Positions 1-64,000 of a stretch of DNA of 64,000 nucleotides are shown piece by piece. Position 1 is the first letter of the stretch; the number at the start of each line of letters is the position of its first letter. The translations under genes and the position numbers were made by a program. The notes beneath the pieces were generated by a model, which ran no database searches, had not been told where the DNA came from, and saw only the letters and a program-made list of their open reading frames with translations. The stretch is taken from the NCBI GenBank assembly GCA_905235045.1, contig CAJOJO010000009.1:4241-68240 (forward strand), read 5' to 3'. The DNA comes from an uncultured Bacilli bacterium (lineage in GTDB: Bacteria > Bacillota_I > Bacilli_A > RF39 > UBA660).

Positions 1-110
<110 letters not shown>

Positions 111-298
111 CTAACAAAAAAGGGAGTCAAAGATACTAGTCATAAACTACTACCCTTGACTCCTTAATAACTAAAATAATAAATTGTTTTTTGCTTCTGA
201 CCATAGATGTACCTCTCTTTCTAATAAAAGACGGATACTGCTTGTCATTTATTGGTTTAATATTCTAGCACTTTTAAATAATTTGTCAATATGTGTAG

Positions 299-586
299 TT
301 ATTTGATTGTTCTTAAGAAATTTTCCAAGTCTTTCAATTCAATTGGATTATTGAGATTAAAATGATAAACCTCTTTACCATAATTGAAGAATAGGAAGAC
401 ATGATTATTTACTATCATACGATGAGGTTCTACATAATTAAGATTAGTTCTTTGAATGTTTATTAAGTTTCCATGTATGTATTTAGGTTTAACATTTACA
501 TACTTACAAATAAAATCTAATCTATTTTTGATTCCTTCATCATAATCAAGCTTATGTTTTTTAATTTGTAACATATAAAAAATCAA
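299..586 (-). CDS. Hypothetical protein (95 aa)
   Basis: ORF with no recognisable motifs. Lies between the recombinase fragment and tRNA-Trp. Followed by a hairpin terminator (atcaactacctttctggcggttgat). Confidence 0.3.
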   Translation of the reverse strand: MIFYMLQIKKHKLDYDEGIKNRLDFICKYVNVKPKYIHGNLINIQRTNLNYVEPHRMIVNNHVFLFFNYGKEVYHFNLNNPIELKDLENFLRTIK

Positions 587-659
587 CTACCTTTCTGGCG
601 GTTGATTTTTCTATGTATTTAAAGCTCTAAACTCTAAAAGTTAGAGCATCAAGTACTAA

Positions 660-735
660 TGGCAGGGGTAGCAGGAGTTGAACCCACATCAGCGGTTTTG
701 GAGACCGTTATTCTACCATTGAACTATACCCCTGT
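660..735 (-). tRNA. trnW: tRNA-Trp (anticodon CCA)
   Basis: Reverse complement AGGGGTATAGTTCAATGGTAGAATAACGGTCTCCAAAACCGCTGATGTGGGTTCAACTCCTGCTACCCCTGCCA. Cloverleaf with 7-bp acceptor AGGGGTA/TACCCCT, anticodon loop CTCCAAA, T-loop GGTTCAACTCC, encoded CCA. Confidence 0.85.
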
Positions 736-862
736 AAAAATACAAATATATTATAACAAACTTTTTCTTTAATAGCAATTATTATTTGCATAATAAATAA
801 AAGTTGACATAAGATAATATTAGTGGTAAAATCAATATGTTTTCGTCATAAAAATAACAGAG

Positions 863-1474
863 GTGAATATTGTGAAAACAGATCAGCAGACCAAAATCAA
901 ATATCTTGTGATTGGTCTAATGAGTATTATAGGACTTCTTGTTTGTACAAAAGCATTAAGTAACAATAAGGAACTAAAAAGTGAAATTGATACTGCATCT
1001 AATGAAACTGCAAACGTAGTAACTGCAGAAGAGACAAAGAACGAAAACACTCCAGAAATAGTATATGATGGTTTAACATTAGATGAATTAGCTGATAAAC
1101 TTAACCGATCACTTAATTCTGATTTATCAGGTTATGGTTATCAATTTGCTAGTAAATCAATTGAACTTGGTTTAGATCCATATTTAGCTGTTGCAATTGC
1201 TTTACACGAAACAGGTTGTTCATGGGAATGTAGTGGTCTTGTTAAAGCTTGCTATAATGTAGGTGGTCAAAAAGGTGCACCAGGATGTGGTAATAGTTCT
1301 TACCAAGCATTTGGTAGTATGGAAGAAGGTATAAATGCTTACCTTGAAAACCTATATTATAATTATGTAGCACAAGGTTTAACAACGCCAGAACAAATTA
1401 ATACCCGCTATGCTTCTAGTCAAGCATGGGCTGGAAAGATATATTATTATATCGATAAAATAAGAGCTACTTAA
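863..1474 (+). CDS. Membrane-anchored peptidoglycan hydrolase, glucosaminidase (GH73/FlgJ-like) domain
   Basis: GTG start after aGAGGtg RBS. N-terminal TM helix. C-terminal domain with LAVAIALHETG ... YASSQAWAGKI, matching the Glucosaminidase-domain E-TG and YATxxxWAxKI blocks. Confidence 0.55.
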   Translation: MNIVKTDQQTKIKYLVIGLMSIIGLLVCTKALSNNKELKSEIDTASNETANVVTAEETKNENTPEIVYDGLTLDELADKLNRSLNSDLSGYGYQFASKSIELGLDPYLAVAIALHETGCSWECSGLVKACYNVGGQKGAPGCGNSSYQAFGSMEEGINAYLENLYYNYVAQGLTTPEQINTRYASSQAWAGKIYYYIDKIRAT

Positions 1475-1570
1475 GCTCTTTTTTATTATCTTAACATATA
1501 AACTTAAAATTTTTATTACAATATAGTATATAAATATGCTATAATAATATTAGAATTAGGAGGTGCTTGT

Positions 1571-1951
1571 ATGAATCAAGAACAAAATTTAAAAAGTTTT
1601 ATTGAAAAGGCAAAATACATATTTTCTTATGAAAATAGTAGTAGTACTAATATTGAATTATTTATTATTACTAATGAAATAATATACTTAAAAAATAATA
1701 ATGAGGAAAGCTTAAAAGAAAGTTCTGAACTAGCCAAGAAAGTTTGGGAATATATTAACTTACATATGGGAACAATTGAGAATATATCAATAAAAGATGG
1801 AAGTTTACCACATATAAAGGATAGTACCCACCATGAAATAAGAATCACTGTTAATCAAAAACAATATCTTATTACTAGAAAAACAAATGATGAAATAGTT
1901 AATAGTTTTTTTGATAAGTTTATAGACGAAATTAAAAAAATAATAAATTAA
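1571..1951 (+). CDS. Hypothetical protein (126 aa)
   Basis: Strong RBS AGGAGGTG 6 nt from ATG. The 25-nt initiation region taggaggtgcttgtatgaatcaaga is identical to that of the DinD-like gene at 35947. Confidence 0.4.
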   Translation: MNQEQNLKSFIEKAKYIFSYENSSSTNIELFIITNEIIYLKNNNEESLKESSELAKKVWEYINLHMGTIENISIKDGSLPHIKDSTHHEIRITVNQKQYLITRKTNDEIVNSFFDKFIDEIKKIIN

Positions 1952-2021
1952 CGGGGCTTCATAAGCTCTTTTTTATTTTTTTCTAAACACCTTTTAAATA
2001 CTATTTCATACACTAATATAG

Positions 2022-3212
2022 GTGATTATAATGAATTATAAGATAATTATTGATCCAGGTCATGGTGGTAGTGATGCTGGAGCAAGTGGCAATGGAATAA
2101 TTGAAAAGGATTTAACTTTAGCAATATCAAAATATATGTATGATGCCTTTAAAAAAATGAATATTCCCGTTTCTATAACAAGAGATAGCGATATTACTTT
2201 AAACCCTACAGAACGAGTTAACAAAATACTAAATACTTATGGTAATAATCCTAACGTTATTGTTATATCTAATCACATAAATGCCGGAGGTGGCGATGGT
2301 GCAGAAGTAATCTATGCTCTACGTAACACTGATAAATTAGCCAATTTAATCTTAAATAGTTTAGAAGCAGCTGGTCAAAATGTAAGAAAAGCATATCAAA
2401 AAAGGCTACCATCTAACACTGATAAAGATTACTACTTTATTCATCGTGAAACCGGAAAAACAGAACCAATTATTGTGGAATATGGATTTTTAGATAGTAA
2501 AGCTGATGACGTTAATCAACTTAAAAACAATTATCAAAAATATGCTCAAGCTGTTGCTGATGCTGTAGCAGAATATATTGGAATTCAAGTAAATGATATG
2601 TACTATACCGTTCAAAAAGGTGATTCTTTATATAGCATCGCCAAAAAATTTAATACTACTGTAGATGCTTTAAAAGATGCCAACAACTTAACAAATAATA
2701 ATTTAGCAATTGGGCAAATCCTAATTATACCATCTAAAGAAGTAGAAAATAATGGTAACTATATTGTTGTAGCAGGAGATACATTATATAAAATCGCTAA
2801 TAAATTTAACACTACAGTTGATGCTATAAAAGCATTAAATAACTTATCAAATAATACTTTATCAATTGGTCAATCACTTAAAATACCAACACAAGAAAAT
2901 GCTAATGACAACTACCAAACTTATACTGTAGTAAAAGGTGATAACTTATATAGTATTGCTAAAAAATTTAACACAACTCAAGACGCAATTATGAAATTAA
3001 ATAATTTATCTAGTAATTTACTTTCAATTGGTCAAACACTTAAAATACCAACAAACGATAATAGTTCTACTAACTACCAAACTTATATAGTTCAAAAAGG
3101 TGACTCTTTATGGAGTATTGCTAAAAAATTTAGTACTACAGTTGATAATATTAAAAAACTAAATAATCTATCTAGCAACCTATTATCAATTGGTCAAACA
3201 TTAAAAATATAA
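2022..3212 (+). CDS. N-acetylmuramoyl-L-alanine amidase (Amidase_3) with four C-terminal LysM repeats
   Basis: IIDPGHGGSDAGA ... NHINAGGG ... EYGF motifs of Amidase_3. Then 4 repeats of YxVxKGDSLxSIAKKFNTTVDxIKxLNNLSSNxLSIGQxLKIP (LysM). Confidence 0.8.
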   Translation: MIIMNYKIIIDPGHGGSDAGASGNGIIEKDLTLAISKYMYDAFKKMNIPVSITRDSDITLNPTERVNKILNTYGNNPNVIVISNHINAGGGDGAEVIYALRNTDKLANLILNSLEAAGQNVRKAYQKRLPSNTDKDYYFIHRETGKTEPIIVEYGFLDSKADDVNQLKNNYQKYAQAVADAVAEYIGIQVNDMYYTVQKGDSLYSIAKKFNTTVDALKDANNLTNNNLAIGQILIIPSKEVENNGNYIVVAGDTLYKIANKFNTTVDAIKALNNLSNNTLSIGQSLKIPTQENANDNYQTYTVVKGDNLYSIAKKFNTTQDAIMKLNNLSSNLLSIGQTLKIPTNDNSSTNYQTYIVQKGDSLWSIAKKFSTTVDNIKKLNNLSSNLLSIGQTLKI

Positions 3213-3232
3213 GAGAACAAATTGTTCTCTTT

Positions 3233-3661
3233 TTAATATAATTCAGGACAAACACCACTATCTGGTTTGTAAAAACAATGATTTTTATACCTTCCCGCTA
3301 ACGCTTGATCCCACCATTCGTTAGAACAACTAACCCCTGTTTTAGGAGCATAAAACCATAAAGCATCAGTTGCTGGGTAATAATATTCTCCCTCTAAAAC
3401 ACGATCAGCTAAATTTCTTTCAGTTGTAGTTGGATTACTAAAAAACAAAGCACTATCTTTACCTGAGAAACCACCAGGTGACTGATAAATCATATCTGTA
3501 ATACTTCTAATATTTTTAAAAGTTAAACAATTAGCAAGTACCCTATTAACTCCGACATTACCAACCATCAACATTCCTAAATTACCTTCACCTAATGCTT
3601 CAGCCCTCATTAATCTAGCCAGTAAATCACGTTCACTAGACGTATATTTAATTAATCCCAT
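3233..3661 (-). CDS. cwlJ: Spore cortex-lytic enzyme CwlJ/SleB family (Hydrolase_2)
   Basis: 142 aa, the same length as B. subtilis CwlJ. ARLMRAEALGEGNLGMLMVGNVGVNRVLANC ... MIYQ ... HCFYKP is collinear with CwlJ (ARLLRAEAEGEG..GMLLVGNVGINRLRANC). Confidence 0.8.
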   Translation of the reverse strand: MGLIKYTSSERDLLARLMRAEALGEGNLGMLMVGNVGVNRVLANCLTFKNIRSITDMIYQSPGGFSGKDSALFFSNPTTTERNLADRVLEGEYYYPATDALWFYAPKTGVSCSNEWWDQALAGRYKNHCFYKPDSGVCPELY

Positions 3662-3707
3662 AATATCACCATTATATTATATGAAAAAGAATGCATAATG
3701 CATTCTT

Positions 3708-6700
3708 TTATAACTCAACTAATTTATTATCAATAATTGAATATAAATATGTTTTAGTCTTTTTATTAGTTATTGACTCAATATATTTTTTATAACCATC
3801 TAGTTGCTTAAGATAAGCATCATCTTGAATATTTTTTAATTTATAATCAACTATTTTATACTCATTATCATATTCTAATAGTAAATCTATAAAGCCATGA
3901 TTACCATTTTGATCAATAAACTCATATTCTTTATAAATATTTTTAACTTCCCTAAATATATCATTATTTAATAATCTTTGAACTTTTTCTTTTTCATGAT
4001 TATTTAATAAACTATAATCAGGATTATTAAAATCAATATTTTCAAAAACACTGTGAATATGCTTACCATATTCAATATTATCATATTCTTCTTTAGAATA
4101 TAATTTATGAGCATCTTTTGAAAATCTTTCAACATTAATAACACTAGAAACTATATTTATTGGTTTTACATCTATTACTTCCTCATTTGCTTTTATTTTC
4201 GACGCATAATTACTTTTTTTAATCTTATCATAATCATGAGTATAAATACTATTATCAGCCGGCTTTATATAATGACTCAATTTGTCATACACTGAATAAA
4301 GCATATCGCTAAATGATCTATAACTAGCTCTAACATTATCATTAAGTGGTATACTCTTTGCCTCTTTTGAAGGCAAAACCATAACAACCTTTTCTTTAGC
4401 TCTAGTTAAAGCAACATAAAATAAACGAGTCTTTTCTGATACTTCCTCCTTAATATATTTTTCTTTTAGTAATATCTTATAAAAAGTATCTTTAAAACCA
4501 TTATTAACACTTGGTAAAACAATACCGTATTTATTATCAAAAACAATACGATTTTTTATATCATCCAAAGTAAACTGCTTTGTTAAACCACCATAATAAC
4601 AAATAGGATACTCTAAACCTTTTGATTTATGAATAGTCATTATTTTAACACTATTACTTTCACCTTTTAAATTATTAAAGCGAATTTCAATATCATCACT
4701 ATCAATTACTTCCTTTAAATAATTATAGTAATCCGTTAAATCATATCCAATATCTGTTAAATTACGCGATAAATCAAGTAAATATTCTAACACTGCTAAA
4801 CGATTTTCAATATTACCAACCGTTATTATTTTTTCATAAAAATTAAATTTATCAATAATATAGCTTGTTATTTCGTATGGTGTATATAGAAAAGTATCAA
4901 CTAAATAATTATCTAAATAAGAATAATCATTATTCATTAAAGAAGCAAAAATATAATTATCATCCATATTAAATAGATAACTTCTTAATATTGATGTAAA
5001 AGCATATCTTTTTTCTAATTCATCATCAGTAGTTAAAAAACCAATAATATTTTTAAGCAAACTAATTTCAATACTATTAGTTATTTTTTGATCTTCATAA
5101 AGAGTAACCGGTATTTGCATATATTCAAATATTTTTTTATACAAATCAAAATCAGTAGAACGATCAAGCAAAATAGAAATATCACTATAATTTATTGGTC
5201 GCATTTGCTTTATTTCTTTATCATAAATCATTTCGTCTTTAATTTTATTTTTTATGTCATTAGCAATTAAAAATATTTCTTGTTCATTACTATCATACTC
5301 ATCATTTTCTTCATACATAATAATTTCCATATTAGAATCTTTTTTACTTATAAATTTCTTAAAAATATTACTACCAAACAATAATTGATGACTTTTAGTA
5401 TAATTAGCCCCACCTATTCTATCAGTCATAATATCATTAAAAATCATATTTATATTATTTAATACTTCTTCACGAGAACGGAAATTTTTATTTAGATCAA
5501 TTTTCATAGTATATTTATCATTACCATAAGTATCATATTTTTTCTTAAATAAATCCGGATTCGCATTTCGAAAACGATATATTGATTGTTTTATATCGCC
5601 AACCATATAAACATTATTATTTTCTATTTCTTTAATAAATTCTTCTTGTAAATCACTTGTATCTTGATATTCATCAATAAGAATCTCATTATATTTAAGT
5701 TCTTCTTTAATCTCTGGGTGTTCTCTTACTAACTTAATTGCCATTTTAGCAACATCGGAAAATTCGTAAAAATTATGTTCTTTTTTATATTCATCTAATT
5801 TATTTTCAAAAATAGTTAATATTTTGATAATTGCCATCGCATTATCTTTTGTTGTAAAAATTTCTTCTTTTAATATATCAATATTTTGATTATTACCTAA
5901 GGCAATTATATTATCGATTTGTTTTTTTATACTTTTACGCATTTCTTTAATAATAGGATCACTATTTCTTGGTGAAGATGGCAGCTTAATTTCTTCATTA
6001 GAATATTCTCTATCTAATATTGGTTTTATCGCGATACTCATTTTTTCATAAAATTCACTACTAGCGTATTTTTTTAATTCTTTTAAATAATCTTCTAGGT
6101 TATCTATTTTTTCGTTTATTAAATTCAAATATTCTAAAATATTTTGATTTACTTTTTCATAACTATAAAATTCGTTAATATAACTATTTAAATAAGCATT
6201 TTTGTCATACATTAAATCAAGCTTTTCACTAATTTTTAAAAGCCATTTTTTTATTTCTTTATCATCCTTAGTACTAAAATCAGCAATAAATTTTTTGAAT
6301 AATTCATCACTATATAAATTTTCAAAGACATCATCCATTATTTGTTTTTTTCTAATTTTGATAATACTTTCTTCACAAATATTAATATCTTTATCAACAT
6401 TTAATAAATGACTATATTTTTTTACTAGACTAAGAGCATAAGCATCAAAAGTTGTAATACTTGCCGTATCAATCATATCCAAGGCTTCTTGCATATTATT
6501 TTCAACTAATTTTTCTCTAATACGTTCACGCATTTCTCTAGCAGCAGCATTAGTAAATGTTAAAACTAATAATTCATTTAAAGAAACTTTATCCATAATT
6601 TTACGAATAACTCTTTCTGTTAAAACCGCTGTTTTACCACTACCAGCACCAGCACTAACAATGATACTTTTATTATCTTCATTAATAGCAAGTAACTGTT

Positions 6701-6719
6701 CTTCTGTCCAATCTGGCAT
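3708..6719 (-). CDS. addA: ATP-dependent helicase/nuclease subunit A (AddA/UvrD-like)
   Basis: N-terminus EEQLLAI ... SAGAGSGKTAVLTER (Walker A, UvrD family). 1003 aa. Immediately downstream of the addB-like gene on the same strand. Confidence 0.75.
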   Translation of the reverse strand: MPDWTEEQLLAINEDNKSIIVSAGAGSGKTAVLTERVIRKIMDKVSLNELLVLTFTNAAAREMRERIREKLVENNMQEALDMIDTASITTFDAYALSLVKKYSHLLNVDKDINICEESIIKIRKKQIMDDVFENLYSDELFKKFIADFSTKDDKEIKKWLLKISEKLDLMYDKNAYLNSYINEFYSYEKVNQNILEYLNLINEKIDNLEDYLKELKKYASSEFYEKMSIAIKPILDREYSNEEIKLPSSPRNSDPIIKEMRKSIKKQIDNIIALGNNQNIDILKEEIFTTKDNAMAIIKILTIFENKLDEYKKEHNFYEFSDVAKMAIKLVREHPEIKEELKYNEILIDEYQDTSDLQEEFIKEIENNNVYMVGDIKQSIYRFRNANPDLFKKKYDTYGNDKYTMKIDLNKNFRSREEVLNNINMIFNDIMTDRIGGANYTKSHQLLFGSNIFKKFISKKDSNMEIIMYEENDEYDSNEQEIFLIANDIKNKIKDEMIYDKEIKQMRPINYSDISILLDRSTDFDLYKKIFEYMQIPVTLYEDQKITNSIEISLLKNIIGFLTTDDELEKRYAFTSILRSYLFNMDDNYIFASLMNNDYSYLDNYLVDTFLYTPYEITSYIIDKFNFYEKIITVGNIENRLAVLEYLLDLSRNLTDIGYDLTDYYNYLKEVIDSDDIEIRFNNLKGESNSVKIMTIHKSKGLEYPICYYGGLTKQFTLDDIKNRIVFDNKYGIVLPSVNNGFKDTFYKILLKEKYIKEEVSEKTRLFYVALTRAKEKVVMVLPSKEAKSIPLNDNVRASYRSFSDMLYSVYDKLSHYIKPADNSIYTHDYDKIKKSNYASKIKANEEVIDVKPINIVSSVINVERFSKDAHKLYSKEEYDNIEYGKHIHSVFENIDFNNPDYSLLNNHEKEKVQRLLNNDIFREVKNIYKEYEFIDQNGNHGFIDLLLEYDNEYKIVDYKLKNIQDDAYLKQLDGYKKYIESITNKKTKTYLYSIIDNKLVEL

Positions 6720-6729
6720 AAAATCACCT

Positions 6730-8931
6730 CTAATCTAGTCTTTTAATATCTTCTCCCTTACGAAAGCATAAATCTTGATATTTACAATACTCACAACCTA
6801 CTAATTTTCCATCAACATATTTTGGCTCTACTTTAAAGTTAGTATCCAAAATATTATCAATTGCTTCATTTATTTTATTTTCAGTCATATCAATTAAAGC
6901 ATTAATTTCATCATTATTTAGCACCTTTGCGTAACGATAATAACTACCATCATTATTTAAATGCATACTTTTTATCATTTTACTTTCCATGTAGTTTTTA
7001 TCAAATAATTTTAAAATGTCTTCATTAGCATTAGAATAACCTTCTAAATAGTATTTTTTTTCTAATGCTTCTTCATAATTATCTACTTCTTTATCTTTAT
7101 TTGGAAGAATATGCTGTAAATAAAAACCAGCAAATTCAACATCTTGTAAATCAGAATGTTTAACTAAATATAAATAAATTGGTAATTGCATTCCTAATCC
7201 ATCTTTAACGTGGTTTATATCGATATTAGTATTACCTGTTTTATAATCAATTATTGCTACATAAGTTTTATTATTAATTTTACGATATTTTATTTTATCA
7301 ACTACACCTTTAAACGTTATTTTAATTTCTCTACTTTTATTAATTTCAATCTTTTTTTCATATAATTCATCATCAAAAGTAGAATATGTATCAAATTGTT
7401 TTACAACTTCAATCGCATATAATAAATTTTCTTTTAGTTGATCTAAAAAGAACTTTTCTTTAATACTTAATTCACGTTTTTGAATAAATTTAGAAAACTC
7501 ATTTTCAAAATTAAAATTATCTTTTTTACAAATTGATAAAATATAATGAAATACCGTTCCAATGTAAGCCGTAAATGTATCTTCATATTTATCTAATTTT
7601 AAAATATCTGTTATGTAAAAACTAAAAGGACACTTATAATAACGATCTATATTTGTATATGATAATTTTAATTCTTTTACTTTTTTCTTAAATAATTCTT
7701 TATCAATTCCCGTATATTGATTATTATAATTTAAATAATCAATATTTTTATAATTATTAAATAATAGACTTAAGTCATTAGATTCTTCATTATATTTAAT
7801 AAAATTGTCTAATTTTTCACTTAATAATAATTTATTATAAATGTCTGAATTATAATTTGTTTTATTTACTTTTTCTATCGCAATATTATATTCGTTAATT
7901 AAACTAGATGGGAATTTATCATCAACATTATAGGTTATTGTAACATTTTCATAAGATAAATTATTGATTATTCTTTTTTTCAAATCTTTATTTTTTTCGT
8001 TTGATGTTAAAATACCTAATGATTCTTTTTTCGCATCACTTAAAAAATCAATATCAGTATATAATTTTGGAATACTGCCTTCATTAAATCCTAATACAAA
8101 ATAATACCCCTCTTCATTTATATCTTCAATATCTTTAATATTAACTGCATTATCTAATTTTTGAATTGGTATATATGTATGTCTTAATTCATAATCAATA
8201 CATTTTATAAATGTATCATCAATATCTAATGTAATATACTTATTTACAATCTTGACAATTAATTCACTAATTTCATCATCACCAAGAATAATTTCTTTTT
8301 TTTCTTTTAAATTTTTTAAGAATTCTTTAACTATTTTTGTACCATAAATACTCTTTTGATTATTTAAATTAATTGGTAATTTATAAAAATTGCATTGTCT
8401 TTTCAATATCTCTACATATTCACTACCTACATTTACTAAAAATATATTATTAATATCAACTGTTTTTAAAAGATCATATATTTTATCAATAACAAAATTA
8501 ACCTCAGCTAGTTTATTTTGACATTCATAAGCCTTCTTTACACTACTTTTTAACGCTGAATCAATAAAAAGATAATCATATTTTTTTATTTCATCCATTA
8601 AATATTTATCAATTAAAGTATATCCAACGATAACAATTCGCTTAATTAAAATATTTTCTTTAATAATTAAATTATTTTCCTCTAATTCTTGTTTTAACTG
8701 TGGCAAAAAATAGTAATTGTCTAAATATGTTTTAGCAGTATCATAACTATAACTATTTTTTTTCATTAAATAGTAAATAGCTAAATTATTATATGTCCCA
8801 AAATAAGCTTTTTTAAATTCATCTAAAGTAAAAAACTTAAGATTTAAAATTTCTTTATTTTTTGTTAAATCATTTAGTATTTTTTCTTTAATACCGTTAG
8901 GGCATATAATTGTGTCATAGTTTTTGAACAT
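6730..8931 (-). CDS. addB: Helicase-nuclease subunit B (AddB-like, reduced size, Fe-S/PD-(D/E)XK nuclease C-terminus)
   Basis: 733 aa. C-terminal cysteines (YKCPFSFY ... GCEYCKYQDLC) typical of the AddB Fe-S nuclease domain. addB-addA operon order. Confidence 0.65.
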   Translation of the reverse strand: MFKNYDTIICPNGIKEKILNDLTKNKEILNLKFFTLDEFKKAYFGTYNNLAIYYLMKKNSYSYDTAKTYLDNYYFLPQLKQELEENNLIIKENILIKRIVIVGYTLIDKYLMDEIKKYDYLFIDSALKSSVKKAYECQNKLAEVNFVIDKIYDLLKTVDINNIFLVNVGSEYVEILKRQCNFYKLPINLNNQKSIYGTKIVKEFLKNLKEKKEIILGDDEISELIVKIVNKYITLDIDDTFIKCIDYELRHTYIPIQKLDNAVNIKDIEDINEEGYYFVLGFNEGSIPKLYTDIDFLSDAKKESLGILTSNEKNKDLKKRIINNLSYENVTITYNVDDKFPSSLINEYNIAIEKVNKTNYNSDIYNKLLLSEKLDNFIKYNEESNDLSLLFNNYKNIDYLNYNNQYTGIDKELFKKKVKELKLSYTNIDRYYKCPFSFYITDILKLDKYEDTFTAYIGTVFHYILSICKKDNFNFENEFSKFIQKRELSIKEKFFLDQLKENLLYAIEVVKQFDTYSTFDDELYEKKIEINKSREIKITFKGVVDKIKYRKINNKTYVAIIDYKTGNTNIDINHVKDGLGMQLPIYLYLVKHSDLQDVEFAGFYLQHILPNKDKEVDNYEEALEKKYYLEGYSNANEDILKLFDKNYMESKMIKSMHLNNDGSYYRYAKVLNNDEINALIDMTENKINEAIDNILDTNFKVEPKYVDGKLVGCEYCKYQDLCFRKGEDIKRLD

Positions 8932-8939
8932 GTTATCAC

Positions 8940-9194
8940 CTACTTATTTGTATTCATATAATAATTTGTTTCTGCAATTTCCAAAGAAATTTTCTCTAAT
9001 TCATCGCTTTCTTCTTCATTAAGATATTCATCAATGTAATATAAAAGTTCGTTCATTGAAGCACATTTTTTATATTCGATATTATATCGTTCTAAAATCT
9101 CTATTTGATTTTGTGTTAGTAAAAGATTATTTATTTTTTGATGCATATTTTTTTCAAAATTAATTTCATTTATAATTTCATCAAGATTATCCAT
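8940..9194 (-). CDS. Hypothetical small acidic protein (84 aa)
   Basis: ORF upstream of addB. No motifs. Confidence 0.3.
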   Translation of the reverse strand: MDNLDEIINEINFEKNMHQKINNLLLTQNQIEILERYNIEYKKCASMNELLYYIDEYLNEEESDELEKISLEIAETNYYMNTNK

Positions 9195-9312
9195 AATATC
9201 ACCTAACTAAATTATATCAAAAAAAAGACTAATTTGTCTTTTTAATTAATGATTTTTTTAATAAATAGATTTTAACTAATTGATTAATCATCCAATAATC
9301 TGTTAATAATTA

Positions 9313-10893
9313 TCATTCGGCCTTTATTTTTTCACCATCATAACTATAATTAATATTATGATATGTTATTGTTCCACCAATAATCGCACCTTCATTATTT
9401 AGTTTTAATTCTATCGCATCAGGTGTATACTCATCATATGATGCATAACTAACATCATCAATTACTTTTGGAAACTCATAATTTTCTATTGTTTCTTGGT
9501 TTTCTAAAATCTTTAATTGAACTTGATTAATAAATTTTTCAACTATTTCTTCATCTTTTGAAGAGTCATTAAACACATTATATAAGAAATTTATTTTAGG
9601 CATATTAAGATTATTACTACGAGCATATATGCCTAATCCTAAAAGTCCAATAATCAAAATGATATTAACAACTCCATAAACAAAGAAAACTTTGTCATCA
9701 ATACGTACTTGATTTCTTTTCTTTATCATATTTCTAATATAACTAAAGAATATTACTAAAATGATTAAAGATAACATAATACCAATAATAAACATTAATA
9801 CTTTAGTATTTTTGATAAATCCTAATACAAATAGTTGAATTATAATACTTGGTAATGCGATAAAGCCAAGTATTTTAAATGTAATATTATTCATTTTTTC
9901 AATTTTTGGTACTTGTTTTTTAAATGTTAAAATTGTTGAAATTATAAGAGTAAATAAAGCAGCTAAACGATATAATACGAATGACACAATATCACTTGTA
10001 ACATTATCAAATATTTTATTTAAATACTTTGTTGTTAAAATTAAAGTTCCAAAAACAACTATCATACTTATTAAGTAAATAATTGCAAATTTTAAAATAT
10101 ATTTTGGTTCCTTACTTACTTCTTCTTTTTCTTCTATCGGATCTTTACTCCAGTCATCAGTTATACTTTCGGTTTTGATTGATTCTGATTCTTCCCCTAA
10201 TTCACTAATTGGTTCAATAACTTCTTCTATATCATTATTTAAATCTTGTTGAATTTCATCATTATCTTCTATTGGTTCAACAGTAGTAATCTCAGTTTCA
10301 GTAATTGGTTCTGTTACTTCAACTGGTGAGTTTTCTATAGAACTGTCTTCAGGAATTGATTCATCAATTGCCGAAACTTCTTCTGTTATTGGCTCCATAT
10401 TTTCTTCAACTATTGGTTCAGATTGAACAACTTCTTCAACCATTGGTTCAACAACTTCTTCTCTTACTGGTTCTATATTTTCATTAGTAACTGGTTCAGG
10501 TTGAACTGTAGAAACTTCATTAATGGTTTCTTCTACTGGAGTTTCACTAACTTCTTTAGTAACCGGAGTTTCTACTACTTGTTGATTATTAAAATCTAAC
10601 ACTTCAGTCTTACCCAATTCTTCCTCTACTTCTTCTTTTTTTGCTTCACCATTAACACCTGTTAATTCCCAATCATCAACTACAGGAGTAGGATTAGGCA
10701 CTACGTTTTCAACTACTTCACCATTATTCCAAGGAACTTCCTTTACTTCTTCCTGCTCGATAACGCTAACAACGGTATCATCTGTTGGCGCAATATTTTG
10801 TTTTCTTTCTCCATCTAATTTTTGAAAACAACCTTTACAAAAATTAGTACTACCATCATTTATTGTCCCACATATATCACACTTTATTTCCAT
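9313..10893 (-). CDS. Membrane protein with N-terminal zinc-ribbon and acidic E/P/V-rich linker
   Basis: CDICGTINDGSTNFCKGCFQKL zinc ribbon. Roughly 200-aa low-complexity acidic linker. At least 5 predicted TM helices. C-terminal soluble domain. Confidence 0.45.
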   Translation of the reverse strand: MEIKCDICGTINDGSTNFCKGCFQKLDGERKQNIAPTDDTVVSVIEQEEVKEVPWNNGEVVENVVPNPTPVVDDWELTGVNGEAKKEEVEEELGKTEVLDFNNQQVVETPVTKEVSETPVEETINEVSTVQPEPVTNENIEPVREEVVEPMVEEVVQSEPIVEENMEPITEEVSAIDESIPEDSSIENSPVEVTEPITETEITTVEPIEDNDEIQQDLNNDIEEVIEPISELGEESESIKTESITDDWSKDPIEEKEEVSKEPKYILKFAIIYLISMIVVFGTLILTTKYLNKIFDNVTSDIVSFVLYRLAALFTLIISTILTFKKQVPKIEKMNNITFKILGFIALPSIIIQLFVLGFIKNTKVLMFIIGIMLSLIILVIFFSYIRNMIKKRNQVRIDDKVFFVYGVVNIILIIGLLGLGIYARSNNLNMPKINFLYNVFNDSSKDEEIVEKFINQVQLKILENQETIENYEFPKVIDDVSYASYDEYTPDAIELKLNNEGAIIGGTITYHNINYSYDGEKIKAE

Positions 10894-10935
10894 ATAAACA
10901 CCTCTTTTAATTCACCGAAAAAAGAACAAATAGTC

Positions 10936-11157
10936 CTAATTTTCAAATAATGGAATTATATTAGCTAATTCACTATCATCGATAGGTTCTAATATTAATT
11001 CATTATCATTTATTTGTTCTTTTCTAAATAATACTTCAATTGGCTTACTAGAAGTTACTAAATAAACATAAGTTTCATTATTATATTCTATTTTTTTTAA
11101 AACCATATATTCTTTATTATCCTCTAGTTCAATTATTTGCCCCTCTTCTATTCTCAT
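10936..11157 (-). CDS. Small protein, DUF1292-like
   Basis: 73 aa. IELEDNKEYMVLKKIEYNNETYVYL pattern resembling the DUF1292 family of Firmicutes. Weak. Confidence 0.3.
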   Translation of the reverse strand: MRIEEGQIIELEDNKEYMVLKKIEYNNETYVYLVTSSKPIEVLFRKEQINDNELILEPIDDSELANIIPLFEN

Positions 11158-11166
11158 ATTTGCCTC

Positions 11167-13773
11167 CTATCGATATTTATTTCCACCTTCAGTTAATTGT
11201 ACACCATTTGGTGAACTGTTTGAACGGAAACTCAAATAATCATGAGTTGGTGCCATAGTGCCTGTTAATATAGCATCCATCATTGCGTCAACTTGGGCTG
11301 CTGTAGCAGGGTCACCTTGATAATAATTACCATTTGTATATTGTTTATAGTGACCACCCAAATATGATTCAAATTGACCAGGTGCGGTTGTAACAGCATA
11401 AGCACTTGTTCCACTATTATTCATACGATTTTTAATACATGATGCTACATTAGCTATTTCAGTAGGATTATTCCCCGCTTCATGCCTAATTGTAGCTTTT
11501 ACTATGTCTAATTGTTGTGGGGTTAAGCCTAAAATAGCAGCAGTATCACTCGTTGGCGCAGTTTGAACAACTGGTTGCTCAATTGGTTCAACTACTACAG
11601 GCTCTTGAGTAGATTGTTCCACTACAGGAGTTTGAATTTCTTCTTTAATTGGTTTAATTACTTCTTCAACCTTAGGATCTTCTTTCTCAACTTTATCTAC
11701 TTTAGAAGCTGTTTTTTCCTCTTTAATTGGTTCAATTACTTCCTCAATCTTAGAAGTCTCATCATTTTTTGTTATATCAACTTTAGATTCCTCATTAACT
11801 GTCTCTTGTTGTTCGTCTATCCTTTTAAATTCAGCAGTAGGAATCTTATCTAAAACAGGGGTTTCTTTATTTACATCTTCAATTTTTTCTTCTTCAACAA
11901 CTGTTTCTGTTTTTTCTTCATTTATTGATAATTCTGGTTCTTCCACTGTTTCTTGCTTTGATTCTAAGCCATCATTTTCTAAGGTAGCTTGTACTTTAGC
12001 AGGCCATGCTGAATTATTTTTATCATATTTAGAGCCAATTTCTTCTAAAGTATTTAAACCTTGACCAAAGTATTTATCTTGTAACATTGTTAAGAATTTA
12101 TCTAAACCTTCTTCTTTGGTTGCAAAATCCATAGGCTCATAATTCTTAGTCATCATTCCACCATAGTTATTTTTATTTAAAAATGCTGATGATGTATAAT
12201 TACCTGTTTCTTGTCTTGAAATAGCAACGGCCATTTTTATTTGATCATCAGTAAATCCTCTATTACGAGCAGCAGCAGCTATTTCATTACTTTCGTCAAA
12301 CTTAAAACTAAAATCAGAACTTGTAGCTAATCTTTCTTCTGGTTCTTCTTCAATAACTTGATTATTATTCTCAACTATTTCATTTGTTTCTTCTATAGAA
12401 TTTTCAACTATTTCATTTGTTTCTTCTACTATAGGTTCTTCTTTTATTTCAGGAACTTGTTCAATAGTATTTTCTTCTCCTACGCCACTTTCATTATCTG
12501 ATGATAAATCTTCTTCCGAAATAGTTTCTAAAGTGGAAGTTTCCTCATTATTTATTTCATTCATTGGTTCTACTACTTCAGTTATATCGGGAACTGGATT
12601 TACTATTTCATTAATGGTCTCTTGGGCATTAGAAATAGCGTCCATAGTAGCATTTCCTAACTCAACAGCTTTTTCACTAATACTTTGAGTAGCATTAGCC
12701 ATTCCAGAAAACGCATTATTCATTTGTTCTGTAACCATAGTTACATTAGATTCTTCCAAACTATTATCAATTTGAGTTACTACTTTTTGTTCATTTGTTT
12801 CAATATTCTTTTTTAATGCTGGTAAAGCTGCCGTTAAAAGAGTTACTGACATAGTCATAATAGCAACTTTCTTTTTAATTTTTTGTTTAATATTAACAAC
12901 TTTTAAAGGTTTTTCTTCTTCTTTTGAACGATTAATATATTTATTAACTGCTAAACTTAATTCTTCTAAACTTATATAGGTACCATCTGGTAAAGTAGCT
13001 TCATTATCAATTTCACCTACTGTTTGAATACCAGCTTGTCCCAAAGTTACTTCTTTTTCATTGGTTTCATTAGTTTTAACATTTAAACAACGACTAAGGT
13101 TACTAGCTACTACTTTTAAATCACTAAGTGATAAATTAGGATTACTAGTAATTAATTCTTTACTATTAGGTACGCCATCTAAAGCATCAATTAAATGAAT
13201 AAATTCATCACGATTAACAAATTTACCATTACTTATTCTTCTATTTAAAACTAGTTTACCTTTTACTTCACCATCTATTTTAATTACTTCATTATCTTTA
13301 ACATCAATACTAGAAACACTATCAATAACAGCGTTACCCATTTCGTTAATAACACTTATATTTTCTCCAATTATTTTATTATAGGTTTCTTTTAATTCGG
13401 TAATTGTTCTTGCTTGATAAGTTGCTGGATTTTCTTGTTTTAAAAAGTTAATATAATTATCATAATAGTGAGACATAATACCTTGTTTTATACGTGGAGC
13501 ACGTGTTTTTAAAACATCCCAATATGATTTACGATTAGCTAATGCTTCATTCTCTAAAGAAAGTAAAATGTTCTTTTCAACAACTAATCGTAACGTATCA
13601 GCTGAATAACTTTCTAATTCTTCCTTTACATCTTTATCAATATCCAAAGGTCTTTCATTCATAATGTCATCAATAAGACGACTAACACCTTTGTTACCCA
13701 TTTTTTCTAAAGTCTTTCTTAATAAATCTTCAACTATTTTTTCAACTTTCTCAATATTATAATTTAAATCCAT
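11167..13773 (-). CDS. Multidomain membrane-anchored cell-wall hydrolase: glucosaminidase-like + SleB/CwlJ-like (Hydrolase_2) domains
   Basis: 868 aa. TM segment KVAIMTMSVTLLTAALPAL. Glu-rich tandem-repeat linker (EETNEIVEN x2). Domain with MAVAISRQETG ... SAWPAKV similar to ORF 863-1474. C-terminal ATIRHEAGNNPTEIANVASCIKNRMN ... GQFESY (Hydrolase_2 block). Confidence 0.55.
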   Translation of the reverse strand: MDLNYNIEKVEKIVEDLLRKTLEKMGNKGVSRLIDDIMNERPLDIDKDVKEELESYSADTLRLVVEKNILLSLENEALANRKSYWDVLKTRAPRIKQGIMSHYYDNYINFLKQENPATYQARTITELKETYNKIIGENISVINEMGNAVIDSVSSIDVKDNEVIKIDGEVKGKLVLNRRISNGKFVNRDEFIHLIDALDGVPNSKELITSNPNLSLSDLKVVASNLSRCLNVKTNETNEKEVTLGQAGIQTVGEIDNEATLPDGTYISLEELSLAVNKYINRSKEEEKPLKVVNIKQKIKKKVAIMTMSVTLLTAALPALKKNIETNEQKVVTQIDNSLEESNVTMVTEQMNNAFSGMANATQSISEKAVELGNATMDAISNAQETINEIVNPVPDITEVVEPMNEINNEETSTLETISEEDLSSDNESGVGEENTIEQVPEIKEEPIVEETNEIVENSIEETNEIVENNNQVIEEEPEERLATSSDFSFKFDESNEIAAAARNRGFTDDQIKMAVAISRQETGNYTSSAFLNKNNYGGMMTKNYEPMDFATKEEGLDKFLTMLQDKYFGQGLNTLEEIGSKYDKNNSAWPAKVQATLENDGLESKQETVEEPELSINEEKTETVVEEEKIEDVNKETPVLDKIPTAEFKRIDEQQETVNEESKVDITKNDETSKIEEVIEPIKEEKTASKVDKVEKEDPKVEEVIKPIKEEIQTPVVEQSTQEPVVVEPIEQPVVQTAPTSDTAAILGLTPQQLDIVKATIRHEAGNNPTEIANVASCIKNRMNNSGTSAYAVTTAPGQFESYLGGHYKQYTNGNYYQGDPATAAQVDAMMDAILTGTMAPTHDYLSFRSNSSPNGVQLTEGGNKYR

Positions 13774-13859
13774 ATAATCACCTATCTTATCTATCTATAT
13801 TATAACCTAAATAAAAAGAAAATCATAGTTTTTAAAGTAAAAATCTATGATTTTTGTCA

Positions 13860-15944
13860 TTATTTTACGATAAATTTAAAATCTTTATCATAATCAACAT
13901 TAATAACACTATTATAATTAATATTTCCTTCAATTATTAGTTTTGCAATGTTTGTTTCTAAAATACGACTAACTAATCTTTTTAAAGGTCTAGCGCCATA
14001 ATTAATGTCATAACCACTATCAATTAGTTCTTTTCTAGCTTTTTCAGTTAATTCGATTTTAATATTTAAATCACTTAAACGATCTTCTATTTCTTTAATA
14101 ATTTTGTTTAGTATTTTACTAATACTATTTTTTTCAAGCGGTTTAAAGACAATTATTTCATCCAAGCGATTAATAAATTCAGGACGAAAATGATCTTTTA
14201 ATGATGGAATTACTTTATCAGTATTGCCATCTAAGATAAATTCACTACCTAAATTAGAAGTCATAATAATAATTGTATTTTTAAAATCAACTGTTCGACC
14301 ATTAGAATCAGTAATACGACCATCATCTAATATTTGTAATAATAAATTTAATACATCAGGATGAGCTTTTTCAATTTCATCAAATAAAACAATACTATAT
14401 GGGTTTCTTCTTATTGCTTCGGTTAATTCACCGCCTTCTTCATAGCCAACATATCCTGGAGGCGAACCAATTAGACGAGATGTTGAGAATTTTTCCATAT
14501 ACTCACTCATATCAATACGAACCATATGTTTTTCATCATCAAACAATTCATAAGCTAAAGTTCTAGCTATTTCGGTTTTACCAACTCCAGTAGGACCTAA
14601 AAACATAAATGAACCAATTGGACGGTTAGGATCTTTAATACCACTTCTTGATTTTAAAATTGCATCACTTACTAATTTTAAAGCTTCGTCTTGACCAATA
14701 ACACGTTTTTTCATATTATCTTCCAAATTTAATAGTTTTTCTTTTTCGCTACTTAGTAATTTAGCAATCGGAATATTTGTCCATTTTGATATAACTTGCG
14801 CAATATCATCACTAGTTACTGTATCACTTAATAACTTGTTTTCACTTTGACATTTAAGTTTCTTAATTTCTTCTTCTAACTCTGGTATTTTACCATGTTT
14901 TAAAATAGCAGCTTTATTCAAATCATAGTTGTTTTCTGCTTGTTCTAATTCAAATTTTGCTTGCTCTAATTCAACTTTTTTACTTTTAATATCATTACTT
15001 AGATTTTTTTCTTTATTCCAAGCTTCAGTTAACTCCTTTTCTTTTACTTTTAATTTAGCTAATTCTTCATCTATATCAGTTAAACGTTTTTTTGATAATT
15101 CATCTTTTTCCTTTTTAATTGCTTGTTTTTCAATTTCTAATTTCATTATTTTACGAGTTAATGTATCTAATGATGTTGGAACTGAGTCCATTTGAACTCT
15201 TATTGTTGCACAAGCTTCGTCAACTAAATCAATTGCTTTATCGGGTAAAAAGCGATCTGTTATATAACGATTTGATAAAGTTGCTGCACTAATTAAGGCC
15301 TTATCTTGAATACTAACTCCATGGTGAATTTCAAAACGATGTTTTAAACCACGTAAAATAGTAATTGTATCTTCTACATTTGGTTCTGAAACTAATATTC
15401 TTTGAAATCTTCTTTCTAAGGCACCATCTTTTTCTATATATTTACGATATTCATTTAATGTAGTAGCACCAATAACATGAATTTCACCACGAGCTAACAT
15501 TGGCTTTAAAATATTAGATGTATCCATAGCATTATTAGAGCCAGCTCCAACAATCATATGAATTTCATCGATAAACATAATAATATTACCTTCTGATTTT
15601 TTTATTTCGTTTAGAACATTTTTTAGTCTTTCTTCAAATTCACCTTGGTATTTAGCTCCAGCTATTAAAGATGCCATATCAAGTTCCCAAATAGTTTTTT
15701 CTTTTAAACTACTAGGAACGTCACCTTTTACAATACGTAAAGCTAATCCTTCAATAATGGCTGTTTTACCGACACCTGGTTCACCAATTAAAACTGGATT
15801 ATTTTTTGTTTTTCTTGATAATATACGGGTAATACTACGTATTTCTTCGTCTCGACCAATAACGGGATCTATTTTGCCTTTTTTCACTTCTTCAGTAATG
15901 TTACGTCCATATTTTTCTAAAACATTTTCTTCTTGTAAATTCAT
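13860..15944 (-). CDS. clpB: Chaperone ClpB (short form lacking N-domain)
   Basis: Two AAA+ modules ([10 protein letters not shown]; GPTGVGKTE). Long coiled-coil M-domain. Starts at [28 protein letters not shown], equivalent to ClpB residue ~160. CIRCE operator upstream. Confidence 0.8.
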
Positions 15945-15981
15945 ACTTATCCCTCCTTATAAAAATAATTATAGCACTTTT

Positions 15982-16008
15982 TTAGCACTTGTCAATAAAG
16001 AGTGCTAA
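15982..16008. promoter_or_regulatory. CIRCE element (HrcA operator) upstream of clpB
   Basis: TTAGCACTT-GTCAATAAA-GAGTGCTAA equals the consensus TTAGCACTC-N9-GAGTGCTAA with one mismatch. About 40 nt upstream of the clpB start. Confidence 0.8.
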
Positions 16009-16030
16009 TAAAACTAATAAAAAAAGATTA

Positions 16031-16549
16031 CTAATATAATCTTTTTGTTATTATTTTTCTTCTTTTTTCTCGTGCTTTTAATTCTTGAAACTCACTACTA
16101 CTTATAAATTCATCCAAGCGTTTTGGTTGAAATAAATAGTAATTACTTTTTTCACCAACATAAATATGGGTTGCTAATTTTTGGCCCATACAATTAGCGG
16201 ATAAATTAGTTCTTAATATTTCTCCAACAATAAATGAGTTAAATAAATCTGGTCTTAATATTTTAATTGCCTCGGTTCCATAACCTTTATTACGATATTT
16301 ATCGATAATAGCACCGTCAATAAATTTGATATTATTAATATCTTCTTGAACTAAGTTTAAAAAACCAATTGGTTTACCATTTAATAAAATTAAACACATT
16401 GGATTAGATGCATATAAACGATCTTGTTTAGAATAGTAAATTTCTTTAATACCCGGTTCATGGCCCATCATATGATATATTTTTTCGTATACATCTATAT
16501 AGTTTATATTATAACGATTATCGCAAAGTCCATCAACTAATTCTATCAT
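16031..16549 (-). CDS. GNAT family N-acetyltransferase
   Basis: IIDKYRNKGYGTEAIKIL acetyl-CoA binding motif (R/Q-x-x-G-x-G/A). Confidence 0.55.
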   Translation of the reverse strand: MIELVDGLCDNRYNINYIDVYEKIYHMMGHEPGIKEIYYSKQDRLYASNPMCLILLNGKPIGFLNLVQEDINNIKFIDGAIIDKYRNKGYGTEAIKILRPDLFNSFIVGEILRTNLSANCMGQKLATHIYVGEKSNYYLFQPKRLDEFISSSEFQELKAREKRRKIITKRLY

Positions 16550-16614
16550 ATAATTCTCCTTTTTTTTAATGTATTATACTCTCTTTTAAATTTTAGTCAA
16601 TAAAAAAAGATATT

Positions 16615-17013
16615 CTATTTTTTCTTTAGAATATCTCTTATTTCTTCTAATAATAATGTTTCATCACTTTTAACTGGTTTACTTGGTTCTTCTTTACGTT
16701 TAAATTTTTGAAATAATTTAATCATCATAAAGATACAGAAAGCAATAATTAAGAAATCAACAACTGATTGAATAAAAGAACCATATGCGATAGTTGCATC
16801 ATTAATATTAATTGTTAAACTATTAAAGTTTAATCCACCAAGTAAAGTACCAATTAATGGCATTAAGATATCATTAACTAAACTTGTAACAATTTTTCCA
16901 AAAGCACCACCAATAATAACACCAACAGCCATATCAACAACATTACCGCGAGATATAAATTCTTTAAATTCGTTTACTCCTTTTGAAACATTATTTAATT
17001 TCTTTTTTGCCAT
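16615..17013 (-). CDS. mscL: Large-conductance mechanosensitive channel MscL
   Basis: [40 protein letters not shown] signature of MscL. 132 aa. Confidence 0.85.
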
Positions 17014-17108
17014 ATTATTCCTCCTAACAAAATTATATCATTATTTTAAAAGAATGCTATTAAAATTTATAAATTTATGATATAATAAGCTCTAATTGGA
17101 GGGATATT

Positions 17109-17753
17109 ATGTTAAATTTAGAAGAAAAGTATTATGATACAAGTGTATTAACAATTATTTTAGAAAGTGTTTTTGAAAAATCACCTGAACAAATAAGAAA
17201 AAGCATTGAAAATGAAAAAATTACTATTACCGATGATGAAATTAAAAAATTTTTAGATGATAATGTAAAATCTAATAAATATAATTATGAACCATATACA
17301 TTAAAATATTTCAAAACTTATACAGATATATTAAGAGAAAAAGTTAATTCATTATTATACATTATTGAAAATTTGGATAAAAAAGAAATTGACTTAATTA
17401 AAGAAACACTTATTGATTTAGATATTAATTTAGATGAAAATAATAATATTTTAAAAAGCGATATTATTCGTTTATTAAAACCAACTATCTTTAATATTAA
17501 TATTTTAAAAGGGAATGTTAGAAAAGCTAATAATGTTAAAACTTATTTAGATTTTAATATCTCATTAGATTCAATATATATGGATGGATTTACAGAAGAA
17601 GAAATTTATCCAAATAAATCACTACAAATTAAAAACTTATATTACAATCATACACCAGGTAATGTTGATTTATCAGAAAATCAAGTTGCTGAATTAACAG
17701 AAGAAGATAGAAAAAAAATGGTTTATTTCTTGGATATAATGAATAATAAATAA
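17109..17753 (+). CDS. Hypothetical protein (214 aa)
   Basis: GGAGGG RBS. No motif match. Ends at the hairpin that starts the 37-bp repeat. Confidence 0.4.
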   Translation: MLNLEEKYYDTSVLTIILESVFEKSPEQIRKSIENEKITITDDEIKKFLDDNVKSNKYNYEPYTLKYFKTYTDILREKVNSLLYIIENLDKKEIDLIKETLIDLDINLDENNNILKSDIIRLLKPTIFNINILKGNVRKANNVKTYLDFNISLDSIYMDGFTEEEIYPNKSLQIKNLYYNHTPGNVDLSENQVAELTEEDRKKMVYFLDIMNNK

Positions 17754-17756
17754 AAG

Positions 17757-17793
17757 AACTCACTATTAAGTGAGTTTATTTTTATATGGGGCG
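17757..17793. repeat. Left copy of 37-bp direct repeat: terminator hairpin + duplicated 3' tail of tRNA-His (att-like)
   Basis: aactcactattaagtgagtttatttttAtatggggcg matches 32164-32200 at 36/37. tggggcg is the reverse complement of the tRNA-His 3' terminus. Homology stops exactly there. Confidence 0.5.
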
Positions 17794-17917
17794 ATAACAA
17801 AGGTTATCTGAAACCCTAAAGTAAAAGTTGATAAACAACTAATTCCTATAAACATTATAGCAAAATGATACTTGATAGATTATCATATCATATTTTTATA
17901 TTTTTCTATCTATATAT

Positions 17918-18058
17918 TTATTTATTTTTAATTGGTAATGGTTTAATTAAACTACCAATTTGTATATTTTCGTTATCTATCATCTTATTTTGCATTTTAG
18001 TTTTACTTTCTAATTGTAATAACATTAATTTAAGTACTAATAACTGTTTTTTTGTCAT
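17918..18058 (-). CDS. Small ORF (46 aa) with strong SD, unknown function
   Basis: AAAGGGGGAGAG 6 nt upstream of ATG. MTKKQLLVLKLMLLQLESKTKMQNKMIDNENIQIGSLIKPLPIKNK. More credible than the overlapping plus-strand 104-aa low-complexity ORF. Confidence 0.3.
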   Translation of the reverse strand: MTKKQLLVLKLMLLQLESKTKMQNKMIDNENIQIGSLIKPLPIKNK

Positions 18059-18124
18059 ATACTCTCCCCCTTTATTTGATAGACCATACTATAACACTAT
18101 TTTCTTTATTTGTCAATATAAAAG

Positions 18125-18150
18125 CTCACTATTAAGTGAGTTTATTTTAT
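18125..18150. terminator. Third copy of the ctcactattaagtgag hairpin terminator (no tRNA tail)
   Basis: ctcactattaagtgagtttatttta is identical to the hairpin part of the 37-bp repeat, followed by a T-run. Intrinsic terminator structure (7-bp stem, 6-nt loop). Confidence 0.5.
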
Positions 18151-18283
18151 TCAACCATTATAACGTATCCATAATATAGAATAAATACTAGTAGTAATAT
18201 TAAACCTTCTTTTCTTGAAATTATTCTATCTGTAGATGAAAATATAAATAGCAAAAAGGCAGCTAAAATCGTAGTCTGCCTCC

Positions 18284-19249
18284 TTATTTTATATCTAAAT
18301 AACATTCTTTTTTTAGAAAATCAAATATTTTTTTATCATTATCTGTTTCATAGTAATCAATTAGTAATTTTTTGTATTTATTTACTTTTTCAGCAGGAAT
18401 TACAATCATCCCTTTACCTTTTGAAATTAAGTAATGATTAGCAAATATAACTGAAGTTCTTTTATTACCATCAATAAACATTTGTTTTTTTACAACATAT
18501 AATAATAATTCAATTGCTTTATCAACATCATTACTACTACTATTAACAATATTATTTATATCATCTTTAATATCAGATTCAATTGGTAAAGATGGTTTCC
18601 ATGTTGTCCCACCGATATCTACTGATACACTTCTTAACATACCAGCATTATAATAAAAGCCTTCTTCAACTAATTTGTTAATCATACATAATATTGAATA
18701 ATCTGTTTTTGATAAAATAACATTTTTATTTAAAACAAATTCCCAAGCATGTTTTAAATTTACAATCTTTAATATGTCATCTGATGACATATTATTTACC
18801 TTACCACCTTCAATAATATTTTCAGTATCAGATAAAGTTGTTGCCACACCTTCTAATATTGCTTGTTTATAAATAGTATTAGCTAAATTTTTTTTAGCAA
18901 AATCAATATTATTACTTACTTCATAAGTTAATTCTTGATCTATATAATTTAGTTCTTTTAGTTCCTTTTCTATTTTTTTAATTTCTTTTTTTAATTCTTT
19001 TGCTTTAACATTATTATTTAAAATTAAATTATATAATTCATCACTATATTCACCAATATATTTAGATTTTTTAATACCATTTATTCTTACGTGAGTATAA
19101 ATATATTTATTATTGTTTTTTTTTCTTATTTCGATTGAACCATATATTAGTTTTTCTAATTCTACTTGCTTATTTTGTTTTATATTTAGCAAACTTAATA
19201 TTTTAGCTTGAGTTTCCATAGTTATCACCTCAATATAATTATAACACAA
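18284..19249 (-). CDS. Fic/Doc (Fido)-like protein with degenerate active-site motif
   Basis: C-terminal QMFIDGNKRTSVIFANHYL resembles the Fic motif HxFx(D/E)GNGRxxR, but H is replaced by Q and G by K. N-terminal coiled coil. Confidence 0.4.
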   Translation of the reverse strand: MCYNYIEVITMETQAKILSLLNIKQNKQVELEKLIYGSIEIRKKNNNKYIYTHVRINGIKKSKYIGEYSDELYNLILNNNVKAKELKKEIKKIEKELKELNYIDQELTYEVSNNIDFAKKNLANTIYKQAILEGVATTLSDTENIIEGGKVNNMSSDDILKIVNLKHAWEFVLNKNVILSKTDYSILCMINKLVEEGFYYNAGMLRSVSVDIGGTTWKPSLPIESDIKDDINNIVNSSSNDVDKAIELLLYVVKKQMFIDGNKRTSVIFANHYLISKGKGMIVIPAEKVNKYKKLLIDYYETDNDKKIFDFLKKECYLDIK

Positions 19250-19314
19250 AAAATAAAAATGTGGAACTTTTTTTATATTTTTTTATAATTTTGTTCCACA
19301 TTTACTAAATACTA

Positions 19315-19659
19315 TTACATATTTTTTACACAATCCCAAATGGAATTCCATTTATCATCAATACGATTTTTTTCAAATACAATCTTTTTATCTTTTTTAT
19401 AAATATTATCTTCACTATCACAAAGCTCTGTTGATAAACAATAATTATATTGAATTTTTGCATTCACAGAAGAAATTATATAAAATGATATAGCTGCATC
19501 TAATTCATTGTTATTATCATCAAAATCTAATTCTATATTCTTTAATTCTTTATTATTTTCTAAAATATAATTACCAATTGCTTCACCAATATCTGGATTA
19601 TGAGCATAATCATTTTCCAAAAAATCTTTAATTTTTATTGTCTTCTTTTTATTAAACAT
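19315..19659 (-). CDS. Hypothetical protein (114 aa)
   Basis: ORF in the island cargo. No motifs. Confidence 0.3.
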   Translation of the reverse strand: MFNKKKTIKIKDFLENDYAHNPDIGEAIGNYILENNKELKNIELDFDDNNNELDAAISFYIISSVNAKIQYNYCLSTELCDSEDNIYKKDKKIVFEKNRIDDKWNSIWDCVKNM

Positions 19660-19678
19660 ATTTCCTCCTATTATTATA

Positions 19679-20566
19679 TTATAATTCTAGTGCTACTGCT
19701 TTAGAATTAGTTTTAAATTTATTTATTAATTGCAATAGTTCTGTATTATAACCTATATCAATAATAATCATTGTTCCAAATAAGGCACTTGGCATATTTC
19801 TTTTTCTTATTGTTCCCTTAATATTACGATAATATCCATTTCGAGAAATAATTGTTAGCGATCCTGAATAAGCTTTAATAAATTCTTCAATATCGTGCAA
19901 TCCTAATCCGCCAAAACTATTTGGTTTTGTCGAATTACCCATTTTAACAGCCCATGATATATATTCAGCATCATTATCGTGAAAACGATTATTTATGTAT
20001 GGTGCCACCACACATGGTATTGTAGCGCCACAATCAAATATAGAAAATCGCACATGTTGAATATTTGGATATTTTTGACCGCAACAACATATAAGATTAG
20101 TTTTTCCATGTGTTCTCGCATTTATAAATGCTTCACTTAAATATTTAATAATATAATCCGTTGCATCAATACCTAATGATAAATTCTTTAATAATTCGTC
20201 CTTTGCATATGTATCAAAACAATCCGTTTCATTGTTTAACAAATCATTCTCAAAATTTTTAAAATGAATAGCCGTATTTTTACTAAACATACTTGTATTA
20301 TTTCCAAAAATATCATGGGATAATAATATTTCTTTTATTTTATCGCTGATATTAATCATTGTGATAGTGTTGTCTGTAGTTCTTGCAATTTCATATAATA
20401 CTCCAATTATAACTATAATTTCCCCACACACAAATTTAGTTTTTTTAAAATCTAGTATTATATTATTCTTAGTCACACTTTTTATATGATTATATATTTG
20501 AATAAAACTTAAAAGTGTTTCCTCTTCATTATCAATATTTACAGGCATCTCAAACAAATATATCAC
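19679..20566 (-). CDS. GHKL/HATPase_c-type ATP-binding protein with N-terminal STAS-like region (no HisKA)
   Basis: N-box EAFINARTHG and G2-box GGLGLHDIEEFIKAYSGSLTIIS of Bergerat ATPases (SpoIIAB/RsbW-like). N-terminus has a STAS-like pattern (IILDFKKTKFVCGEIIVIIGVLYEI). Confidence 0.45.
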   Translation of the reverse strand: MIYLFEMPVNIDNEEETLLSFIQIYNHIKSVTKNNIILDFKKTKFVCGEIIVIIGVLYEIARTTDNTITMINISDKIKEILLSHDIFGNNTSMFSKNTAIHFKNFENDLLNNETDCFDTYAKDELLKNLSLGIDATDYIIKYLSEAFINARTHGKTNLICCCGQKYPNIQHVRFSIFDCGATIPCVVAPYINNRFHDNDAEYISWAVKMGNSTKPNSFGGLGLHDIEEFIKAYSGSLTIISRNGYYRNIKGTIRKRNMPSALFGTMIIIDIGYNTELLQLINKFKTNSKAVALEL

Positions 20567-20650
20567 CTACCACAAAATTGCATTACATAAGTATATTAAT
20601 TATATCATTTAGCACTATTTACATCAATATTTTTTGTATTTTTAAATAGT

Positions 20651-21262
20651 CTATTTTTCTTCATCATAAACTTCACTAATAACCCTATCTTTTAATGTAA
20701 CCTCTATTTTCGAAAGAATTGTTGCTGGATCTAAATCCTTATGATCATGGGATAATTGACATTTTTCCGGTTTAATAAAATATTGCACTTTTTCAGAACT
20801 ATCCTTCTTGCCAACATACAAAACAATTACTGTATTATTTTGTTTATCATGTTTAACATCAGTTTCTAACCAATAATTTGTATCAAGTTTAGTTTTTTTC
20901 TTTATTTCCGGAACATACCAATCATCAATTCGAATTAATTCAGCACTTTTAAGCATTGGTATGTTTAAAATTTTAAGACAATCTTTATATATCTCATCAA
21001 TATCATCAACATTAATTTCTTGATTACATATAGGGCAAAGTAAATAACCTCTAGGCCTATCATATTTTAATTCTTGTTCTTGATGTTTTATACAATGTAA
21101 ATGAATACCATTTTGACAACAATAATAATGTCGCTTCCAGTTTTCTTCTTTTTCATAAAAATTTGTACAATTACCATATGTTAAACTGTTTACAGTATTA
21201 GCCAAACTACATTGGCGAAAACAAATTTTATCATTATAACTAATTAAAACTTCACTTTTCAT
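20651..21262 (-). CDS. Cysteine-rich (zinc-ribbon-like) hypothetical protein
   Basis: Multiple Cys pairs (CFRQC, CC, CPICN) in a 203-aa protein. Confidence 0.35.
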   Translation of the reverse strand: MKSEVLISYNDKICFRQCSLANTVNSLTYGNCTNFYEKEENWKRHYYCCQNGIHLHCIKHQEQELKYDRPRGYLLCPICNQEINVDDIDEIYKDCLKILNIPMLKSAELIRIDDWYVPEIKKKTKLDTNYWLETDVKHDKQNNTVIVLYVGKKDSSEKVQYFIKPEKCQLSHDHKDLDPATILSKIEVTLKDRVISEVYDEEK

Positions 21263-21520
21263 AATTTAATCTTCCTTTATATAACTTTTTACTAATTAAA
21301 TTATATAATAAAAGTTGATTATTATCAATAAACTATCTATAGTTTTAGAGATCTATCTAAATAATTGGAATCTTGTAATAATTCAATACTACTATTGTTA
21401 AAAATTTTATACGCCTCTACTTTTGCCTTAATAATATTTTCATCAGTATTACAAAAGTTTTTAAGTCGGGATTTTGACTTAATTTAACTCATTTTTGTTT
21501 ATTTTTGTATTTTTTTGTAT

Positions 21521-22345
21521 TTAATTTACTAATTGATATATAGCTGTATCAGTAATCGTAAACATATCTAAAACATCATTTCCTATATATATTTGAACTT
21601 TTCCAAAGTCTTTTGTTTTTATAATTGCAATATTTGGTCGTGCATAATCTAAAATAGTATATGATAATCCATCAAATTGTGATGGAGCTAAAACACCACA
21701 TTCATTTCCAACAACTGGGGCTTTATCAAGAGGATATACTCGCCATGAGTCAGCTTCAGGACTCAAGTTTAATACTTTCTGATTTTTAACTTTTACATCT
21801 TTTAAATATTTCCACTCAGCTACACCTCTTATTATATTTGTATTATCCATAAAAAAAGCATCTTCTAGTTTCATTTGATTTGGTATACAATAAACACCGT
21901 CTTCATTTGGGAACCAGTCATCCTGTTTTCCTCTTCCAACTTCAATGTGACAATGAACACCTGTAGCTTTTCCTGCATTACCCATATTACCAATTTTTAC
22001 TCCTTGCTTTATAGATTGACCTACATAACAATTAATAACATTATCATGACCACATAAAAATGTAACATAATCAATGCTTCCATCAGCGAGTCTAACTTTT
22101 TCTATTGATTGCCACCAAACAAAGGCATAAGTTCTATTTATATTTACACATCTAACATCTACTGGAGCATAATATGGATATCTTATACCAGATCGTTCTC
22201 CTATAATGTCATTAGCTTCACTTCCCATATGTGATGGTGTATCGTCAGCACCCTGTGTGCAATACCAATCAGTAAAAGGACACAATACATCTTGTATTCC
22301 TCCTCTTATACTTTGCTGTCCTTTTTCCATACTATTCACCACCAC
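21521..22345 (-). CDS. M23 family metallopeptidase, endolysin-like (paired with holin)
   Basis: GQSIKQGVKIGNMGNAGKATGVHCHIEV matches the LytM/M23 C-terminal block (GxTGxxTGPHLHFE). Overlaps the holin gene stop by 14 nt (lysis-cassette arrangement). Confidence 0.6.
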   Translation of the reverse strand: MVVNSMEKGQQSIRGGIQDVLCPFTDWYCTQGADDTPSHMGSEANDIIGERSGIRYPYYAPVDVRCVNINRTYAFVWWQSIEKVRLADGSIDYVTFLCGHDNVINCYVGQSIKQGVKIGNMGNAGKATGVHCHIEVGRGKQDDWFPNEDGVYCIPNQMKLEDAFFMDNTNIIRGVAEWKYLKDVKVKNQKVLNLSPEADSWRVYPLDKAPVVGNECGVLAPSQFDGLSYTILDYARPNIAIIKTKDFGKVQIYIGNDVLDMFTITDTAIYQLVN

Positions 22346-22682
22346 TCATCTTTTCAAAATACTTTTTGAATGGTAGCTTAATTCCTAACTCACCAAGATT
22401 TTCATACACTGAAACTCCTTCAGTAGCTATGCACACAATCGCACTACCAATTAAAAACAAATTTACCTTAACAAAATAATCGATAGCAAATCCCAAGATT
22501 AATGCCACTACCCATGAAATTTTTTTTATAAATCCATCCCTAGAAATAGATGAATTTACTTTCTTATTTTTAATTGCTTTTAAATAGCCAGTTAGAATAT
22601 CTGAAAATACAAATATACCACATAATAGAAATAAAGTTTTAGGATTATTTACTTCCAATATTTTTTGAACAAATTCCTCCAT
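22332..22682 (-). CDS. Holin, TcdE/phage_holin_4_1 family
   Basis: 116 aa with 3 TM helices and a charged C-terminus. LFLLCGIFVFSDILTGYLKAIKNKK resembles the TcdE-type holin N-terminus. Directly upstream of the M23 peptidase. Confidence 0.55.
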   Translation of the reverse strand: MEEFVQKILEVNNPKTLFLLCGIFVFSDILTGYLKAIKNKKVNSSISRDGFIKKISWVVALILGFAIDYFVKVNLFLIGSAIVCIATEGVSVYENLGELGIKLPFKKYFEKMSGGE

Positions 22683-22772
22683 ATCATTTCCTCCTTTTAC
22701 AAGTTAATGATATATCAGTATCTACTAGATATTCACTAGACAAAAAAAGAATTTAGATATTTCTAAATTCTT

Positions 22773-23423
22773 TCAATTAAACTTCACAATATACCAATGT
22801 TCCTTCATTTTTTTAATTGAATTAACTCCATCAACAAGATTATTAATCTTTTTCTTATCAACTGATGAATAGATTATACTTGTTCCTTCATCCGGAAATG
22901 ATCCTATGATTTTAAACTCAATAAGTATATCTTTTTTATTAAACAAATGTATATATACTTCATCATTTATTGATAAATTTTTATATTGAGTAGGCAATTT
23001 TAAATAATTGTTTTCTTCTACCAAATCGAGTTGTTTAATATAATTTATAGCATTTACCCTGTCATCATATTTATTTTTAAATTCAATATTTAATTTAATA
23101 GTGGCAGGATTAAAAACAACAAATAAAAAAGTAAAAGTTGCTAAAAAAATTATTGGATAAACATCGCTTATAGTTTTAACTTCAATAAGTTTTTTGAATG
23201 ACAAAAATAATAATAGTATATATCCAAAAAAAATTATAAAAATTGGTGTTCCAACTAATAGCAAAACAATAATAAACAATTCATCGAAAAACCAAAACAA
23301 TACAAAAGAATAAACGAATAGTAAAAATTCAAAACATATCAATTTCATATTTGTTATATTTTTTAACATAATATCACTAACCTTTATTATATTAATAATA
23401 GCATGATTACCTAATTTTTTCAA
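22773..23423 (-). CDS. Polytopic membrane protein, candidate immunity protein for the RHS C-terminal toxin
   Basis: Four TM helices plus a C-terminal soluble domain. Sits immediately 3' of the RHS toxin C-terminus, the canonical immunity position. Confidence 0.4.
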   Translation of the reverse strand: MKKLGNHAIINIIKVSDIMLKNITNMKLICFEFLLFVYSFVLFWFFDELFIIVLLLVGTPIFIIFFGYILLLFLSFKKLIEVKTISDVYPIIFLATFTFLFVVFNPATIKLNIEFKNKYDDRVNAINYIKQLDLVEENNYLKLPTQYKNLSINDEVYIHLFNKKDILIEFKIIGSFPDEGTSIIYSSVDKKKINNLVDGVNSIKKMKEHWYIVKFN

Positions 23424-23568
23424 GTGAAATCTTTCTATTAAATTTTTAATATTTGCTAACTTTTTGATTATATTAGTATATTATCAAAAGTTTAATTTGT
23501 AATAATTAACAATAAAAATCTACGTGAAATAAATACGTAGATTTTTTAAATTAATACTGGACAATCTC

Positions 23569-25020
23569 TTATTTCATATTGTCATATAAATGATATCCTA
23601 AAGTAATATAATATGTATCTCTTGGATCATCACAAACTGAAGCGGTAAAACAATTTACATAAGTTTCAAGATTATTCCAGTGCTCTTTTAATTGATATAA
23701 CCCAGCTCCTGTCGTTAAGAAATCTAGATCATAACCTATTGCATTTCCTATATATCCAAAATTGATATTTCCTGCATCTTCGGGATCTAAAACTATACCA
23801 TTATACGAAAATGATTTGTTCCACTCAGGAGTTCGCTTTAAGTCAAATTTTCCTCCTGATCCAACATCTTCAACAAAATTAATTAAATTAACTACAGCAG
23901 GTTTATATTTTGTTTCAGCAATTACATCAGCTGCATTTTTTTTCAAAGTATCATTAAATTTTTTAGTTTTATCTGGAACTTTTTTCTTTTGTGTCTTTGC
24001 AATCGCTTTTTTAGCTTTTGAATTTTGACAATCAGTATTTACAAGGGAAATTGCTCCTACAATTACAACAGCTGCAACTATAAGTGTAAATAATCCATGT
24101 CCATCAGGATCAGTATAATTTATAGGGTTATTATTACAATATAAGTACATATTATATCCTAAAACCCCTGTATCAGTTGATAAATAATTATCAGCATTAA
24201 TAAATCTACCCCATAATGGATTATAATATCTACTATTTAAATAATATAGTTTAGTTTCTTTATCATAATAAAAACTTCTGTATCTATATGGATTAATATT
24301 TGCTATATGATTACTATTATTAGAAACATCTAAACCTGTACCATCCGTAATAGAAATTATAGTACCCCATGAATCATATTCATAATTTGCAACAATGTTA
24401 TTATTACTATCAATTATTTGTATAATATCATTTTGTGCATTTTTTACGTAATAATATGTATCATTATTATATTGTAATCCAATCAATCCATTTGCACTAT
24501 TTCGTAGATAATAAATAATGTCATTATTTCTTGTTTCAAAAACAACATCGTTATTCTCAATATAATAGCTAGTATCAACATTATTTATTGTCTTCTTAAT
24601 TCTTATGCCATCTTTGTCATATTTATAGTTGATTGATAAATTTAAATTACTATCAATATAACTTTCAAGCTGTCTACCATTTATCCATGTAAGTGATATA
24701 TTATTACTTATTGATGTTGGATTACCAATATTATCATATACTATAGAATTACCATTAAAAGTTGTTAATTGATCTGTCCAATCATGATTATTATATTCAA
24801 ATTTATAATTTTCTAATTGATTATATGTATCTAGTTCATATACTGTTTTTTTTGTCATATTACCATATTTATTATACTTATATCTTATTGTGATACCCAA
24901 ACTATAATCATCTTCTCTAATTAATTCATTATACTTATCGTAATAATATTTTTTTTCTAAAGTGTTATCATTATATATACAACTAATGTTACCTAATTTA
25001 TTATATTTATACTTTATCAA
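23569..25020 (-). CDS. RHS-repeat protein, C-terminal part: YD repeats, RHS core end, TM helix and ~150-aa C-terminal toxin domain (3' portion of a frameshifted gene)
   Basis: YD-repeat units. Core-domain terminus YYNPLWGRFINADNYL...NPINYTDPDGH (the DPxGL boundary), followed by LFTLIVAAVVIVGAISLV and a unique domain. Confidence 0.6.
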   Translation of the reverse strand: MIKYKYNKLGNISCIYNDNTLEKKYYYDKYNELIREDDYSLGITIRYKYNKYGNMTKKTVYELDTYNQLENYKFEYNNHDWTDQLTTFNGNSIVYDNIGNPTSISNNISLTWINGRQLESYIDSNLNLSINYKYDKDGIRIKKTINNVDTSYYIENNDVVFETRNNDIIYYLRNSANGLIGLQYNNDTYYYVKNAQNDIIQIIDSNNNIVANYEYDSWGTIISITDGTGLDVSNNSNHIANINPYRYRSFYYDKETKLYYLNSRYYNPLWGRFINADNYLSTDTGVLGYNMYLYCNNNPINYTDPDGHGLFTLIVAAVVIVGAISLVNTDCQNSKAKKAIAKTQKKKVPDKTKKFNDTLKKNAADVIAETKYKPAVVNLINFVEDVGSGGKFDLKRTPEWNKSFSYNGIVLDPEDAGNINFGYIGNAIGYDLDFLTTGAGLYQLKEHWNNLETYVNCFTASVCDDPRDTYYITLGYHLYDNMK

Positions 25021-28000
25021 ATTATTATTATTAGTATAGAAGTTCGCTTACCATTTGATACATAATCATATTTGGTTTCATAGTAATTATTTATTTTACT
25101 TTTAGTAATTCTTCCTAATTCGTCATATGTATTATCTAAACTAGAATTATCTAACAAGCAATTACTTATTCCATCGCCATCATTTAATGTATTATCTATT
25201 GTATGTGATGCATTATTTAATAAATATGTTTTTGAAACAATATTGTTATTTGCATCATAACTATATTTAATTGTAAAATTTCCATTTTTTAACATTGAAA
25301 GTCTCTTTGCCAAATCATACACATACTTAATTGAATTTTCGTTAGTTACTATTTTAAGTAAATCACCATTGCTACCATATTTATAATTATAAATATTATC
25401 CATAGTAGTTAATTTAATAATTCTACCAAATTCATCGTAATCAAATCGTATTTCTTGATTATTGCCATATTTAGAAGTAATTAAATTACCATTATTTGAT
25501 TCATATGTATTGGTCATCATTGTAATATTATTACCAATTTTAACTTTAGAAACATTTAAAAATTCATCATATTCATATTTGTAAATTCTATCATCTTGAG
25601 ATATTTGTGATATATGATTATTATTATTATAAATATAATTTATAACTTTATCACCTGAAGAAATTGATGATATTTGATTTTTATTATTATATTCATAATT
25701 AGTTATTATAATATCATTGTTATTAATTGATTTTATTAACCCTGACACTTGATCATATTCATATTTAGTAGTTTTAAAATTTGAATCAATAGTTTTTGAT
25801 ATAAATCTTCCATCAGTTGTATACTCAGCACTTTTTTCAATAAATTTGCTATTAGTTATACTTTCAAAATAAAATTCATATGCAGGATCACTATTAACTA
25901 AATCATCAATTATTAAATTATTATTTGATACTTTTAAAAACTTTTGTGTTTGCTTGTTTTTTATCACAAAACTACCATTATCATGTCTATCAAATTCGAA
26001 AAGTGAATTATCATTTTGATAGTTTGACATAATAATTGAACTATTACTTATTGTAATATATTTTTCAATAATTGAATGTTTTATTTTAAAATAATCAATA
26101 TTATTTATAGTTACTTTTTCAATTATCCACTTACAATGTGCATGTAAATCTTCCTGTATATTAACTAGATTATTAATACAATTAATATTATTATATGTAC
26201 CACTTTGTCTTATAATATATACTCCATCAACTATTTCTTTACATTGTCCTCTATTAATCATTTTTGTTGATACAATATTACCAAACTCATCATAATCATA
26301 CTCAGTAGAAATTCCTATTTCTGATACACCTTTTAAAAGTTTATTATCACTATCATATTCATATGTAAATTTTTGGCCTTTTGGATTTTTTGAACTAATT
26401 AATTGATTTTGAACATTATATTTATATTCAGTCGTATTATTATCCAAGTGTTTGGTTTTAATTATATTACCTTCATCATCATAATCATATGTGCTATTTC
26501 TAATATCTTTAAACATATTTATATTTGTTATATAAAACTCATTACCATTTAATTCTTGGTTAAAAATAATATTTACTGCATTAAAATCCCATGGAGCTAT
26601 CATTTGCGAAGAATAGAATTGCCATTCGTTTTCATTTGGATTAAGTGCTACTTCAAAAAATCCACCATCTGTTTGTTGTTGTTGAACCGGAATAAAACTA
26701 ACGAACACATTGCATCTTGTTCCACTTCCTAAACCTGTACCGCCTAATAGTCCTGTATGCTTATACCAAAATGATATATTAAATAAATCTCCTTCTCTAC
26801 CACATATATTTAGTCGTTGACTAATACTTGATGTATTTGAAGTATTCATATTAATTTTTAAGCAATTTACATTATCGACAGTAGTTGCTTCAAAAACAGA
26901 ACTAACCGGGAAATTTTGACCTGAATATTGTGTCCATTGACTTAATCCATTAGAAAAATCGGAATTTTCAATCATGTTATAATTATTTGCTACTTCACCA
27001 ATTTCTAATTGAAAATCGTCACAATAGTAATAACCAATTTCTTCCATTATAAGAATAATTTTCAGATTACTATTTGCATTTGATGGATAAAAAATTGTAA
27101 CATCATTTCTTTCAAATTCACTTTCTGTTGAAATAGTACTAGACGAAGATACTTCTTGATTATTTTCATCAATATAAGATAATCTAATTGTTAAATGTTT
27201 GTTGTCTGTTTTAAAATAACCACTAAAAGTATAGAATTTTCCTTTTTCTACAGAAACATCTTGATATGTCGATTGTACTGGATTTGCGCAAGTAATTCTT
27301 AAACTTTGGAAACCTGTATTAGCATAATTAGTAGTTGTTGTTAATGAAACATTATTATTTGGAACAAACAAAATATCATTTAAATCTGTACTTTCAAAGC
27401 TTGAATTTGTTAAAAAATTTTTAACATATCTTATAGGCATATTATTTTTTAAAAGTTTGTTTTTATAAGTGTTTTCACCAAAATATGATACACCATAATC
27501 AATATTTAAGCCATAACCATCATTAATATTGTTATATTCCTTTAATGTAGAAGTAGAAACAGGATTACCATAATCATTAAATGTTATTGTATTAGATCTT
27601 CCATACGAATCTAAAATTGTCGTTGCATTAAATCCATATGTTACTTCGTAATATTTTCCAAGTGTTTGATTACTACCATATTCACTTATTTTTTTTATTT
27701 TATATGGTAAATTACCATAATATTGATATTCTAATTTTTTTCCAGTAACATCTTCAATATCAGTAATTAAACTATTGTTATTATTTGATATACTTACAAC
27801 ACCAAGTGATGATTGAACGCTTATTAAATTATTACTATTATTATATGTTAAATAGAAAGTATCATCACTACTAATAATTGTTATTTGATTTGCGCTATAT
27901 TGAATGTTAATTTCATTTTCATTAACATCAGTAACTTTATTTATACGATTATTTGTATCATAGCTTATTGTTATTATATTATTGTTAATATCCTTAATTT

Positions 28001-29774
28001 CTGTCAAATATCCAATACCGTTTATTTTAAGAAATTTTTTTTCAGTTTTATTTTTATCTCTTAATATATAATAATTATCATTATTTTCTATTACTAAATT
28101 CAATCCATCCTCATCAAAAAATGTATTTTCATAAGTAGTAGTATTGTAGTTATTTGTATTATTATCATACATAACTCTTTGATTTAAAAAATAATGTATT
28201 GTCCCATCTTCGTCAATATATTCCAAATAATTAGTATTTTCAATTAATCGTGATTGTATTGTTTGATGATAATTTAATCTATATCCTATACCATAACCAA
28301 TATCATTCCCTAATACAACATCATTAGTATTATATACCAATTTTAAATTTGCCGGTAAATTACCTCCAATTGTTTGACCTATATTCATTATAGTTGTTAA
28401 ATTACCATTATAAAGATTGTGGCATATTTCACCTAAACTCATTTCTTGTCTTTGGTAACTCATATACTGTTCTAATCCATTTTGATTCCTATATGTTATT
28501 ATCAAATATGGTTTTGGGTTAGTACCTGTAACTGAATTGTTTTTTGAAAAAAACATAGGAATAATATCTGTTTTGTATACTTCATTACTTAATTTTAACA
28601 TCATACCATAGTTTGGAGTTTCTGTATACCATTTTTGAACTAAAGGAGTTATATCAGCACCTGATAAACTTAATATTATGTTACCATTACCATCTTCATA
28701 ATGAATTCTGCGACATATAAATGTTCCTTCTACTCTTGAATCAAATTTATCATTCATTGAATTCCATGTTGCTGTTGTTTCATCCCACGATGTTGTAATT
28801 CTATATATATTGACAATATCAGATGAATATGAAAATGTATAATCTGGATAATTTCGTAAATTTAATTTTGCTGAAATAACTTGACTTCCTGTTCCTAATG
28901 TGGGTAAATCAAATTTTAATAATGATCTATTTATTCTATCACTACCACTTATTCTTTCTACACCAACTTTTAAGAAATCTCTGCTATTTCTGTCATCATT
29001 TGTATCACCAGGATATATGTATGTGTCATACACATTACCATTTTGAGCATTATTCGTAATTGTTGGATCAATAATAACAGGATATTTAATACCTGAGTTT
29101 AACCACTCTTTATCAAGAATTGTTTTTAACTCATAACTATTATCTATTTTATTTAATTCATATTCTACATTGATATTAAGTTCACCACTTGAATCCATCA
29201 TAAATGGCACTTCAAACTTAAATACACATTCATCATTATTCATAGCGATTATACTATCATTTTCTAATTTTAAATCTAAATCAGTGTCAATCTTAAACAC
29301 TAATTTATCAATATCAGAATCTCTATCTTTTATATAAATGCTTTCTTTTACTCTAGATGAAACTAGATCATAACATATATCAACATTTTTTAAAACATTA
29401 ATATATTTTATTTTACCAATAAGTTTTGACATAGACTCTTCTTGTACTATATCAAATTGATTATAGTCTTTTAAAGAGAATGATATAAAATGATTATCTT
29501 TTTCTATTCTCATTAACTCAGGTTTAGGAACTGCAGTGAATAACACTTTATTTTCATTAGCTTTATTTACATAATGATCATCTTCTAAAATCAATGTGTT
29601 ATCAATTTCTTCAAACTTGCCATTATTAAAATAATGAATATTTTCATCATACATTTCTGCTCTGAATTCACCATTTTCTTGGAGAAAATGTTTTTCTTTA
29701 GGTCCTCTTTTATCGACTATTTCTATTTCTTTCATATTTACCTCCTTAATTTTTATATTTAGATAACTTTTCAA
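25017..29774 (-). CDS. RHS/YD-repeat protein, N-terminal 1585 aa (5' portion of a frameshifted gene), with beta-trefoil/lectin-like insert
   Basis: Dozens of YD repeats (YEYDSDNKLL, YDYDEFGNIV, YSYDANNNIVSKTY). Overlaps the next ORF by 4 nt in another frame inside an att-att-att run, and the YD repeats continue across the junction. Confidence 0.6.
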   Translation of the reverse strand: MKSYLNIKIKEVNMKEIEIVDKRGPKEKHFLQENGEFRAEMYDENIHYFNNGKFEEIDNTLILEDDHYVNKANENKVLFTAVPKPELMRIEKDNHFISFSLKDYNQFDIVQEESMSKLIGKIKYINVLKNVDICYDLVSSRVKESIYIKDRDSDIDKLVFKIDTDLDLKLENDSIIAMNNDECVFKFEVPFMMDSSGELNINVEYELNKIDNSYELKTILDKEWLNSGIKYPVIIDPTITNNAQNGNVYDTYIYPGDTNDDRNSRDFLKVGVERISGSDRINRSLLKFDLPTLGTGSQVISAKLNLRNYPDYTFSYSSDIVNIYRITTSWDETTATWNSMNDKFDSRVEGTFICRRIHYEDGNGNIILSLSGADITPLVQKWYTETPNYGMMLKLSNEVYKTDIIPMFFSKNNSVTGTNPKPYLIITYRNQNGLEQYMSYQRQEMSLGEICHNLYNGNLTTIMNIGQTIGGNLPANLKLVYNTNDVVLGNDIGYGIGYRLNYHQTIQSRLIENTNYLEYIDEDGTIHYFLNQRVMYDNNTNNYNTTTYENTFFDEDGLNLVIENNDNYYILRDKNKTEKKFLKINGIGYLTEIKDINNNIITISYDTNNRINKVTDVNENEINIQYSANQITIISSDDTFYLTYNNSNNLISVQSSLGVVSISNNNNSLITDIEDVTGKKLEYQYYGNLPYKIKKISEYGSNQTLGKYYEVTYGFNATTILDSYGRSNTITFNDYGNPVSTSTLKEYNNINDGYGLNIDYGVSYFGENTYKNKLLKNNMPIRYVKNFLTNSSFESTDLNDILFVPNNNVSLTTTTNYANTGFQSLRITCANPVQSTYQDVSVEKGKFYTFSGYFKTDNKHLTIRLSYIDENNQEVSSSSTISTESEFERNDVTIFYPSNANSNLKIILIMEEIGYYYCDDFQLEIGEVANNYNMIENSDFSNGLSQWTQYSGQNFPVSSVFEATTVDNVNCLKINMNTSNTSSISQRLNICGREGDLFNISFWYKHTGLLGGTGLGSGTRCNVFVSFIPVQQQQTDGGFFEVALNPNENEWQFYSSQMIAPWDFNAVNIIFNQELNGNEFYITNINMFKDIRNSTYDYDDEGNIIKTKHLDNNTTEYKYNVQNQLISSKNPKGQKFTYEYDSDNKLLKGVSEIGISTEYDYDEFGNIVSTKMINRGQCKEIVDGVYIIRQSGTYNNINCINNLVNIQEDLHAHCKWIIEKVTINNIDYFKIKHSIIEKYITISNSSIIMSNYQNDNSLFEFDRHDNGSFVIKNKQTQKFLKVSNNNLIIDDLVNSDPAYEFYFESITNSKFIEKSAEYTTDGRFISKTIDSNFKTTKYEYDQVSGLIKSINNNDIIITNYEYNNKNQISSISSGDKVINYIYNNNNHISQISQDDRIYKYEYDEFLNVSKVKIGNNITMMTNTYESNNGNLITSKYGNNQEIRFDYDEFGRIIKLTTMDNIYNYKYGSNGDLLKIVTNENSIKYVYDLAKRLSMLKNGNFTIKYSYDANNNIVSKTYLLNNASHTIDNTLNDGDGISNCLLDNSSLDNTYDELGRITKSKINNYYETKYDYVSNGKRTSILIIII

Positions 29775-30135
29775 TTTCTTTTTTTACATTTGGATAGTAA
29801 TTCTTCCATAATGTAGATACATCTTTATTTTCTTCTTCAGAAACTTTTTCAATTGCTTTAGAAACACTTGTCCCATTAATAACAATTTCTTTATATAATT
29901 TGTTTTCAATACCACTTAAATTACATATATCTTCTTCTATTTTTTTAATGACTTTGTTGTATTGGCTTATAGTTTTTTTAATCAGTTCTATTTCAGCTAA
30001 GATGCCTCTTTCATATTGAGTTAATAGTTTTAATCTTTCTTGCAAACTGTCTAACTCAACTTTTGTGTTAATATAGTTATCTATACATTTCATATAATAT
30101 TTCGCGAAAAAGAACATTACGCAGTTCTTTTCCAA
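29746..30135 (-). CDS. Hypothetical coiled-coil protein (129 aa)
   Basis: ORF between the tail-collar gene and the RHS gene. Overlaps both ends. Confidence 0.35.
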   Translation of the reverse strand: MEKNCVMFFFAKYYMKCIDNYINTKVELDSLQERLKLLTQYERGILAEIELIKKTISQYNKVIKKIEEDICNLSGIENKLYKEIVINGTSVSKAIEKVSEEENKDVSTLWKNYYPNVKKEIEKLSKYKN

Positions 30136-31289
30136 GTATATACTTCATATCTAAGTGGAGTTACACTGTGTGTATGTGAGTTTAAAGTATGTGTATGACC
30201 TTGTCCACCACCAGTGTTATTATTAGTAGCTGTCGCATTTTGTGTATAATAAGTTACTAAAGCTGCACCTGCATAGAATCCTGAACTACCAGCTGGTCTA
30301 GTGTCATAATGAGCTGGGTCATTCATCCAAGTATTGTTATTTTGTGCATGACTATGTGGGTTTTGAGTATGTGTATGGCTTGGCATTTGTGCTACGGTTA
30401 ATGCTGTGCTACCAGTTGTATTTGTACTTGGTCCACCTGATGTATTACTTCCTGCTGTGTTACCACCATCACCAGCATATAAATAATATCCATTAATTCT
30501 ATCCCATGTTCCACCAAATAATGTTGCTGGGCTTGTACTACTTACTGAAAGATAAATACTACCAACAGGATATATTAAATCAACAACTTCAGAACTAGTT
30601 AATCCACCACCAATTGGTGTACCATTAATTGTAAGTGAATTAGCAACTATGTTTCCAGCGTTGTCAATGCTAAATGTATTATTTTTAGACGTAATACATT
30701 TTGCAGTTAAATTATCTACTTCAATATTTAATTCATCTCCGATTTTTGTGAATGCGTCTTTGAAGTAAATGTCGTCTAGTGAGAAATCATCACACGCTTC
30801 AGTGTGTCTAGCATAAATTACACTATTAACGAATAGTCTGTTTAAATCATCATCTTTTGGATATACGATTATAATATCAGCATCTGTATAATTAGTATAA
30901 ATGTAATTAGTTCCTTCAAATAAAGTTATGTCTATAGTATCTAATTCTTCGACTACAGGTTCAGATAAAACTGAATTATCGCTTCCAATTAGTCTATTAA
31001 CATATGCCTCTAGAACTATCTTGTTATTCTTTAATGCTACTTTTTGAACTACTTCATCACCCTCCCCACTAGCATATCTTAAAATATCAGTAAGATTGAA
31101 AACATATTGTTTTCTATCATTACTAGGATTTGAAGATGATTGTTTATCAACATAGATAACCAAATCATTTTCATTTGGTGCTACTGATGTCGCACCCATC
31201 TTAATTTTTATCCCTAATGCTGCCGCATTTAGAGAGTCTTGTAAGCTGATTTCATTTGTACCGCTTACGCTTTGATTCGTTAAATTCAT
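30117..31289 (-). CDS. Phage tail fibre protein with C-terminal tail-collar (MdpB-like) domain
   Basis: IYPVGSIYLSVSSTSPATLFGGTW ... LTVAQMPSHTHT ... HSH ... GHTHTLNSHTH matches the phage tail collar domain signature (xPVGSIxxS ... FGGTW ... LTxxQMPxHxH). Confidence 0.6.
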   Translation of the reverse strand: MNLTNQSVSGTNEISLQDSLNAAALGIKIKMGATSVAPNENDLVIYVDKQSSSNPSNDRKQYVFNLTDILRYASGEGDEVVQKVALKNNKIVLEAYVNRLIGSDNSVLSEPVVEELDTIDITLFEGTNYIYTNYTDADIIIVYPKDDDLNRLFVNSVIYARHTEACDDFSLDDIYFKDAFTKIGDELNIEVDNLTAKCITSKNNTFSIDNAGNIVANSLTINGTPIGGGLTSSEVVDLIYPVGSIYLSVSSTSPATLFGGTWDRINGYYLYAGDGGNTAGSNTSGGPSTNTTGSTALTVAQMPSHTHTQNPHSHAQNNNTWMNDPAHYDTRPAGSSGFYAGAALVTYYTQNATATNNNTGGGQGHTHTLNSHTHSVTPLRYEVYTWKRTA

Positions 31290-31426
31290 ATTCTTATCAC
31301 CCTTTCTTGATTTAACACCTACATAGTAATTTAAACTTTACTGGATATTCACTAGACTTTTTTTCTTTTTTCAAAAAAAAGAAACAAATAGTTATCTCAT
31401 TTGTTTCCCCATTTAAATTTAATTTT

Positions 31427-31921
31427 TTATATAGTTTTCACATCTTCTTTAAAATTAAGTGTCAACTTTTGTCTAGCGCTAATTATAGATGCATAGACCG
31501 AGTGAACTGAACATCGTTCTATTTCAGCGATTTCTCGCAATGACATTTCATAAAAATAATACATTATTAATCTTTTCTTTTGAGTAACCGACAAACACTC
31601 AATAAATTTATATAATTGCTCACACATTATTTTATTAAAAACTATTTCTTCAACTGATCTAGGTTTATATCGTAAACGACGATATAATGTTTCCTCGATC
31701 ATTTCAGATTGTTCTATATGTCTTTCATATTTATGTCTTTGTGAAATTTCTTCTAATTTAAAATTATTAAACTCATTATAAATTACTTTATCAACTTTAA
31801 CGTAATTTTCTACATTTTTTGAATCCTTAAATATAACGTAATAATCCCCATTAATTATTATTAATTTATATGGATTATTAAATAACCTATGTATCACATC
31901 CAACCTCCAATCATTATACAA
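31427..31921 (-). CDS. ArpU-family / sigma-70 region-4-like transcriptional regulator (phage late-gene activator type)
   Basis: C-terminal LSVTQKKRLIMYYFYEMSLREIAEIERCSVHSVYASIISARQKL is a sigma-70 region-4 HTH. There is no region 2, so it is not a full sigma factor. First gene inside the island next to tRNA-His. Confidence 0.5.
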   Translation of the reverse strand: MYNDWRLDVIHRLFNNPYKLIIINGDYYVIFKDSKNVENYVKVDKVIYNEFNNFKLEEISQRHKYERHIEQSEMIEETLYRRLRYKPRSVEEIVFNKIMCEQLYKFIECLSVTQKKRLIMYYFYEMSLREIAEIERCSVHSVYASIISARQKLTLNFKEDVKTI

Positions 31922-32163
31922 AAAATGAATAATGGAGGTGATCTATTTTTAATAAAAAAAGTAGTTATTTTTAAATAACTACTTACTACTATATAATTTT
32001 TAAATTTAAATATTTGTACAACCTGTAAAATCATAAGCATGCCACCAAACTCTATGTGTTAAGATGGTACTGCTTAATATCTTAACTAAAAACTATAATA
32101 ATTATATAATAATTTTTATTAAAATTAAATATTTATTTGCAATAAATTAATTTTAATAAAAAA

Positions 32164-32200
32164 AACTCACTATTAAGTGAGTTTATTTTTAAATGGGGCG
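32164..32200. repeat. Right copy of 37-bp direct repeat (terminator hairpin + 3' end of intact tRNA-His)
   Basis: aactcactattaagtgagtttatttttAaatggggcg. Overlaps the tRNA-His 3' terminus at 32194-32200. Confidence 0.5.
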
Positions 32201-32270
32201 CGGTAAGGGATTCGAACCCTTGCATAATGGAACCACAATCCACCGTGTTAACCCCTTCACCAACCACGCC
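32194..32270 (-). tRNA. trnH: tRNA-His (anticodon GTG, with G-1)
   Basis: Reverse complement G-GCGTGGTTGGTGAAGGGGTTAACACGGTGGATTGTGGTTCCATTATGCAAGGGTTCGAATCCCTTACCGCGCCCCA. Anticodon loop TTGTGGT. Extra 5' G pairing with the discriminator C is characteristic of tRNA-His. Confidence 0.85.
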
Positions 32271-32375
32271 ATGTGATACAATACATATTTTATCAATAAT
32301 TATTAAAATAATCAAGTCTTTTTAAAAAATTATTATAACTGCCTACACTTATATATAACATACCCATAGAATATT

Positions 32376-32819
32376 TTGGGAGGAATAATTATGTATAATA
32401 ACCTAGATTATTATAATTATATGAACAATAATTATAATCAACCATTATATACGGAAAATAATAATCCTAAAGAATTATATGATCCACTAGAAGGATTTAT
32501 AAGAGGTAACTTATTTCCAGAATTATATAATGGTTATAAAGTTAAACCAATTAGCTTAAAACCAGTAAATGAACAAGCTAAAATGTTAACTACTTTAGAT
32601 GCTTTGTGTTTTGCCTTAACTGATCTTAATTTATATCTTGATATTTATCCAGATGACAGAGATATGTTAGAACTATTTAATCAATATAGAATTCAAATAA
32701 ATAATATTAAAACTATCTATGAAGATAAATTTGGACCATTAACAATTAATAGTGATGCGAATGATACATATCCATTTATTTGGATAAATAATCCTTGGCC
32801 ATGGATGGGAGGTAATTAA
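32376..32819 (+). CDS. cotJB: Spore coat protein CotJB family (possibly with CotJA-like N-terminal extension)
   Basis: ALCFALTDLNLYLDIYPDDRDMLELFNQYRIQINNIKTIYEDKFGPLT matches the CotJB core. N-terminal GNLFPELY resembles the CotJA motif. Overlaps the cotJC start by 1 nt. Confidence 0.65.
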   Translation: MGGIIMYNNLDYYNYMNNNYNQPLYTENNNPKELYDPLEGFIRGNLFPELYNGYKVKPISLKPVNEQAKMLTTLDALCFALTDLNLYLDIYPDDRDMLELFNQYRIQINNIKTIYEDKFGPLTINSDANDTYPFIWINNPWPWMGGN

Positions 32820-32820
32820 G

Positions 32821-33390
32821 ATGTGGAAATACGAAAAAAAATTAGAATATCCAGTTAATATAAATAAAAAAGATTTAGTAATGGCTAAATGTTTACTTGC
32901 TCAATATGGTGGGCCAGATTCTGAATTAGGAGCTTGTTTAAGATATTTTACCCAAAGATTTACTATGCCTGATGCGAAAGGTAGAGCTTTACTTACCGAT
33001 ATTGCTACCGAAGAAATGGCCCACTTAGAAATAATTGGTGCTATGATATCAGGTTTAATGAAAGATGCAACTATTGATGAACTAAAAAAAGCTGGCTTGG
33101 CTGGCACATTTACAATGCATGATGGAGCTTTGTTCCCTGCAAGTCCCGAAGGAGTACCATTTACTGCTGCTTATATAGAAGCAAGTGGTGACTTTATTGC
33201 CGACTTAGAAAGTGATATGGCAGCTGAACAAAGAGCACGTGCTACCTACGAACACTTAATGGATTTAACTGATGATGTTGATGTTTTAGGACCTCTTTCT
33301 TTCTTAAGGCAAAGAGAAGTAGTTCATTATCAAAGATTTAAAGAATTAAGAAATTATTACTTAGATAATAAAATAGAAAAAAACTCTTAA
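32821..33390 (+). CDS. cotJC: Spore coat protein CotJC (manganese catalase family)
   Basis: 189 aa, the same length as CotJC. MWKYEKKLEYPVNINKKDLVMAKCLLAQYGGPDSELGACLRYFTQRF ... EEMAHLEIIGAM shows the ferritin-like Mn-catalase motifs. Confidence 0.85.
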   Translation: MWKYEKKLEYPVNINKKDLVMAKCLLAQYGGPDSELGACLRYFTQRFTMPDAKGRALLTDIATEEMAHLEIIGAMISGLMKDATIDELKKAGLAGTFTMHDGALFPASPEGVPFTAAYIEASGDFIADLESDMAAEQRARATYEHLMDLTDDVDVLGPLSFLRQREVVHYQRFKELRNYYLDNKIEKNS

Positions 33391-35204
33391 GAGTTTTTTA
33401 TTTTGCTATCAGCTTTTTTACGTTCGGCAGTATTTAATATTTTTTTACGCATACGAATACTTAAAGGTGTTACTTCAACATATTCATCACTATTAATATA
33501 ATCTAGACAATATTCTAAAGATAAAGGACGTGGTCTTTTTAAAACAACAGTATGATCTTTACCTGCACTTCTGGTATTAGTTAAATTTTTACCTCTTACT
33601 GGATTTACAGCTAAATCATTTTCATGTGTATGTTCACCAACAATCATACCTTCATATACATTAACACCTGGTTCAATAAACATGATACCACGGTCCTCTA
33701 ATCCACCTAAAGCATAAGCTGTAGATTGTCCATTTTCCATCGAAACTAAAACACCTAATTTTCTTTCACCAACATTAGTACTAGCTAATTTACGATATTC
33801 TTTAAAAGAATGATTTATAATACCATAACCTTTAGTCATAGTCATAAATTCAGTTGAAAATCCAATTAAACCACGTGATGGAATTGTATAAGTTAATCTA
33901 ACTTGATTTTCATGATTTACCATGTTTTCCATATTTCCTTCTCTTATACCTAAAGCTTCGATAACATTACCAACATATTCTTCAGGTACATCAATTTGAA
34001 CATCTTCATATGGTTCCATTTTAATACCATCTTTTTCTTTTATAATAACAACTGGCTTTGATACTTGAAGTTCAAATCCTTCACGACGCATATTTTCAAT
34101 TAAAATTGATAAGTGTAATTCTCCTCTACCAGATACAATAAATGATTCATTATCATTTGGTTCAACTTTTAATGAAACATCTCGTTCAGTTTCTTTTAAT
34201 AATCTTTCTTCTATTTTACGAGCTGTAACTATTTTACCTTCCTTACCAACAAATGGTGATGTATTAACGCCAAAAGTCATTTGTAATGTTGGTTCATCAA
34301 TACGTAAAAGTGGTAAAGCTTCTTCCTTTCCTACTTCACATACTGTTTCACCTACTGATATATCTGGTAAACCTGATATAGCAATAACGTCACCCGCACT
34401 TGCTTCATTTATTTCAATTCTTTTTAATCCTTTATAGCCAAATATTTTGGCAATTCTAAATTGTTTAATTGAACCATCTAATCTAACACAAGAAACCATT
34501 TCACCAGTTTTAATTGTTCCTCTTTTAACAACACCAATACCAATTCTTCCAACAAAATCATTATAATCTAATAAAGCTGGTTGAAATTGTAAACTGCCAA
34601 CTTCCGTTTTAGGCGAAGGAATATGTTTAATAATTGTATCTAAAATTGGTTCCATTGTTTCTTTTTGGGTTGTTATATCAGAATCATAAGAAGAAGTTCC
34701 ATTAATTGCTGATGCATAAACAACTGGGAAGTCTAATTGATCTAAATCAGCTCCTAATTCAATAAATAAATCCATTACTTCATCGATTACTTCTTTTGGA
34801 CGAGCTGTATCTTTATCTATTTTATTAACAACAATTATTGGTGTTACCCCTGCCTCTAAAGCTTTTTTAAGAACAAATCTAGTTTGTGGCATTGTTCCTT
34901 CGTAAGCATCAACAACAAGTAATACACCATCAACCATATTCATGATTCTCTCTACTTCACCACCAAAATCAGCATGACCTGGAGTATCTAAAATATTAAT
35001 AGTATATCCCTTATAATCAATTGCTGTTGGTTTAGCTAAGATGGTAATTCCTCTTTCTCTTTCAATATCATTTGAATCCATCGCACGTACTTCAACATTT
35101 TCATTTTCTCTAAATGTTCCGGAAGATTTTAATAATCCGTCTACTAAAGTTGTTTTACCATGGTCAACGTGTGCGATAATAGCGATATTTTTAATATTTT
35201 TCAT
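33387..35204 (-). CDS. typA: Translational GTPase TypA/BipA
   Basis: [22 protein letters not shown] ... [14 protein letters not shown] ... NKIDK. 605 aa with EF-G-like domain architecture. Confidence 0.9.
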   Translation of the reverse strand: [605 protein letters not shown]

Positions 35205-35284
35205 AAAAAAAACACTTCCTTTTTTGCCTTAGATAGTATAGCACAATTTCTCTTATATTGTAAAGAAAAAGAACATAAAGTTCT

Positions 35285-35947
35285 TTATTTTTTATATTCA
35301 TAGTTTAGACGATTATTATTACTAACTATGCTTTCTTGCAATTCATTTTCTAGATCCTTTCTTGTATTACTAGCTATTTTGCTACCTTTATGAGCAACTT
35401 CGATGTTTTCGCTTAAACCATTAGGTTTTTGTTTTTGAGAAATTCTTTTAGTTGCTTCTTCTGATAAATCATTTAATTCTTTTCTATTTTGAATAACTTT
35501 TATTCTTTTAGCAATCCATGCTTCACTATAACCCTTAGCTCTATATAAATCAATAGATCTTTGAACAGATATTGATGGATCAAATATTTTATCTATTCTC
35601 TCACTACCTAATTTTGCTAACCATTGTTTAATTGGTTCTGCATTCTTACTAGGAATAGATTCGATAATTCTAAACATTCCTTCAATATCTACAACATCAG
35701 TTAAACGATATTTTCCATCTTTAGCTTTAAGTTTCAAAGCGTTACAATTTGTAACGGTTTCATTTCCTTCATCTTTAAGTCTCTTTTTAAGCACTCTTCA
35801 ATATGTTTGTGGATTATTACTTTCTGAAATAACACTAACTATATCGACAACACTTATAAAGTATTTTTCTTGTTCCCTATCCCAAATAGTCCTAATTGTT
35901 TCATTATTAAATATTTTATTTACGATATACATTTTATCTTGATTCAT
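35285..35947 (-). pseudogene. DinD/Bro-N-like DNA-damage-inducible protein, interrupted by a frameshift
   Basis: N-terminal 49-codon ORF (MNQDKMYIVNKIFNNETIRTIWDREQEKYFISVVDIVSVISESNNPQTY) ends in TGA. The remaining 169 aa (LKKRLKDEGNE ... DLYRAKGYSEAWIAKRIKVIQNRKEL) continues in another frame. Weak resemblance to E. coli DinD. Confidence 0.4.
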
Positions 35948-36051
35948 ACAAGCACCTCCTATAATATGTTACAATATCAAATGTCAAATTCCATGCTTTT
36001 TTATAAAATTTTATATAAAAAATTAAGTCTTTTATTTCTAATTCATCATAT

Positions 36052-37107
36052 TTAATGCATAATTTTTTCAATTTCGTTTATTAATTCTTCTTTGTTAGGA
36101 ATATAATAAGTATATGTAGACGCAAATATATTATTTGATAATCCACCTAATGCATATTCCATAGTAACACCTTTTTTTCCAGTGCAGAGAATAATACCAA
36201 TAGTTTCATTATCAAATTCATCCTTTACTTCTTTATTATAATAATTAATGTACATATTCATTTGACCAGCATATTCTGGTTTCATATCATCCATTTTTAA
36301 GTCTATTAAAACATATGATCTTAATATTTTATTGTAAAAAACAAGGTCTACATAATAATGTATATTATTATCTAATGTAATTCTAACTTGATTACCAACA
36401 TACATAAAGCCTTTACCAAGTTCCATTAAAAAAGCAGATAAATGATTTACTAATTTTTGTTCTAAATCACTTTCAAGTAATGGTTTGTTTTCTTTTATTC
36501 CTAAAAATTCAAACACATAAGGATCTTTTAGTATATCCATTGGTTTAGCTATAGTTTGGCCCTTTTTAGATAGTTCAAGAACTTTTTGCTTATTTAATTT
36601 CCTATCTGATAATAATAATCTTTGAAATAGTAATGAATCTATTTGTCTTTTTAATTCTCTAACAGACCATTTAGAATTTATGCACTCATTTTCATAAAAT
36701 TTTCTTTCATCATCATCTTCAATATATATTAAATAGCAATAATGACTCCAACTTAAATTGCTAGACAGTGTCTGGCAATTCTTATATTTATTATAAAATA
36801 ATCGCATATTTTGCAAATTACTTCGACTATATCCAGTACCAAAATTATTAGTTAATTTTTTAGATAATTTATTCAAAATTTCTTTACCATATTCAGCACG
36901 AATATTTCCGTTTTGCTCATTTTCCACGATAACTTTACCAATCATAAAATTATTTTTGACTAATATATTATTTATTTGATAAATAGCTTTAGTTTTATTT
37001 GTGGTAATAATGTTAGCTATTTCATTATACATACCACTTATTACTTGTTCATTATCTTTTATTGCATTCATTTGCATTAATTTTTCTCCTTTCTTAATTT
37101 TGTTCAT
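36052..37107 (-). CDS. DUF1016/YhcG-like PD-(D/E)XK nuclease family protein
   Basis: NLSWSHY ... VRELKRQI and C-terminal YVLIDLKMDDMKPEYAGQMNMYINYY ... ETIGIILCTGKKGVTMEYAL match the DUF1016 conserved blocks. Confidence 0.65.
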   Translation of the reverse strand: MNKIKKGEKLMQMNAIKDNEQVISGMYNEIANIITTNKTKAIYQINNILVKNNFMIGKVIVENEQNGNIRAEYGKEILNKLSKKLTNNFGTGYSRSNLQNMRLFYNKYKNCQTLSSNLSWSHYCYLIYIEDDDERKFYENECINSKWSVRELKRQIDSLLFQRLLLSDRKLNKQKVLELSKKGQTIAKPMDILKDPYVFEFLGIKENKPLLESDLEQKLVNHLSAFLMELGKGFMYVGNQVRITLDNNIHYYVDLVFYNKILRSYVLIDLKMDDMKPEYAGQMNMYINYYNKEVKDEFDNETIGIILCTGKKGVTMEYALGGLSNNIFASTYTYYIPNKEELINEIEKIMH

Positions 37108-37192
37108 ACAAGCACCTCCTATAATAATTATTCGATGAAAATTTTAAAAATCCTGCAAAAAAAGATAAAAAAAAGAACTTTTTAAAAGTTCC

Positions 37193-38263
37193 TTATTTTT
37201 TAAATAGTTTTTTTAATGCTTTTCGATCAAATATAACATTAGTTGTTAAAACAAATGTTAAAACAATTACAAGTAGTATTCCATATACAATATATCCTAA
37301 TTTATTATCTCCTAATACGTAGATTATAGAAGCCGCAGAAAATAATAAATCAACTCCTAAAATTATTAATACTGTTGCACTTTGTGAGAAGTTACGATTT
37401 AAAAATTGATGATGTATATGAAATCTATCAGCTTGCGATATTTTTTCATGTTTTAATGTTCTCCTTAATATAGCAAATAAAGTATCTAATATTGGGATTG
37501 CTAGAACAAGTAATGGGATAATTAAAGAGGTCATTGTTACATTTTTAAATCCTAGTAAAGCAATAATAGAAATTATGAATCCCATAAACATAGATCCAGA
37601 GTCACCGGCAAATATAGTAGCCGGATGGAAGTTATATACTAAGAATCCTAAAGTAGAACCTAGCATTATAAATGCCATAATAAAATCTAGTCCAGTTTTT
37701 CCTTGCATAGTAGCAATTATTCCAATAGTTAAAAAATATATTGAGCTAATACCACCTGATAATCCATCAATACCATCTATTAAATTTATACAGTTTATAC
37801 AACCTAATATAAAGAATACTGTTAAAGGATATGATAACCAACTAAAGTTAATATATATTCCAAAAGCACTTACATCTTCAATTAAAATATTACCATAACA
37901 AACTATTACTAAAGCGGCTGCTAATTGACCTAAGAATTTATGTTTTGCTCCTAATTCAACCATATCATCGATAACGCCAATTAGAACAATTAGAAAACTT
38001 CCAATCAATACAGCATTCATCATACTACTATGAGTACCAAATATCATATATCCAAGTAAGAATCCTAAAAAAATAGCTAAACCTCCTAATTTAGGAGTTG
38101 GTTTTGTATGAATATGCCTAGACCTAGGCATATCTACTGCCCCTATTTTATTAGCTAGTCTTTTAATATATGGCATTACTAATACCACAAAGACAAATGG
38201 TACCATAACCATTAATACTATTCTTGATAATAAGTCTTGATCAAATGTCATCTCAATCACCAT
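37193..38263 (-). CDS. tagO: Glycosyltransferase family 4 polyprenyl-phosphate HexNAc-1-P transferase (TagO/WecA-like)
   Basis: IDDMVELGAKHKFLGQ, NLIDGIDGLSGG and FAGDSGSMFMGF motifs. 10-11 TM helices. Confidence 0.65.
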   Translation of the reverse strand: MVIEMTFDQDLLSRIVLMVMVPFVFVVLVMPYIKRLANKIGAVDMPRSRHIHTKPTPKLGGLAIFLGFLLGYMIFGTHSSMMNAVLIGSFLIVLIGVIDDMVELGAKHKFLGQLAAALVIVCYGNILIEDVSAFGIYINFSWLSYPLTVFFILGCINCINLIDGIDGLSGGISSIYFLTIGIIATMQGKTGLDFIMAFIMLGSTLGFLVYNFHPATIFAGDSGSMFMGFIISIIALLGFKNVTMTSLIIPLLVLAIPILDTLFAILRRTLKHEKISQADRFHIHHQFLNRNFSQSATVLIILGVDLLFSAASIIYVLGDNKLGYIVYGILLVIVLTFVLTTNVIFDRKALKKLFKK

Positions 38264-38319
38264 TATTATTATACCATTTTTTTATAAAAGAAAAAAGTTT
38301 CTATAAAGAAACTTTTTAT

Positions 38320-40050
38320 TTATCTAATTAATGATTTAGATACTGTTATAACTGGACGAATACCAAAGGTGTTTGGTTCATATACGTCACTATTAATCAA
38401 GGTACCATCTTTATACACCGTCCAAGCACGATATGAATAGTTAGTAACAGGTGAACTTGTCCAGTATCCAGATGTGCTTGAATCATTTATATCACATCCA
38501 TAACCTGTGCATCCTTTTGTATAATCAAATAACCATGCATATGGGCTTGCTCCTTGTACTGATGATACTCGTGTGTGTTTATTTGTTCCTGTCCCATCAA
38601 AATAGAACCATGTACTACTATCTCCAGCAAATGTTGATGTGTTTGTGATTGTTGCAATTTCGTTTGCTGTTATTAGTCTTGGATTTAATCCACTATCCCA
38701 TCCTGTTGCATCTGTATCTACTTGTGTTTTTATTGATGTTTGGGAATATTCTTTATATGTTCTTGATGTTTCATATTCTACTGTTGCTGTTGTATTATGG
38801 TCTAATATCATTGTATAGTTATCTCCACTATCATTAAAGATATACCATTTCATACATCCTGTTTTTGTGCCTGGAGTACTTATTGAATTACCAATATTAC
38901 ATGTTTTATTTAAATCTGTTGGATCTAAATATACTATTCCTTTATGTGTTTCACCAGTTTGAGCAGCTACTTTAGTTGGTCCTGGTACTCCTAAGTAAGT
39001 TATTTTAGCATAACCATTACCAGCTTTTGCACACTTACTTACTGGATTACTACTATAACCACTAGAACAATTAGTAGTATCTCTTTCTGAACTTGAACCA
39101 GTAGTAGATATTGTATAAGTTTCTGGATCATTTGATTCACTACATCCATAACAATACATTGATTTATTACTTAAATTAGAAGAAGCGATGTATCCTGATC
39201 CACCGCCGGCTCCCCATTCTGGTCTATTAGAGCCACCGCCGCCGTAGTAGCCGCCACCGCCGCCAGATCCACCACAGCAAGTATGATAATAGTTACCACC
39301 TTGACCAAATGAACCATGACCATACGATGAAGCTGAAATACAATATCCATATATGGATTGTGTACCACCAGATCCTGCATAAGAAGTAGTTGAATCATCT
39401 AACCTTGTTCCTGTTGCTCCGGCAATTCCACCTCCAAAACCTCCGGCGCCAAAATAACCACAAGTGCCATTTGGTCTACGATATGTTCCACTTCCACCGC
39501 CGCCGCCAGCTACAATTAATATTCTTCCATCAGTAGCATGTGATGATAAACTTGATAAAACTCCTGAGTCCATTGCGATATGAGTAGCTCCGCCACCACC
39601 TGATGATCTTTCTAATTCAGAACCATTATCAGTACTATATCCATTACCACCACCATTATAGCCGCCAGTTAATGAATCTGGTTTTTGACCAACTACTACA
39701 TATATTTTTTCGTCTACATCTAAATTAACTGTGCCTACAGAATATCCACCATATCCAGCATCATCAATATAACAGGTATCACTATAATATCCACGGCCTC
39801 CTTGAGCGCCCCATACTTCTAGCTTATATTCTCCATCACAAGGAGCAACAAATTCTTGCACATCTCCTGTATAATCAAAAGTATAAACAATTCCTGATTG
39901 ACATTTATCACCATTTATTACTTCACTTTTTAATTGATCTAATAAATTTTTCTTATTTTTAAAATTCATTAATAACATATATATAAGAGCTAAAAAGATT
40001 AATAAAATCGTATATAGAATGCCTGATACGGCAAAACCTTTTTTATTCAT
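38320..40050 (-). CDS. Membrane-anchored glycine-rich repeat protein (one ELWGAQGG module), paralog of the 51558-55073 protein
   Basis: N-terminal MNKKGFAVSGILYTILLIFLALIYML (pilin-like but lacks Glu+5). Module EYKLEVWGAQGGRGYY ... GGYNGGGNGYS ... SGGGGATHIAMD ... RILIVAGGGGGSG. C-terminal Ser/Thr/Tyr-rich domain. Confidence 0.5.
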   Translation of the reverse strand: MNKKGFAVSGILYTILLIFLALIYMLLMNFKNKKNLLDQLKSEVINGDKCQSGIVYTFDYTGDVQEFVAPCDGEYKLEVWGAQGGRGYYSDTCYIDDAGYGGYSVGTVNLDVDEKIYVVVGQKPDSLTGGYNGGGNGYSTDNGSELERSSGGGGATHIAMDSGVLSSLSSHATDGRILIVAGGGGGSGTYRRPNGTCGYFGAGGFGGGIAGATGTRLDDSTTSYAGSGGTQSIYGYCISASSYGHGSFGQGGNYYHTCCGGSGGGGGYYGGGGSNRPEWGAGGGSGYIASSNLSNKSMYCYGCSESNDPETYTISTTGSSSERDTTNCSSGYSSNPVSKCAKAGNGYAKITYLGVPGPTKVAAQTGETHKGIVYLDPTDLNKTCNIGNSISTPGTKTGCMKWYIFNDSGDNYTMILDHNTTATVEYETSRTYKEYSQTSIKTQVDTDATGWDSGLNPRLITANEIATITNTSTFAGDSSTWFYFDGTGTNKHTRVSSVQGASPYAWLFDYTKGCTGYGCDINDSSTSGYWTSSPVTNYSYRAWTVYKDGTLINSDVYEPNTFGIRPVITVSKSLIR

Positions 40051-40106
40051 ACTATCACCCTATTATTCTATACAATATTTTACTATAAAAAAATAGATTT
40101 TACAAT

Positions 40107-41096
40107 CTATTTATCAATGAGATTTATATTCTCTAATAATATTCCTGTTCCTTCTACTACACATGTTAAAGGACTATCAGCTATTCTAATAGGAACTTTA
40201 AGTTCACTATTTAAAAGCTTGTCCAATCCTTTTATTAAAGAACCACCACCAGTTAAAACAATTCCATTGTCAACAATATCAGCGGATAATTCAGGAGGAG
40301 TTTGTTCTAAAACATTTTTAACCGTATGAACGATCATCATTGCTGATCCTTTTAAAGCTTCACATATTTCCTCACTAGTAATATTTATTGTTTTTGGCAA
40401 ACCAGTAACTAAATCTCTTCCTCTAACTGGCATTGCTTCATTACTTTTAGGTTTAAACACACAACCAATTCTTAATTTTATTTCCTCTGCTGTTCTATCG
40501 CCAATTAATAATTTGTATTTATCTTTTATATATTTCATTATATCAGAATCAAAAGTATTACCAGCTATTTTAATTGAAGAACTTGTTACAATACCACCTA
40601 GTGATAAAATAGCAATATCAGTTGTACCACCACCAATATCAATTACCATATTAGCTCTAGGTAACGATATATCCATACCAGCTCCTACAGCTGCTACTTT
40701 AGGTTCTTCCTCAACAAAGACTCTTTTAGCTCCAGTTCTTTCAGCAGCTTCCTTTATCGCATTTTTTTCTACTCCAGTTATATTAGAAGGACAACATATT
40801 AAAATACGAGGCTTAGCTAAAAAACCTTTAGCTTTTATTTTTTTTATGAAATTATCTAACATAATTTCTGTTATATCAAAATCAGCAATAACGCCATCCT
40901 TTAATGGTCTAATAGCTTGTACTTTACCAGGTGTTCTACCCAACATATTTCTTGCTTCTTCACCAACAGCTAGTACTCTTTTAGTATCTGAATCTATTGC
41001 CACTACCGACGGTTCATTTAAAACAATACCTTGTCCTTTTACATAAATTAAAACATTAGCTGTTCCTAAATCAATACCTATATCATGTGTAAACAT
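40107..41096 (-). CDS. mbl: MreB-like rod-shape protein (Mbl)
   Basis: DIGIDLGTANVLIYV ... actin-fold phosphate motifs. Directly downstream of spoIIID, as in Bacillus (spoIIID-mbl). Confidence 0.85.
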   Translation of the reverse strand: MFTHDIGIDLGTANVLIYVKGQGIVLNEPSVVAIDSDTKRVLAVGEEARNMLGRTPGKVQAIRPLKDGVIADFDITEIMLDNFIKKIKAKGFLAKPRILICCPSNITGVEKNAIKEAAERTGAKRVFVEEEPKVAAVGAGMDISLPRANMVIDIGGGTTDIAILSLGGIVTSSSIKIAGNTFDSDIMKYIKDKYKLLIGDRTAEEIKLRIGCVFKPKSNEAMPVRGRDLVTGLPKTINITSEEICEALKGSAMMIVHTVKNVLEQTPPELSADIVDNGIVLTGGGSLIKGLDKLLNSELKVPIRIADSPLTCVVEGTGILLENINLIDK

Positions 41097-41098
41097 AT

Positions 41099-41356
41099 CT
41101 AACTTCCTTTCAAATATTTTTTTCTTGTCGATTCGCCACCTCTAATATGTTTTATACTCATATGATAATTTAATATTTCTTTTACTTTTAAAAATTTTGC
41201 TTTATCTATTTTTAATAATCTTTCACTTAAATCTTTATGAACGGTACTTTTTGAAACATTAAATTTTTTAGCAATCTCTCTTATAGTATGTCCCGTTTCT
41301 AAAATATAATTAGCTTCTTCTTTAATTCTTTCAACTTTTTTCAATCTAATCACCAT
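41099..41356 (-). CDS. spoIIID: Stage III sporulation protein D (SpoIIID)
   Basis: 85 aa. IREIAKKFNVSKSTVHKDLSERL ... KEILNYHMSIKHIRGGESTRKKY is near-collinear with B. subtilis SpoIIID. Confidence 0.85.
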   Translation of the reverse strand: MVIRLKKVERIKEEANYILETGHTIREIAKKFNVSKSTVHKDLSERLLKIDKAKFLKVKEILNYHMSIKHIRGGESTRKKYLKGS

Positions 41357-41376
41357 TAAATTATATTAAATAGCAA

Positions 41377-42299
41377 TTAAACTAATTCATAAGTTGTATT
41401 AAAGATTCTTGAATCAGTTGAATACTTTAATACAAATTGATTATTTTCTTTACAAATAATTATCCCAATTGTTTTATCATGAAATGGTTTTTTTATATTC
41501 TCATCTACATAATTAACATATTTTAAAATTTGTCCTAAATATTCAGCTTTATATTCGGTTACTTTAATTCTATAACTACAAAACAGTTATATTCATAATT
41601 AAATAATAACAAATCAATATAGTTATATTTATCACCAATTTTTATTTTGTATTCATTACCAACATAAGTGTAACCATCACCTAATTCTTTCATAAATGGT
41701 TCAATATCTTCTAAAATTAATTTCTGTAACATTTTTTCTGATATATTTTGATAGTTATAATTATTTTTAATTAGAATTGGATTTTTAATTGAGTCAGTTA
41801 TACTAGGTTCTTCTTGCTTAATTAATTTTTCTTTTGTTTTACTAGGTAATCTTTCATATTCATTTGACTTAATCCTTTTTCTTAATTCTCTTACAGATAG
41901 GTTTTGTTCTTCTGATATTTTTATATAATAGTTTAGCTTATTTGCATCTTTAATACTTAATAATTCATCAAAATGGCTCCATGATAATTTTGCCGACACT
42001 GTCGGCAATTTTTCTTTAGTCAAAAAATTATAGAATTTGCGTACTTTATATAGTAATCTTACACTATATTTTTTACCTAATTCACTAGTTAATTTTTTAG
42101 AATACTCTTTTATTATTCCTTCGCCATAATATTTACCAGCTTCAGAAAGTATTTTTCCTACATTATAATAAGTAGTTAAATCACTTTTATTTTTAGAATA
42201 ATCTTTTATTTTTTTCGTTAATTCATTATTAATTAGTAATTCTTTTATATCGCTATAATAGTTCATTAAATCATCTCCTATTATAATCTTACGATGCAT
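41377..42299 (-). pseudogene. Second DUF1016/YhcG-like nuclease paralog, frameshifted near 41560
   Basis: 246-aa ORF (…KLSWSHFDELLSI…VRELRKRI…FVVIELK*) stops where the paralog continues. The downstream frame encodes EYKAEYLGQILKYVNYVDENIKKPFHDKTIGIIICKENNQFVLKYSTD (the conserved C-terminal block). The upstream cctgcaaaaaaagat element is shared with the intact paralog. Confidence 0.6.
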
Positions 42300-42331
42300 T
42301 AATCAAAATTCCTGCAAAAAAAAGATGAAAA

Positions 42332-42955
42332 TTATATTTCATCAATTTTTTTATCATAATAATCTTCAGGGTTTACTAAATTGCCTTTAACAATAAGTTC
42401 AAAAGATAAACTTGATCCTAAGTCTTTATTTATCTTACTTACACCACTTTTACCAATGATCTCTCCTTGTTTAATAGTATCATCAACTTTAACATTAACT
42501 TCACCTAGACCTTGATAAATACTGATAATATTATTGTCATGACTTATTTCAACGACATTTCCTAGTAATTCATCTTCTTTAATGGTAATAACTTTACCAT
42601 CTAAGATAGACACAACATCAAAATTGTCCTTGCCTCCATATGTTACACCACTATTTTGCATATAAGTATTATCATACACAATAATTGAATTTTTCTGTGC
42701 TTCTTCTTCGCCTTGATAATCATAATAACTTAATAATACTTTGATCTCACTATCATTATATGGCCTACTTATTTTATAATCAGTCGAAATAACCGGAACA
42801 GTCTTATCAATCATTGTATCTGATACGTAGGTAACATCTTCTTTTAATGTTTTCTTGCTTAATAATCCTTCAATCATAAAAGAAACACATACAAGTAATA
42901 CAAACCCAACGCCATATAATAAGTAAATAGTTGATTGTCTAAGCTTTCTTTTCAT
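42332..42955 (-). CDS. spoIIQ: SpoIIQ-like protein with degenerate (non-catalytic) LytM/M23 domain
   Basis: N-terminal TM. LytM fold in which the catalytic His residues are substituted (GGKDNFD for HxGxD; SLSFE for HLHFE), as in B. subtilis SpoIIQ. Lies next to spoIID. Confidence 0.5.
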   Translation of the reverse strand: MKRKLRQSTIYLLYGVGFVLLVCVSFMIEGLLSKKTLKEDVTYVSDTMIDKTVPVISTDYKISRPYNDSEIKVLLSYYDYQGEEEAQKNSIIVYDNTYMQNSGVTYGGKDNFDVVSILDGKVITIKEDELLGNVVEISHDNNIISIYQGLGEVNVKVDDTIKQGEIIGKSGVSKINKDLGSSLSFELIVKGNLVNPEDYYDKKIDEI

Positions 42956-43000
42956 TTTCTCACCTCTAATATAAGTGTGAGCAAAAATAAATAATTTATA

Positions 43001-43879
43001 CTAAATTTTTTTAATTTGTACTCCTTGATAATAATATTTTAAAATTTCATCATATCTATATCCTTTTAAAGCTAATTCATTAGCACCATATTGGCTCATT
43101 CCTACTCCATGGCCATATCCTTTTGTTTCAATAATAACACTATCACTGGTTACTTCAATAGTTAAAAATGTTGATTTTAAATTTAACTTCTTTATAAAAT
43201 CATCACTAGCAAATATTTTATTATTTACTTTTATTTTTTTGCTTCTACCAGTAGAAGTTGTTTCAGTTATTTCAATATTTAAATTAGAACATTTGATACT
43301 TAATTTGTCACAAAAATCTTGTTTATCAAAATAATTTACTTCCCTAAATACCGGTGATGCTTGATCCCATGAAGAAGGAACACTTTTTAAATATGGTCTT
43401 TCTTCTTTAAATACTTCGTTTGAATTCTCTGTATAACCTGGTGATGTAGAAAAAAATAAAGCTTCTATTACATTGCCATCATAAACTAAAACTTGACCTT
43501 TTGTCTTATAAACAACATCTTTTATTTTTTGTAAATTTTTTAAATAATCATTTTTCCATTTTTCTTTTAACTCTTCATCAGTTAAATAAATTTGCGTTAA
43601 AGTATTATCAGTTACATCATAACTATTATTTTTTTTAATTTTGTAGATTGCATAACTGCGAGATACAATAGCGCCAGCTTTTAATGCTTCATCATTAAAA
43701 CTAACAGGTATTTCTCCAGCAACCACATGAACAATATATTCTTCTAAAGGAATAGATAAAATTTTATCGTTAGTTTTTACTTTAACTAATATATCATTAT
43801 CTTTTTCATAATAAAAAATATTTAATATAATATATGGTAATAGAATAATTAAAAAAATTATAAAAATTCCCTTTTTCAT
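43001..43879 (-). CDS. spoIID: Stage II sporulation protein D (SpoIID, lytic transglycosylase)
   Basis: C-terminal KGYGHGVGMSQYGANELALKGYRYDEILKYYYQGVQI SpoIID/LytB signature. N-terminal TM anchor. Confidence 0.85.
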   Translation of the reverse strand: MKKGIFIIFLIILLPYIILNIFYYEKDNDILVKVKTNDKILSIPLEEYIVHVVAGEIPVSFNDEALKAGAIVSRSYAIYKIKKNNSYDVTDNTLTQIYLTDEELKEKWKNDYLKNLQKIKDVVYKTKGQVLVYDGNVIEALFFSTSPGYTENSNEVFKEERPYLKSVPSSWDQASPVFREVNYFDKQDFCDKLSIKCSNLNIEITETTSTGRSKKIKVNNKIFASDDFIKKLNLKSTFLTIEVTSDSVIIETKGYGHGVGMSQYGANELALKGYRYDEILKYYYQGVQIKKI

Positions 43880-43947
43880 ATTATCACCTTAACTATTATA
43901 AAAAATAATTATATAAAAAATTGTCAAAAAAAAGAGTTAAATACTCT

Positions 43948-44145
43948 TTAAATAAAATTACTATTTAAATAAATATCATATAAGAAGTTAACTACTAAAT
44001 AAGATAAAGCTAAAGTTAAAAGAAAAATCAAAATTTTTGCTTGAAAAACATGATTTTTTTTAAATTTATTTTCTACTAATAAAGAATCTAATCCAATTAA
44101 TGATAAAGGAACAGTTATAATATATAAAATAAGTTTAATACTCAT
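43948..44145 (-). CDS. Small membrane protein (65 aa)
   Basis: Two TM helices. Overlaps the rpiB stop. Confidence 0.3.
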   Translation of the reverse strand: MSIKLILYIITVPLSLIGLDSLLVENKFKKNHVFQAKILIFLLTLALSYLVVNFLYDIYLNSNFI

Positions 44146-44557
44146 CTATTTTTCCTATTCTTCTTATGTGTCTTTCTTCATTAGAAAATTGAGTTTCTAA
44201 AAAAGTAGTAACTATCTTTTTTATTTCATCAATATCTTTTAAAGCTGATATTGCTAATACATTACTATTATTATGAAGACGAGTTAAACGAGCTTCTGAG
44301 ACATTATCAACTTTCGCGCATCTAATACCTTTTACTTTATTAGCCGCAATAGACATACCTATACCAGTTGTACAAATTAAAATACCTTTATCATTTTCTT
44401 TTATATCTTTACATACCTTAAAAGCATAATCAGGGAAATCTACCGAATCAGAACTATCACATCCATAGTCTTTTACTTCTAATCCTTTTTCCTCTAAATA
44501 TTTAATTATTTCTTTTTTTACTTCATAACCAGCATGATCATTTCCTATTAAAATCAT
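44135..44557 (-). CDS. rpiB: Ribose-5-phosphate isomerase B (RpiB/LacAB family)
   Basis: MILIGNDHAGYEVKKEI ... ILICTTGIGMSIAANKVKGIRCA typical of RpiB. Confidence 0.8.
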   Translation of the reverse strand: MILIGNDHAGYEVKKEIIKYLEEKGLEVKDYGCDSSDSVDFPDYAFKVCKDIKENDKGILICTTGIGMSIAANKVKGIRCAKVDNVSEARLTRLHNNSNVLAISALKDIDEIKKIVTTFLETQFSNEERHIRRIGKIDEY

Positions 44558-44561
44558 TTTA

Positions 44562-45809
44562 TCACCTCTTTGTTTTTCTATATATATAATACATTAATTT
44601 ATAAATTGGGTAAAATAATTTATCCGTTACAATGTTAAATTCACCAATTAACTCAACTACTTTAGCGCCAAATCCTCGTTTAAAATTAAATAATCCATAC
44701 ATATCGCTATCTTCATTAAATTCACCAGTTATACCAAAAAAATTAAAGCATTCATAATTATTATTAATTGCATACTTAATCATTTCGTAGTTTAAAAAAT
44801 ATTGTCCATCATATTTCATAAATTCTTTATATGAAGCACCAAATAAAGAAATTACTTGTTTACCAAATAACATAAACAAACCACCAGCAACAACTATATT
44901 AGTTCCGTGTTCTTTTATTAGTTCTTCATTTTCTTTTATTTTCTTCAAATTTGCTTCTACTTGGCTTTTATATTCATTAATAACATTTTCTTTTTTATGT
45001 TCTTTATTTAATTCTTTATCTAAGTTAGCTTGTGCTTTATTATATTTTTCTTTTAAACTTTTTAAATTTTCTTCTAAGTTTAATTCTACTAATAATATTT
45101 TAATATCTTTACCGAAGGACCTATACATTTCTTCATAATAACTTAGTGGTCGATCAATAAAACCTCTTCTTTCACTAGTATGTTCCATTAATTTTTTAAA
45201 ATCTTTTATCCTAGTTTCATCACATTCAACTAATTTTAAGCCATGCTTATAAGAATTATTAATACTCCATCTTGTTGTGCCACGCATATTAGCAAGGATT
45301 TCTTCTTCGGTTTTATTTTTTAAGTCTAAAACAGACAGCCATCTTGGTTCAATATCAAGACCATAATTAATTGTAAAACCATTATGTTTAAAACCTATCT
45401 TTTTAAGTTTTTGAATAATTTCATCATTTTTAAATCCATTTTCTACTATATTACCATCAATATCTCTTTCTTGATAAGGAACATATGGATTAATTTTTAA
45501 AAATATACCATGTTTCTTTTTAACAAATTTAATAACTTGTTTACTAAAATCTTCCAAAAAAGTATCGCTCTTATAATTAACTAGAAATCCTCTTGGAGCA
45601 TAAAATATATATTTATGAAAAACCGGTATTTTTTTAGCTAAAAGTAAAGTCGCTCCTTTTATATCATATCCTTCTTTAATACCAACAATATAAGGAATCC
45701 AACCATTATTTTTCTTTAATTCTCCCCACATTGAACTTTGAAAAAAAGTACTTTGATCATGTTTACGGGCAAACTCATTAAATTCCTCTATGCTTAAATA
45801 ATCTAACAT
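44562..45809 (-). CDS. FemAB-family peptidoglycan interpeptide-bridge aminoacyltransferase
   Basis: FFQSSMWGELKKNNGW ... coiled-coil insertion ... C-terminal GNAT-like fold. 415 aa, typical of FemX/FmhB. Confidence 0.7.
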   Translation of the reverse strand: MLDYLSIEEFNEFARKHDQSTFFQSSMWGELKKNNGWIPYIVGIKEGYDIKGATLLLAKKIPVFHKYIFYAPRGFLVNYKSDTFLEDFSKQVIKFVKKKHGIFLKINPYVPYQERDIDGNIVENGFKNDEIIQKLKKIGFKHNGFTINYGLDIEPRWLSVLDLKNKTEEEILANMRGTTRWSINNSYKHGLKLVECDETRIKDFKKLMEHTSERRGFIDRPLSYYEEMYRSFGKDIKILLVELNLEENLKSLKEKYNKAQANLDKELNKEHKKENVINEYKSQVEANLKKIKENEELIKEHGTNIVVAGGLFMLFGKQVISLFGASYKEFMKYDGQYFLNYEMIKYAINNNYECFNFFGITGEFNEDSDMYGLFNFKRGFGAKVVELIGEFNIVTDKLFYPIYKLMYYIYRKTKR

Positions 45810-45902
45810 TATATCACCTTATTTATTATACTATATATTTTTTGTTAAGTCATTTATTTTTATACAAAAATAATGTATAATATTTAATGGAAAGGTGATA
45901 CT

Positions 45903-47447
45903 ATGGCTAAATCACGTACTAAAAATTCAATTATTAATTCAACAGCCTCAATAACTACTCAAGTTATTACCGTTTTAATGGATTTTGTCGTTAAGACTAT
46001 TTTTATTTCAATTTTAGGTAGTACTTATTTAGGAATTAATGGATTATTTTCAAATATTATTACGCTACTTTCTTTAGCTGATTTAGGTATTGGTATAGCT
46101 ATCCCATATAGTTTATATAAACCTTTAGCTAATAAAGATACCGAAAAAATTAAATCTTTAATGAAATATTATGCTAAAGTATATAATATTATTGGCTTAG
46201 TTGTTTTAGGAATTGGTCTTTCAATCACACCATTTTTACCACATATTATTAAAAATATGCCTGATGATATACCACATATATATTTAATATATATGATGTT
46301 TGTTACGCATTCAGCTTTAAGTTATTTATTTGTTTATAAAAGATTCTTAATTGATTCTGATCAAAAAGGATATATAGTTTCAAGAATTACGCTTATTTGT
46401 AATATTTCCCTTAATGTTGTTAGAGTAATAGTCTTATTACTTACAAAAAACTTTGTTTTATATTTAGCTTGTAGTATTTTATTTGTTGTTATCCAAAATG
46501 TTTGGTATTCAATTAAAGCAAATAAATTATATCCTTATCTTAAAGATAAAGATGTTAAAGATTTAAATAAAAAAGATTTAAAAGAAATTAATCGTAATAT
46601 TAAATCATTATTTATTTATAAAATTGGTAATGTTATCGCAAATGGAACTGATAATATTATTATTTCAAAATACATTGGTTTAATCACGGTTGGTTTATAT
46701 TCAAATTATTTACTAATAATTAATTCAATTAATAATGTTGTATCACAAATTTTCAATGCAATAACTTCTAGTATTGGTAATTTAATCGCTACTAATAATG
46801 AAAAAAGTAAAATGGTTTATGAGAAACTAAATTTCTTTAATTTCTATATTTATTCATTATGTGCGGTATGTTTATTTATTTTACTAAATCCATTTATTTA
46901 TTTATGGATTGGTCATGAATATTTACTAAGTGCGATTGTTTCAGCTTTACTTGCTCTTAATTTTTATACAGCTGGTATGGGATCAGTTACTAATTCATTT
47001 AGAACTGCTTATGGACTATTCTATATTGCTAAATTTAGACCTATTGTTATGGTTGTTCTAAATATTGTTATTTCAGTTATCTTAGTAGGTCCTTTCGGAA
47101 TAGCAGGAGTTGTAGCTGGTACCGTAATTAGTAGAATGTTAACAACTGCTTGGTTAGATCCATATATTGTTTATAAACATGGATTTAAAGAAAGTCCAAG
47201 AGATTACTATTTTAAATATATATTCTATTTATTAATCTTTACTGCATCAAGTGCTTTAATAAAATTAATAACTGATTATATTACAGTTAATAGTATTATA
47301 TCTTGGATTGTTATAGCGCTAATAACAATCATTATATATCACATTATAATTATTCTTATATTCTATAAAACAGAGGAATTCCAATTCTTCTATCATAAAT
47401 TGAAATTAGCAATTAAAAAAATAATGAAAAAATTAAAACATGCGTAA
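45903..47447 (+). CDS. MOP-superfamily polysaccharide flippase (Wzx/SpoVB-like)
   Basis: 514 aa. 12-14 TM. N-terminal NSIINSTASITTQVITVLMDFVVKTIFISILGSTYLG typical of the Polysacc_synt family. Confidence 0.6.
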   Translation: MAKSRTKNSIINSTASITTQVITVLMDFVVKTIFISILGSTYLGINGLFSNIITLLSLADLGIGIAIPYSLYKPLANKDTEKIKSLMKYYAKVYNIIGLVVLGIGLSITPFLPHIIKNMPDDIPHIYLIYMMFVTHSALSYLFVYKRFLIDSDQKGYIVSRITLICNISLNVVRVIVLLLTKNFVLYLACSILFVVIQNVWYSIKANKLYPYLKDKDVKDLNKKDLKEINRNIKSLFIYKIGNVIANGTDNIIISKYIGLITVGLYSNYLLIINSINNVVSQIFNAITSSIGNLIATNNEKSKMVYEKLNFFNFYIYSLCAVCLFILLNPFIYLWIGHEYLLSAIVSALLALNFYTAGMGSVTNSFRTAYGLFYIAKFRPIVMVVLNIVISVILVGPFGIAGVVAGTVISRMLTTAWLDPYIVYKHGFKESPRDYYFKYIFYLLIFTASSALIKLITDYITVNSIISWIVIALITIIIYHIIIILIFYKTEEFQFFYHKLKLAIKKIMKKLKHA

Positions 47448-47459
47448 AGGAGAATTTTT

Positions 47460-47891
47460 ATGGATGATGCAATTAAAATGAGTATTGATGGCAGAAAAAA
47501 TGCAATTATAAACACCTATGAATTAAATGATCAACAAAAAAAAGAAGTTGATGATTTATTTGCCAGAATCGAAGCGTTAGGTAAAGAGTCAAAGGATAGT
47601 AGTGACTTTGAAACTAAACTTGCTAATAGTCCTTTAAATCAAGAATATATTGATTTATTTACTAAACTAGCTACTGATAATATTAGTAATGCGGCTACAA
47701 AAGACGATATAGTAACTGACACAGCAAAATCTGTTATAAGAAAAGCAGTAGGTAATGAAATACCAACTACTAAAGCAGCTGCCCATCAAAAAGTTTATGA
47801 TGCTGCCCGTGATATACCGGGTGTTGGCGAAGTACTAGAAATAAAACAATATGCCGATTTATTTGGTAGTTTTAGAAAAAAAGATGAATAA
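47460..47891 (+). CDS. Hypothetical protein (143 aa)
   Basis: AGGAG RBS. No motifs. Confidence 0.4.
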   Translation: MDDAIKMSIDGRKNAIINTYELNDQQKKEVDDLFARIEALGKESKDSSDFETKLANSPLNQEYIDLFTKLATDNISNAATKDDIVTDTAKSVIRKAVGNEIPTTKAAAHQKVYDAARDIPGVGEVLEIKQYADLFGSFRKKDE

Positions 47892-47909
47892 AAAAATAGT
47901 CTTAAACGA

Positions 47910-48116
47910 CTATTTTTTATTAAATCCATATTTTTGGTTGAACTTTTCAACACGTCCTGTTTTAGCTACAGCTCCTTGTACACCTGTATAAAATGGATGA
48001 CATTTGTTACAAGTTTCTAAGTGTAATTCTTCTTTGTTAGATTTAACAGTAAAAGTATTACCGCAAGCACATGTTACTTTTGTATCAACATAATTTGGAT
48101 GAATATCTTTTTTCAT
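47910..48116 (-). CDS. rpmE: 50S ribosomal protein L31
   Basis: [24 protein letters not shown] ... [10 protein letters not shown]. True start taken at the second Met (ORF track starts 7 codons earlier). Confidence 0.85.
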
Positions 48117-48186
48117 ATTACTATCTCCTTCCGCCATGACAAATTCATGTCATAGAAATTTGTGCATAAATATTATAACATATTTA

Positions 48187-48768
48187 TTAACATTTACAAT
48201 AGGTTTTTAGAACTTTTTTTACAATATTTACATCATTTTTAATAAATTCTACATTATATGAATCACAAATATCTTCTAATTTTATATTTAAATAATCAAT
48301 TAGTTCTTTATAGTACTCATTATCTATATTAATACCAATTAAATAAATTTTTTCCTTTGAATAAATTCTTATTAATTTAAGTAATTCCTCTATATCAGAT
48401 GCTACTTCATCAACATAATTATATAAGTCAGTTACTTTAGTGTTTTTAATTTTATATTCTATTTCATTATTACCAATAGAAAGTGTTATTAAATCAGCTT
48501 TAATTAAAATATTTTGAATATTTTTGTTATTAATTACAATATTATCATTAATGTCCCTTATTAAATCAGTTACCCTTAAATCTGTTTTTTGGTAGTTTAT
48601 ATATTTCTCCAATTTAGGAATTTCTTTTTTTATTAAGTTAGGATAATTATTTTCTTTATCCATTATATTAAAATAGTATATTTCTTTATCTTTATTAAAG
48701 TTATAAATTAAAAAGACAATTAAAAAAATTAAACCAATAGCTAAAATTTTTTTCATAAAACACCTCAT
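48187..48768 (-). CDS. Secreted/lipoprotein-like hypothetical protein
   Basis: N-terminal signal/TM (MKKILAIGLIFLIVFLIY). No firm family call. Confidence 0.35.
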   Translation of the reverse strand: MRCFMKKILAIGLIFLIVFLIYNFNKDKEIYYFNIMDKENNYPNLIKKEIPKLEKYINYQKTDLRVTDLIRDINDNIVINNKNIQNILIKADLITLSIGNNEIEYKIKNTKVTDLYNYVDEVASDIEELLKLIRIYSKEKIYLIGINIDNEYYKELIDYLNIKLEDICDSYNVEFIKNDVNIVKKVLKTYCKC

Positions 48769-48795
48769 AAAAAAAGTAGATTTAATCTACTTTAA

Positions 48796-50062
48796 TTATA
48801 TTTCTTCTAATGTTATTTTAGCACCAACATTAGATAATTTTTCAATTATATTTTCGTATCCTCTTAAGACATGTTCTACTGATTCAATTACTGTTTCTCC
48901 ATCAGCTATTAAACCAGCTAAAATCATACAAGCACCAGCTCTTAAATCTGTTGCGACAACTGTTTTGCCTTTAAATTTAGTTGGCCCATTAATATATAAT
49001 TTTTGTTCATCTAACTCAATATTAGAACTCAATATTAGCTCCCATTTGTTCTAAATAAATAACGTTATTAAACCTATTTTCGTAGATTGTTTCTTCTAGT
49101 ACTGATTCACCATTAGCCATACATAGTAAAGTGGTTATTGGTTGTTGTAAATCCGTTGGAAAACCTGGATATCCCAATGTTTTAATGTTGGCTGGACGAA
49201 TATTATCAATATGTGAAATAGTAACTGAATCTTTGGTTATTTGTAAATCAAATCCCATTTCAATTAGTTTTGTCATTAAAGATTCAATATGTTGAGGAAT
49301 AATATTTTTTATTGTTAAGTCTTTTCCTATTAAAGCTCCGGCTATTAAATAAGTTCCAGCTTCAATACGATCAGGTATTACTTCTGTATAACATCCATGT
49401 AATTTAGTAACCCCATATATAGTAATTCTACTTGTACCAGCACCTTGAATATTAGCGCCCATATTATTTAAAAAAGTTGCTACACTAACTATTTCTGGTT
49501 CTTTAGCAGCATTTTCAATAACTGTTTTGCCTTCGGCTTTAACAGAAACAAGTAATGTATTTATAGTTGCTCCAACGCTAGGCATATCTAAATAAATATT
49601 ATTACCCACTAGTCTTTCAGCATCAATTGTATATTTGTTATTTTTTTCAATAATTTTAGCACCAAGTAAACGAAAGGCTTTTAGTGTTTGATCAATTGGC
49701 CTACTCCCTATATTACATCCACCAGGAAAATACATTTCAACATGCTTATATTTACCTAATAAAGCTGACATAAAATAATATGAAGCCCTTAGTTTTTTAG
49801 AAATATTTTCTGGTATTTCTTTGTTTACAATACTTGATGAATCAATAATCATTGTTCCATCTTCTCTTTTTACTGTTGCTCCTAACCACATTAGTATTTC
49901 ATTTAAAGCATCAATATCAGATATATTTGGAACATTATCGATAGTAACAATATCATCAGATAATAGTGAAGCAGGTACTAATGCTACCGCACTGTTTTTA
50001 GCACCACTTATATTTATAACGCCTGATAATGTATTACCACCTGTTATTCTTATTTGTTTCAT
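48796..50062 (-). pseudogene. murA: UDP-N-acetylglucosamine 1-carboxyvinyltransferase MurA, disrupted by a 13-bp tandem duplication
   Basis: 346-aa plus 78-aa ORFs together are collinear with MurA (...YLEQMGANIEF* / SSNIELDEQKLYINGP...ATDLRAGACMILAGLIADGET...). The junction has aactcaatattag duplicated at 49013-49025 and 49026-49038. Removing one copy restores the frame. Confidence 0.7.
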
Positions 50063-50070
50063 AAAACCTC

Positions 50071-50919
50071 CTAAGCTTTATTTAAACTACCCATTAATTC
50101 AATTTTATTTTTAATTTCTTTTTTCATTGCTTCTTCACCAGCTTTGATTATTTTTCTTGGATCATAAGCATTATTTGTTTTTATAAATTCACGTACTGCA
50201 TTAGACCAAACTATTTGTAATTCAGTATTTATATTTATTTTACAAATACCGGAATTAATAGCTTGTTTTATTTTTTCATCATCAATTCCTGAACCACCAT
50301 GTAATACTAATGGAATATTAGTTAGTTCAGCGATTTGTTTCATTTTATTAAAATCTAAACGTGGTTCGCCTTTATAGATCCCATGAACGCTTCCTAAAGC
50401 TGGCGCAATAAAGTCAATATTTGTTTCTTTATATAAACGTACTGCATCCTCTACTTTAGCATATGCAAGTTCAGCAGATATGCCATCTTCTGTTCCACCA
50501 ATATGTCCTACTTCTGCTTCTACTGTTACATTAAATTTTTTAGCATATTCAACTACTTCTTTTGTCATATTAATATTAGTGTCTAAGTCATAAGTAGAAG
50601 CGTCTATCATTACTGAAGTAAAGTCATTATCAATGGCTTTTTTAGCGTTTTCTACGCTACTACCATGATCTAAATGTAAAACAACTGGAACATGAATATT
50701 TAAAGATTTATCTAATTCTTTTACCATAGCTGAAACAACATTAAAGCCACCCATATATTTAGCTGCTCCTTCACTAACACCTAAAATAACAGGACTATTA
50801 TTATTTTCACATTCTTCTAAAATAAAACGAGTCCATTCTAAATTGTTAATATTAAAATGTGGGATAGCATATTTACCTTCTTTTGCTTTATTTAAAATTT
50901 CTTTTGCGTTTACTAACAT
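50071..50919 (-). CDS. fba: Fructose-bisphosphate aldolase class II
   Basis: MLVNAKEILNKAKEGKYAIPHFNINN ... LHLDHGSS ... GSVHG motifs. The ORF track extends 15 codons further upstream (to 50964). The conserved N-terminus suggests the Met at 50919. Confidence 0.8.
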   Translation of the reverse strand: MLVNAKEILNKAKEGKYAIPHFNINNLEWTRFILEECENNNSPVILGVSEGAAKYMGGFNVVSAMVKELDKSLNIHVPVVLHLDHGSSVENAKKAIDNDFTSVMIDASTYDLDTNINMTKEVVEYAKKFNVTVEAEVGHIGGTEDGISAELAYAKVEDAVRLYKETNIDFIAPALGSVHGIYKGEPRLDFNKMKQIAELTNIPLVLHGGSGIDDEKIKQAINSGICKININTELQIVWSNAVREFIKTNNAYDPRKIIKAGEEAMKKEIKNKIELMGSLNKA

Positions 50920-50980
50920 ATTATCACCTATTATAATTATATTATTTTCCGAATTAAAAAGCAATTTACTTTTGTCTACT

Positions 50981-51511
50981 TTACACTAAATAAAAAAGAC
51001 CTATAATTATTAATGTAATACCTCCTATCAAAGTTGATATAGGTCCAACTCTTTGATTTATGTATTTACCTAATTTTAATCCTATATAAGTAAATAATGC
51101 ACTTAAAACAGAAAAAATTAAAGCTGATATAAGATAATTTTCGTATATTGTTTTTAAACTTAAACCTAGTGAAAAACTATCAATTGATACAGCAAAACCA
51201 AATATTAACATTTCCCATAAGTTGATTTTATTTATTACAGCATCTTCTTTAAATGACTCAATAATCATTTCAATACCAATTAAAAATAGAACAATAAATA
51301 CTAGGACATTAGTTTTAATTGATAATAAATTAATTATTTTTTTTCCAACTAATAATCCTAAAAGAGGCATTATAAGATGATATATTCCAACAATTATTGA
51401 TAAAATAGATATTTGTTTATTACTAAGTTTTTGTGTTCCATAAGCTAAAGCTAAACTAAAGGCATCCATACTAAGACTAATTCCAATGAGAAAAACTATA
51501 AATAAGGACAT
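50981..51511 (-). CDS. MntP/YtaF-family (DUF204) membrane protein
   Basis: Two copies of the SMDAFS / SIDSFS motif in a 6-TM protein, typical of DUF204 (Mn efflux MntP / sporulation YtaF). Confidence 0.55.
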   Translation of the reverse strand: MSLFIVFLIGISLSMDAFSLALAYGTQKLSNKQISILSIIVGIYHLIMPLLGLLVGKKIINLLSIKTNVLVFIVLFLIGIEMIIESFKEDAVINKINLWEMLIFGFAVSIDSFSLGLSLKTIYENYLISALIFSVLSALFTYIGLKLGKYINQRVGPISTLIGGITLIIIGLFYLV

Positions 51512-51557
51512 AAAAAAACCTCCTATATTAGTTTATTAAGAGGTTTTAATTTTATGA

Positions 51558-54500
51558 TTATCTTACAAAAGTTATTTTAGCAAATCCGTCGCCTTCATTA
51601 CCTGTCATAACTGTAGTACCATCATGAGTTGGCATTTGGGTTAAACCACCACGTTCTGTAGTCCATTTATATCCTTCACCATCTATCATTTTTGTACTTG
51701 TAAATTTATATCCAGTATATGAATATGAATCTGATACAGATGAAGCTGTTGTTGCGACTGGAGTTCCTGATGAATTTACAGCTATACAACCATTATGACC
51801 TGAGATATATGATGATCCACCGGATGTTGTAGCACCAACATATGAAGCACCAGCTGCTCCATACCAGCCAGAACCTCCACCGTTACATGACCAGTTTTGA
51901 TATCCGTTACCACCTTTACCAAAGCTTCCAGATTGACCAGGATAACTTGTATAAGGTGTACCACCAACAGTTTGATTTGGTAATCTGGATACCTTATATG
52001 ACATTGCTGAAGCACCACCGTTTCCTAGAATACCTTCAAGTCCGCCGCCTGCACCATCCCAAGCAGTCCAATCAGCGCCATTATAACTACTAGCGCCAGC
52101 TCCTCCAGCGGCTACCATAATTCTAGAATATAAACTAGTAGCATTATTCCATTCAAGTCCATCACCTATAACCCGAATGTCAGTGGCTCCACCGCCTGCA
52201 TAACCAAAACCACCGCCAGCACCATAACCAGCTCCGCCGCCATTATATCCAGCATTTGTTCCGTGTCCTCCTTGGCCACCAACAAATAAATATAATTTTG
52301 TTCCTTTTTCTAATCGGATTTCACCTTTAGTGTATCCTCCAAGACCACCTTTAATTGTACTGTTTAATGATCCACCTGATGCTCCCCATAATTCAATTTT
52401 ATAAGTTCCCGTTATTGGAGCAATAAATGGTTGATAAGTTGCAGCTCCCCAATATGTCCAAGTTGATTCAGAATTTATAATATTTTCCGCATAGTTGTTT
52501 TTTGTTTCTTTTTTAACTAGCATTACTCTTGCATATCCATTTCCACTATTACCAGCAACCATTTCACTAGTTAAGTGTTGTTTCATATTTACTTTACCTT
52601 TTCGATCAATTGTCCATTCGTAACCTTCACCATCAATCATTTCCGTATCAGTAAATATGTATCCAGTATATGAATAAGCACTACCGTTATGAACACCATC
52701 TTCATTTAGTGAGTCACAACCTAAGTGACCTGAAATATATGATGATCCACCAGCTATAACTGAACTTACATAGGAACCTCCAGCTGCTCCATACCAGCCA
52801 GAACCTCCACCGTTACCTTGCCAGTTTTGATATCCATTTCCACCTTTGCCAAAATCACCATTTTGTCCGGCGTAATATGTAAATGATGTTCCTGGTAAAC
52901 CTTGCCCGGCTAGTGTTCCGGATTTATTGTTGGTAGCCGATGTTCCTCCGGATCCCATTAATCCCTTCAAACCACCACCAGCGCCACCATAGGCAAAATA
53001 ATCAGCACTATAATTACTAGCACCAGCTCCACTAGCAGCAACCATAATTCTACTTCTCAATGAAGTAATTTCGTCCCATGTTGTTGATGGTGATGTTCCC
53101 ACAGAACGAACATCGGTAGCACCTCCACCACCAGAAGTATTAATAGCGCTAGCATAACCAGAACCTCCACCATTCCAACTACCATTTTTTGTACCTTGAT
53201 GTCCTACATAAAAATACAATTTTGTTCCTTTTTCTAAATAAATATCACCTTTAGTATAAGCACCTAATCCACCTAAATAAGTATTTATTGATCCACCTTG
53301 AGCACCCCAAAGTTCAAAACGATATGTTCCATTTGCTGGAGCTGTAAATGTTTGATAATTCACTGCTGCTCCATATGACCAATAAGTATTTAATTCTGCT
53401 ATTTCTTTATTTCTTGTTTCTTCTGATTTATAAATAGGCGTTACTAAAGATATTTTTGCATATCCATTTCCTTCATTACCATCTACTTCACCACTACCTG
53501 ATTTATTTGGCATTTTAATGTATTCACCTTTTACTTTTGTCCATTCATATCCGGTTCCATCTATCATTTTTGTATTAGTAAAATATTTACCCGTCCATGA
53601 TACAGTTTCACCATTAGCTTGACCATTCTTATCGACTGATCCACATCCTTGATGACCTGAGATATATGACGAACCACCAGAGTTGTGACCACCTACATAG
53701 GAACTACCAGCACCACCGTACCAGCCGCCACCGCCGCCGTTACCTTGCCAGTTTTGATATGAATTTCCGCCTATACCAAACCTACCATCTTGCCCAGCAT
53801 AATAACCGCTTGCAATTCCACCACCACCTTGGGTAGCAGGAGTAGATTGAAGTGCTAATGCACCAGCTCCAACTGCAATAGATGTAATTCCTTCAAGTCC
53901 ACCTCCAGCGGCACCATAGCCATAATAATCAGTACTATAATTACTTGCGCCACCACCTCCGGCAGCAACCATAATTCTACTGTTTAATGAAGCTAATTCA
54001 TTCCATATGGTTTCTGCTGATGTCGCAACTGTTCTTACATCAGTAGCTCCACCACCACCGCGATAGGCATATCCGTTTCCGCCACCATTCCAACCACCAG
54101 TAGCGGTAGTAGTAGTACCACCTACATAAACGTATATACTTTCTCCTTCATCTAGATATAAGTATCCAGCTGTATATGCTCCTTTACCTCCATACATTGA
54201 TGCATTAATGGTGTATCCTTGAGCACCCCATAATTCTACATTATATAAACCACTATATGGAGCGGTGAATGTTTGATATTGACCAGTATAATCATATTCC
54301 CAAGCATAACCACTTAAATCATCAAATTCACTAAGTAATACCCATTTATTATCATTAAATACATATGATTCTTTTGGTTGCCATTTTCCATCCTCATATT
54401 GCATTACACATGCCACACCTAATTTACTCTTATCATTTTTTATTACATTATCTGCATCACTATTTTGAACAATCCATACATTTCCTTCTTTAGGATTTTC

Positions 54501-55073
54501 AATTCCATCATTAGAAAAATAGTAATCAGTTATTTTTGTATTTGTAATAATTCCAATATAACCCTCTCCACTTTTTTTAGGCATTACATCTGTTGATTCA
54601 TATGCTGTTACACTTAATCTAGTACCAATATAACTTGGTGTTCCAGTTGTTACAAACCCCATAAAATCTTTATCAAAATCATCTGTACATATTCCGTTAT
54701 CTAATATTACATCATTAGAATTTATATCTTTTTTTGCATACCATTTTCCATTATCAATACATACTGCAATGTCAGCATATGGTGTAATTGCAACAAAACC
54801 ATGATCTATTGATCCCTTATAATTTAATTTTTCATATTCGTCGGTTTGTTGATTATTATTAAATGACAAAATACGAAGATCTGAATCTTCGCTCATATAA
54901 CTATTATAATAATATCCTGCTGAATCAATTATTCCGTATACAGAATTTTTTAAAGCACCTTTTTTAGCATTATCAATTACATTTTTTATTACTGGTATTG
55001 ATATTACTAGCACTACTGCTAGTACCACTATTACCGCTAATAATTCTACTAGTGTAAATCCCTTTTTCTTCAT
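51558..55073 (-). CDS. Giant type-IV-pilin-like protein with three tandem glycine-rich (ALK/LTK Gly_rich-like) modules
   Basis: N-terminus MKKKGFTLVELLAVIVVLAVVLVISIPVI is the prepilin peptidase cleavage/N-methylation motif (G-F-T-L-x-E). Three ~300-aa repeats each contain YQTFTAP..GTY..ELWGAQGG ... YVGGQG ... NGGGxGY ... GGGATDIR ... SRIMVAAGGGGAS. Confidence 0.55.
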   Translation of the reverse strand: MKKKGFTLVELLAVIVVLAVVLVISIPVIKNVIDNAKKGALKNSVYGIIDSAGYYYNSYMSEDSDLRILSFNNNQQTDEYEKLNYKGSIDHGFVAITPYADIAVCIDNGKWYAKKDINSNDVILDNGICTDDFDKDFMGFVTTGTPSYIGTRLSVTAYESTDVMPKKSGEGYIGIITNTKITDYYFSNDGIENPKEGNVWIVQNSDADNVIKNDKSKLGVACVMQYEDGKWQPKESYVFNDNKWVLLSEFDDLSGYAWEYDYTGQYQTFTAPYSGLYNVELWGAQGYTINASMYGGKGAYTAGYLYLDEGESIYVYVGGTTTTATGGWNGGGNGYAYRGGGGATDVRTVATSAETIWNELASLNSRIMVAAGGGGASNYSTDYYGYGAAGGGLEGITSIAVGAGALALQSTPATQGGGGIASGYYAGQDGRFGIGGNSYQNWQGNGGGGGWYGGAGSSYVGGHNSGGSSYISGHQGCGSVDKNGQANGETVSWTGKYFTNTKMIDGTGYEWTKVKGEYIKMPNKSGSGEVDGNEGNGYAKISLVTPIYKSEETRNKEIAELNTYWSYGAAVNYQTFTAPANGTYRFELWGAQGGSINTYLGGLGAYTKGDIYLEKGTKLYFYVGHQGTKNGSWNGGGSGYASAINTSGGGGATDVRSVGTSPSTTWDEITSLRSRIMVAASGAGASNYSADYFAYGGAGGGLKGLMGSGGTSATNNKSGTLAGQGLPGTSFTYYAGQNGDFGKGGNGYQNWQGNGGGSGWYGAAGGSYVSSVIAGGSSYISGHLGCDSLNEDGVHNGSAYSYTGYIFTDTEMIDGEGYEWTIDRKGKVNMKQHLTSEMVAGNSGNGYARVMLVKKETKNNYAENIINSESTWTYWGAATYQPFIAPITGTYKIELWGASGGSLNSTIKGGLGGYTKGEIRLEKGTKLYLFVGGQGGHGTNAGYNGGGAGYGAGGGFGYAGGGATDIRVIGDGLEWNNATSLYSRIMVAAGGAGASSYNGADWTAWDGAGGGLEGILGNGGASAMSYKVSRLPNQTVGGTPYTSYPGQSGSFGKGGNGYQNWSCNGGGSGWYGAAGASYVGATTSGGSSYISGHNGCIAVNSSGTPVATTASSVSDSYSYTGYKFTSTKMIDGEGYKWTTERGGLTQMPTHDGTTVMTGNEGDGFAKITFVR

Positions 55074-55312
55074 ATAAATATAAGCCTACTTTCTAGTAAT
55101 ATTATACCCCCCCCCGGTACCTAAAATCAAGACTTAACGTATTTTTCTATCAAACATTTTTTTATTTTACTTAATAATAATTCTAATACTTTTTGTTCCT
55201 TAAAAGATATGGATTATATCTTCTTTAACCGTTAATTCATTCATATAAATCCTCCTTAAGTTTTATATAGTAACAAATTAAGATTAAAAAATATGTCGTT
55301 TTATCAACATAA

Positions 55313-55840
55313 TTAAAAAAACTTATCAAATAATTCTTCAATAAAAAACTTATATTCTACCTTTTCATTAGGTTGTGCTTCCAATAAACATAATGGTGGA
55401 AATAAAACACACCACCAATTATCACCCTCACCTTTACCTAAAGTAACTACTAATGATTCATAATATCCTTCTTTATATATCACTCCACGATATTCTTTAC
55501 TAGGAAAATAATTATTGCCAAAATTAACATTAAATGATTTATCATAATTTTCACTTATTAATAATTCACTTATGTCTTTTTCAATATTACTAATATTACT
55601 TTTAATTATTTCTCTAGCTCTTTTAACACCTTTAGTATTTTTTAATAAATTATACATTTTATATTCTAATAGATTTTTTACTTTCATTTTTATATTTTGG
55701 TCATATTCACTATTACTATTAGGGATAACTCTTAATCTTATTGCATCGTTAGGAATTACAAAATTATCTGCTTTAACACTAGTAATAACCATAAATAAAA
55801 TAACAAATAAAATAAACATTTTTTTCATTAAAAAAATCAT
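55313..55840 (-). CDS. spoIIR: Stage II sporulation protein R (SpoIIR)
   Basis: Signal peptide. IRLRVIPNSNSEYDQNIKMKVKN ... GKGEGDNWWCVLFPPLCLLE matches the SpoIIR conserved blocks. Confidence 0.75.
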   Translation of the reverse strand: MIFLMKKMFILFVILFMVITSVKADNFVIPNDAIRLRVIPNSNSEYDQNIKMKVKNLLEYKMYNLLKNTKGVKRAREIIKSNISNIEKDISELLISENYDKSFNVNFGNNYFPSKEYRGVIYKEGYYESLVVTLGKGEGDNWWCVLFPPLCLLEAQPNEKVEYKFFIEELFDKFF

Positions 55841-55877
55841 CTCCTAATTTAATAGTGATGATTTTTACAATTTTTAT

Positions 55878-56315
55878 TCATTTATGATAAGATTCATTAT
55901 TTAATATTCTAAATGAACGGTATATTTGTTCAAGTAAAATAATTCTAAATAATTGATGAGGGAATGTTAATTTTGAAAAAGATAATTTATAATTACTTCT
56001 TTTTTTTATACTTTCATCGAGACCTAATGAACCACCAATAATAAAAGTAATATTAGAATTATTAAGTAAAATATTATCAATTTTATTTGCTAACTCTAGA
56101 GATGTTAATTCATTTCCTTCTATCTCTAAAGTAATTACGTAATCTTTATCATTAATATGTTTATTAATTAAAGTAGCTTCCTTTTCTAAAACATTACTGT
56201 CATCAACTTCTAATATATCTATTTTAGTATACTTTGATAATCTTTTTAAATATTCATCTATAGCTTCTTTAAAAAATTTTTCTTTTATTTTTCCTACACA
56301 AATTATTTTTATCAT
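55878..56315 (-). CDS. rlmH: 23S rRNA (pseudouridine1915-N3)-methyltransferase RlmH
   Basis: MIKIICVGKIKEKFFKEAIDEYLKRL ... SPOUT fold C-terminus (FPHQLFRIILLEQIYRS). Confidence 0.8.
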   Translation of the reverse strand: MIKIICVGKIKEKFFKEAIDEYLKRLSKYTKIDILEVDDSNVLEKEATLINKHINDKDYVITLEIEGNELTSLELANKIDNILLNNSNITFIIGGSLGLDESIKKRSNYKLSFSKLTFPHQLFRIILLEQIYRSFRILNNESYHK

Positions 56316-57085
56316 ATACTCACTAATTCAGTACTTTCATTTTGGGTTGAAATAATTATATTATTAAAATCTATATTGTTTTTTTTAAGAATATCTTTTA
56401 AAGTTTCTTTTGCTAATTCAGGAGTATTATTATCCTCACTTAAATGAATTAAGATTATCTTTTTTGTTTTTGGACCAATGAATTTAGCTAAATAATTAGC
56501 TGCTTCTACATTATTTAAGTGTCCACGATCACCTAAAATACGTTGTTTTATATGATATGGTCTATTTCCATTCATAAGCATTTCAACATCATGGTTACTT
56601 TCCATAACATAAATATCACGGTTTTTTAAAAGATCAAAATATTTACGATTTATATATCCTGTGTCAGTAATATAAACAATTGAATTAGAATTATTTTCAA
56701 TAATATAACCATTAACATCATCAGTATCATGTGATAACTTTATAGCTTTAATATTTAAATCCTTAATTATAAAATCATCTTCAATAATTTCATAATTAGA
56801 TAAATAAGAAAATAATTCTTCATACATTTTTTTACTTAAATAAACCTTGGTATGATATTTTTTTAAAAACACTTTTAAACCTGATGTATGATCAGTATGT
56901 GTATGAGTTATTAGAATACCATTTAAATCATTTGGATTAATATTTAAAGCTTCTAATTTTTTTTCAATATTACTAGAAGTTAAACCAGCATCAATTAAAA
57001 TTTCAGTATTCGAAGAGGCAATGTATGAAACATTACCCTTCGATCCAGTTGCTAATGCAACTATTTTTAACGATACATTATCCAT
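56312..57085 (-). CDS. MBL-fold metallo-hydrolase (YycJ/WalJ-like)
   Basis: ITHTHTDHTSGL (HxHxDH) plus downstream His/Asp ligands. Position next to the rlmH/M23 peptidase. Confidence 0.7.
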   Translation of the reverse strand: MDNVSLKIVALATGSKGNVSYIASSNTEILIDAGLTSSNIEKKLEALNINPNDLNGILITHTHTDHTSGLKVFLKKYHTKVYLSKKMYEELFSYLSNYEIIEDDFIIKDLNIKAIKLSHDTDDVNGYIIENNSNSIVYITDTGYINRKYFDLLKNRDIYVMESNHDVEMLMNGNRPYHIKQRILGDRGHLNNVEAANYLAKFIGPKTKKIILIHLSEDNNTPELAKETLKDILKKNNIDFNNIIISTQNESTELVSI

Positions 57086-58521
57086 GGATTAATACGATAT
57101 CCTCCCATCCATGGTTTTCCTACCCATACTTCAAAGTGAACATGTGGACCAGTAGCCCAACCTGTCATACCAACATAGCCTATTACTTGACCTTTAGCAA
57201 TGGTTTGTCCTTTAGTTACTGCTTGTTTTTGCATATGACAATAGCAAGTATAGTATCCATTATTATGATCAATGCATACATAATTACCATCTTGATATCT
57301 ATAAGCTACTTCAGATACAACACCATTAGTTACAGCATAAATTGGTGATCCCATACCTGTACCAGCTATATCGATGGCAGCATGTAATTCACGCCATCCA
57401 GTAATTGGATTAATACGATATACATAATCAGATGAAATAATATAACCGCTGTTTGTTGGCCATCCCCAGTTCTTAAGTGAACCAACATTAGAAACATTCT
57501 TATCACCTTTAACTACTACTTCATTGATAACTGGTTCTAATTCAGTTTTAGAAACAGGTTCAACATACGAGATTTCACCATTAACATATTTAATTCTTTG
57601 AGCAATTCGTTCAAGTCCATTTGAACCTTCTTGAATAACACGATAGTCACCCTTTATCATATTACTATCATATTGTACTTCTGTTTGATAAGTAACTTCT
57701 TGATCTTTAACAACATATTCTTCCATTACTATTGAAAGTTGTGGATCAGTAATTCCTATTTTAACAATTTGACCTGGATATAATAAGTTATTTTCGTTTT
57801 TAAAATTAGGATTTGATATTAAAAATTCCGATATTGATATTTGATTATCAAAAGCAACATCAGAAATAGTATCACCTAATTTAACCGTGTAATCTTTTTG
57901 TTCAGTATTTTCACCAAATAGTAAAAACCTTGATAAAGATTGAACATCAGTATAAATATCTTCAGCTACTGATATATTTGTTTTTTTAAATGTAATATCT
58001 TCATCAACATAAATATTTTCTACTTTTGTTCCAGTTGTTTCTATTTCTACTTGATTATTTTCATTAAAAGAAACATATGCATCTTCATTAACAAACGCTT
58101 TTATAGTATTTGTTACAGCTTCACGAAATATATCTTCACTTAATGTATAAATCGTCAAATTTTTATCATCACTCTTAATATTAAATTGGTAACCTTCAAT
58201 AGTAAATGGTTCTTTTTCGGAAATAATTTTATATATTTCTGCTACACTAACTATATTACTATCATAAGTTTCAATTTTTTTAGTTATTAAATCACTTGGA
58301 GCATAAATCTTATTAACACCAAATTTCTTCTTAAATTTATTATTTTGATCATTTATATATTTATCAAGTTCCTTTTTTGATTCAATAACACCAATGACTT
58401 CGTCTTTTAAATAAACTTGATAATATGTATGCGGTGTCGTATCTTTTTTAAAGCCTAGGCTTAAAAAAGCTATTGCAAAACTTAAAATACATATACCAAT
58501 TATTAAGCCTACTTTTTTCAT
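57067..58521 (-). CDS. Membrane-anchored M23 family peptidase
   Basis: C-terminal HAAIDIAGTGMGSPIYAVTNGVVSEV ... IDHNNGYYTCYCHM ... GMTGWATGPHVHFEV canonical LytM motifs. N-terminal TM. Confidence 0.7.
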   Translation of the reverse strand: MKKVGLIIGICILSFAIAFLSLGFKKDTTPHTYYQVYLKDEVIGVIESKKELDKYINDQNNKFKKKFGVNKIYAPSDLITKKIETYDSNIVSVAEIYKIISEKEPFTIEGYQFNIKSDDKNLTIYTLSEDIFREAVTNTIKAFVNEDAYVSFNENNQVEIETTGTKVENIYVDEDITFKKTNISVAEDIYTDVQSLSRFLLFGENTEQKDYTVKLGDTISDVAFDNQISISEFLISNPNFKNENNLLYPGQIVKIGITDPQLSIVMEEYVVKDQEVTYQTEVQYDSNMIKGDYRVIQEGSNGLERIAQRIKYVNGEISYVEPVSKTELEPVINEVVVKGDKNVSNVGSLKNWGWPTNSGYIISSDYVYRINPITGWRELHAAIDIAGTGMGSPIYAVTNGVVSEVAYRYQDGNYVCIDHNNGYYTCYCHMQKQAVTKGQTIAKGQVIGYVGMTGWATGPHVHFEVWVGKPWMGGYRINPWIMYR

Positions 58522-58531
58522 AGCATCCTCC

Positions 58532-59869
58532 TTAATCCTCTTTTAAATAACCTTCAAATTTACTTATATCTCTTTTAAAGATTAAATCGATTGTCGCAGT
58601 TGGACCACTACGATGCTTAGCAATTATAAATTCACTTTTACTTGTATACTCATCTATATCTACTTTTTTTGTATAATAATCTTCACGATATAAGAAAGCA
58701 ACAATATCAGCATCTTGTTCAATAGAACCAGATTCTCTTAAATCACTCAAAATTGGACGTTTGTCTTCTCTTTGTTCTACACTACGTGATAATTGCGCTA
58801 AAGCAATAACTGGAACTTCTAATTCCATAGCTAAAGTTTTTAAGGAACGAGAAATTTCGGATATTTCTTGTTGTCTATTACCTGCATATTTAGCGGAACC
58901 ATTAATTAATTGCAAATAATCGATAATAATTGCTCCCAAATCATTAGTACTAGAAGCTAAACGACGACATTTTGCTCTAATCTCAGCAACTGTCATACCA
59001 GGAGTATCATCAATATAAATTTTTGTATTTCCTAATCTTTCAACTGCTTCATCCATTTTTTTCCAATCATTTTTTTGAAGAGTACCATTTCTTAAACGAT
59101 TTTGTGGGATTTGTCCTTCTGATGCTATCATACGGGTAATTAATTGTTCAGCACCCATTTCCATATTAAATACAGCTACTGTTTTATTATTACGAATAGC
59201 AATATTAGTAGCTAAATTTAAAGCAAATGAAGTTTTACCCATTGCTGGACGAGCCGCAATAATAATTAATTCATTAGGATGTAAACCCGATGTTTTATTA
59301 TCTATTTCATCAAAACCAGTAGATAAACCAGTTATTTCACCACCTGACATTGACAATTTTTCAATATCACTTTGTGCTTTTGTTAAAACATCTTGAATTT
59401 TACGAAATTCAGTTCCTCGTCTTGTTTTAACAACATTAAGCATTTTCTTTTCAGCATTATCTAATAATTCATTTAATGTCTCAGAAGAAGAATAACCATC
59501 TTTTTCTATTTCTAATGATGTTTCAATTAAACGACGACGAATAGCTTTTTCTAAAACTATTTTTATATATTCATCAATATTAGCAGGAGAAGCAACACTA
59601 CTAATTATTTCTCCTAAATACTCCATACCACCTATTTGTTTAAGTAAGTCTCTTTTTTCTAATTCGGCTGTAACAGTAGTGATATCAATAGGTCTATTTT
59701 GATCTTTTAAATCACATAAAACTTCAAATATTTTTGCATGACTATCTAAATAGAATAAACTTTTATCTAATTCTTCCATTGCTTTTTCAATTGCGTATTT
59801 AGATAAAAACATCGATCCTAATACTGATTGCTCTGCTTCAATACTATGTGGCATCATTTTATCTTGCAT
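58532..59869 (-). CDS. dnaB: Replicative DNA helicase DnaB (DnaC in Bacillus nomenclature)
   Basis: PHSIEAEQSVLGSM ... GLSTGFDEID ... AARPAMGKTSFALN ... RecA-fold motifs. Located downstream of rplI as in most Firmicutes. Confidence 0.9.
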   Translation of the reverse strand: MQDKMMPHSIEAEQSVLGSMFLSKYAIEKAMEELDKSLFYLDSHAKIFEVLCDLKDQNRPIDITTVTAELEKRDLLKQIGGMEYLGEIISSVASPANIDEYIKIVLEKAIRRRLIETSLEIEKDGYSSSETLNELLDNAEKKMLNVVKTRRGTEFRKIQDVLTKAQSDIEKLSMSGGEITGLSTGFDEIDNKTSGLHPNELIIIAARPAMGKTSFALNLATNIAIRNNKTVAVFNMEMGAEQLITRMIASEGQIPQNRLRNGTLQKNDWKKMDEAVERLGNTKIYIDDTPGMTVAEIRAKCRRLASSTNDLGAIIIDYLQLINGSAKYAGNRQQEISEISRSLKTLAMELEVPVIALAQLSRSVEQREDKRPILSDLRESGSIEQDADIVAFLYREDYYTKKVDIDEYTSKSEFIIAKHRSGPTATIDLIFKRDISKFEGYLKED

Positions 59870-59873
59870 ACTA

Positions 59874-60317
59874 TCACTCCTTTACAACATTAATTTTTAT
59901 TATCGCTACAACCTTTTTATGAAGATGAATTTCTACATCATGTGTTCCCAAAGAAACAATATCATGATCCAATTTTATAGCTGTTCTATCAATACTATAT
60001 CCTAAAGCATTGATAGCTTCTTTGATTTGTTTAGTTGATATTTTACCAAACATGGTATCATTTTGTCCGGTTTTAACTTTAAAAATAATTTTTTCGTTTT
60101 CTAATTTTTGCTTTAATTTTTCCATTTCGCTAATTAAAACATTTTCTTTTTCAGTTTCCTTTTTAATTTGTCCTTTTACATATCCTAAGTTGTTATCGGT
60201 AGCAGGTAAAGCATATCCATTTTTAATGAGGAAATTTTTTGCAAAACCATCTTTTACTTCTTTTATTTCATTCTTTTTGCCTTGCCCTTTAACATCTTTT
60301 ATAAAAATTACTTTCAT
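59874..60317 (-). CDS. rplI: 50S ribosomal protein L9
   Basis: [40 protein letters not shown]. Start taken at the internal Met matching the L9 N-terminus (ORF track starts 3 codons earlier). Confidence 0.85.
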
Positions 60318-60391
60318 AAAATTCACCTCAAACCATGTAATAATATTATACTATAATTTTATGATAAAGTCTTTATATTTAAGAAAAAAAA

Positions 60392-61297
60392 CTAATCTTT
60401 AATACGATTAGCTAACTCTTTTATTTTTTTAAAGCGATGATAAATTCCCGATTTAGTAATTTTTTTACCAGTTTCTAAGGAAATTATTTCACTTAATTCC
60501 AATAATGAAACTTCTGGATACTTTAAACGATAAACTGCTACTTCTCTAGTTTTATCATCTAATAATTCTAATCCGCCAATACTTTCTATTTTATGTATCT
60601 CTCTTATTTGTTTACTAGCTGTCTCGATTATTTTATCAACATTAGCTTGCTCACAATTATTTAAGCGGTTAGTCATATTTTTATGATCACGATATATTCT
60701 TATATCTTCATAGTAAAATAAGGCGTTTGTTGCTTGCATCAAAATAAGAAAGTCACTTATTTTTTCAGCTTCTTTTATATAAACCATATATTTATTATCT
60801 CTTTGAATAAATTTACTATTTAATCTAAATTTATTAAGTAAATTTGAAATAAATTCTGCATATTCCTTATTACTAACAATAAATTCTAGATGGTATCGTG
60901 ATGTTTTAGGATCATTAATACTTCCAACGCTTAAAAATACACCACGTAAATATGAACGCGCTAAATCCTCATCATCATACAAATATTCTTTAGGAATATT
61001 ATTATTTAATTCTAAATCAGATAAAATAAAATCAACTTTTGTATTTATTTCTAATAAATAAATTAAATTTTTATTAAAATTATAACCTTTACGTACAGTT
61101 ACTTTAATAGGTATATGATACATATCTTTTAGTAAACTAAATATACGTCGTGATACACTAGCATTTTCACTCGTAATGGTTATTTTATCATTAATGTTAC
61201 CAATATTTTTAATAATAGCTGATAATTCGGATATTTTTTCAACATCGATTATATCAAGTTTACTTATTTCGTTTTTAACTGTACTTGTGAATGACAT
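60392..61297 (-). CDS. whiA: Sporulation/cell-division transcription regulator WhiA
   Basis: LAGLIDT-like N-terminal domains (LRGVFLSVGSINDPKTSRYHLEF). C-terminal HTH (KSGIYHRFKKIKE). Confidence 0.8.
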   Translation of the reverse strand: MSFTSTVKNEISKLDIIDVEKISELSAIIKNIGNINDKITITSENASVSRRIFSLLKDMYHIPIKVTVRKGYNFNKNLIYLLEINTKVDFILSDLELNNNIPKEYLYDDEDLARSYLRGVFLSVGSINDPKTSRYHLEFIVSNKEYAEFISNLLNKFRLNSKFIQRDNKYMVYIKEAEKISDFLILMQATNALFYYEDIRIYRDHKNMTNRLNNCEQANVDKIIETASKQIREIHKIESIGGLELLDDKTREVAVYRLKYPEVSLLELSEIISLETGKKITKSGIYHRFKKIKELANRIKD

Positions 61298-61304
61298 ATT
61301 ATCA

Positions 61305-61955
61305 CTACCATTCTATTTCTTTAAGGTTATTATCCTTTAAAAATTTATTTGTTTTAGAAAATGGTTTACTTCCAAAGAATCCTCTTGAAGCAGATAAAGG
61401 ACTTGGATGAACATTCTCAATTATAAGATGTTTTTTATTTTTTATTAAGCTTTTTTTACTACGAGCATAACTACCCCAAAGAATAAAAACTAAAGGGTCT
61501 TCTCTTTCACCTAATAATTCTATAACACGATCAGTAAAGATTTCCCATCCTTTATCCTTATGTGATAAAGGTTTATCTTTAACAACTGTCATGATTGAGT
61601 TTAATAATAAAACTCCTTGTTTTGCCCAAGGTGTTAAATCTGTAGATGTTTTTTTTATTCCTAAATCACTTTCTAATTCTTTAAAAATATTACGTAAAGA
61701 AGGAGGCATTGGAACTCCTTCTTGAACAGAAAAAGATAATCCATGAGCTTCATTTATACCATGGTAAGGATCTTGTCCTAAAATTACAACTTTCACTTCA
61801 TTATAATCAGTATAACGGAAACAATTAAAAATATCTTTATATTTTGGATAAATAGTCTTTTTTTTATATTCATCTTTAACAAATATGCCTAGTTTTTTAA
61901 AATAATCTTTTTTGAATTCACTTTCTAAAACTTGATCCCACTTTTTATTTATCAT
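61305..61955 (-). CDS. ung: Uracil-DNA glycosylase (family 1)
   Basis: VVILGQDPYHG ... AHGLSFSV ... LLLNSIMTV ... HPSPLSA motifs. Confidence 0.85.
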   Translation of the reverse strand: MINKKWDQVLESEFKKDYFKKLGIFVKDEYKKKTIYPKYKDIFNCFRYTDYNEVKVVILGQDPYHGINEAHGLSFSVQEGVPMPPSLRNIFKELESDLGIKKTSTDLTPWAKQGVLLLNSIMTVVKDKPLSHKDKGWEIFTDRVIELLGEREDPLVFILWGSYARSKKSLIKNKKHLIIENVHPSPLSASRGFFGSKPFSKTNKFLKDNNLKEIEW

Positions 61956-62475
61956 TTGTTTTACTTTCTATATAGTTAAAGAATTCATTTGATGTTTCAC
62001 ATTTATCAATTAATTTCATTAAATCATTAACATTATTTAAATCATATTTTTTTTCTTGATCTAAACGATCTAGTATTTTATTATATGAAAATGGTTTTTT
62101 AGTTTTTTCTTTAACTACTTCTTTTTGTTCATTTTTTTCATAATCGTTTTTATGATATACTTTAATTTTTTTTGTACATGTTTTATTTAAATTAGTTTTA
62201 GAAAATGAAGTAAAACGATTCTTAAAAACTGGTTGTTCTAAAGTTTTTTCTTCTTTCGTTTCTTCTTTAACTATAGATTCTTCATCAACATTTTCACTTT
62301 CTTCTTCAGTTGAATCCAAAGGAGTTTCTTCAATTTCCTCATTTTCATCTTCTTTTTCAACTAATTCTTCATCATCAAAAACAAGTTCATCCATATTATT
62401 AAAGTAATCATTAACAAATTCATCGTTAGCAGACTCAATATCTTCTAACATTTCACCAAATTCTTTTTCTAACAT
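61945..62475 (-). CDS. Acidic hypothetical protein (176 aa)
   Basis: Glu/Asp-rich low-complexity ORF between rsmA and ung. Confidence 0.3.
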   Translation of the reverse strand: MLEKEFGEMLEDIESANDEFVNDYFNNMDELVFDDEELVEKEDENEEIEETPLDSTEEESENVDEESIVKEETKEEKTLEQPVFKNRFTSFSKTNLNKTCTKKIKVYHKNDYEKNEQKEVVKEKTKKPFSYNKILDRLDQEKKYDLNNVNDLMKLIDKCETSNEFFNYIESKTNDK

Positions 62476-63320
62476 ATAGTACCTCCTAGTGCATTAGCTA
62501 TATCAATAAATATATCTAATGATAATTGTTCAGCGCGAACGCTTAAATCAAATCCAACCTTTTTTAATTCTTTTTCTATTATATCTAAATTATATGCTTT
62601 CAAATTATTTCTTAACGTTTTTCTTTTTTGCATAAAACTATCTTTTATTATATTAAATAGTAATTGTTCATCATTTACTTTTTTTACTTGTTTATTTTTT
62701 GTAAATTCTAAAACAATACTATCAACCCTAGGTTTTGGCATAAAAACATTTTTACTAACGTCTAAAAGCTTTCTTACCACAAAATAATAGTTTAAAAAAA
62801 CAGTTAATGAACCATACTCTTTATTTCCTGGAGTAGCTTTAATACGATCACCTACTTCTTTTTGCACCATAATTACAATTTTATCCAAAGGTAATTTATC
62901 TTCAATTAATTTCATAATGATTGGTGTCGTAATATAGTATGGAAGATTTGCAACAACATATAATTTTTTATAATCATATTTTTTTATATCATTTAGTACA
63001 TTTGCTTTTAAAAAATCACCATAAATAATATCAACATTATTATGATTATTTAAATTTTCTTTTAAAACATCCTTTAAAGTTTCATCCACTTCATAACATA
63101 GAACATTTTTTGCATAATCAGCTAAAACTGACGTTAGTGAACCTGCACCTGGTCCAATTTCAATAACTAAAGTATCTTTATCAATATTAGCCTTTGTAAC
63201 AATACTTTTAATAATATTTTCATCAACAATGAAATTTTGACCAAATTTTTTCTTAAAAGTAAATTGTTTGTCATTTAATAATTCTTGCATCTTTTTAGGA
63301 GAATGATTCATAATATCCAC
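62469..63320 (-). CDS. rsmA: 16S rRNA (adenine1518/1519-N6)-dimethyltransferase RsmA/KsgA
   Basis: KKKFGQNFIVDENII ... VIEIGPGAGSLT ... ANLPYYITTPII motifs. Confidence 0.85.
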   Translation of the reverse strand: MDIMNHSPKKMQELLNDKQFTFKKKFGQNFIVDENIIKSIVTKANIDKDTLVIEIGPGAGSLTSVLADYAKNVLCYEVDETLKDVLKENLNNHNNVDIIYGDFLKANVLNDIKKYDYKKLYVVANLPYYITTPIIMKLIEDKLPLDKIVIMVQKEVGDRIKATPGNKEYGSLTVFLNYYFVVRKLLDVSKNVFMPKPRVDSIVLEFTKNKQVKKVNDEQLLFNIIKDSFMQKRKTLRNNLKAYNLDIIEKELKKVGFDLSVRAEQLSLDIFIDIANALGGTIC

Positions 63321-63379
63321 CTATTTAATTATACTAAAATAATCTATATAAAACAAGTTTAAACTTACAAAAAAGATGG

Positions 63380-64000
63380 TTACCATCCCCATCTTTTTAC
63401 GTTAAACTTAATATTTGTACCAGTTAAGCCATCAACCCCAAAAACAGTCTTATCTTTTTGGGATGCATAAGCTAAATCCATCCAAACAACCCCTTCATTC
63501 CATTTATTTGCCATTGTTGCTCCTGTATCTAAAACAACCGCCATAAAAGGATCTTTTCCAGGTTTTGTAATTTCAATTATTGTTCCACAAGGGAATTTCT
63601 TTAAAGCAGCTGCGACAATTCTAACCTTGCCATATTGACTATCTTCATAGTAAATACCGTCGTTTACTAAATTATGTTTACCACCATTAGCAGTACGACA
63701 AGCTAAACCACCTGTTCCACTACATCCAGTACAGTCTGGCCCATATCCTGATAATCTACCAGTATAAATTCCTACTGCCCCTGTACCTTTTTCAATAACT
63801 TTATCAACTTTTTCTTGAATTACTTCTTCATTACCAGCACTAACATATTTAACACCTTCTTTACCTTCAACTAAGGTATTAGTAACTCCACTTGGAAGTT
63901 TACTATTATATTGAACAGTTGTCTTATATGGTGTGATAACACTTTCAACTTTAATATCTTTTGTTATATTTTTATTATTAACACTTATTTCTCTTTCAAC
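63380..64000 (-). CDS. 3D-domain (YabE/RlpA-like) cell-wall protein, C-terminal part (gene continues past window end)
   Basis: Reverse translation ends ...PFMAVVLDTGA ... VDGLTGTNIKFNVKRWGW*. Double-psi beta-barrel 3D-domain pattern with the conserved D-x-G-A. Gene order yabE-like then rsmA as in Bacillus. Stop overlaps a hairpin terminator at 63371-63397 (aaaagatgg / ccatctttt). Confidence 0.45.
   Translation of the reverse strand, partial: VEREISVNNKNITKDIKVESVITPYKTTVQYNSKLPSGVTNTLVEGKEGVKYVSAGNEEVIQEKVDKVIEKGTGAVGIYTGRLSGYGPDCTGCSGTGGLACRTANGGKHNLVNDGIYYEDSQYGKVRIVAAALKKFPCGTIIEITKPGKDPFMAVVLDTGATMANKWNEGVVWMDLAYASQKDKTVFGVDGLTGTNIKFNVKRWGW

Follow-up and report, generated by a model that had tools for sequence, protein, structure and literature searches.

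A 14.4-kb island at the 3' end of a tRNA-His gene in an uncultured gut bacterium, probably derived from a serine-recombinase mobilizable family

Islands of the Islander type are tyrosine-integrase islands in tRNA and tmRNA genes (PMC4383910), and it is usually tyrosine integrases that act at tRNA genes (PMC4383910, PMC5704250). According to the authors of Islander, no integrase of the serine family is known to have tRNA genes as its target (PMC4383910), which counts against the serine-recombinase reading put forward below. The nearest mechanistic precedent for that reading is the ssrA islands of Dehalococcoides. These serine-recombinase elements sit where the tmRNA gene has its 3' end, use a CcrB-like DsiB together with a small DsiA, have a repeat of 20 bp and cross over in the tmRNA T-loop (PMC3146451). 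A further comparison is offered by CIMEs, decayed derivatives of ICEs and IMEs which have lost neither attL nor attR and which the integrase of a neighbour can excise in cis (PMC5704250). With regard to cargo, loci are known in which toxins are released by holins and hydrolases, such as the PaLoc of C. difficile with the sigma factor TcdR, the holin TcdE and TcdL, and the type 10 secretion of Tc toxins in Yersinia entomophaga (PMC12485765, PMC12150058, PMC10847048).

The locus described here lies in a window of 64 kb, the whole stretch of DNA that was analysed, from an uncultured gut bacterium, in which foreign genes have indeed been inserted, as a block of 14.4 kb, at the end of a tRNA-His gene (Table 1). 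We consider it probable (about 0.72) that this island goes back to site-specific recombination in the terminal 7-8 nt of tRNA-His and that the agent was a widespread serine-recombinase integrative mobilizable family, the window copy being without the recombinase module.

Table 1. Features of the island and its neighbourhood, with coordinates counted from the first nucleotide of the window.
Feature	Coordinates	Strand	Remarks
Sibling element at tRNA-Trp	6..733	-	serine-recombinase N-terminus (95->6), p90 homolog (574->305), two hairpins, tRNA-Trp (660-733)
ORF214, left neighbour	17109..17753	+	40% homolog of ORF265, a backbone gene of intact serine-recombinase elements
Left repeat	17757..17793	+	host attB arm (bidirectional terminator hairpin H1 of ORF214 and T-run) and displaced tRNA-His 3' core ATGGGGCG
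Core ATGGGGCG, left copy	17786-17793	+	same arm and core at the L014 empty site
Element terminus (P' arm)	17794..17862	+	first ~50 nt near-invariant, next ~20 nt semi-conserved; three small palindromes
46-aa ORF	17918..18058	-	strong ribosome-binding site, TTGACA-17-TATAGT promoter; called as a gene in L001
Third hairpin copy	18123..18149	+	25/27 identical, without tRNA core
Na+/Ca2+-exchanger family gene relic	18150..18305	-	C-terminal ~40-50 aa
Variable left cargo module	18284..21262	-	Fic/Doc-like protein (18284-19249), 114-aa protein, 295-aa protein (phrog_3364), 203-aa protein
M23 peptidoglycan hydrolase / endolysin-like protein	21521-22345	-	Pfam, PHROGs; part of lysis-type pair (21521..22682)
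Holin	22332-22682	-	Phage_holin_4_1; part of the same pair
Probable immunity protein, 198-216 aa	22773..23423	-	directly after the toxin gene
Rhs/YD-repeat polymorphic toxin, C-terminal Ntox44	23569..29735	-	Pfam RHS_repeat and Ntox44
123-aa partner of the 390-aa protein	29746-30117	-	follows the 390-aa gene
390-aa protein	30117-31289	-	beta-sandwich N-terminal domain and T4 gp10 C-terminal-like domain; Pfam Gp10_C, PHROG tail protein
Small sigma-70 region-4 protein, 156 aa	31427..31897	-	45-51% identity to its positional counterpart in L083-L086
Right repeat	32164..32200	+	hairpin H2 and core, running on into tRNA-His; attB-like (host arm, core, tRNA)
tRNA-His (GUG), intact	32194..32269	-	ARAGORN, Rfam

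As a preliminary description of this DNA had claimed, the island is bounded by a 37-bp direct repeat, the two copies of which read aactcactattaagtgagtttattttt-a[t/a]atggggcg and are identical at 36/37 positions, the single mismatch being t at 17785 on the left and a at 32192 on the right. The 3' end of the tRNA-His reads ...CGCCCCA-3' with the CCA encoded, and from its placement the TGGGGCG at 32194-32200 is the complement of its last 7 nt, which are repeated in direct orientation at 17787-17793 with the intact tRNA on the other side of the island. Past gcg the likeness of the left copy stops abruptly (ATAACAAAGG vs CGGTAAGGG), right at the tRNA end as had been described. The empty site that was predicted in a relative is found in L014, a sister species which has ORF214, a single hairpin, tRNA-His and cotJB with the island absent. 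Its flanks are 86-92% identical to the window in nucleotides, the alignment jumps from 17793 to 32159, and at the mismatch it has the t of the left copy and not the a of the right. The repeats, the tRNA end and the empty site together bear out that the insertion was site-specific and took place at the very 3' terminus of tRNA-His; it may be that L014 once had the island and lost it. An island between an intact tRNA and a displaced direct 3' copy, with the tRNA preserved and an empty site in relatives, is also what the Islander type has, but here only 7 tRNA nt (positions 70-76, including CCA) are duplicated and the remaining repeat is the downstream terminator.

Out of the 37-bp repeat it is only the last 7-8 nt (ATGGGGCG) that are supported as the recombination core. 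The hairpin part, of 30 nt, is already there at the empty site and is therefore the host's own attB arm, and in other hosts it is swapped for 15 other, unrelated arms. Directly beside the left core stands the conserved terminus, which blastn and a pattern search matched in 18 further loci of other hosts at 85-100% identity, in all of them directly after [a/c]TGGGGCG, with a core variant tgAggcg in L037. Including the window there are 19 such loci, with 16 distinct host-specific terminator arms and at least 6 cargo groups. The terminus occurs once in the window and folds more stably than shuffles (z = -3.2), whilst an Rfam search gave no significant match to it. As this mobile-family terminus is found beside 16 unrelated host arms, the left core is a site-specific insertion junction, and the left junction is a true attL of host arm H1, core and family terminus.

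Intact members of the family are about 8.7 kb long, are 90-100% identical in amino acids across different host species and have a large serine recombinase as the only recombinase on board. They run in the order conserved terminus, cargo, ORF265, a PemK-like protein, a relaxase (Pfam Mob_Pre), the large serine recombinase (Pfam Resolvase, Recombinase and Zn_ribbon_recom), a 90-aa protein (p90) and tRNA-His, and are bounded by core and terminus on one side and by recombinase-p90-core-tRNA-His on the other. The family P arm, which ends ...gatttcaca (pattern gatttc[a/c]ca), adjoins the core on the tRNA side, and the junctions have only 7-8 bp in common. The recombinase is a single protein of about 620 aa, and the recombinase-p90 module also abuts the 3' ends of tRNA-Thr, tRNA-Leu and tRNA-Trp. 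Co-occurrence and position only are what link the recombinase to the att site, and on these the recombinase of the family would most likely be the large serine recombinase, not the tyrosine integrase usual at tRNA sites. The family is apparently undescribed and widespread in uncultured low-GC gut Bacilli.

The preliminary description had favoured site-specific integration into the tRNA 3' end. As a classical tRNA island this would be a tyrosine-integrase element whose attP held a 37-bp copy of the tRNA end and the downstream terminator, with the integrase gene deleted later. The topology of intact tRNA, displaced direct 3' fragment and empty site fits this account, as does the usual agency of tyrosine integrases at tRNA genes, but it must be held unlikely: the intact elements that share the terminus carry the large serine recombinase only, with no tyrosine recombinase in any of them, their junctions share 7-8 bp instead of 37, and the hairpin part is host sequence that is different in every other host. 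Alternatively, a tRNA-His-specific recombinase elsewhere in the host genome may be involved, or a tyrosine integrase acting in trans.

Within the serine-recombinase family, the window island is a stripped-down member without the recombinase module. As had been described, no integrase domain is found in any island ORF with Pfam, NCBIfam or PHROGs, and the non-coding gaps are too short for an integrase to be hidden there. No recombinase is found in the island ORFs nor in the other window ORFs tested; tblastn with the large serine recombinase and p90 gives no match to the island, the window matches lying only at 6-574 beside tRNA-Trp, and the Mob_Pre relaxase has no tblastn match in the window. 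The family P arm is not at the tRNA-side core of the window, where host hairpin H2 stands instead. Since a second host-arm copy adjoins the tRNA, the right junction looks like a regenerated attB and not a family-type attR, judging from a sequence layout in which the attL architecture is intact and the right site attB-like, and for this reason the island is probably locked in place. It resembles a CIME in having neither integration nor transfer genes but differs from one in its attB-like tRNA-side site without the family P arm (PMC5704250), whereas L028, of the same family, looks like a true CIME. A second recombinase-less member, L097, has a repeat of about 52 nt made of its own host's terminator and the core. 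The left neighbour ORF214 may, from its homology, be the remnant of an older element.

The Dehalococcoides ssrA islands likewise have a serine integrase module beside the tDNA 3' end, a short tDNA-end repeat and variable cargo, and those without the integration module are still flanked by repeats (PMC3146451). The present family is unlike them in its single recombinase of about 620 aa with a 90-aa protein and in its Mob_Pre relaxase. Its core is 7-8 bp long and lies right at the tRNA-His terminus, sibling elements are found at tRNA-Trp, -Thr and -Leu, and the hosts belong to another phylum.

Most likely the serine recombinase would exchange strands at a central dinucleotide within the core, probably the terminal CG. 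A dyad CAGAT/ATCTG, of only 5 nt and spotted post hoc, is centred on the terminal CG of a reconstructed attP. This dyad, the window mismatch and the L037 variant would each fit a crossover close to that end of the core which lies inside the tRNA. In the window copy, recombination would have been followed by the loss of recombinase, p90, relaxase and family P arm, with attL kept. The repeat is 37 bp and not 7-8 bp because the host arm is duplicated, for which two routes may be envisaged: an empty allele could have recombined with the element at A-run microhomology and so replaced its recombinase end, or an aberrantly excised circle with a captured host arm could have re-entered by RecA-type Campbell recombination. 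The island would no longer be movable by the serine recombinase, precise loss by recombination between the 37-bp repeats could still occur, and the tRNA-His site would be left free for another element.

The third hairpin copy that had been reported inside the left end is indeed there, and is homologous to the hairpin 3' of the ORF214 homolog in L021. Beside it lies the exchanger relic, which matches L021 by blastn (77% over 159 nt, E 6e-27) and by tblastn (77% aa, E 2e-14), the L021 gene (Pfam Na_Ca_ex) being a chromosomal neighbour there. One clean integration does not account for both the hairpin and the relic (18123-18305) inside the island, and because of the relic L014 is not simply the ancestral state. 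The relic also speaks for an account without any insertion in the window lineage, in which the arrangement is old, L014 lost the DNA between duplicated terminators and the repeat is an ancient local duplication of tRNA-His and its terminator. The 37-bp direct repeats would allow a precise deletion, and the comparison of GC and codon usage with the flanks, which had been proposed as a check, leaves the island unmarked as foreign (GC 24.9% vs 25.8% and 28.0% in the flanks; GC3 difference p = 0.054). Nevertheless we give this account little credence, slightly less than the tyrosine-integrase one. The left core adjoins a mobile-family terminus known beside 16 unrelated host arms; the stretch beside it has no significant similarity to the tRNA body and thus did not arise by decay of a tRNA copy; among same-species contigs the island is almost free of SNPs, whereas the flanks vary; and the Rhs cassette lies at unrelated loci in other species.

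The three hairpins each score as terminator-like on both strands, and of the 27-mer hairpin part the window has three copies, at 17757, at 32164 and, with 2 mismatches, at 18123, where 100 shuffles predict 0. A generic terminator or REP-like hairpin that follows genes and tRNAs and matches the tRNA end by chance, for which the good bidirectional terminator in three copies within 15 kb might speak, is effectively refuted, since neither the 37-mer nor the 16-nt hairpin core has a further copy in the 64 kb, the 37-mer is missing from IMG/VR and from JGI metagenome contigs, the TGGGGCG heptamer is rare (3 copies vs 0.44 expected in 64 kb at 26% GC, two of the three being the island ends) and an empty site exists.

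All that lies between the repeats had been regarded as accessory, phage-derived or toxin cargo and as decayed. Of this, 18123-18270 is a chromosomal Na/Ca-exchanger relic with its terminator, and the toxin and 'phage' genes are no phage debris: they make up a conserved, functional and self-contained cassette of a sigma factor, a phage-receptor-binding-like protein, an Rhs-Ntox44 toxin, a probable immunity gene, a holin and an M23 hydrolase. This cassette, the main cargo of the island, recurs at unrelated sites in other species, without the variable left module to which the Fic gene belongs. In the window a 16-bp deletion near 25035 interrupts the Rhs gene, which is intact (2060 aa) in other same-species contigs. 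The N-terminal 1900 aa or so are 51-53% conserved, whereas the divergent tip after the DPDGHG-type core is not. The ORF that follows has no homology to L083-L086, being small and non-conserved between cassettes, and its position makes an immunity protein probable. The holin and M23 protein are 66-76% identical to the copies in L083-L086, and the linkage of holin and hydrolase to a large toxin is kept in four other genomic contexts. The 390-aa protein, with more than 3500 homologs and weak matches from an AF2 model and fold search, resembles a phage receptor-binding or baseplate protein. The sigma protein is presumed to activate the cassette in which it is encoded, and release would be the task of the holin/M23 pair.

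As a candidate release locus, the cassette is like the PaLoc and type 10 loci in that the gene of a large toxin, in which inspection by eye shows no N-terminal signal peptide, is accompanied by those of a dedicated small regulator of sigma type, a holin of phage type and a peptidoglycan hydrolase, in an integrase-less island absent from relatives; the Tc toxins of Yersinia entomophaga also have an Rhs-type shell. It is unlike them in its Rhs polymorphic toxin (Ntox44) with an adjacent probable immunity gene, in a hydrolase that is an intact M23 peptidase and in the extra phage receptor-binding-like protein. The polymorphic toxin with this probable immunity gene suggests a role in interbacterial competition.

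More tentatively, the island could be the footprint of an undescribed superfamily of mobilizable elements with large serine recombinases that targets the invariant 3'-terminal heptamer of tRNAs without damage (tRNA-His here, tRNA-Trp, -Thr and -Leu in siblings) and sheds recombinase-less cargo islands whilst regenerating a usable attB, the cargo being a Gram-positive Rhs system with release or export by a dedicated holin/M23 pair, a sigma factor of its own and a partner that resembles phage receptor-binding proteins. If so, the niche at tRNA 3' ends, regarded as that of tyrosine integrases, would also be used by serine recombinases, arrays of islands at a single tRNA could arise in a simple manner by shedding with regeneration of attB, and the cassette would deliver an interbacterial Rhs toxin by a type-10-like route.

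The direct repeat that bounds the island at tRNA-His is real and not due to chance. The left copy reads aactcactattaagtgagtttatttttatatggggcg and the right copy is identical to it except at offset 29, where an a stands in place of the t, this t being shared with L014, a contig from a sister species that lacks the island. As tRNA-His ends at 32194 on the minus strand, TGGGGCG is complementary to the final seven nucleotides of the tRNA (...CGCCCCA-3'), a repeated heptamer that includes the His-specific C73 and the encoded CCA (C70-A76). The repeat positions and the tRNA call agree with the preliminary description, which had the repeat ending in the 3' end of this tRNA. The 27-nt hairpin part is found three times in the window and never in shuffled sequence, with no further copy in the 64 kb even when three mismatches are allowed, and all three copies are terminator-like on both strands. 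TGGGGCG itself also has three copies in the window, two of which are the ends of the island. A wider search with the 37-mer pattern, as had been suggested, gave no match in IMG/VR or JGI metagenome contigs, which argues that it is not a generic element.

The host is an uncultured, spore-forming gut bacterium of ~26% GC, whose GTDB relatives are labelled 'uncultured Bacilli' or Candidatus Pelethosoma and come from rabbit, deer, chicken and human gut. The species itself is not among the GTDB representatives, where the best relative of ORF214 (the left neighbour of the island) is ~56% identical. Every contig of the same species (>99.3% identical) has the island, and no empty allele was recovered among them. 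The empty site predicted at tRNA-His, with a single hairpin, is present in L014, in which ORF214 is 91% identical at the amino acid level and the flanks are 86-92% identical at the nucleotide level. Here the ORF214 stop is followed by one hairpin, tatatggggcg, directly by tRNA-His and then by cotJB, with the island absent, and the alignment of L014 to the window skips from 17793 to 32159, the overlap being the repeat. Composition, also proposed as a check, gave no separation, as neither GC (24.9% for the island, 25.8% and 28.0% for the flanks) nor codon-position composition sets the island apart from its flanks. Across 17000-32400 in the same-species contigs L001-L011, stretches of the island show 0-2 SNPs and the flanks ~0.1-0.3% differences, a SNP-poor island being compatible with a recent acquisition or sweep in this small sample.

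When the 329 nt inside the left repeat were used as a blastn query against all fetched loci, the first ~70-108 nt (ataacaaaggttatctgaaaccctaaagtaaaagttgataaacaactaat...) were found to be 85-95% identical in species whose ORF214 homologs are merely ~40% identical. A pattern search for this terminus brought up 5 loci in GTDB and a further 13 on metagenome contigs. Across 19 loci it lies directly 3' of [a/c]TGGGGCG (TGAGGCG in one), and to the left of TGGGGCG there is a host-specific terminator hairpin, with 16 distinct arms among the 19. Past ~70 nt the elements that bear the terminus split into at least six cargo groups. The left-end sequence is a terminus conserved throughout a family of mobile elements whose insertion site is the 3' end of tRNA-His, and the empty site in L014, together with this terminus beside 16 host arms, bears out the site-specific insertion that had been proposed. 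Neither the terminus nor the attL junction has a match in IMG/VR, and against Rfam the terminus gave no significant family (best Srn266, E 0.45). The ideas that the left end is a decayed 3' half of tRNA-His, or that it resembles an insert in the locus L015, were dropped since local alignments were no better than shuffles.

Intact members of the family were found at L031, L035 and L094 and partial ones at L030, L037, L089, L090 and L096, with their proteins 90-100% identical despite different hosts. From the terminus onward, intact members encode a 558-aa protein, a Cap4-type nuclease and ORF265 (homologous to ORF214 at 40%), then a PemK-like protein and a Mob_Pre relaxase. Next come a large serine recombinase of 619 aa with Resolvase, Recombinase and Zn ribbon domains, a 90-aa protein (p90) and two hairpins, and the series ends with ...gatttcacaATGGGGCG and tRNA-His. 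The serine recombinase is the sole recombinase of these elements, and their repeat is limited to the 7-8 bp core. A recombinase-p90 module also adjoins the 3' ends of tRNA-Thr (L041, L057) and tRNA-Leu (L042), and the window itself holds part of a sibling element at tRNA-Trp, the arrangement of which matches recombinase-p90-tRNA-His of the intact elements in other species. Co-occurrence thus points to the serine recombinase as the enzyme acting at the tRNA-His 3' end. At 2642-4728 L031 has another large serine recombinase (44% identical), which is accompanied by a p90-like gene and adjoins no tRNA, presumably a family member with another target.

Features of the window by position, with the genes of the Rhs cassette in their order
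Feature	Position	Strand	Details
Sibling element at tRNA-Trp	1-733		runs off left window edge
Serine recombinase, N-terminal 30 aa	95->6	minus	part of tRNA-Trp sibling
p90 homolog	574->305	minus	part of tRNA-Trp sibling
tRNA-Trp	660-733		3' end adjoined by two hairpins of sibling element
ORF214	17109-17753		left neighbour of island
Left repeat	17757-17793
Conserved terminus	17794-17862
Third hairpin and next ~120 nt	18123-18270		exchanger relic
Rhs cassette	21521-31897		right 10.4 kb of island
Cassette gene 1			small sigma-70 region-4 protein
Cassette gene 2			390-aa protein; beta-sandwich N-terminal domain and T4 gp10 C-terminal-like domain (Pfam; PHROG tail protein)
Cassette gene 3			123-aa protein
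Cassette gene 4	23569-29735		2060-aa Rhs protein, C-terminal Ntox44 toxin, signal peptide not evident
Cassette gene 5			small non-conserved ORF, presumed immunity gene
Cassette genes 6, 7			Phage_holin_4_1 holin, then M23 hydrolase
Right repeat	32164-32200
tRNA-His(gtg)	32194-32269	minus	ARAGORN and Rfam
Bro-N-like and YhcG/DUF1016 nuclease genes	35285-37107 and 41559-42299		between bipA and cell-wall genes
L31-Firmicutes ribosomal-protein leader	48125-48155		Rfam, above gathering score

The crossover is probably at the tRNA-internal end of the core, at its terminal CG, a placement suggested by three clues, none of them strong by itself. The mismatch in the window's repeat has the t of L014 in the left copy and the a in the right copy, the core of L037 varies as tgAggcg, and the terminal CG of a reconstructed attP lies at the centre of a CAGAT/ATCTG dyad, this attP being made up of the family's tRNA-side end, the P arm (...gagcagatttcaca), followed by ATGGGGCG and the terminus. 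The 7-nt target (C70-A76 of tRNA-His) is conserved in all host arms seen, and therefore the enzyme could have a broad host range.

The two junctions of the window's island are not alike. The left junction has the host arm (the terminator hairpin H1), the core and the terminus, and is a proper attL. At the tRNA side a second copy of the host arm (H2) is found where the P arm of the family is expected, and because H2 replaces the P arm this junction resembles the attB of L014 and not the attR of the family. No recombinase, p90 or relaxase was found in the island, so that the earlier statement that it lacks an integrase stands. The same architecture is seen in L097, a 3-kb member with a reverse transcriptase and without a recombinase, in which the repeat of ~52 nt is the terminator of its own host plus the core, and at the join the right end of the element and the host arm share an A-rich microhomology of 10 nt. 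That the window and L097 share this architecture means that recombinase-less derivatives with a duplicated host arm arise repeatedly. The duplication could have come about by replacement of the recombinase end through recombination with an empty allele, or an aberrant excision may have captured the host arm and been followed by a RecA-type insertion. L028 retains the P arm of the family and a remnant of p90, and is a true CIME-like relic.

Assembly graphs give an indirect sign that an alternative allele co-exists in the species. The contig that runs rightward from tRNA-His begins exactly at 32193 in three assemblies, in two of which its overlap with the island-side contig equals the assembler k (141 nt for L006/L080 and 55 nt for L005/L081), and L079 (k = 87) stops at 32279, that is 32193 + 86. 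Two left-flank contigs stop at 17782, the breaks at 17782/17783 and 32192/32193 recurring across several metagenome assemblies that are independent of one another. Such exact positions with k-sized overlaps indicate a second allele with common flanks that diverges within the repeat. An empty site would fit, as with a run of four Ts, ...gagtttatttt(t)atatggggcgcggtaaggg, it accounts for both break points, and a new element inserted in the regenerated attB would fit both likewise.

The left end of the island has a further history. The third hairpin and the sequence next to it have their homologs in L021, in the hairpin and 3' end of a Na/Ca-exchanger gene (blastn E 6e-27, tblastn E 2e-14; Pfam Na_Ca_ex for the L021 gene) that is intact there and directly follows an ORF214 homolog. 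With a relic of a relative's chromosomal DNA inside the island, L014 is not simply the ancestral state. No single history was found to account for all three features of the left end, namely the exchanger relic, the third hairpin and the segment with the 46-aa ORF. L021 (4790-5068) and L022 (4730-4920) are of one species and have an identical 245-aa ORF214 homolog, and they split ~40 nt past the terminator hairpin; the exchanger gene is intact in L021, and L022 has kept only ~8 codons from its end, beyond which the DNA is unrelated. The equivalent position is a hot spot of recombination here too. In the intact serine-recombinase elements the ORF214 family is represented by the backbone gene ORF265, and in other species homologs of ORF214 adjoin the 3' ends of tRNA-Thr and tRNA-Arg (L027, L032 and L031 compared). 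The 'chromosomal' left neighbour could therefore have been left behind by an older element, and there are hints of such a remnant to the left of the island.

The cargo had been described as phage-derived or toxin genes, and of this the toxin part holds, in the form of Rhs-Ntox44. Phage debris does not, since other species have the cassette at chromosomal positions unrelated to this one (L083, L084-L086 and L100-L103, where the 390-aa protein is 74%, 60% and 44% identical respectively), and the cassette is a functional unit. Across copies it combines a regulator with a Gp10_C-like protein of 390 aa, a protein of ~120 aa and an Rhs protein of ~2100 aa, and then has an immunity gene, a holin or in its place small membrane proteins, and an M23 hydrolase. 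The shell is conserved in these copies, and the toxin tip and immunity gene are swapped. The family of the 390-aa protein has >3500 members; its AF2 model has a pLDDT of 69.5 and matches the folds of phage baseplate proteins weakly. In the window a 16-bp deletion at ~25035 splits the Rhs gene into ORFs of 1585 and 483 aa. Four other contigs of the same species have the gene whole, and L003 carries an intact allele, so that the deletion may be a mistake of assembly or may have inactivated the gene recently. The C. difficile PaLoc and the type-10 release of Tc toxins (PMC12485765, PMC12150058, PMC10847048) offer an analogy, on which expression may be sigma-controlled and release of the toxin may depend on the holin and hydrolase. 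In the literature searched, no cassette of this kind was found described for Gram-positive bacteria. The left 3 kb, outside the conserved cassette, encodes a Fic/Doc-like protein, a phrog_3364 protein and two further proteins, none with a significant match to a defence system in PADLOC. The 390-aa and 295-aa proteins have no close relatives in IMG/VR, and a PDB sequence search gave nothing for these two or the sigma factor and a borderline FICD match (E ~1e-3) for the Fic-like protein.

Beyond the island there is another small region that varies, the block of Bro-N-like and YhcG/DUF1016 nuclease genes. The Bro-N gene encodes 220 aa in L003 and is split (169 + 49 aa) in the window and L004, and a different 368-aa gene replaces the whole block in L014.

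The island is an ordinary-looking tRNA island, what is unusual being its family, its type of recombinase and the architecture with a regenerated attB. It shares the signature of tDNA islands, and differs from them in the tyrosine integrase by which they are defined, with serine-family integrases stated as not known to target tRNA genes (PMC4383910). The mobilizable elements with serine recombinases that are described in Firmicutes insert inside genes, and their repeats are very short (PMC5704250). The closest precedent comes from the ssrA islands of Dehalococcoides, serine-recombinase elements at the 3' end of tmRNA with a 20-bp repeat, some of which are cargo-only (PMC3146451). The earlier interpretation of an island at tRNA-His is therefore supported, with the refinements of a serine-recombinase family, an attB-like right junction and a conserved cassette. 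We put the probability of this overall explanation at roughly seven in ten, its weakest links being the assignment of the recombinase to the site and the mechanism of host-arm duplication.

A call of attL and attR made from sequence only can thus prove right, the route to proof being an empty site and a conserved element terminus that adjoins many different host arms. A serine recombinase of this type could serve as an integration tool. The cassette of Rhs, holin and M23 hydrolase is a possible answer to how Rhs toxins without a signal leave Gram-positive cells, and the origin of fixed cargo islands, and of island arrays at tRNAs, may lie in recombinase-less derivatives with a regenerated attB such as those of the window and L097.

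Follow-up and report, generated by a model that had tools for sequence, protein, structure and literature searches.

A candidate lysis-released, fibre-associated RHS bacteriocin in a conserved phage-derived cassette of uncultured gut Bacilli, frameshifted in the copy studied here

How does a giant RHS toxin without a signal peptide leave the cell that makes it? This question is raised by a minus-strand locus in a 64-kb stretch of DNA from an uncultured Bacilli bacterium, analysed here as a whole and called the window, for which an initial annotation had proposed release by a phage-type lysis module under a dedicated regulator, as in the clostridial PaLoc and UviAB loci. The seven ORFs that it listed on the minus strand are all present. 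Its gene order holds (regulator, fibre, a small ORF called 'mid', RHS gene with an Ntox44 domain, immunity-like gene, holin, endolysin), but an intact RHS ORF, an ArpU-type regulator and a unique toxin C-terminus do not. The genes are:

31427..31921, minus strand: small regulator (Pfam Sigma70_r4_2, 3.9e-8)
30117..31289, minus strand: phage fibre or receptor-binding-like protein, 390 aa (PF21939 Gp10_C, 6e-14)
29746..30117, minus strand: 'mid', small helical ORF, 123 aa
25017..29735, minus strand: 5' part of the RHS gene, an ORF of 1572 codons up to a premature stop
25036..25037, minus strand: site of a 16-bp deletion, from alignment with L001, L003 and L004
23569..25020, minus strand: 3' part of the RHS gene, out of frame (Pfam Ntox44, 1.9e-15, and RHS_repeat; TIGR03696)
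22773..23423, minus strand: immunity-like protein, 198-216 aa, in a conserved position directly after the RHS gene
22332..22682, minus strand: holin of the TcdE / holin_tox_secr family, 116 aa (PF05105, Phage_holin_4_1, 3e-19)
21521..22345, minus strand: endolysin-like protein, 269-274 aa (Peptidase_M23; PHROG endolysins)

The RHS gene, previously described as one ORF of ~2070 aa, is split in the window into two ORFs in different frames. Relative to three metagenome assemblies of 99.9% identity, in which the gene is intact and encodes 2060 aa, the window lacks 16 bp (TGCTGATTAAAAGTAT) after its position 25037; this copy of the gene may be dead, or the assembly wrong. The 5' part codes for a beta-supersandwich at the N-terminus, for a DNRLRE/CBM96 domain and for lectin-like inserts and YD repeats; the 3' part contributes the final YD repeats, the Rhs-associated core carrying NNPINYTDPDG, a hydrophobic helix and the toxin domain. 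Profile searches detected no TcA, TcB or SpvB domains, and the RHS N-terminal profiles gave no match to phage baseplate proteins.

The C-terminal toxin, once taken for unique, belongs to the known family Ntox44 (PF15607), and the DxK, GNxxxG and DxxxD motifs given for this family (PMC3482391) are all there. Across related loci, RHS conservation is 0.41-0.73 over residues 1-1900 and 0.14-0.22 past the NNPINxxDxxG motif. The C-terminal toxins are hypervariable, with 17 clusters among 47, and among the 22 representatives searched we recognised Ntox44, Tox-REase-7 and Tox-WTIP. Toxin clusters and the clusters of the ORF behind the RHS gene vary together, and some loci carry orphan toxin fragments. 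The window's immunity-like protein had been described as having four transmembrane helices; its multi-helix character and its place behind the RHS gene stand, with a count of 3-4 N-terminal helices before a soluble C-terminal domain, and it has no family match in Pfam, PHROG or TIGRFAM-type profiles. By this pattern, the cassette behaves as a polymorphic toxin system.

In the fibre, a helical segment links a Dit-like beta-sandwich at the N-terminus to a gp10/gp11-like C-terminal domain that carries HxH motifs. Its earlier label of tail-collar fibre is supported by Gp10_C, by PHROG tail proteins and by matches to phage genes annotated 'tail collar fiber', but not by PF07484, to which there is no match. 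Using the fibre alone as query, we gathered 78 informative loci from uncultured gut Bacilli, 71 of which (91%) have an RHS gene for ~2000 aa directly downstream, intact in 47 at 1986-2132 aa; six further RHS copies are frameshifted or possibly so. The reciprocal search from the RHS N-domain found a Gp10_C gene 9-10 nt upstream in all three distant signal-less relatives. On these neighbourhoods, the RHS gene is a nearly obligatory partner of the fibre gene, so a fibre-associated targeting module, previously offered as an alternative, is not one. All examples stem from uncultured MAGs or metagenome contigs, and the cassette occurs in dozens of species-level genomes, at protein identities down to 33-60%, in differing chromosomal contexts and flanked by different housekeeping genes.

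Fibre and RHS might instead be accessory parts of a tailocin or phage particle whose genes lie elsewhere in the genome, with the RHS protein attached to the fibre or loaded into the tail and with release provided by distant lysis genes. The fibre N-domain, homologous to the baseplate-proximal part of phage fibres and similar in fold to phage Dit proteins and the monocin tip protein FtbK, would fit such a role, as would the cassettes that have no local lysis genes. However, tail and other phage structural genes are absent within ~10 kb of the cassette in the loci inspected and from the rest of the window, many cassettes encode short fibres without the phage-like N-domain, and 75 phage contigs with a related fibre domain contain no RHS homologue. 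On these neighbourhoods and contigs, we consider a particle accessory very unlikely. The cassette itself appears phage-derived in origin, with no phage present.

The claim that the RHS protein has no N-terminal signal peptide was borne out well beyond the window: hydrophobic stretches are absent from the N-termini of all 47 fibre-linked RHS proteins and of all but two of 47 fibres; the window's fibre has no signal peptide. The absence of a T7SS context, also claimed, extends to T7SS and other secretion genes throughout the window. Relatives of the RHS N-domain that do bear a signal peptide had no fibre gene in the four neighbourhoods read and no lysis genes in the three with downstream sequence. 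Judged from these neighbourhoods, each RHS relative shows one of two states that look mutually exclusive: a signal peptide, or a fibre gene together with lysis genes where the contig is long enough.

The lysis genes offer a candidate exit. The assignment of the holin to the TcdE family is upheld by the Pfam match, by TIGR01593 'toxin secretion/phage lysis holin' (62 bits, cutoff 40.2) and by a PHROG holin. For the adjacent gene, described as an M23 peptidase overlapping the holin, the evidence is mixed: phage endolysin PHROGs match at 1e-18 to 1e-28, but the Peptidase_M23 score of 27.0 bits lies below the curated Pfam cutoff of 28.7, and the two genes abut or overlap by 14 nt according to the start codon. 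The protein consists of a divergent M23 domain and a C-terminal wall-binding-like domain, and a further 17 loci have a homologue downstream of the RHS gene. Among the 38 loci with sufficient downstream sequence, 20 have a hydrolase within 4.5 kb (17 M23, two Amidase_2 and one other endolysin), preceded by holins or small transmembrane proteins of at least three types. The placement is polar, as upstream of the fibre gene there was one M23 match and no holin. Because unrelated holin and lysin types replace one another, the lysis genes appear to be selected for their function and not inherited as one particular gene. They are not obligatory in cis, since about half of the cassettes show none within 4.5 kb; lysis genes are not recognisable beyond the immunity gene in at least three loci, L031, L040 and L052, the latter two of which continue with housekeeping genes.

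Kinship of the holin with TcdE also brings to mind a non-lytic export as argued for TcdE and TcdL, in which the holin would let RHS and fibre out, the M23 enzyme would remodel the wall locally and the producer would survive. We regard this as rather unlikely here: with a hydrolase domain in each and matches to phage endolysin families, the endolysins of the cassettes seem complete and do not look degenerate; holin and lysin types are exchanged as freely as in phage lysis modules; and the cargo would be very large, namely a folded RHS cocoon of ~230 kDa together with a fibre that, going by its phage relatives, should be a trimer.

The regulator had been called ArpU/sigma-70 region-4-like. Region 4 is confirmed, as an HTH behind ~70 beta-rich N-terminal residues, but TIGR01637 (ArpU) does not match. 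TIGR02937 matches below threshold at profile positions 68-162 only, a PDB profile search finds FliA and SigW in region 4 only, and the alignment to sigma factors covers region 4 and its linker only; sigma region 2 was not detected in profile or PDB profile searches. Because region 2 and ArpU matches are absent, we rejected the regulator as a sigma factor of the TcdR/UviA group. Homologues precede the fibre gene in 15 of 47 loci. 'Mid', also present in 15 of 47 cassettes, combines an N-terminal coiled coil with a highly conserved C-terminal helical segment (GIENKLYYEIVVNG...STIWKNYYPKVKK), has no match in Pfam, PHROG or PDB, and could be a regulator or a fibre chaperone. Between the genes, the window contains two terminator and promoter-like pairs:

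31378..31410, minus strand: likely terminator (hairpin and U-run) after the regulator gene (RNA fold -10 kcal/mol, z = -3.4)
31323..31357, minus strand: promoter-like motif, copy 1 (GTCTAGTGAATATCCAGTA, 10 nt, TACTAT)
22745..22774, minus strand: likely terminator (hairpin and U-run) after the immunity gene (RNA fold -11.9 kcal/mol, z = -4.7)
22707..22741, minus strand: promoter-like motif, copy 2 (GTCTAGTGAATATCTAGTA, 10 nt, TATCAT)

Each motif copy follows a terminator hairpin, copy 1 lying 50-70 nt 5' of the fibre start codon and copy 2 ~41-60 nt 5' of that of the holin. The consensus, TCTAG(T/C)G..nnTC(C/T)AGT with a -10-like box, is conserved in six diverged loci; it precedes both fibre and holin genes in the window, L008, L018 and L026, and the RHS gene in another five loci. 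In a PWM scan of 47 loci (1.77 Mb), 20 of 25 matches fell at such cassette positions. At up to three mismatches, chance predicts 0.13 matches per window. The motif is present in 13 of 15 loci with 'mid' and in none of the 32 without it, and its correlation with cassette genes is therefore partly phylogenetic. Since the same motif precedes both, toxin unit and lysis unit appear to be co-regulated.

The cassette lies in a variable island that begins immediately beyond the 3' end of a tRNA gene:

32194..32269, minus strand: tRNA-His (ARAGORN and Rfam)
32163..32200, no strand assigned: right copy of a ~40-nt direct repeat, att-like island edge
17756..17793, no strand assigned: left copy of the repeat, far island edge

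The right copy comprises a terminator hairpin and the final 8 nt of the tRNA, and the island bounded by the repeats measures 14.4 kb. In an island-free relative (L168), homology stops at window position 32182, and in this comparison 17052-32181 is specific to the window. The cassette is accessory: a related strain has 1.07 kb beside the tRNA in place of the window's 15.1 kb. Such an island edge, without an integrase, would also suit a decayed prophage end, in which fibre, holin and endolysin are leftovers and RHS and immunity genes an unrelated moron with no functional coupling. The order of the parts agrees with this, as fibre genes homologous in the N-domain sit a few kb upstream of holin and M23 endolysin at the 3' end of siphophage late operons, and several RHS copies are pseudogenised. 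Nevertheless, decay hardly accounts for a compact cassette that recurs across species and contexts without other phage genes, for the fibre–RHS pairing, for a motif common to toxin and lysis units, or for phage-derived parts that are missing from signal-peptide-bearing relatives. We consider it very unlikely, and the related idea of a recent RHS insertion into a prophage remnant is not borne out.

The conserved cassette, the non-orthologous replacement of holins and lysins, the common motif and the exclusion between signal peptide and fibre support a coupling of RHS toxin and lysis. The reading we favour, and consider fairly probable, is a lysis-released, fibre-associated polymorphic RHS bacteriocin encoded by a conserved mobile phage-derived cassette, frameshifted in the window; we found no published description of such a system. 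The regulator, the sigma-region-4-like protein and/or 'mid', would switch on a specialised promoter driving two units, fibre–mid–RHS–immunity and holin–endolysin. RHS and fibre would build up in the cytoplasm because both have no signal peptide, the former as a YD-repeat cocoon around a swappable toxin, here Ntox44, while a membrane-anchored immunity protein would shield producer and kin. Holin and peptidoglycan hydrolase would then burst a fraction of the producers and free the cargo. Fibre and RHS carbohydrate-binding modules (CBM96/DNRLRE, beta-supersandwich, lectin-like inserts), perhaps in physical association, would attach to the envelope of related Gram-positive competitors; the toxin, cut off past NNPINxxDxxG, would enter the target, possibly aided by its starting hydrophobic helix. 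The cassette thus suggests an exit route for giant signal-less RHS toxins.

This logic partly resembles that of C. difficile PaLoc (TcdR, TcdE, TcdL, TcdA/B) and C. perfringens UviAB–BCN5: Firmicute loci with a large signal-less cargo, a Phage_holin_4_1 holin, a phage-lysin-derived gene and a small sigma-region-4 HTH regulator. The proposed analogy holds for the signal-less RHS protein, the lysis module, the regulator and the common motif, but not for TcdR/UviA membership, nor for the half of cassettes without lysis genes. Moreover, an apparently intact endolysin takes the place of a remnant, an RHS polymorphic toxin accompanied by an immunity gene serves as cargo, and the unit includes a phage fibre. 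R/F-type pyocins, diffocins and monocins are likewise phage-derived non-replicative weapons with their own regulator, a tail fibre as likely specificity determinant and holin/endolysin release. In contrast to these, the cassette has no sheath, tube, tape-measure or baseplate genes, and killing would be enzymatic, by an RHS-delivered toxin with cognate immunity, instead of by membrane puncture.

The initial annotation knew of no RHS toxin in a holin/endolysin cassette, yet a precedent exists: YenTc of Yersinia entomophaga and other Tc toxins are released by a type 10 secretion system (T10SS) of holin, endolysin and spanin (PMC10847048, PMC10847046). They too form very large complexes that contain an RHS-repeat cocoon and lack a signal peptide, with phage-type holin/endolysin genes beside or near the toxin genes, and their dedicated regulation and lysis of a producer subpopulation may be likened to the lytic release we infer. 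The cassette may be seen as analogous to tailocins and T10SS-released Tc toxins, although the latter are Gram-negative, act on insects or eukaryotes, need a TcA injector, contain a TcB/TcC beta-propeller and use a spanin without an immunity gene, whereas the cassette has a monoderm host, antibacterial-type toxin/immunity pairs and a fibre in the place of TcA. Among Gram-positive RHS polymorphic toxins, WapA of Bacillus subtilis and Streptococcus suis (PMC12704120) shares N-terminal wall- or carbohydrate-binding modules including DNRLRE, a variable C-terminus, immunity and orphan toxin modules, but it has a Sec signal peptide and acts from the cell surface by contact, where the cassette has fibre and lysis genes instead. 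Similarly, MuF toxins of temperate Firmicute phages (PMC5576092) place polymorphic toxin/immunity pairs in phage-derived gene sets; they are head-associated proteins of complete phages, whereas the cassette builds on an RHS scaffold and no phage.

The cassette joins a phage tail-fibre-like protein and an RHS toxin to a holin and an endolysin-like protein, and the ORFs that the initial annotation had named at 21521-31921 were all present on the minus strand of this window, which has a G+C content of about 25%.

Genes of the cassette and their family matches
31427-31921, minus strand: regulator; Sigma70_r4_2 (3.9e-8)
30117-31289, minus strand: fibre; Gp10_C (6e-14), PHROG tail protein (1e-14)
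29746-30117, minus strand: "mid", a small helical ORF; no family match
23569-29735, minus strand: RHS toxin; DNRLRE/CBM96, YD repeats, Rhs-associated core, Ntox44
22773-23423, minus strand: immunity-like protein with 3-4 TM segments; no family match
22332-22682, minus strand: holin; Phage_holin_4_1 (3e-19), TIGR01593 "toxin secretion/phage lysis holin"
21521-22345, minus strand: endolysin-like protein; Peptidase_M23 (27 bits, cutoff 28.7), phage endolysin PHROGs (1e-18 to 1e-28)

The assignment of the 116-aa holin, with its 2-3 hydrophobic segments, to the TcdE/Phage_holin_4_1 family held up well (PF05105, 69.6 bits vs. 22.2; TIGR01593, 62.1 vs. 40.2). The endolysin-like protein scored 27.0 bits against PF01551 (gathering score 28.7), aligning to profile positions 49-90 only, and it carries an HxH motif (HCH) as well as matches to PHROG endolysin families (2.6e-18 and 1.2e-28). 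The fibre is homologous to receptor-binding domains from phage fibres or baseplates, which classifies it as a phage tail fibre or receptor-binding protein. The rest of the 64 kb encodes housekeeping functions (AddAB-like genes, DnaB, MurA, TypA, CotJ, MreB, ClpB), and neither T7SS nor phage structural genes were detected across the window. In line with the claimed lack of a T7SS context, cassette proteins and scanned window ORFs contained no LXG/WXG domain or EssC. Among 50,697 phage records, megablast found no match to the island, and a known anti-phage defence system was rejected, as PADLOC matched none of the cassette proteins. Apart from the cassette, two proteins with ALK/LTK-type glycine-rich domains (PF12810) are encoded at 38320-40050 and 51558-55073, one of which (1171 aa) also has a prepilin N-methylation motif; their genes account for local G+C peaks of 35-40%.

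With more than 3000 fibre homologues, fibre relatives encoded at 505 loci among 185,579 species-representative genomes scanned, and 1057 representatives of the RHS N-domain, the cassette family is not rare. The best 80 of the 505 loci belong almost entirely to MAGs of uncultured gut "Bacilli", "Tenericutes" and Erysipelotrichaceae and to CAG-type MAGs. An RHS gene lies directly 3' of the fibre gene in 71 of 78 informative loci; it is intact (1986-2132 aa) in 47, usually at a distance of -18 to +510 nt, cut by the contig end in 15, interrupted or atypical in 9 by a first-pass classification, and absent in 7. A search starting from the RHS protein led to the same arrangement, as a Gp10_C gene lies 9-10 nt 5' of the RHS gene in all three of the distant signal-less relatives (33-34% identity). 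In one of these, a 203-aa ORF comes after the RHS gene, and then genes for an M23+LysM protein and a Phage_holin_4_1 holin. Different genomes have different genes on the flanks of the cassette, among them IleRS, penicillin-binding proteins and an ICE coupling protein. Judged by this gene order, the cassette is a conserved family and not a local accident. The hosts are uncultured gut Bacilli, about whose competitive weaponry very little is known; Tenericutes, Mycoplasma sp. CAG:776 and Clostridium sp. CAG:1000 appear as labels on several of their records. Eight cassette-bearing contigs (L017, L023, L027, L034, L036, L040, L061, L074) are labelled "uncultured Muribaculaceae"; since the remaining hosts are all Bacilli-like, these MAGs may be mis-binned or mislabelled.

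No further phage structural genes were found within about 10 kb of the inspected related loci. The cassette thus differs from R/F-type tailocins: neither the window nor the inspected ±10 kb flanks contain genes for a tail tube, sheath, tape measure or baseplate. A rival reading has the cassette depend on a tailocin encoded elsewhere in the genome.

Recent work names as an open question how large signal-less RHS/teneurin-like toxins get out of Gram-positive cells and reach their targets (PMC13018210, PMC12704120). The cassette offers a testable answer, in which export would proceed via a co-regulated phage lysis module and targeting via a phage receptor-binding protein. The proposed lack of a signal peptide on the RHS protein was borne out by its relatives: a hydrophobic N-terminal segment is present in 0/47 proteins, which share the N-terminal consensus MKEIELIxKRKxREKHF, and this distinguishes them from the Sec-exported WapA-type RHS toxins. 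With RHS residues 1-230 as query, an exhaustive HMMER search (E <= 1e-10) retrieved the 1057 cluster representatives. The domain sits at the extreme N-terminus in the approximately 113 closest of them and begins at residue ~40-110 in a more distant group, with classical signal peptides in five of the six members fetched (P0300, P0304, P0305, P0288 and P0311; loci L169-L171, L175 and L176). The fibre gene is absent in all four of these signal-bearing relatives whose neighbourhoods were read (all but P0288), and lysis genes are absent in all three that have downstream sequence. Therefore, a signal peptide on the one hand and fibre plus lysis genes on the other look mutually exclusive in this small signal-bearing sample. 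Both types occur in one MAG, JAAWSW01 (L075, signal-less; L175, signal-bearing).

A lysis module was found beside the toxin module in about half of the cassettes. For 38 loci with at least 2.5 kb of sequence 3' of the RHS gene, we searched for a hydrolase within 4.5 kb and found a peptidoglycan hydrolase in 20 (17 M23, 2 Amidase_2, 1 other endolysin family), preceded by Phage_holin_4_1, a superfamily V-type holin or the small phage protein pair phrog_4105 and phrog_13256. On the 5' side of the fibre gene there was one M23 match and no holin match. The exchange of non-orthologous lysis genes at one constant position speaks for selection on the lysis function. In at least three loci, the immunity gene is followed by no recognisable lysis gene. 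In L089, a related locus with a holin-Amidase_2 pair, a group II intron D1-D4 fragment (12568-12738) lies between this pair and the RHS/immunity genes. Linkage of holin and endolysin genes to a signal-less cargo, a feature of type 10 secretion systems (T10SS), was found in the window and in 20/38 related loci. The Yersinia Tc toxins, which are released by a T10SS, already combine an RHS cargo with a holin/endolysin cassette and are thus a precedent (PMC10847048). In contrast to the Tc toxin complex, our cassette has neither a TcA injector nor TcB (SpvB/beta-propeller) domains. Lytic release of the RHS protein has a rival in non-lytic export through the holin, and sequence alone does not discriminate between the two.

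The most direct evidence tying the lysis module to the toxin module is a shared, promoter-like cis element. The motif GTCTAGTGAATATCCAGTA is located 5' of the fibre gene (31339-31357), and a second copy with one mismatch 5' of the holin gene (22723-22741); even allowing three mismatches, 0.13 matches per window are expected by chance. Both copies are preceded by a terminator hairpin and followed after 10 nt by a TATnAT-like box, so that the CTAGT/CCAGT half-sites flank the -35 position. Six diverged loci conserve the motif ahead of the fibre gene; L008, L018 and L026 have it before both the fibre and the holin gene, and a variant stands before the RHS gene in five other loci. A PWM scan of 1.77 Mb gave 25 hits, 20 of them at such positions. 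Because the DNA is AT-rich, a scan for consensus sigma-70 promoters carried little information (135 sites vs. 124 expected). Together with the conservation of the cassette and the signal-peptide contrast, the shared promoter-like motif contradicts the rival view of a prophage remnant with uncoupled parts.

The identity of the regulator had to be revised. It had been described as an ArpU/sigma-70 region-4-like protein and likened to the TcdR/UviA-type (group 5) sigma factors; there is no TIGR01637 match in NCBIfam at E <= 0.01, and profile searches of Pfam, NCBIfam and PDB detected only region 4 plus a linker and no region 2, with a beta-rich appearance of the N-terminal ~70 aa. The lack of a detected sigma region 2 separates the cassette from PaLoc and the UviAB locus. 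The motif is confined to cassettes with the "mid" ORF (13/15 with "mid" vs. 0/32 without), and it may be bound by "mid", by the sigma-region-4-like protein or by the two of them. A PDB profile search with "mid" yielded coiled-coil noise only, and hhalign found it unrelated to the sigma-like family. A search against Rfam found no known RNA in the cassette of the window; in six other cassettes, the pemK RNA motif, a cis-regulatory candidate, lies between the sigma-like and fibre genes.

pemK motif (Rfam RF02913) in related cassettes
L009, 9848-9925
L041, 9874-9931
L042, 6106-6184
L043, 9841-9920
L078, 9781-9859
L089, 4994-5071

As these cassettes have neither "mid" nor the TCTAGTG motif, the same cassette may be regulated in a second way.

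The RHS gene, described as a single ORF of ~2070 aa, is split in the window into two ORFs in different frames, since 16 bp (TGCTGATTAAAAGTAT) are missing after position 25037 (site 25036-25037), flanked by TAT microhomology. Three independent metagenome assemblies (L001, L003, L004; 99.8-99.9% identity over 9.5-16 kb) have the intact 2060-aa protein, and the deletion may be either genuine or an assembly error. Nonsense or frameshift interruptions of the RHS gene also occur in six related loci; an alternative genetic code was rejected as their cause, because each gene has a single in-frame stop and the stop types are mixed.

The protein belongs to the RHS/YD-repeat family (PF05593, TIGR01643 and TIGR03696, the last at residues 1792-1885), and NNPINxxDxxG, a DPxG-type cleavage motif, is conserved across the 47 homologues. 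Column conservation is 0.41-0.73 over residues 1-1900 and drops to 0.14-0.22 past this motif. The C-terminal domain, which had been considered unique, turned out to be Ntox44 with its defining DxK, GNxxxG and DxxxD motifs all in place. The C-terminal toxins of the 47 proteins form 17 clusters, among them Ntox44, Tox-REase-7 and Tox-WTIP and others without a recognised family, and the toxin cluster co-varies with that of the first ORF downstream. On this comparison, the cassette is a polymorphic toxin-immunity system. In L030, L061, L077, L087 and L090, the RHS gene is followed by arrays in which orphan C-terminal RHS fragments alternate or stand with additional immunity-like ORFs; one fragment in L090 is Ntox44-like. 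Directly after DxxG, 22/47 toxin domains have a TM-like or glycine-zipper helix (equivalent to 24070-24130 in the window) and many of the remaining ones begin with a lysine-rich amphipathic helix; such a start may act as a membrane-translocation element. At the other end, the fold of the N-terminus comprises a CBM96 domain and a beta-supersandwich; its profile search against PDB gave no match. HMMs of four RHS N-terminal segments had no matches in 75 phage loci and thus gave no sign of a baseplate-like docking domain.

We infer release, complex formation and entry from these genomic facts. In the best-supported mechanism, the toxin and lysis units would be expressed together, RHS protein and fibre would build up in the cytoplasm, and the immunity protein would shield the producer and its kin. 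Holin and endolysin would then lyse the producer cells, the fibre and carbohydrate-binding modules would bind competitors, and the C-terminal toxin would pass into the target. A more tentative reading, which we regard as possible rather than probable, is that the cassettes encode a new kind of tail-less, phage-derived delivery system, "fibre-guided RHS bacteriocins", widespread in uncultured gut Bacilli, in which a presumed trimeric fibre docks the RHS cocoon on Gram-positive competitors after altruistic lysis, with the fibre setting the target range and the swappable toxin the killing chemistry. If this reading is true, RHS toxins of Gram-positive bacteria would have a third route of export and targeting in addition to Sec/WapA and T7SS. 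The modular design of fibre, cocoon, toxin, immunity and lysis would suit the engineering of narrow-spectrum protein antibacterials. Literature searches on RHS proteins with a holin, tail fibre or lysis cassette in Firmicutes yielded only the Tc/T10SS, PaLoc, MuF and WapA precedents. We found no published description of this cassette, which we regard as a variation on lysis-released bacteriocins and polymorphic toxins.

Regarding the origin of the cassette, 75 phage contigs in IMG/VR encode homologues of fibre residues 1-131/157 only, and tblastn of the fibre against phages gave distant C-terminal-domain matches only. Since the AF2 monomer model of the fibre is poor in its C-terminal half (pLDDT <50), we interpret only the N-domain. 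In the phage contig L100, the fibre homologue follows tape-measure and distal-tail genes and precedes, by ~3.5 kb, a small unassigned ORF (possible holin) and an M23 endolysin, and an RHS gene is absent. The cassette therefore looks like a siphophage late operon reduced to its 3' end, in which the RHS/immunity pair takes the moron slot and which has been stabilised as an autonomous unit.

In the window, the cassette is part of a 15.1-kb strain-specific segment (17052-32181) adjoining tRNA-His, an insertion hot spot; in a related strain (L168, 12926-14086) only a 1.07-kb cellulase-family gene occupies this position. An att-like direct repeat of ~40 nt (terminator plus tRNA 3' end; 17756-17793 and 32163-32200) encloses 14.4 kb, and the island segment has no integrase gene. 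A third, weaker copy of the terminator-hairpin repeat (64% identical) is located at 18104-18159, after a 104-aa ORF.

Rest of the island (17865-21262)
18284-19249: Fic/Doc-like gene
19315-19659: small ORF upstream of it
19679-20566: phrog_3364 protein
Within 17865-21262: two unassigned ORFs (203 aa; 104 aa)

These genes are not conserved alongside the cassette in other loci and may represent a toxin-antitoxin or other accessory module.

Follow-up and report, generated by a model that had tools for sequence, protein, structure and literature searches.

Why should a large toxin gene be read in two overlapping frames, and does the arrangement serve a function? The question is raised by a 64,000-nt stretch of DNA from an uncultured Bacilli bacterium (the window), in which two minus-strand ORFs, 25017–29774 (1585 aa; ORF1) and 23569–25020 (483 aa; ORF2), overlap by four nucleotides (TTGA) in different frames. 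A first, sequence-only reading had noted this overlap, which the ORF list and the sequence confirm, and had offered three causes: true pseudogenisation, slippage-mediated phase variation at an ATT repeat, or an assembly error. Our analysis makes it probable that the two ORFs are remnants of one 2060-aa RHS-Ntox44 toxin gene with a likely immunity gene at its 3′ side and that the gene was broken here by a recent, strain-specific 16-nt deletion, and it suggests that the intact toxin would be released by a lysis cassette encoded nearby. The features on which this reading rests are collected in Table 1.

Table 1. Features of the RHS locus, listed in order of transcription (positions counted from the first letter of the window).
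Feature	Position	Strand	Description
Small sigma-70 region-4 protein	31427..31894	-	156 aa as called in identical contigs; first gene of module
Phage tail-fibre-like protein, 390 aa	30117..31289	-	Gp10_C C-terminal domain and HxH-rich tip
123-aa protein between fibre gene and RHS gene	29746..30117	-	Gene call in L009 and L039
5′ part of RHS gene (ORF1)	25017..29735	-	1572 aa from ATG 29735; ends in out-of-frame tail ...TSILIIII (stop)
Deletion junction	25036..25037	-	Intact allele ACTTCTA[TGCTGATTAAAAGTAT]TACTAAT; blastn and direct comparison with L009, L010, L039, L043, L044
(AAT)4 tract	25021..25032	-	ATT on + strand; encodes NNNN in intact protein; not lesion site
3′ part of RHS gene (ORF2)	23569..25020	-	483 aa; last YD repeats, RHS core, TM helix, Lys-rich linker, Ntox44
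Hydrophobic helix after RHS cleavage motif	24031..24096	-	Hydropathy, alignment A4, AlphaFold2 helix at model residues 3–38
Ntox44 (PF15607) toxin domain	23578..23880	-	Pfam E 1.9e-15, 57.5 bits (Pfam cut-off 24 bits), model positions 1–104 of 104
Candidate immunity protein, 198 aa	22773..23369	-	Three predicted TM segments and C-terminal domain of ~110 aa
Holin (Phage_holin_4_1)	22332..22682	-	Pfam E 3.1e-19; PHROG 199, holin
M23 peptidase endolysin, 269 aa	21521..22330	-	PHROG 9066, endolysin, E 2.6e-18

Two reading frames of one RHS toxin gene

YD/RHS repeats are present on both sides of the junction, as had been proposed (PF05593, E 4e-23 in ORF1 and 5.7e-8 in ORF2; TIGR01643, E 5e-20), and ORF2 contains the RHS-associated core (TIGR03696, E 1.5e-18, aa 215–308), which ends in PINYTDPDGH on direct reading and thereby confirms DPDGH as the core terminus. 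ORF1 also has, at its N-terminus, a domain resembling a phage virion protein, as well as a DNRLRE domain (DNRLRE_dom, E 2.8e-26) and matches to YD_repeat_2x and RHS_repeat. Four other metagenome assemblies (L009, L039, L043 and L044) have one 2060-aa ORF at this locus and a fifth (L010) has a partial ORF spanning the junction, and the homologues L001, P0002 and P0003 have an uninterrupted frame across the junction position. Read against these sequences, the two window ORFs jointly encode one predicted RHS toxin, of 2060 aa when intact; the idea that a lesion has disrupted the frame of one RHS polymorphic-toxin gene and split it thus stands, and the window copy, which has no continuous frame from the N-terminus to the toxin, is a disrupted member of the RHS polymorphic toxins. 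Its start is most likely the ATG at 29735 (MKEIEIV...), as in all homologues.

The first ~330 aa of the RHS protein match Bacillus phage PBC1 gp18 (PHROG 37549), and hydropathy reveals no hydrophobic segment, and hence no signal peptide, in the first 60 aa. The family of this N-terminal domain comprises 6099 cluster representatives, the best matches being ~2050 aa long with the domain starting at residue 1. RHS toxins of this length that lack a signal peptide form a large clade, whose C-terminal tails are unrelated to each other; the gene is a member of this clade and, as a bacterial RHS polymorphic toxin gene, an ordinary one.

In the intact protein, the YD repeats would form a shell around a C-terminal cargo, with the self-cleavage motif PINYTDPDGH at the end of the shell; the cargo comprises a hydrophobic helix, followed by a lysine-rich linker and then the Ntox44 toxin domain. 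The 1572-aa product of the broken gene would stop short of the final quarter of the shell and have neither cleavage site nor toxin. The TTG at which ORF2 starts arises from the frameshift, and no Shine-Dalgarno-like sequence is present in the bases read directly upstream of 25020. Given the shifted frame and a 3′ ORF lacking a ribosome-binding site, the toxin is most likely not made from the window copy, and immunity is most likely kept.

Could the two ORFs nevertheless work as they stand, either as a two-chain RHS shell like TcB plus TcC or with ORF2 as an orphan toxin cassette for recombination? A two-chain shell is possible, as TcB/TcC demonstrates (PMC10847048, PMC10847046); short RHS-C-terminal/Ntox44 ORFs (280–570 aa) are numerous among the database relatives; and a true orphan lies downstream of the main rhs gene in L004, with stand-alone copies in L003 and L005. 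However, ORF1 has no toxin or immunity gene of its own and stops in the middle of a repeat, ORF2 has the frameshift-made start and lacks a Shine-Dalgarno-like sequence as described above, and the arrangement occurs only in this genome, the locus being one ORF in the five other assemblies. We regard a functional split as highly improbable. Neither of the two split products is on record elsewhere in the gene-position index.

A 16-nt gap outside the (AAT)4 tract

Alignment to otherwise identical contigs reveals that the window is missing 16 nt (TGCTGATTAAAAGTAT) located 4 nt upstream of the (AAT)4 tract, a loss that removes five codons plus one nucleotide and shifts the frame; the junction is placed at 25037|25036, or at 25036|25035 given a 1-nt T ambiguity. 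The five assemblies compared here are independent metagenome assemblies of the window's own locus, and all of them carry the 16 nt. This gap is the only difference from L009 over 14,092 nt, from L010 over 8,183 nt and from L044 over 8,610 nt (0 mismatches in each case); in L043 the two aligned segments (7,152 and 3,020 nt, on either side of a scaffold gap of Ns) again show this gap and no mismatch, the 7.2-kb segment spanning the junction; and L039 differs, besides the 16-nt gap, by 8 mismatches and one more gapped nucleotide over 21.8 kb. Because the five other assemblies of the locus are intact, the lesion appears to be recent and strain-specific, and the split is most likely an inactivating deletion of that kind; of the three causes offered beforehand, true pseudogenisation has the best support.

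An assembly or sequencing artefact, with an intact 2060-aa gene in the source organism, is the less likely explanation and in our judgement an unlikely one. It would fit the complete identity, apart from the gap, between the window and contigs with the intact allele, as well as the occurrence of the split products in no other assembly. Errors of short- and long-read platforms are mostly 1–2-nt homopolymer indels, whereas neither typically gives a clean loss of 16 nt where the sequence is not repetitive and the microhomology amounts to just 1 nt. Moreover, single inactivating lesions are found in two related RHS genes, a TGA in L001 and a TAA in L027 (both in unverified metagenome assemblies), and such lone lesions make real decay of toxin genes plausible in this clade.

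The frameshift had initially been located inside the ATT repeat, but only the ORF overlap touches the edge of the tract, and the lesion is the 16-nt deletion outside it. It is true that the TTGA overlap abuts (AAT)4, which could be taken to mean that slippage at (ATT)n, or a programmed ribosomal frameshift, toggles toxin expression; to this we attach next to no credence. The repeat unit is 3 nt, so that slippage by a unit leaves the frame unchanged; the window and the five other assemblies, six sequences in total, all have (AAT)4; the deletion fully accounts for the change of frame; a single frame is read through in all homologues; and no X_XXY_YYZ slippery heptamer was seen on reading the sequence. 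The unit length and the invariant tract together exclude phase variation for practical purposes, and the proposed slippage is not borne out. Nor does the gene qualify as a phase-variable contingency locus, in which a repeat tract would differ among isolates by lengths that alter the frame. At the position aligned with NNNN, P0002 has SNNND.

The C-terminal domain matches Ntox44

As described previously, the RHS core is followed by one hydrophobic helix, recognised by hydropathy at roughly aa 305–332 of ORF2, and a domain of ~150 aa. This helix after the cleavage motif is common to most Firmicute RHS-Ntox44 homologues (alignment A4). The domain itself had been thought to fall outside the known toxin families, but it matches the full length of the Pfam model PF15607, and the toxin tip is, on this match, an already catalogued family, Ntox44. 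The three signature motifs of the family, DxK, GNxxxG and DxxxD, which were described together with an all-alpha fold by Zhang et al. 2012 (PMC3482391), are found as FDLK, GNINFG and DDPRD, and K90, G112-N113, G117, D159 and D163 are invariant columns in alignment A4. An AlphaFold2 model of the C-terminal part (mean pLDDT 90.7) is mostly helical with one small hairpin; no solved structural relative was found.

One Ntox44 member, TseR, is reported to be a metal-dependent RNase according to review statements that cite the work (PMC13577199); TseR is a distant, Gram-negative PAAR-Ntox44 effector.

A candidate immunity gene

The gene that follows the toxin is, as anticipated, that of a membrane protein: three hydrophobic segments are present in it (22773–23369/23423), the start most likely being at 23369. 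The protein has no match in Pfam, NCBIfam or PHROG. It is homologous (BLASTP E 9e-7) to the product of the gene lying 3′ of the RHS-Ntox44 gene of L001, a homologue with 44% best-segment identity over the query used. Across the clade, similarity between downstream genes is seen only between loci of the same toxin type. Taken together, the homology and the dependence on toxin type make the proposed immunity role a reasonable one, and ORF 22773–23369 is a plausible candidate for the cognate immunity protein. Against this role, at least three downstream proteins unrelated to each other are paired with Ntox44 toxins that are of similar identity, and every one of the proteins downstream of Firmicute Ntox44 toxins is membrane-anchored.

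Hydropathy and charge distribution, read with the positive-inside rule, would have the C-terminal domain of the window's candidate face outward, which is unusual for immunity to a cytoplasmic RNase.

Phage-like neighbours and a possible route of release

The conserved phage-derived neighbours, i.e. the tail-fibre-like, holin, cell-wall hydrolase and sigma-like genes, are in our view a more interesting part of the locus than the RHS gene itself. The sigma-like protein matches Pfam Sigma70_r4_2 (E 3.9e-8) and PHROG 1740 (RNA polymerase sigma factor), as well as the NCBIfam sigma70-ECF superfamily at E 1e-8, below the cut-off of that model; its homologues adjoin the RHS gene in L017, L021, L022, L026 and L038. 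In contrast to the clostridial toxin sigma factors, it has region 4 as its only recognised region and no similarity to those borne on plasmids: tblastn against a plasmid set expected to include the clostridial uviA, botR and tetR plasmids returned Enterococcus matches only. The tail-fibre-like protein matches PF21939 Gp10_C (E 6e-14) and PHROG 6465 (tail protein, E 1e-14), and the window holin is homologous to that of phage PBC1. The endolysin matches Pfam Peptidase_M23 at E 5e-6 and 27.0 bits, just under the cut-off of 28.7. By hydropathy, neither the Gp10_C nor the M23 protein has a hydrophobic N-terminus, the latter having no hydrophobic segment at all, and neither therefore has a signal peptide. 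The 123-aa protein has no family match and no hydrophobic or TM segment; its homologues lie upstream of the RHS gene in L031–L033.

These genes recur around related toxins. In L001 and in 21 of 22 related metagenome loci (35–49% identity), the gene directly upstream of the RHS gene is a Gp10_C homologue. M23 homologues occur in nine related RHS loci; among the ten related loci with long flanks M23 is present in eight, a count that takes in L009, another assembly of the window's own locus, and some of them also have a holin and/or a sigma-like gene. The gene order varies, with at least three arrangements among the loci that have M23 (accompanied or not by holin and sigma).

Given that the toxin has no signal peptide and that Gp10_C and M23, in some loci with holin and sigma, are its neighbours, we infer release by lysis. 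The gene neighbourhood suggests that the intact toxin would exit via the phage-derived cassette of M23 endolysin and holin, with the Gp10_C fibre-like protein as a candidate targeting partner.

Every accessory gene here is phage-like, which makes a decayed prophage a possible rival reading: what is left of it would be the fibre, holin, M23 and sigma genes, with the RHS gene as a passenger and no role for these genes in release or targeting. We take this to be less probable than a lysis cassette, though deserving of weight. Not only do all four genes match phage families, but PBC1 has a virion protein resembling the RHS N-terminus and a holin homologous to the window's; two long related loci, L027 and L030, have neither M23 nor holin; and a Mob_Pre gene lies upstream in L019. 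Decay is harder to reconcile with a Gp10_C–RHS pairing maintained in nearly all loci at 35–49% identity, or with M23 cassettes that appear in several gene orders, compact and amid housekeeping genes. Such genes flank L026, L027, L030 and the CotJ/BipA side of the window, and no capsid, portal, tape-measure or other phage structural genes are found in these flanks. The shared lack of signal peptides in the RHS, Gp10_C and M23 proteins likewise favours a lysis cassette, as does the logic of sigma, holin and endolysin established for large clostridial toxins and Bcn5 bacteriocins (PMC9527704). Release by lysis remains our preferred reading, with the reservation that it is drawn from gene neighbourhood.

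Comparison with known systems

The window toxin shares with the Gram-positive RHS/YD-repeat polymorphic toxins, as classified by Zhang et al. 2012 (PMC3482391), a YD-repeat shell, an RHS core ending in PxxxxDPxG[LH], and a variable C-terminal toxin followed by an immunity gene (a candidate in the window), and orphan C-terminal cassettes occur among relatives too. It differs from this type, of which Bacillus subtilis WapA is an example, in several respects: it has neither a Sec signal peptide nor any known trafficking domain, its N-terminus is instead a domain in common with the phage virion protein PBC1 gp18, and in its clade a Gp10_C fibre-like gene nearly always comes before the RHS gene.

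TseR, a T6SS PAAR-Ntox44 effector of Yersinia pseudotuberculosis, has the same Pfam domain and three motifs at the C-terminus of a polymorphic toxin. The window Ntox44, however, is borne by a Firmicute RHS shell rather than a PAAR/T6SS spike, is preceded by a conserved TM helix and a Lys-rich linker, and is followed by a membrane protein, whereas TseR is presumably followed by a soluble immunity protein.

Release of the Yersinia entomophaga Tc toxin uses a type 10 secretion system, a lysis cassette of holin, endolysin and spanin (PMC10847048, PMC10847046). There, too, a large, signal-peptide-less RHS-shell toxin is encoded beside a phage-type holin and endolysin. The window host is Gram-positive, so no spanin is present; its toxin is of an antibacterial type with a candidate immunity gene, not an insecticidal ABC complex; and in place of a TcA component a Gp10_C fibre-like protein adjoins the RHS gene.

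Clostridial toxin loci combine sigma, holin and endolysin genes as well, as in the C. difficile PaLoc (TcdR/TcdE/TcdL) and C. perfringens Bcn5 (UviA/UviB) (PMC9527704). As in the window, a small sigma-70-family protein, a holin and an endolysin flank a large toxin without a signal peptide; the window toxin, in contrast, is an RHS polymorphic toxin, and the window endolysin belongs to the M23 peptidases, not to the amidases.

A 16-nt deletion most likely splits the RHS gene

The RHS gene of the window occupies two minus-strand ORFs that overlap by TTGA in different frames, as had been read from the sequence alone, and domain searches place YD/RHS repeats in both. The sequence-only reading had located the break inside an ATT repeat and had offered pseudogenisation, slippage-mediated phase variation or an assembly indel as its cause. 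We retrieved other assemblies of the locus by exact-sequence look-up with the holin protein, and more of them through BipA and the downstream protein. Alignment to the five intact assemblies reveals that the frame is lost not in the repeat but through a 16-nt deletion 4 nt upstream of it: the intact allele reads ACTTCTA[TGCTGATTAAAAGTAT]TACTAATAATAATAAT, and the bracketed 16 nt, TGCTGATTAAAAGTAT, are absent from the window. The intact allele encodes a single 2060-aa protein that reads ...YDYVSNGKRTSMLIKSITNNNNLIKYKYNKLGNI... across the junction; the homologous protein P0003 is uninterrupted at the split site (...NGNKTSTVLKSMKINNDLYEY...), as are the homologues in locus L001 and P0002.

Intact assemblies of the locus aligned to the window
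Assembly	Source	Aligned	Mismatches	Gap	Remarks
L009	Logan ERR3525315	14,092 nt	0	one of 16 nt
L010	ERZ27234817	8,183 nt	0	same 16 nt
L044	ERZ1667847	8,610 nt	0	same 16 nt
L043	ERZ28573638	7,152 + 3,020 nt	0	same 16 nt	scaffold Ns between segments
L039	ERZ28573579	21.8 kb	8	same 16 nt, plus 1 nt	100.9-kb scaffold; shares the BipA-CotJC-CotJB flank of the window

The (AAT)4 tract encodes NNNN in the intact protein and is unchanged across all six sequences. As the intact allele and distant homologues read through it, the tract is ordinary coding sequence; and as gain or loss of whole 3-nt units leaves the frame unchanged, phase variation is effectively excluded. Programmed frameshifting was also considered and is unsupported: no slippery heptamer was seen by eye, and none of the homologues is split here. 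The TTG at which ORF2 starts has no Shine-Dalgarno-like sequence 5' of it and is a by-product of the shifted frame. Homologue comparison and gene calls on identical contigs place the start of the RHS gene at an ATG (MKEIEIV...) and support the start that we give for the immunity candidate.

A loss of 16 nt in unique sequence would be atypical as a sequencing error; exact-product look-ups found no record of the 483-aa and 1572-aa split products in the indexed assemblies. We regard an assembly artefact as unlikely, and a recent, strain-specific deletion that inactivated the toxin and left the downstream gene intact as the most likely explanation of the alignments. The case would then illustrate loss of a toxin with its immunity gene kept, in a natural population in which the other members sampled stay armed. 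The gene should be annotated as disrupted, with the lesion at 25036/25037 and not in the repeat. In L043, the holin gene seems to be missing, but positions 7153-7252 consist of Ns that mark a scaffold gap, not a deletion.

Features of the locus (window positions)
Feature	Position	Strand	Remarks
cotJB, cotJC (Mn-catalase-like), bipA	32376-35204		other side of the module
Sigma-70 region-4 (sigma-like) protein	31427-31894	minus	first in order
Gp10_C tail-fibre-like protein	30117-31289	minus	then a 123-aa protein, then the RHS gene
RHS gene, ORF1	25017-29774	minus	1585 aa; RHS start at 29735
RHS N-terminal domain	28986-29735
Deletion junction	25037|25036		4 nt upstream of (AAT)4
(AAT)4 tract	25021-25032
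RHS gene, ORF2	23569-25020	minus	483 aa
Hydrophobic helix, Lys-rich linker and Ntox44	23569-24105
Immunity candidate	22773-23369	minus	198 aa; start at 23369
Phage_holin_4_1 holin	22332-22682	minus	after the immunity candidate
M23 endolysin	21521-22330	minus	after the holin
Four genes past the endolysin	18284-21262	minus	203 aa; 289 aa (PHROG 3364, E 6e-37); 114 aa; Fic protein

The C-terminal domain is Ntox44

The RHS core terminus (TIGR03696, ORF2 aa 215-308) ends in PINYTDPDGH and is followed, by hydropathy, by a single hydrophobic helix; beyond it lie a Lys-rich linker and a ~100-aa domain, much as the first reading had it. That reading could not place the domain in a known toxin family; it is Ntox44 (Pfam PF15607), matched over model positions 1-104 of 104 with E 1.9e-15 and 57.5 bits against a cut-off of 24. 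Ntox44 was defined as an all-alpha domain with DxK, GNxxxG and DxxxD motifs (Zhang et al. 2012, PMC3482391); the window has FDLK, GNINFG and DDPRD, in columns that are invariant among 20 homologues. Structure prediction, a check proposed from the sequence, was run with AlphaFold2 and gave a mostly helical model of the toxin region (mean pLDDT 90.7): a long N-terminal helix, then a helical bundle with one small hairpin. A PDB sequence search found no solved-structure relative of Ntox44, and the best Foldseek match in the PDB had an E value of 2.1. One review describes TseR, a PAAR-Ntox44 effector of Yersinia pseudotuberculosis, as a cation-dependent RNase (PMC13577199), and another counts Ntox44 among characterised nuclease domains (PMC9635880). 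The hydrophobic helix and Lys-rich linker stand directly after the RHS cleavage motif and ahead of Ntox44 in most Firmicute RHS-Ntox44 homologues. RHS plus Ntox44 plus immunity is a known toxin architecture, of which this gene is a disrupted example.

Ntox44 also occurs in orphans, short RHS-C-terminal ORFs of 453-573 aa (L005-L008/P0003, L003/P0007 and L004/P0012). One of them comes after a 2312-aa main RHS gene and is itself followed by a DUF5412 gene; another stands alone. The truncated RHS-Ntox44 gene of L005-L008, whose protein P0003 was read on nine contigs, adjoins ileS; downstream of it come genes for a small membrane protein of 191 aa, a holin (Phage_holin_4_1) and a peptidase (M23/PG_binding_1).

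A candidate immunity gene that may covary with the toxin tail

The gene next to the toxin does encode a polytopic membrane protein, with three hydrophobic segments by hydropathy. The 198-aa protein had no family match in Pfam, NCBIfam and PHROG searches, and a homologue search with it returned only itself; BLASTP relates it (E 9e-7) to the product of the gene that follows the RHS-Ntox44 homologue in L001, a toxin 44% identical in its best segment. Across 16 loci, downstream genes resemble each other only where the toxin tails are also similar (three pairs, none otherwise), which is, at the level of sequence comparison, the covariation expected of toxin-immunity pairs. Ntox44 toxins of comparable identity are followed by a DUF5412 protein in L003 and L004 and by an unrelated 191-aa protein in L005; all these candidate immunity proteins are membrane-anchored. 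The positive-inside rule predicts that the C-domain of the window protein faces outward, an orientation that, like the membrane anchoring itself, would be unexpected for immunity against a presumed cytoplasmic RNase.

Fibre and lysis genes accompany a large RHS clade

The N-terminal ~330 aa of the RHS protein match the N-terminus of gp18 of Bacillus phage PBC1 (PHROG 37549), a structural protein of the virion whose gene comes just after that for the tape measure. The domain belongs to no Pfam family. A homologue search with the RHS N-terminus returned only four fragments; a full HMMER scan of a 1.84-billion-protein library returned 6099 cluster representatives, 3139 of them below 1e-10. The top matches are almost uniformly 2000-2100 aa long with the domain from residue 1, and weaker ones have N-terminal extensions of 45-140 aa. 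AlphaFold2 predicted an all-beta fold (five sequences, pLDDT 61), and a Foldseek search of the PDB with this model gave nothing significant. As unrelated C-terminal tails occur within it, the clade is a polymorphic-toxin family. The N-termini of the RHS, Gp10_C and M23 proteins lack a hydrophobic segment; a distant homologue, L016, has a signal peptide.

A metagenome scan with the N-terminal alignment yielded 22 loci (35-55% identity). In 21 of them, and in L001 as well, the RHS gene is directly preceded by a Gp10_C-like gene, and the stop and start of the two often overlap; in L032, the exception, the upstream sequence runs to only ~210 nt. Homologues of the M23 gene are present in the window and in L017, L019, L021, L023, L026, L028, L029, L036 and L038, that is, in 8/10 of the loci with long flanks (counting L009, another assembly of the window's locus), in at least three arrangements: sigma, fibre, RHS, small gene, holin, M23 (window and L017); fibre, RHS, small gene, M23/LysM, then either sigma-like (L021, L026) or holin and sigma-like (L038); and HTH, XhlA-like, small two-TM protein, M23, fibre, RHS (L019, L023, L029). 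In the third (L019 7606-8167; L029 2063-2634), a protein of 112-116 aa, which has a TM segment at its N-terminus, a coiled coil and a weak XhlA match, precedes M23 together with a 72-73-aa two-TM protein, a likeness to the PBSX-type xhlA-xhlB lysis cassette. Three tandem Gp10_C copies occur in L031, L033 and L038, and the window copy has a C-terminus rich in HxH motifs.

The main rival at the level of the locus, possible if somewhat doubtful, is that this is a decayed prophage with the RHS gene as a passenger. The phage-type holin, endolysin and fibre genes are what such a remnant would leave; the locus has no genes for capsid, portal or tail tube. Megablast of 20000-32000 against GenBank phages gave no match, and in IMG/VR neither ORF1 nor the Gp10_C protein found relatives. 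GC content marks no clear island boundary. The module abuts cotJB, cotJC and bipA, and the host is therefore a spore-forming Firmicute, of ~25% G+C. Housekeeping genes flank the loci checked for this: aminotransferase/YunG and pyrimidine-nucleoside phosphorylase in L026, LepA, HemN and SpoIIP in L030, and TyrRS in L027; L019 has a Mob_Pre gene upstream. The guess that a myovirus baseplate module precedes the fibre gene in L027 and L030 was wrong: the genes there are housekeeping ones, for LepA, HemN, SpoIIP, TyrRS and an ABC transporter. The four genes past the endolysin recur in the assemblies of the window's locus that reach that far, and PADLOC gave only weak Fic-related hits (PDC-S04/S05) for the downstream genes. 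A PDB sequence search with the sigma-like and Gp10_C proteins found nothing significant, and promoter and terminator scans gave nothing informative in this AT-rich DNA.

A proposed lysis-cassette exit route

The exit of large signal-less RHS toxins from Gram-positive cells is, to our knowledge, poorly understood. Based on established RHS biology, the RHS shell would enclose the C-terminal cargo, which would be freed by aspartyl self-cleavage at DPDG|H. Since the toxin has no export signal, we suggest that it probably leaves through the adjacent holin and M23 endolysin; the gene context further suggests that the sigma-like protein may switch this release on, and makes the fibre-like protein a candidate receptor-binding partner. 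Large clostridial toxins and Bcn5 are documented examples of the same sigma/holin/endolysin logic (PMC9527704), and RHS-containing Tc toxins are released by a lysis cassette, the T10SS (PMC10847048). A link of the sigma-like protein to clostridial UviA/BotR/TetR was pursued by plasmid tblastn and dropped, the only hits being to Enterococcus in uninformative context.

We tentatively propose, as a reading that could well be right but that we hold short of even confidence, a large, apparently undescribed class of ~2050-aa Firmicute RHS toxins with a phage tail/virion-derived N-terminus in place of a signal peptide or known trafficking domain, a Gp10_C partner, and dedicated phage-derived holin and M23 release under a sigma-like regulator. 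If true, these toxins would in effect be an antibacterial counterpart, in Gram-positive bacteria, of the T10SS-released Tc toxins, with the fibre as receptor-binding component. Searchable literature yielded no description of an RHS, fibre and lysis-cassette module in Firmicutes; this conserved module would be what is new here, the kind of toxin, the Ntox44 domain and the simple deletion being already known. The clade, with its thousands of cluster representatives, is tied tightly to a fibre-like gene and often to a lysis cassette as well, and may thus offer a genetically testable candidate exit route parallel to the T10SS of Tc toxins and to the logic of the clostridial toxin locus PaLoc.

Related RHS genes also appear disrupted

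Counting the window, 3 of ~16 full-length RHS genes of the clade are disrupted. The RHS gene of L027 has an in-frame TAA at ~12737-12739, aligned with Gln, and that of L001 an in-frame TGA at 4238-4240, the two stops lying at different places. These disruptions suggest recurrent toxin loss, or else low-coverage assembly errors. Recoding of TGA as Trp in L001 was considered and dropped: the closest homologue has Arg (CGA) at the aligned codon.

Follow-up and report, generated by a model that had tools for sequence, protein, structure and literature searches.

Can a large glycine-rich protein that begins like a type IV prepilin be read as part of a pilus and, if so, what might it do there? The question is raised by a gene on the reverse strand of a 64-kb stretch of DNA (the whole of which is called the window here) from an uncultured Bacilli bacterium. 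A preliminary description of this DNA had proposed an unusual 'megapilin', in which a prepilin N-terminus and a pilin-sized head are followed by three glycine-rich modules. The coding sequence is complete, and an exact-sequence look-up returned no identical protein on record.

A class III signal on a small pilin module

The gene and the features of its N-terminal part are as follows.

51558..55073, reverse strand: coding sequence of the modular type IV pilin with three glycine-rich (GRD) modules; ATG start, 1171 aa plus stop
55059..55073, reverse strand: leader peptide MKKKG (aa 1-5), from the N_methyl and TIGR02532 matches; predicted prepilin-peptidase cut after Gly5
54897..55058, reverse strand: alpha-1 helix (aa 6-59) with Phe+1, Glu+5 (E10) and Pro+22 (P27); AF2 helix at residues 8-59
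54645..55073, reverse strand: pilin module (aa 1-143), made up of alpha-1 and a beta-sheet head; Cys105 and Cys129 are conserved
54312..54626, reverse strand: second all-beta domain (aa 150-254); AF2 strands at 154-248

Judged from its sequence, the N-terminus, MKKKG|FTLVELLAVIVVLAVV, is a genuine class III (prepilin) signal, with the short basic leader ending in Gly, the hydrophobic segment and the Glu at +5 by which type IV pilins are recognized. The prepilin N-terminus claimed for the 1171-aa open reading frame is borne out by two profiles, PF07963 (N_methyl; 26.3 bits against a Pfam cutoff of 21.2) and TIGR02532 (IV_pilin_GFxxxE; 25.3 bits against an NCBIfam cutoff of 16.3). Across 71 homologues of the pilin module there is no variation at G-1, T2, L3, E5 or L7 and little at Pro22 (P27 in the precursor; at least 90% conserved). 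The sole sequence match in the PDB was the Streptococcus sanguinis pilin PilE1 (8pfb), and in the alignment with chain 8pfb_G residue F6 of the query pairs with chain residue 1. For the pilin module AF2 predicted a 52-residue helix (8-59) plus a beta-sheet (pLDDT 86.7), and residues 1 to about 131 recur in 832 N_methyl proteins (E <= 1e-3), whose C-terminal domains are of many kinds. In the model this module is the carrier, its helix of about 50 residues packed against a small beta-sheet.

The supposed pilin-sized head proved to be composite, since its 254 residues comprise the pilin module of about 143 aa and the second beta domain, with a hinge between them at aa 144-148 (AF2 pLDDT below 50). 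Only about 14 GRD pilins have such a second beta domain. No significant structural match to it was found, and from its place in the model it may be a putative stalk or adaptor.

Three ALK/LTK-type glycine-rich modules

The remainder of the protein consists mainly of the GRD modules, whose envelopes come from a profile built on the protein's own modules.

53406..54311, reverse strand: GRD module 1 (aa 255-556), PF12810; profile envelope 264-555; 23.5% Gly
52482..53363, reverse strand: GRD module 2 (aa 571-864), PF12810; profile envelope 571-864
51561..52442, reverse strand: GRD module 3 (aa 878-1171), PF12810; profile envelope 878-1171

On sequence criteria the three modules are true PF12810 (ALK_LTK_GRD) domains, as had been suspected: the Pfam profile matched in three stretches with 384.8 bits against a gathering score of 24.5 (E 3e-115), and the best stretch, aa 888-1169, covers positions 7-242 of the 243 in the profile. 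A short connecting helix (aa 551-561) precedes module 2, and the protein terminates with the last strand of module 3 (...GDGFAKITFVR). It contains no LPxT[GAN] motif, that is, no LPXTG sorting signal, and does not qualify as a sortase-anchored adhesin or pilin. Plain low complexity, which the preliminary description had named as the finding that would overturn its view of the modules, can be dismissed, given the profile matches and the many conserved non-Gly positions, W282, D345, R347 and R366 among them. In a profile of 463 modules conserved Gly-rich motifs alternate with variable segments.

All the motifs listed earlier do recur in each of the three modules, but to call the series near-identical went too far, as the modules are only 52-58% identical in protein. 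At the DNA level they are 70-77% identical in gap-free blocks and 74-77% in global alignment, and the longest exact word that they share is 37 nt. Because the identities are this low, the risk of assembly collapse that had been feared is itself low. The count of three is matched in three independent assemblies, from the same species (L003), from a sister species (L170/P0002) and in P0003. As for the spurious antisense reading frames ascribed to the repeats, just one of at least 80 aa lies within the gene (51842..52093, forward strand).

A full-length AF2 model built on a 50-sequence alignment reached a mean pLDDT of 87.1 and a pTM of 0.78. When it was compared with the PDB by Foldseek, the TG/GRD structures of ALK and LTK (7nx1, 7mzy, 7ls0, 7n00, 7lir) were the only significant matches (probability 1.0, E 2e-7 to 3e-5), with superpositions that are loose (TM 0.31-0.47, 13-20% identity). 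The bacterial modules thus share with these receptors both the PF12810 family and a significant structural match. They differ in being repeated three times in tandem on a pilin, in a protein where neither an EGF-like nor a kinase domain, nor any other domain of receptor kinases, was detected. In characterised ALK/LTK members the PF12810 domain is extracellular and ligand-binding; we know of no bacterial counterpart of the ALKAL cytokine ligand.

A second comparison is with phage receptor-binding tips. Salmonella phage S16 gp38 is such a tip with a polyglycine lattice, and in tips of the gp24/gp38 type a conserved Gly-rich scaffold carries variable distal loops that set receptor specificity. 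The modules, in which conserved Gly motifs take turns with variable stretches, recall them in organisation only. Neither homology nor a significant structural match to S16 gp38 or Pam3 gp24 was found: the PDB gave no sequence match to gp24 or gp38, and Foldseek gave no match at E <= 0.001 except ALK/LTK. Moreover, gp24 and gp38 are trimeric fibre tips, whereas the protein described here is a pilin fusion. Pam3 gp24 combines TNF-like and Gly-rich domains in a receptor-binding tip that is reported to be structurally similar to ALK 7LIR (PMC9608196).

It might then be asked whether the gene encodes a phage-derived receptor-binding protein, or is a prophage remnant, rather than a host pilin. PF12810 does occur in phages, in the Pam3 tail fibre and as a stand-alone protein within the virion structural module of large phages, and at about 20-32 kb the window itself looks phage-like, having there a Gp10_C baseplate-like protein, an RHS toxin gene and, judged by eye from the sequence, putative lysin and holin genes. 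Yet more than 20 kb separate that region from the gene, which stands amid housekeeping genes and is syntenic in a sister species. The viral homologues are just 32-38% identical with one module each, and the canonical bacterial class III signal found here was not noted in a viral homologue (on a cursory look). A phage origin of this kind seems to us most improbable.

A catalogued family of modular pilins

The protein is far from alone. Among 121 sequences (the protein and its 120 best homologues) 31 have the same architecture, and in public genomes and metagenomes about 5,000 cluster representatives are matched by the GRD module. Its nearest homologues come from animal-gut samples, close relatives are present in the samples ERZ28573638 and ERZ28612947, and NCBI annotation already calls homologues prepilin-type proteins. 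Modular pilins have been surveyed by Raynaud et al. (2021; PMC8179133), whose Dataset S1 lists the architectures IPR012902-PF12810 and IPR012902-PF12810x3. By their definition, an IPR012902 module joined to a domain that has its own signature and is not specific to type IV pili, the protein is a modular pilin (PF07963 plus three PF12810). The family is already catalogued and sizeable, though never studied, and the architecture is common in the clade, so that the 'unusual megapilin' of the preliminary description looks overstated. Three modules are likewise a modest number, since as many as 11 stretches were matched in other GRD proteins.

In the literature searched we found no experimental function for any bacterial GRD protein, and bacterial proteins with ALK/LTK-type GRDs, for all their thousands of cluster representatives, lack a tested function there. 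Within this clade the GRD has repeatedly been grafted onto pilins. For annotation, the lesson is to name a large, solitary 'glycine-rich protein' a modular pilin when its N-terminus reads KKGFTLxE.

The best-known modular pilins are PilB (vWA) and PilC (lectin) of S. sanguinis (Raynaud et al., 2021, PMC8179133; Shahin et al., 2023, PMC9934059). Like them, the protein begins with a class III signal and has a small pilin module joined to a bulky domain through a short linker; both belong to monoderm hosts, and the predicted role is that of a tip-located minor pilin adhesin. There are also clear differences. The cargo here amounts to about 1,030 aa, three tandem GRDs and a beta stalk, as opposed to one extra module in each S. 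sanguinis protein; the gene lies outside any pil operon; the host is an uncultured, sporulating gut Bacilli of about 25% GC; and the protein is known from sequence alone. The non-pilin tip adhesins of the PilC/PilY1 type follow the same carrier-plus-effector logic, and one PilY1 architecture in the survey, IPR025592-PF12810-IPR008707, includes PF12810 (PMC8179133). In contrast to those, our protein has no PilY1 beta-propeller and is itself a pilin.

Genomic setting and the case for a pilus

As the preliminary description had stated, the window holds no pilus assembly genes: six-frame profile searches of the 64 kb found no homologue of PilB, PilC or PilD (best score 9 bits). The gene sits among housekeeping genes, an arrangement kept in the sister species and not conserved beyond the genus, with spoIIR directly upstream. 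Pilin genes of the clade are usually solitary, and this one is no exception. Its close orthologues do not adjoin pilus genes, nor do two stand-alone pilins that share its pilin module (P0178 and P0210) adjoin the machinery. A core pilC-pilD-pilB cluster nonetheless occurs in related gut Bacilli (27 species representatives), and in two related species (L004 and L010) a GRD-bearing pilin lies inside or beside it. The genomes with such clusters are only distant relatives, with housekeeping proteins about 50-70% identical and WhiA 48%. No genome was found to hold both an orthologue and a type IV pilus cluster: P0005 and P0097 belong to different MAGs (MBP... and MBO..., respectively), the neighbourhood of P0161 (same MAG as P0003) has no pilus genes, and the 80 PilB loci of a genome scan included none from an assembly with a known orthologue.

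On balance, we favour the view that this is a modular type IV pilin, cleaved at its leader and probably a minor pilin of the tip, with the GRD modules serving as adhesin surfaces. The leader would be cut off by a prepilin peptidase (Peptidase_A24) whose gene lies in another part of the genome, and through its alpha-1 helix the protein would enter a type IV filament assembled by an ATPase of the PilB type and a platform of the PilC type. The appendage would most likely be at the filament tip, because some 100 kDa cannot fit the filament body. There the three modules could present binding surfaces in the manner of phage tail-fibre tips, as a scaffold with variable loops. By analogy with these systems, the protein is probably a pilus-displayed adhesin. 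The earlier pilus adhesin reading is largely supported, by the class III signal, the PF12810 modules and the linkage of GRD pilins to pilB, pilC and pilD in related species, though not in its 'unusual' character.

An alternative is that the protein is held at the cell surface by its pilin-like helix and takes no part in a filament. The class III signal would then serve for export and processing only, alpha-1 would stay in the cytoplasmic membrane, and the stalk and GRD modules would project through the wall as a fibre bound to the cell. The solitary position of the gene in every close orthologue, with no adjoining pilin or assembly genes, is consistent with this, and a cargo of about 1,000 aa beyond alpha-1 may pass a monoderm wall poorly on a filament. 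Display of GRDs in the absence of a pilus is also conceivable because proteins of the same family use other N-termini, namely Sec- or SipW-like signals or a KKGF that lacks Glu5. Against it, Glu+5 and Pro22 vary little or not at all among the 71 homologues, and these residues matter when a filament is assembled, not when a protein is simply anchored; GRD pilins sit in the pilus clusters of L004 and L010; and characterised modular pilins with bulky modules do enter filaments (PMC8179133). We regard such a helix-anchored protein as possible, if unlikely.

The position next to spoIIR invites a further explanation, a spore-associated appendage or coat fibre made during sporulation. Sporulation genes recur near the relatives, with SpoVIF directly upstream in L006, CotE nearby in L002, and SpoIIGA, sigE and sigG near a pilin cluster in L089. 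This proximity may nevertheless be insignificant, because by a rough estimate a random 20-kb window in a small sporulating genome would often hold such a gene. The location, moreover, is not conserved beyond the genus, the promoter-like site (see below) is of the sigma-70 type (TTGATT/TATAAT), and the class III signal requires a peptidase of the cytoplasmic membrane, which nothing ties to the forespore. A role in the spore therefore appears very unlikely.

If, as we favour, GRD pilins are pilus-tip adhesins, they would show how a little-known group of uncultured, small-genome, sporulating gut Bacilli attaches to hosts, particles or other microbes, and would add a new class of effector to the modular-pilin concept. 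They would also offer a tractable prokaryotic system for the polyglycine-II/TNF-like fold of phage receptor-binding proteins and human ALK/LTK.

Strain variation in the third module

One stretch of the gene differs conspicuously between strains.

51762..51958, reverse strand: strain-variable mosaic patch in GRD module 3 (CDS nt 3116-3312, about aa 1039-1104)

By sequence comparison, the gene evolves faster than its neighbours, and the differences cluster in this one mosaic patch. Within the species it is 98.3% identical, against 99-100% for neighbouring genes, and relative to the sister species 77%, against 82-95%. Between the window and L003, 56 of 61 nucleotide differences fall in the three 150-nt bins that span the patch, where the two alleles are 76% identical. 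The closest candidate donor of the window's allele is module 2, which at only 84% identity can be rejected as the exact donor. Recombination among the GRD modules might nonetheless diversify the binding surface.

More broadly, the GRD could be a receptor-binding cassette that the type IV pilins of uncultured gut Bacilli share and exchange with PilY1-type adhesins and phage tail fibres, and that is present here in a pilus-tip adhesin diversifying by recombination between its modules and perhaps switched by the poly-G tract. We put this forward tentatively and consider it rather doubtful as a whole. Were it true, the adhesin would be built on the TNF-like/polyglycine fold with which metazoan ALK/LTK receptors bind their cytokines, and the prokaryotic family would be the natural place to study how that fold arose and how it binds.

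Upstream signals and a G tract

Three elements precede the start codon.

55101..55130, reverse strand: sigma-70-type promoter-like site (consensus scan, 10 of 12 matches)
55107..55115, reverse strand: G9 homopolymer (C9 on the forward strand), inside the promoter spacer, read from the sequence
55085..55090, reverse strand: Shine-Dalgarno-like AGTAGG, 11 nt 5' of the ATG, read from the sequence

The promoter-like site consists of TTGATT (55130..55125), an 18-nt spacer and TATAAT (55106..55101) and lies 28 nt upstream of the ATG. Expression could proceed from this promoter of the gene's own, and the G9 tract in its spacer might modulate it. The tract is the sole run of G or C of at least six in the 64 kb, where 0.005 C9 runs are expected from base composition. 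It is also present, at the same length, in the consensus assembly of L003, and an assembly artefact can be discounted because two independent assemblies are concordant and the sister species has a related tract. That of L170 is interrupted (GGGGGGAGG), with the spacer length unchanged at 18 nt. Judged by its sequence, the G9 is a candidate slipped-strand switch, although among the spacers of the window, L003 and L170 (consensus assemblies) no variation in tract length was seen. The promoter-like layout is also kept in L170, and the Shine-Dalgarno-like AGTAGG in both L003 and L170.

Prepilin N-terminus and glycine-rich modules

The window has a GC content of about 25% and carries most of its genes on the minus strand, where the open reading frame at 51558..55073 was present as the preliminary description had it, with an ATG start and a product of 1171 aa; glycine codons raise its own GC content to about 40%. 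Pfam model PF07963 (N_methyl) matched this product with 26.3 bits (cutoff 21.2), and NCBIfam model TIGR02532 (IV_pilin_GFxxxE) likewise exceeded its cutoff, while the NCBIfam equivalog models for ComGC, GspG and ComGD/E/F stayed below theirs and matched the N-terminal helix alone. The sole PDB-sequence match was the Streptococcus sanguinis pilin PilE1 (8pfb), residue 1 of whose deposited chain aligned to query F6, and cleavage is therefore predicted after Gly5. These matches bear out the type IV prepilin N-terminus that had been proposed; an LPXTG motif is absent from the protein. The ALK/LTK-type glycine-rich domain (GRD, PF12810) was detected by Pfam with an E-value of 3e-115 in three stretches, in agreement with the three modules read from the sequence:

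aa ~255-556 of the target: GRD module 1
aa ~571-864 of the target: GRD module 2
aa ~878-1171 of the target: GRD module 3

The target is a real feature and its core was correctly recognised, and the best-supported reading is that of a modular type IV pilin. A prepilin peptidase would, with high confidence, cleave the class III signal. With moderate confidence, and drawing on the analogy of S. sanguinis PilB and PilC (PMC8179133), the protein would enter a type IV filament through its alpha-1 helix; the tip is the most probable site, since an appendage of this bulk has no room in the filament body. The GRD modules would then work as binding surfaces.

The three modules follow one another with a period of 921-951 nt and are 52-58% identical as protein. 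As DNA they are 70-77% identical in gap-free blocks, the longest exact word shared among them being 37 nt; they are diverged repeats, which makes assembly collapse unlikely, a risk that the preliminary description had overstated. The three-module structure also recurs in independent assemblies, namely at the same-species locus L003 (1172 aa), in the sister species (P0002, locus L170; 1181 aa) and in a remoter relative (P0003; 1175 aa).

Fold and possible binding role of the modules

The full-length structural model was confident (pLDDT 87.1, pTM 0.78), and every module in it consists of beta-sandwich strands together with long high-confidence stretches that have no DSSP assignment. The model gave 21 significant PDB matches (probability 1.0, E-values 2e-7 to 3.5e-5), all of them TG/GRD structures of ALK and LTK, although the superpositions were loose (TM 0.31-0.47). 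These matches include the complexes ALK:ALKAL2 and LTK:ALKAL1, in which the ligands are ALKAL cytokines. In the tail fibre gp24 of phage Pam3, domains of TNF-like and of glycine-rich type, reported to be structurally similar to ALK 7LIR, recognise the host receptor by way of a hypervariable distal tip (PMC9608196). ALK/LTK and Pam3 gp24, the sole members of the fold to have been characterised, bind ligands, and from this we infer that the GRD modules may likewise be binding surfaces. Three further observations are consistent with such a role: the alternation of conserved glycine-rich motifs with variable segments across 463 modules, the presence of PF12810 in one PilY1-type adhesin architecture (Dataset S1, PMC8179133), and a stand-alone PF12810 protein among virion structural genes.

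This last protein (312 aa) is encoded at 6037..6975 of the viral locus L090, among virion structural and tail-lysozyme genes; it is 32-38% identical to the pilin modules, and its PHROG families (1589, 5811 and 7388) are annotated 'unknown function'. Besides L090, the one locus examined, about 80 other viral loci (L090-L169) on large IMG/VR contigs (80-160 kb) encode GRD-like sequence.

The head and its relatives

With aa 1-255 as the query, 832 proteins were retrieved at E<=1e-3, but the widely shared part of the head extends only from aa 1 to ~131-135, and the entire head is common to about 14 GRD proteins. N_methyl was present in all but one of the 120 matches listed, which are 140-450 aa long and bear many kinds of C-terminal domain, Gp10_C, phage Collar and H-type lectin among them. 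The head is more than one domain: in its AlphaFold2 model (pLDDT 86.7) helix 8-59 packs on strands 67-143, followed by a low-confidence hinge (144-148) and a second all-beta domain (154-248). Across an alignment of 71 pilin-module proteins, G5, T7, L8, E10 and L12 are invariant, and conservation reaches at least 90% at P27 (mature Pro22) and C129. Among the homologues P0133-P0240 there are proteins in which the target-type pilin module (aa 1 to ~131) is fused to PF21939 Gp10_C, PF07484 Collar or PF09458 H-type lectin, which suggests a pilin family bearing receptor-binding modules of phage type.

Full-length homologues number at least 1,497, and those with a named source are labelled "Bacilli bacterium" or just "bacterium". 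Among 121 sequences, the target and its best 120 homologues, the N-terminus is of canonical prepilin type in 31, of a related type lacking Glu5 (KKGFVVSAVLYP...) in a large group, and a Sec- or SipW-like signal in the rest. One GRD module by itself matched 4,986 cluster representatives (50% identity) at E<=1e-3, with up to 11 matched stretches per protein. The Glu5-less N-terminus KKGFVVSAVLYPLLVLF occurs on about 30 of the best 120 homologues, with up to five GRD modules. Such an N-terminus might represent a variant of the class III signal, say that of a filament-capping subunit, or a plain signal anchor. A second GRD protein in the window falls in this class (38320..40050, minus strand; 576 aa; PF12810 E-value 2.4e-33), its N-terminus (MNKKGFAVSGILYTILLIF...) being pilin-like but without Glu at +5 or an N_methyl match, and its C-terminus weakly matching DUF6273.

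A 2021 survey of modular pilins comprised more than 1,200 proteins in 264 architectures, and its Dataset S1 holds IPR012902-PF12810 in two proteins and the target's own architecture, IPR012902-PF12810x3, in one (PMC8179133). Homologues have also been named by NCBI, either as prepilin-type proteins or as "glycine-rich protein". The target therefore belongs to a known, catalogued kind, the closest being the modular pilins, and the earlier judgement that it is unusual was too strong: the feature is real and the kind of system is not new. Our literature search found no functional work on bacterial GRD proteins, and the target is of moderate interest for representing a class of modular-pilin effectors, so far uncharacterised, that has an intriguing link to ALK/LTK and phage receptor-binding folds. 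That it is itself a remnant of a phage is extremely improbable; like its close orthologues, the target stands alone amid housekeeping genes.

Genomic neighbourhood and pilus machinery

Synteny of the locus is confined to the genus, with the order spoIIR-pilin-mntP in the window, L003 and L170, while the pilin genes of P0003 and P0005 are located elsewhere. That the target is a spore-associated fibre is a very unlikely reading.

No open reading frame in the 64-kb window resembles PilB, PilC or PilD, as had been stated. GRD pilins more distant from the target do show linkage to the machinery: the gene for P0097, a protein of 1072 aa with three GRD modules by a purpose-built profile, directly follows pilC (T2SSF), pilD (Peptidase_A24 and its N-terminal domain), pilB (T2SSE) and also a prepilin-type gene of 158 aa. 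When species-representative genomes were scanned with PilB from this cluster, it recurred, 60-90% identical, in 27 related gut MAGs, mostly titled Bacilli, Tenericutes or Mycoplasmatota, and where flanks were covered pilD, pilC and neighbouring prepilin genes generally stood alongside. The modular pilin beside this core carries three GRD modules at locus L004, Ig-like and GRD domains at L010, and InlB-type Flg_new repeats at L008; at this pilB-adjacent position effector modules are swapped cassette-like on a common carrier. Other pilin genes of the clade are likewise scattered away from the machinery, and the isolation of the target is therefore normal for its clade. The genomes that bear the cluster are only distantly related to the window organism, housekeeping proteins common to both being ~50-70% identical, and a search for a genome with both a target-type orthologue and pilus machinery found none among the loci compared. 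A membrane-anchored surface fibre that does not polymerise is a less likely alternative, to which we give perhaps a quarter of our belief, and the modular pilin remains the preferred reading.

Sequence variation and a candidate switch

The target gene evolves faster than its neighbours, being 98.3% identical within the species (neighbours 99-100%) and 77% identical to the sister species (neighbours 82-95%). Of the 61 nucleotide differences between the window and L003, 56 fall in a patch of ~200 nt in module 3:

51762..51958, minus strand: putative mosaic or gene-conversion patch, aa ~1039-1104 of the target

Across it the two alleles are 76% identical to each other and the window allele is 84% identical to module 2. 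This clustering, with the window allele nearer to module 2 (84%) than the other allele is (76%), suggests recombination among GRD modules, module 2 being the closest module but not an exact donor. The murA gene (48796..50062, minus strand) has a 13-bp tandem duplication (CTAATATTGAGTT) at 49026..49038 relative to L003, causing a frameshift into two open reading frames of 346 and 78 aa in place of the single 417-aa frame of L003 and L170; this might reflect a genuine mutation, a variant within the population or a mistake in assembly.

Upstream of the target lie the following elements:

28 nt upstream of the ATG: promoter-like site, TTGATT - 18 nt - TATAAT
11 nt before the ATG: Shine-Dalgarno-like AGTAGG
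55107..55115: G9 tract on the coding strand (C9 on the plus strand), within the 18-nt spacer

No other G or C run in the 64 kb reaches a length of 6, composition predicting 0.005 C9 runs. In Neisseria, Bordetella and Mycoplasma, surface proteins undergo phase variation through tracts of this kind in promoter spacers, and we hypothesise that the G9 tract is a candidate for the same. The two same-species assemblies, the window and L003, showed no length variation, both having G9; the sister species (L170) has GGGGGGAGG with a spacer of equal length. At locus L031 a pair of C10 tracts (12733..12742 and 15255..15264; G10 when read on the coding strand) is placed immediately upstream of two paralogous genes for secreted proteins next to pilB, or at their 5' ends. 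One of the tracts sits between TTGACA and TATAAT, and switching of surface proteins by poly-G tracts may be recurrent in the clade.

Elsewhere in the window, a phage- or toxin-like region spans ~20600..31300 on the minus strand:

21521..22682, minus strand: putative M23-type lysin and holin, read from the sequence
23569..25020, minus strand: RHS/Ntox44 toxin open reading frame, after the RHS-repeat frame
25017..29774, minus strand: RHS-repeat protein, 1585 aa
30117..31289, minus strand: Gp10_C baseplate-like protein
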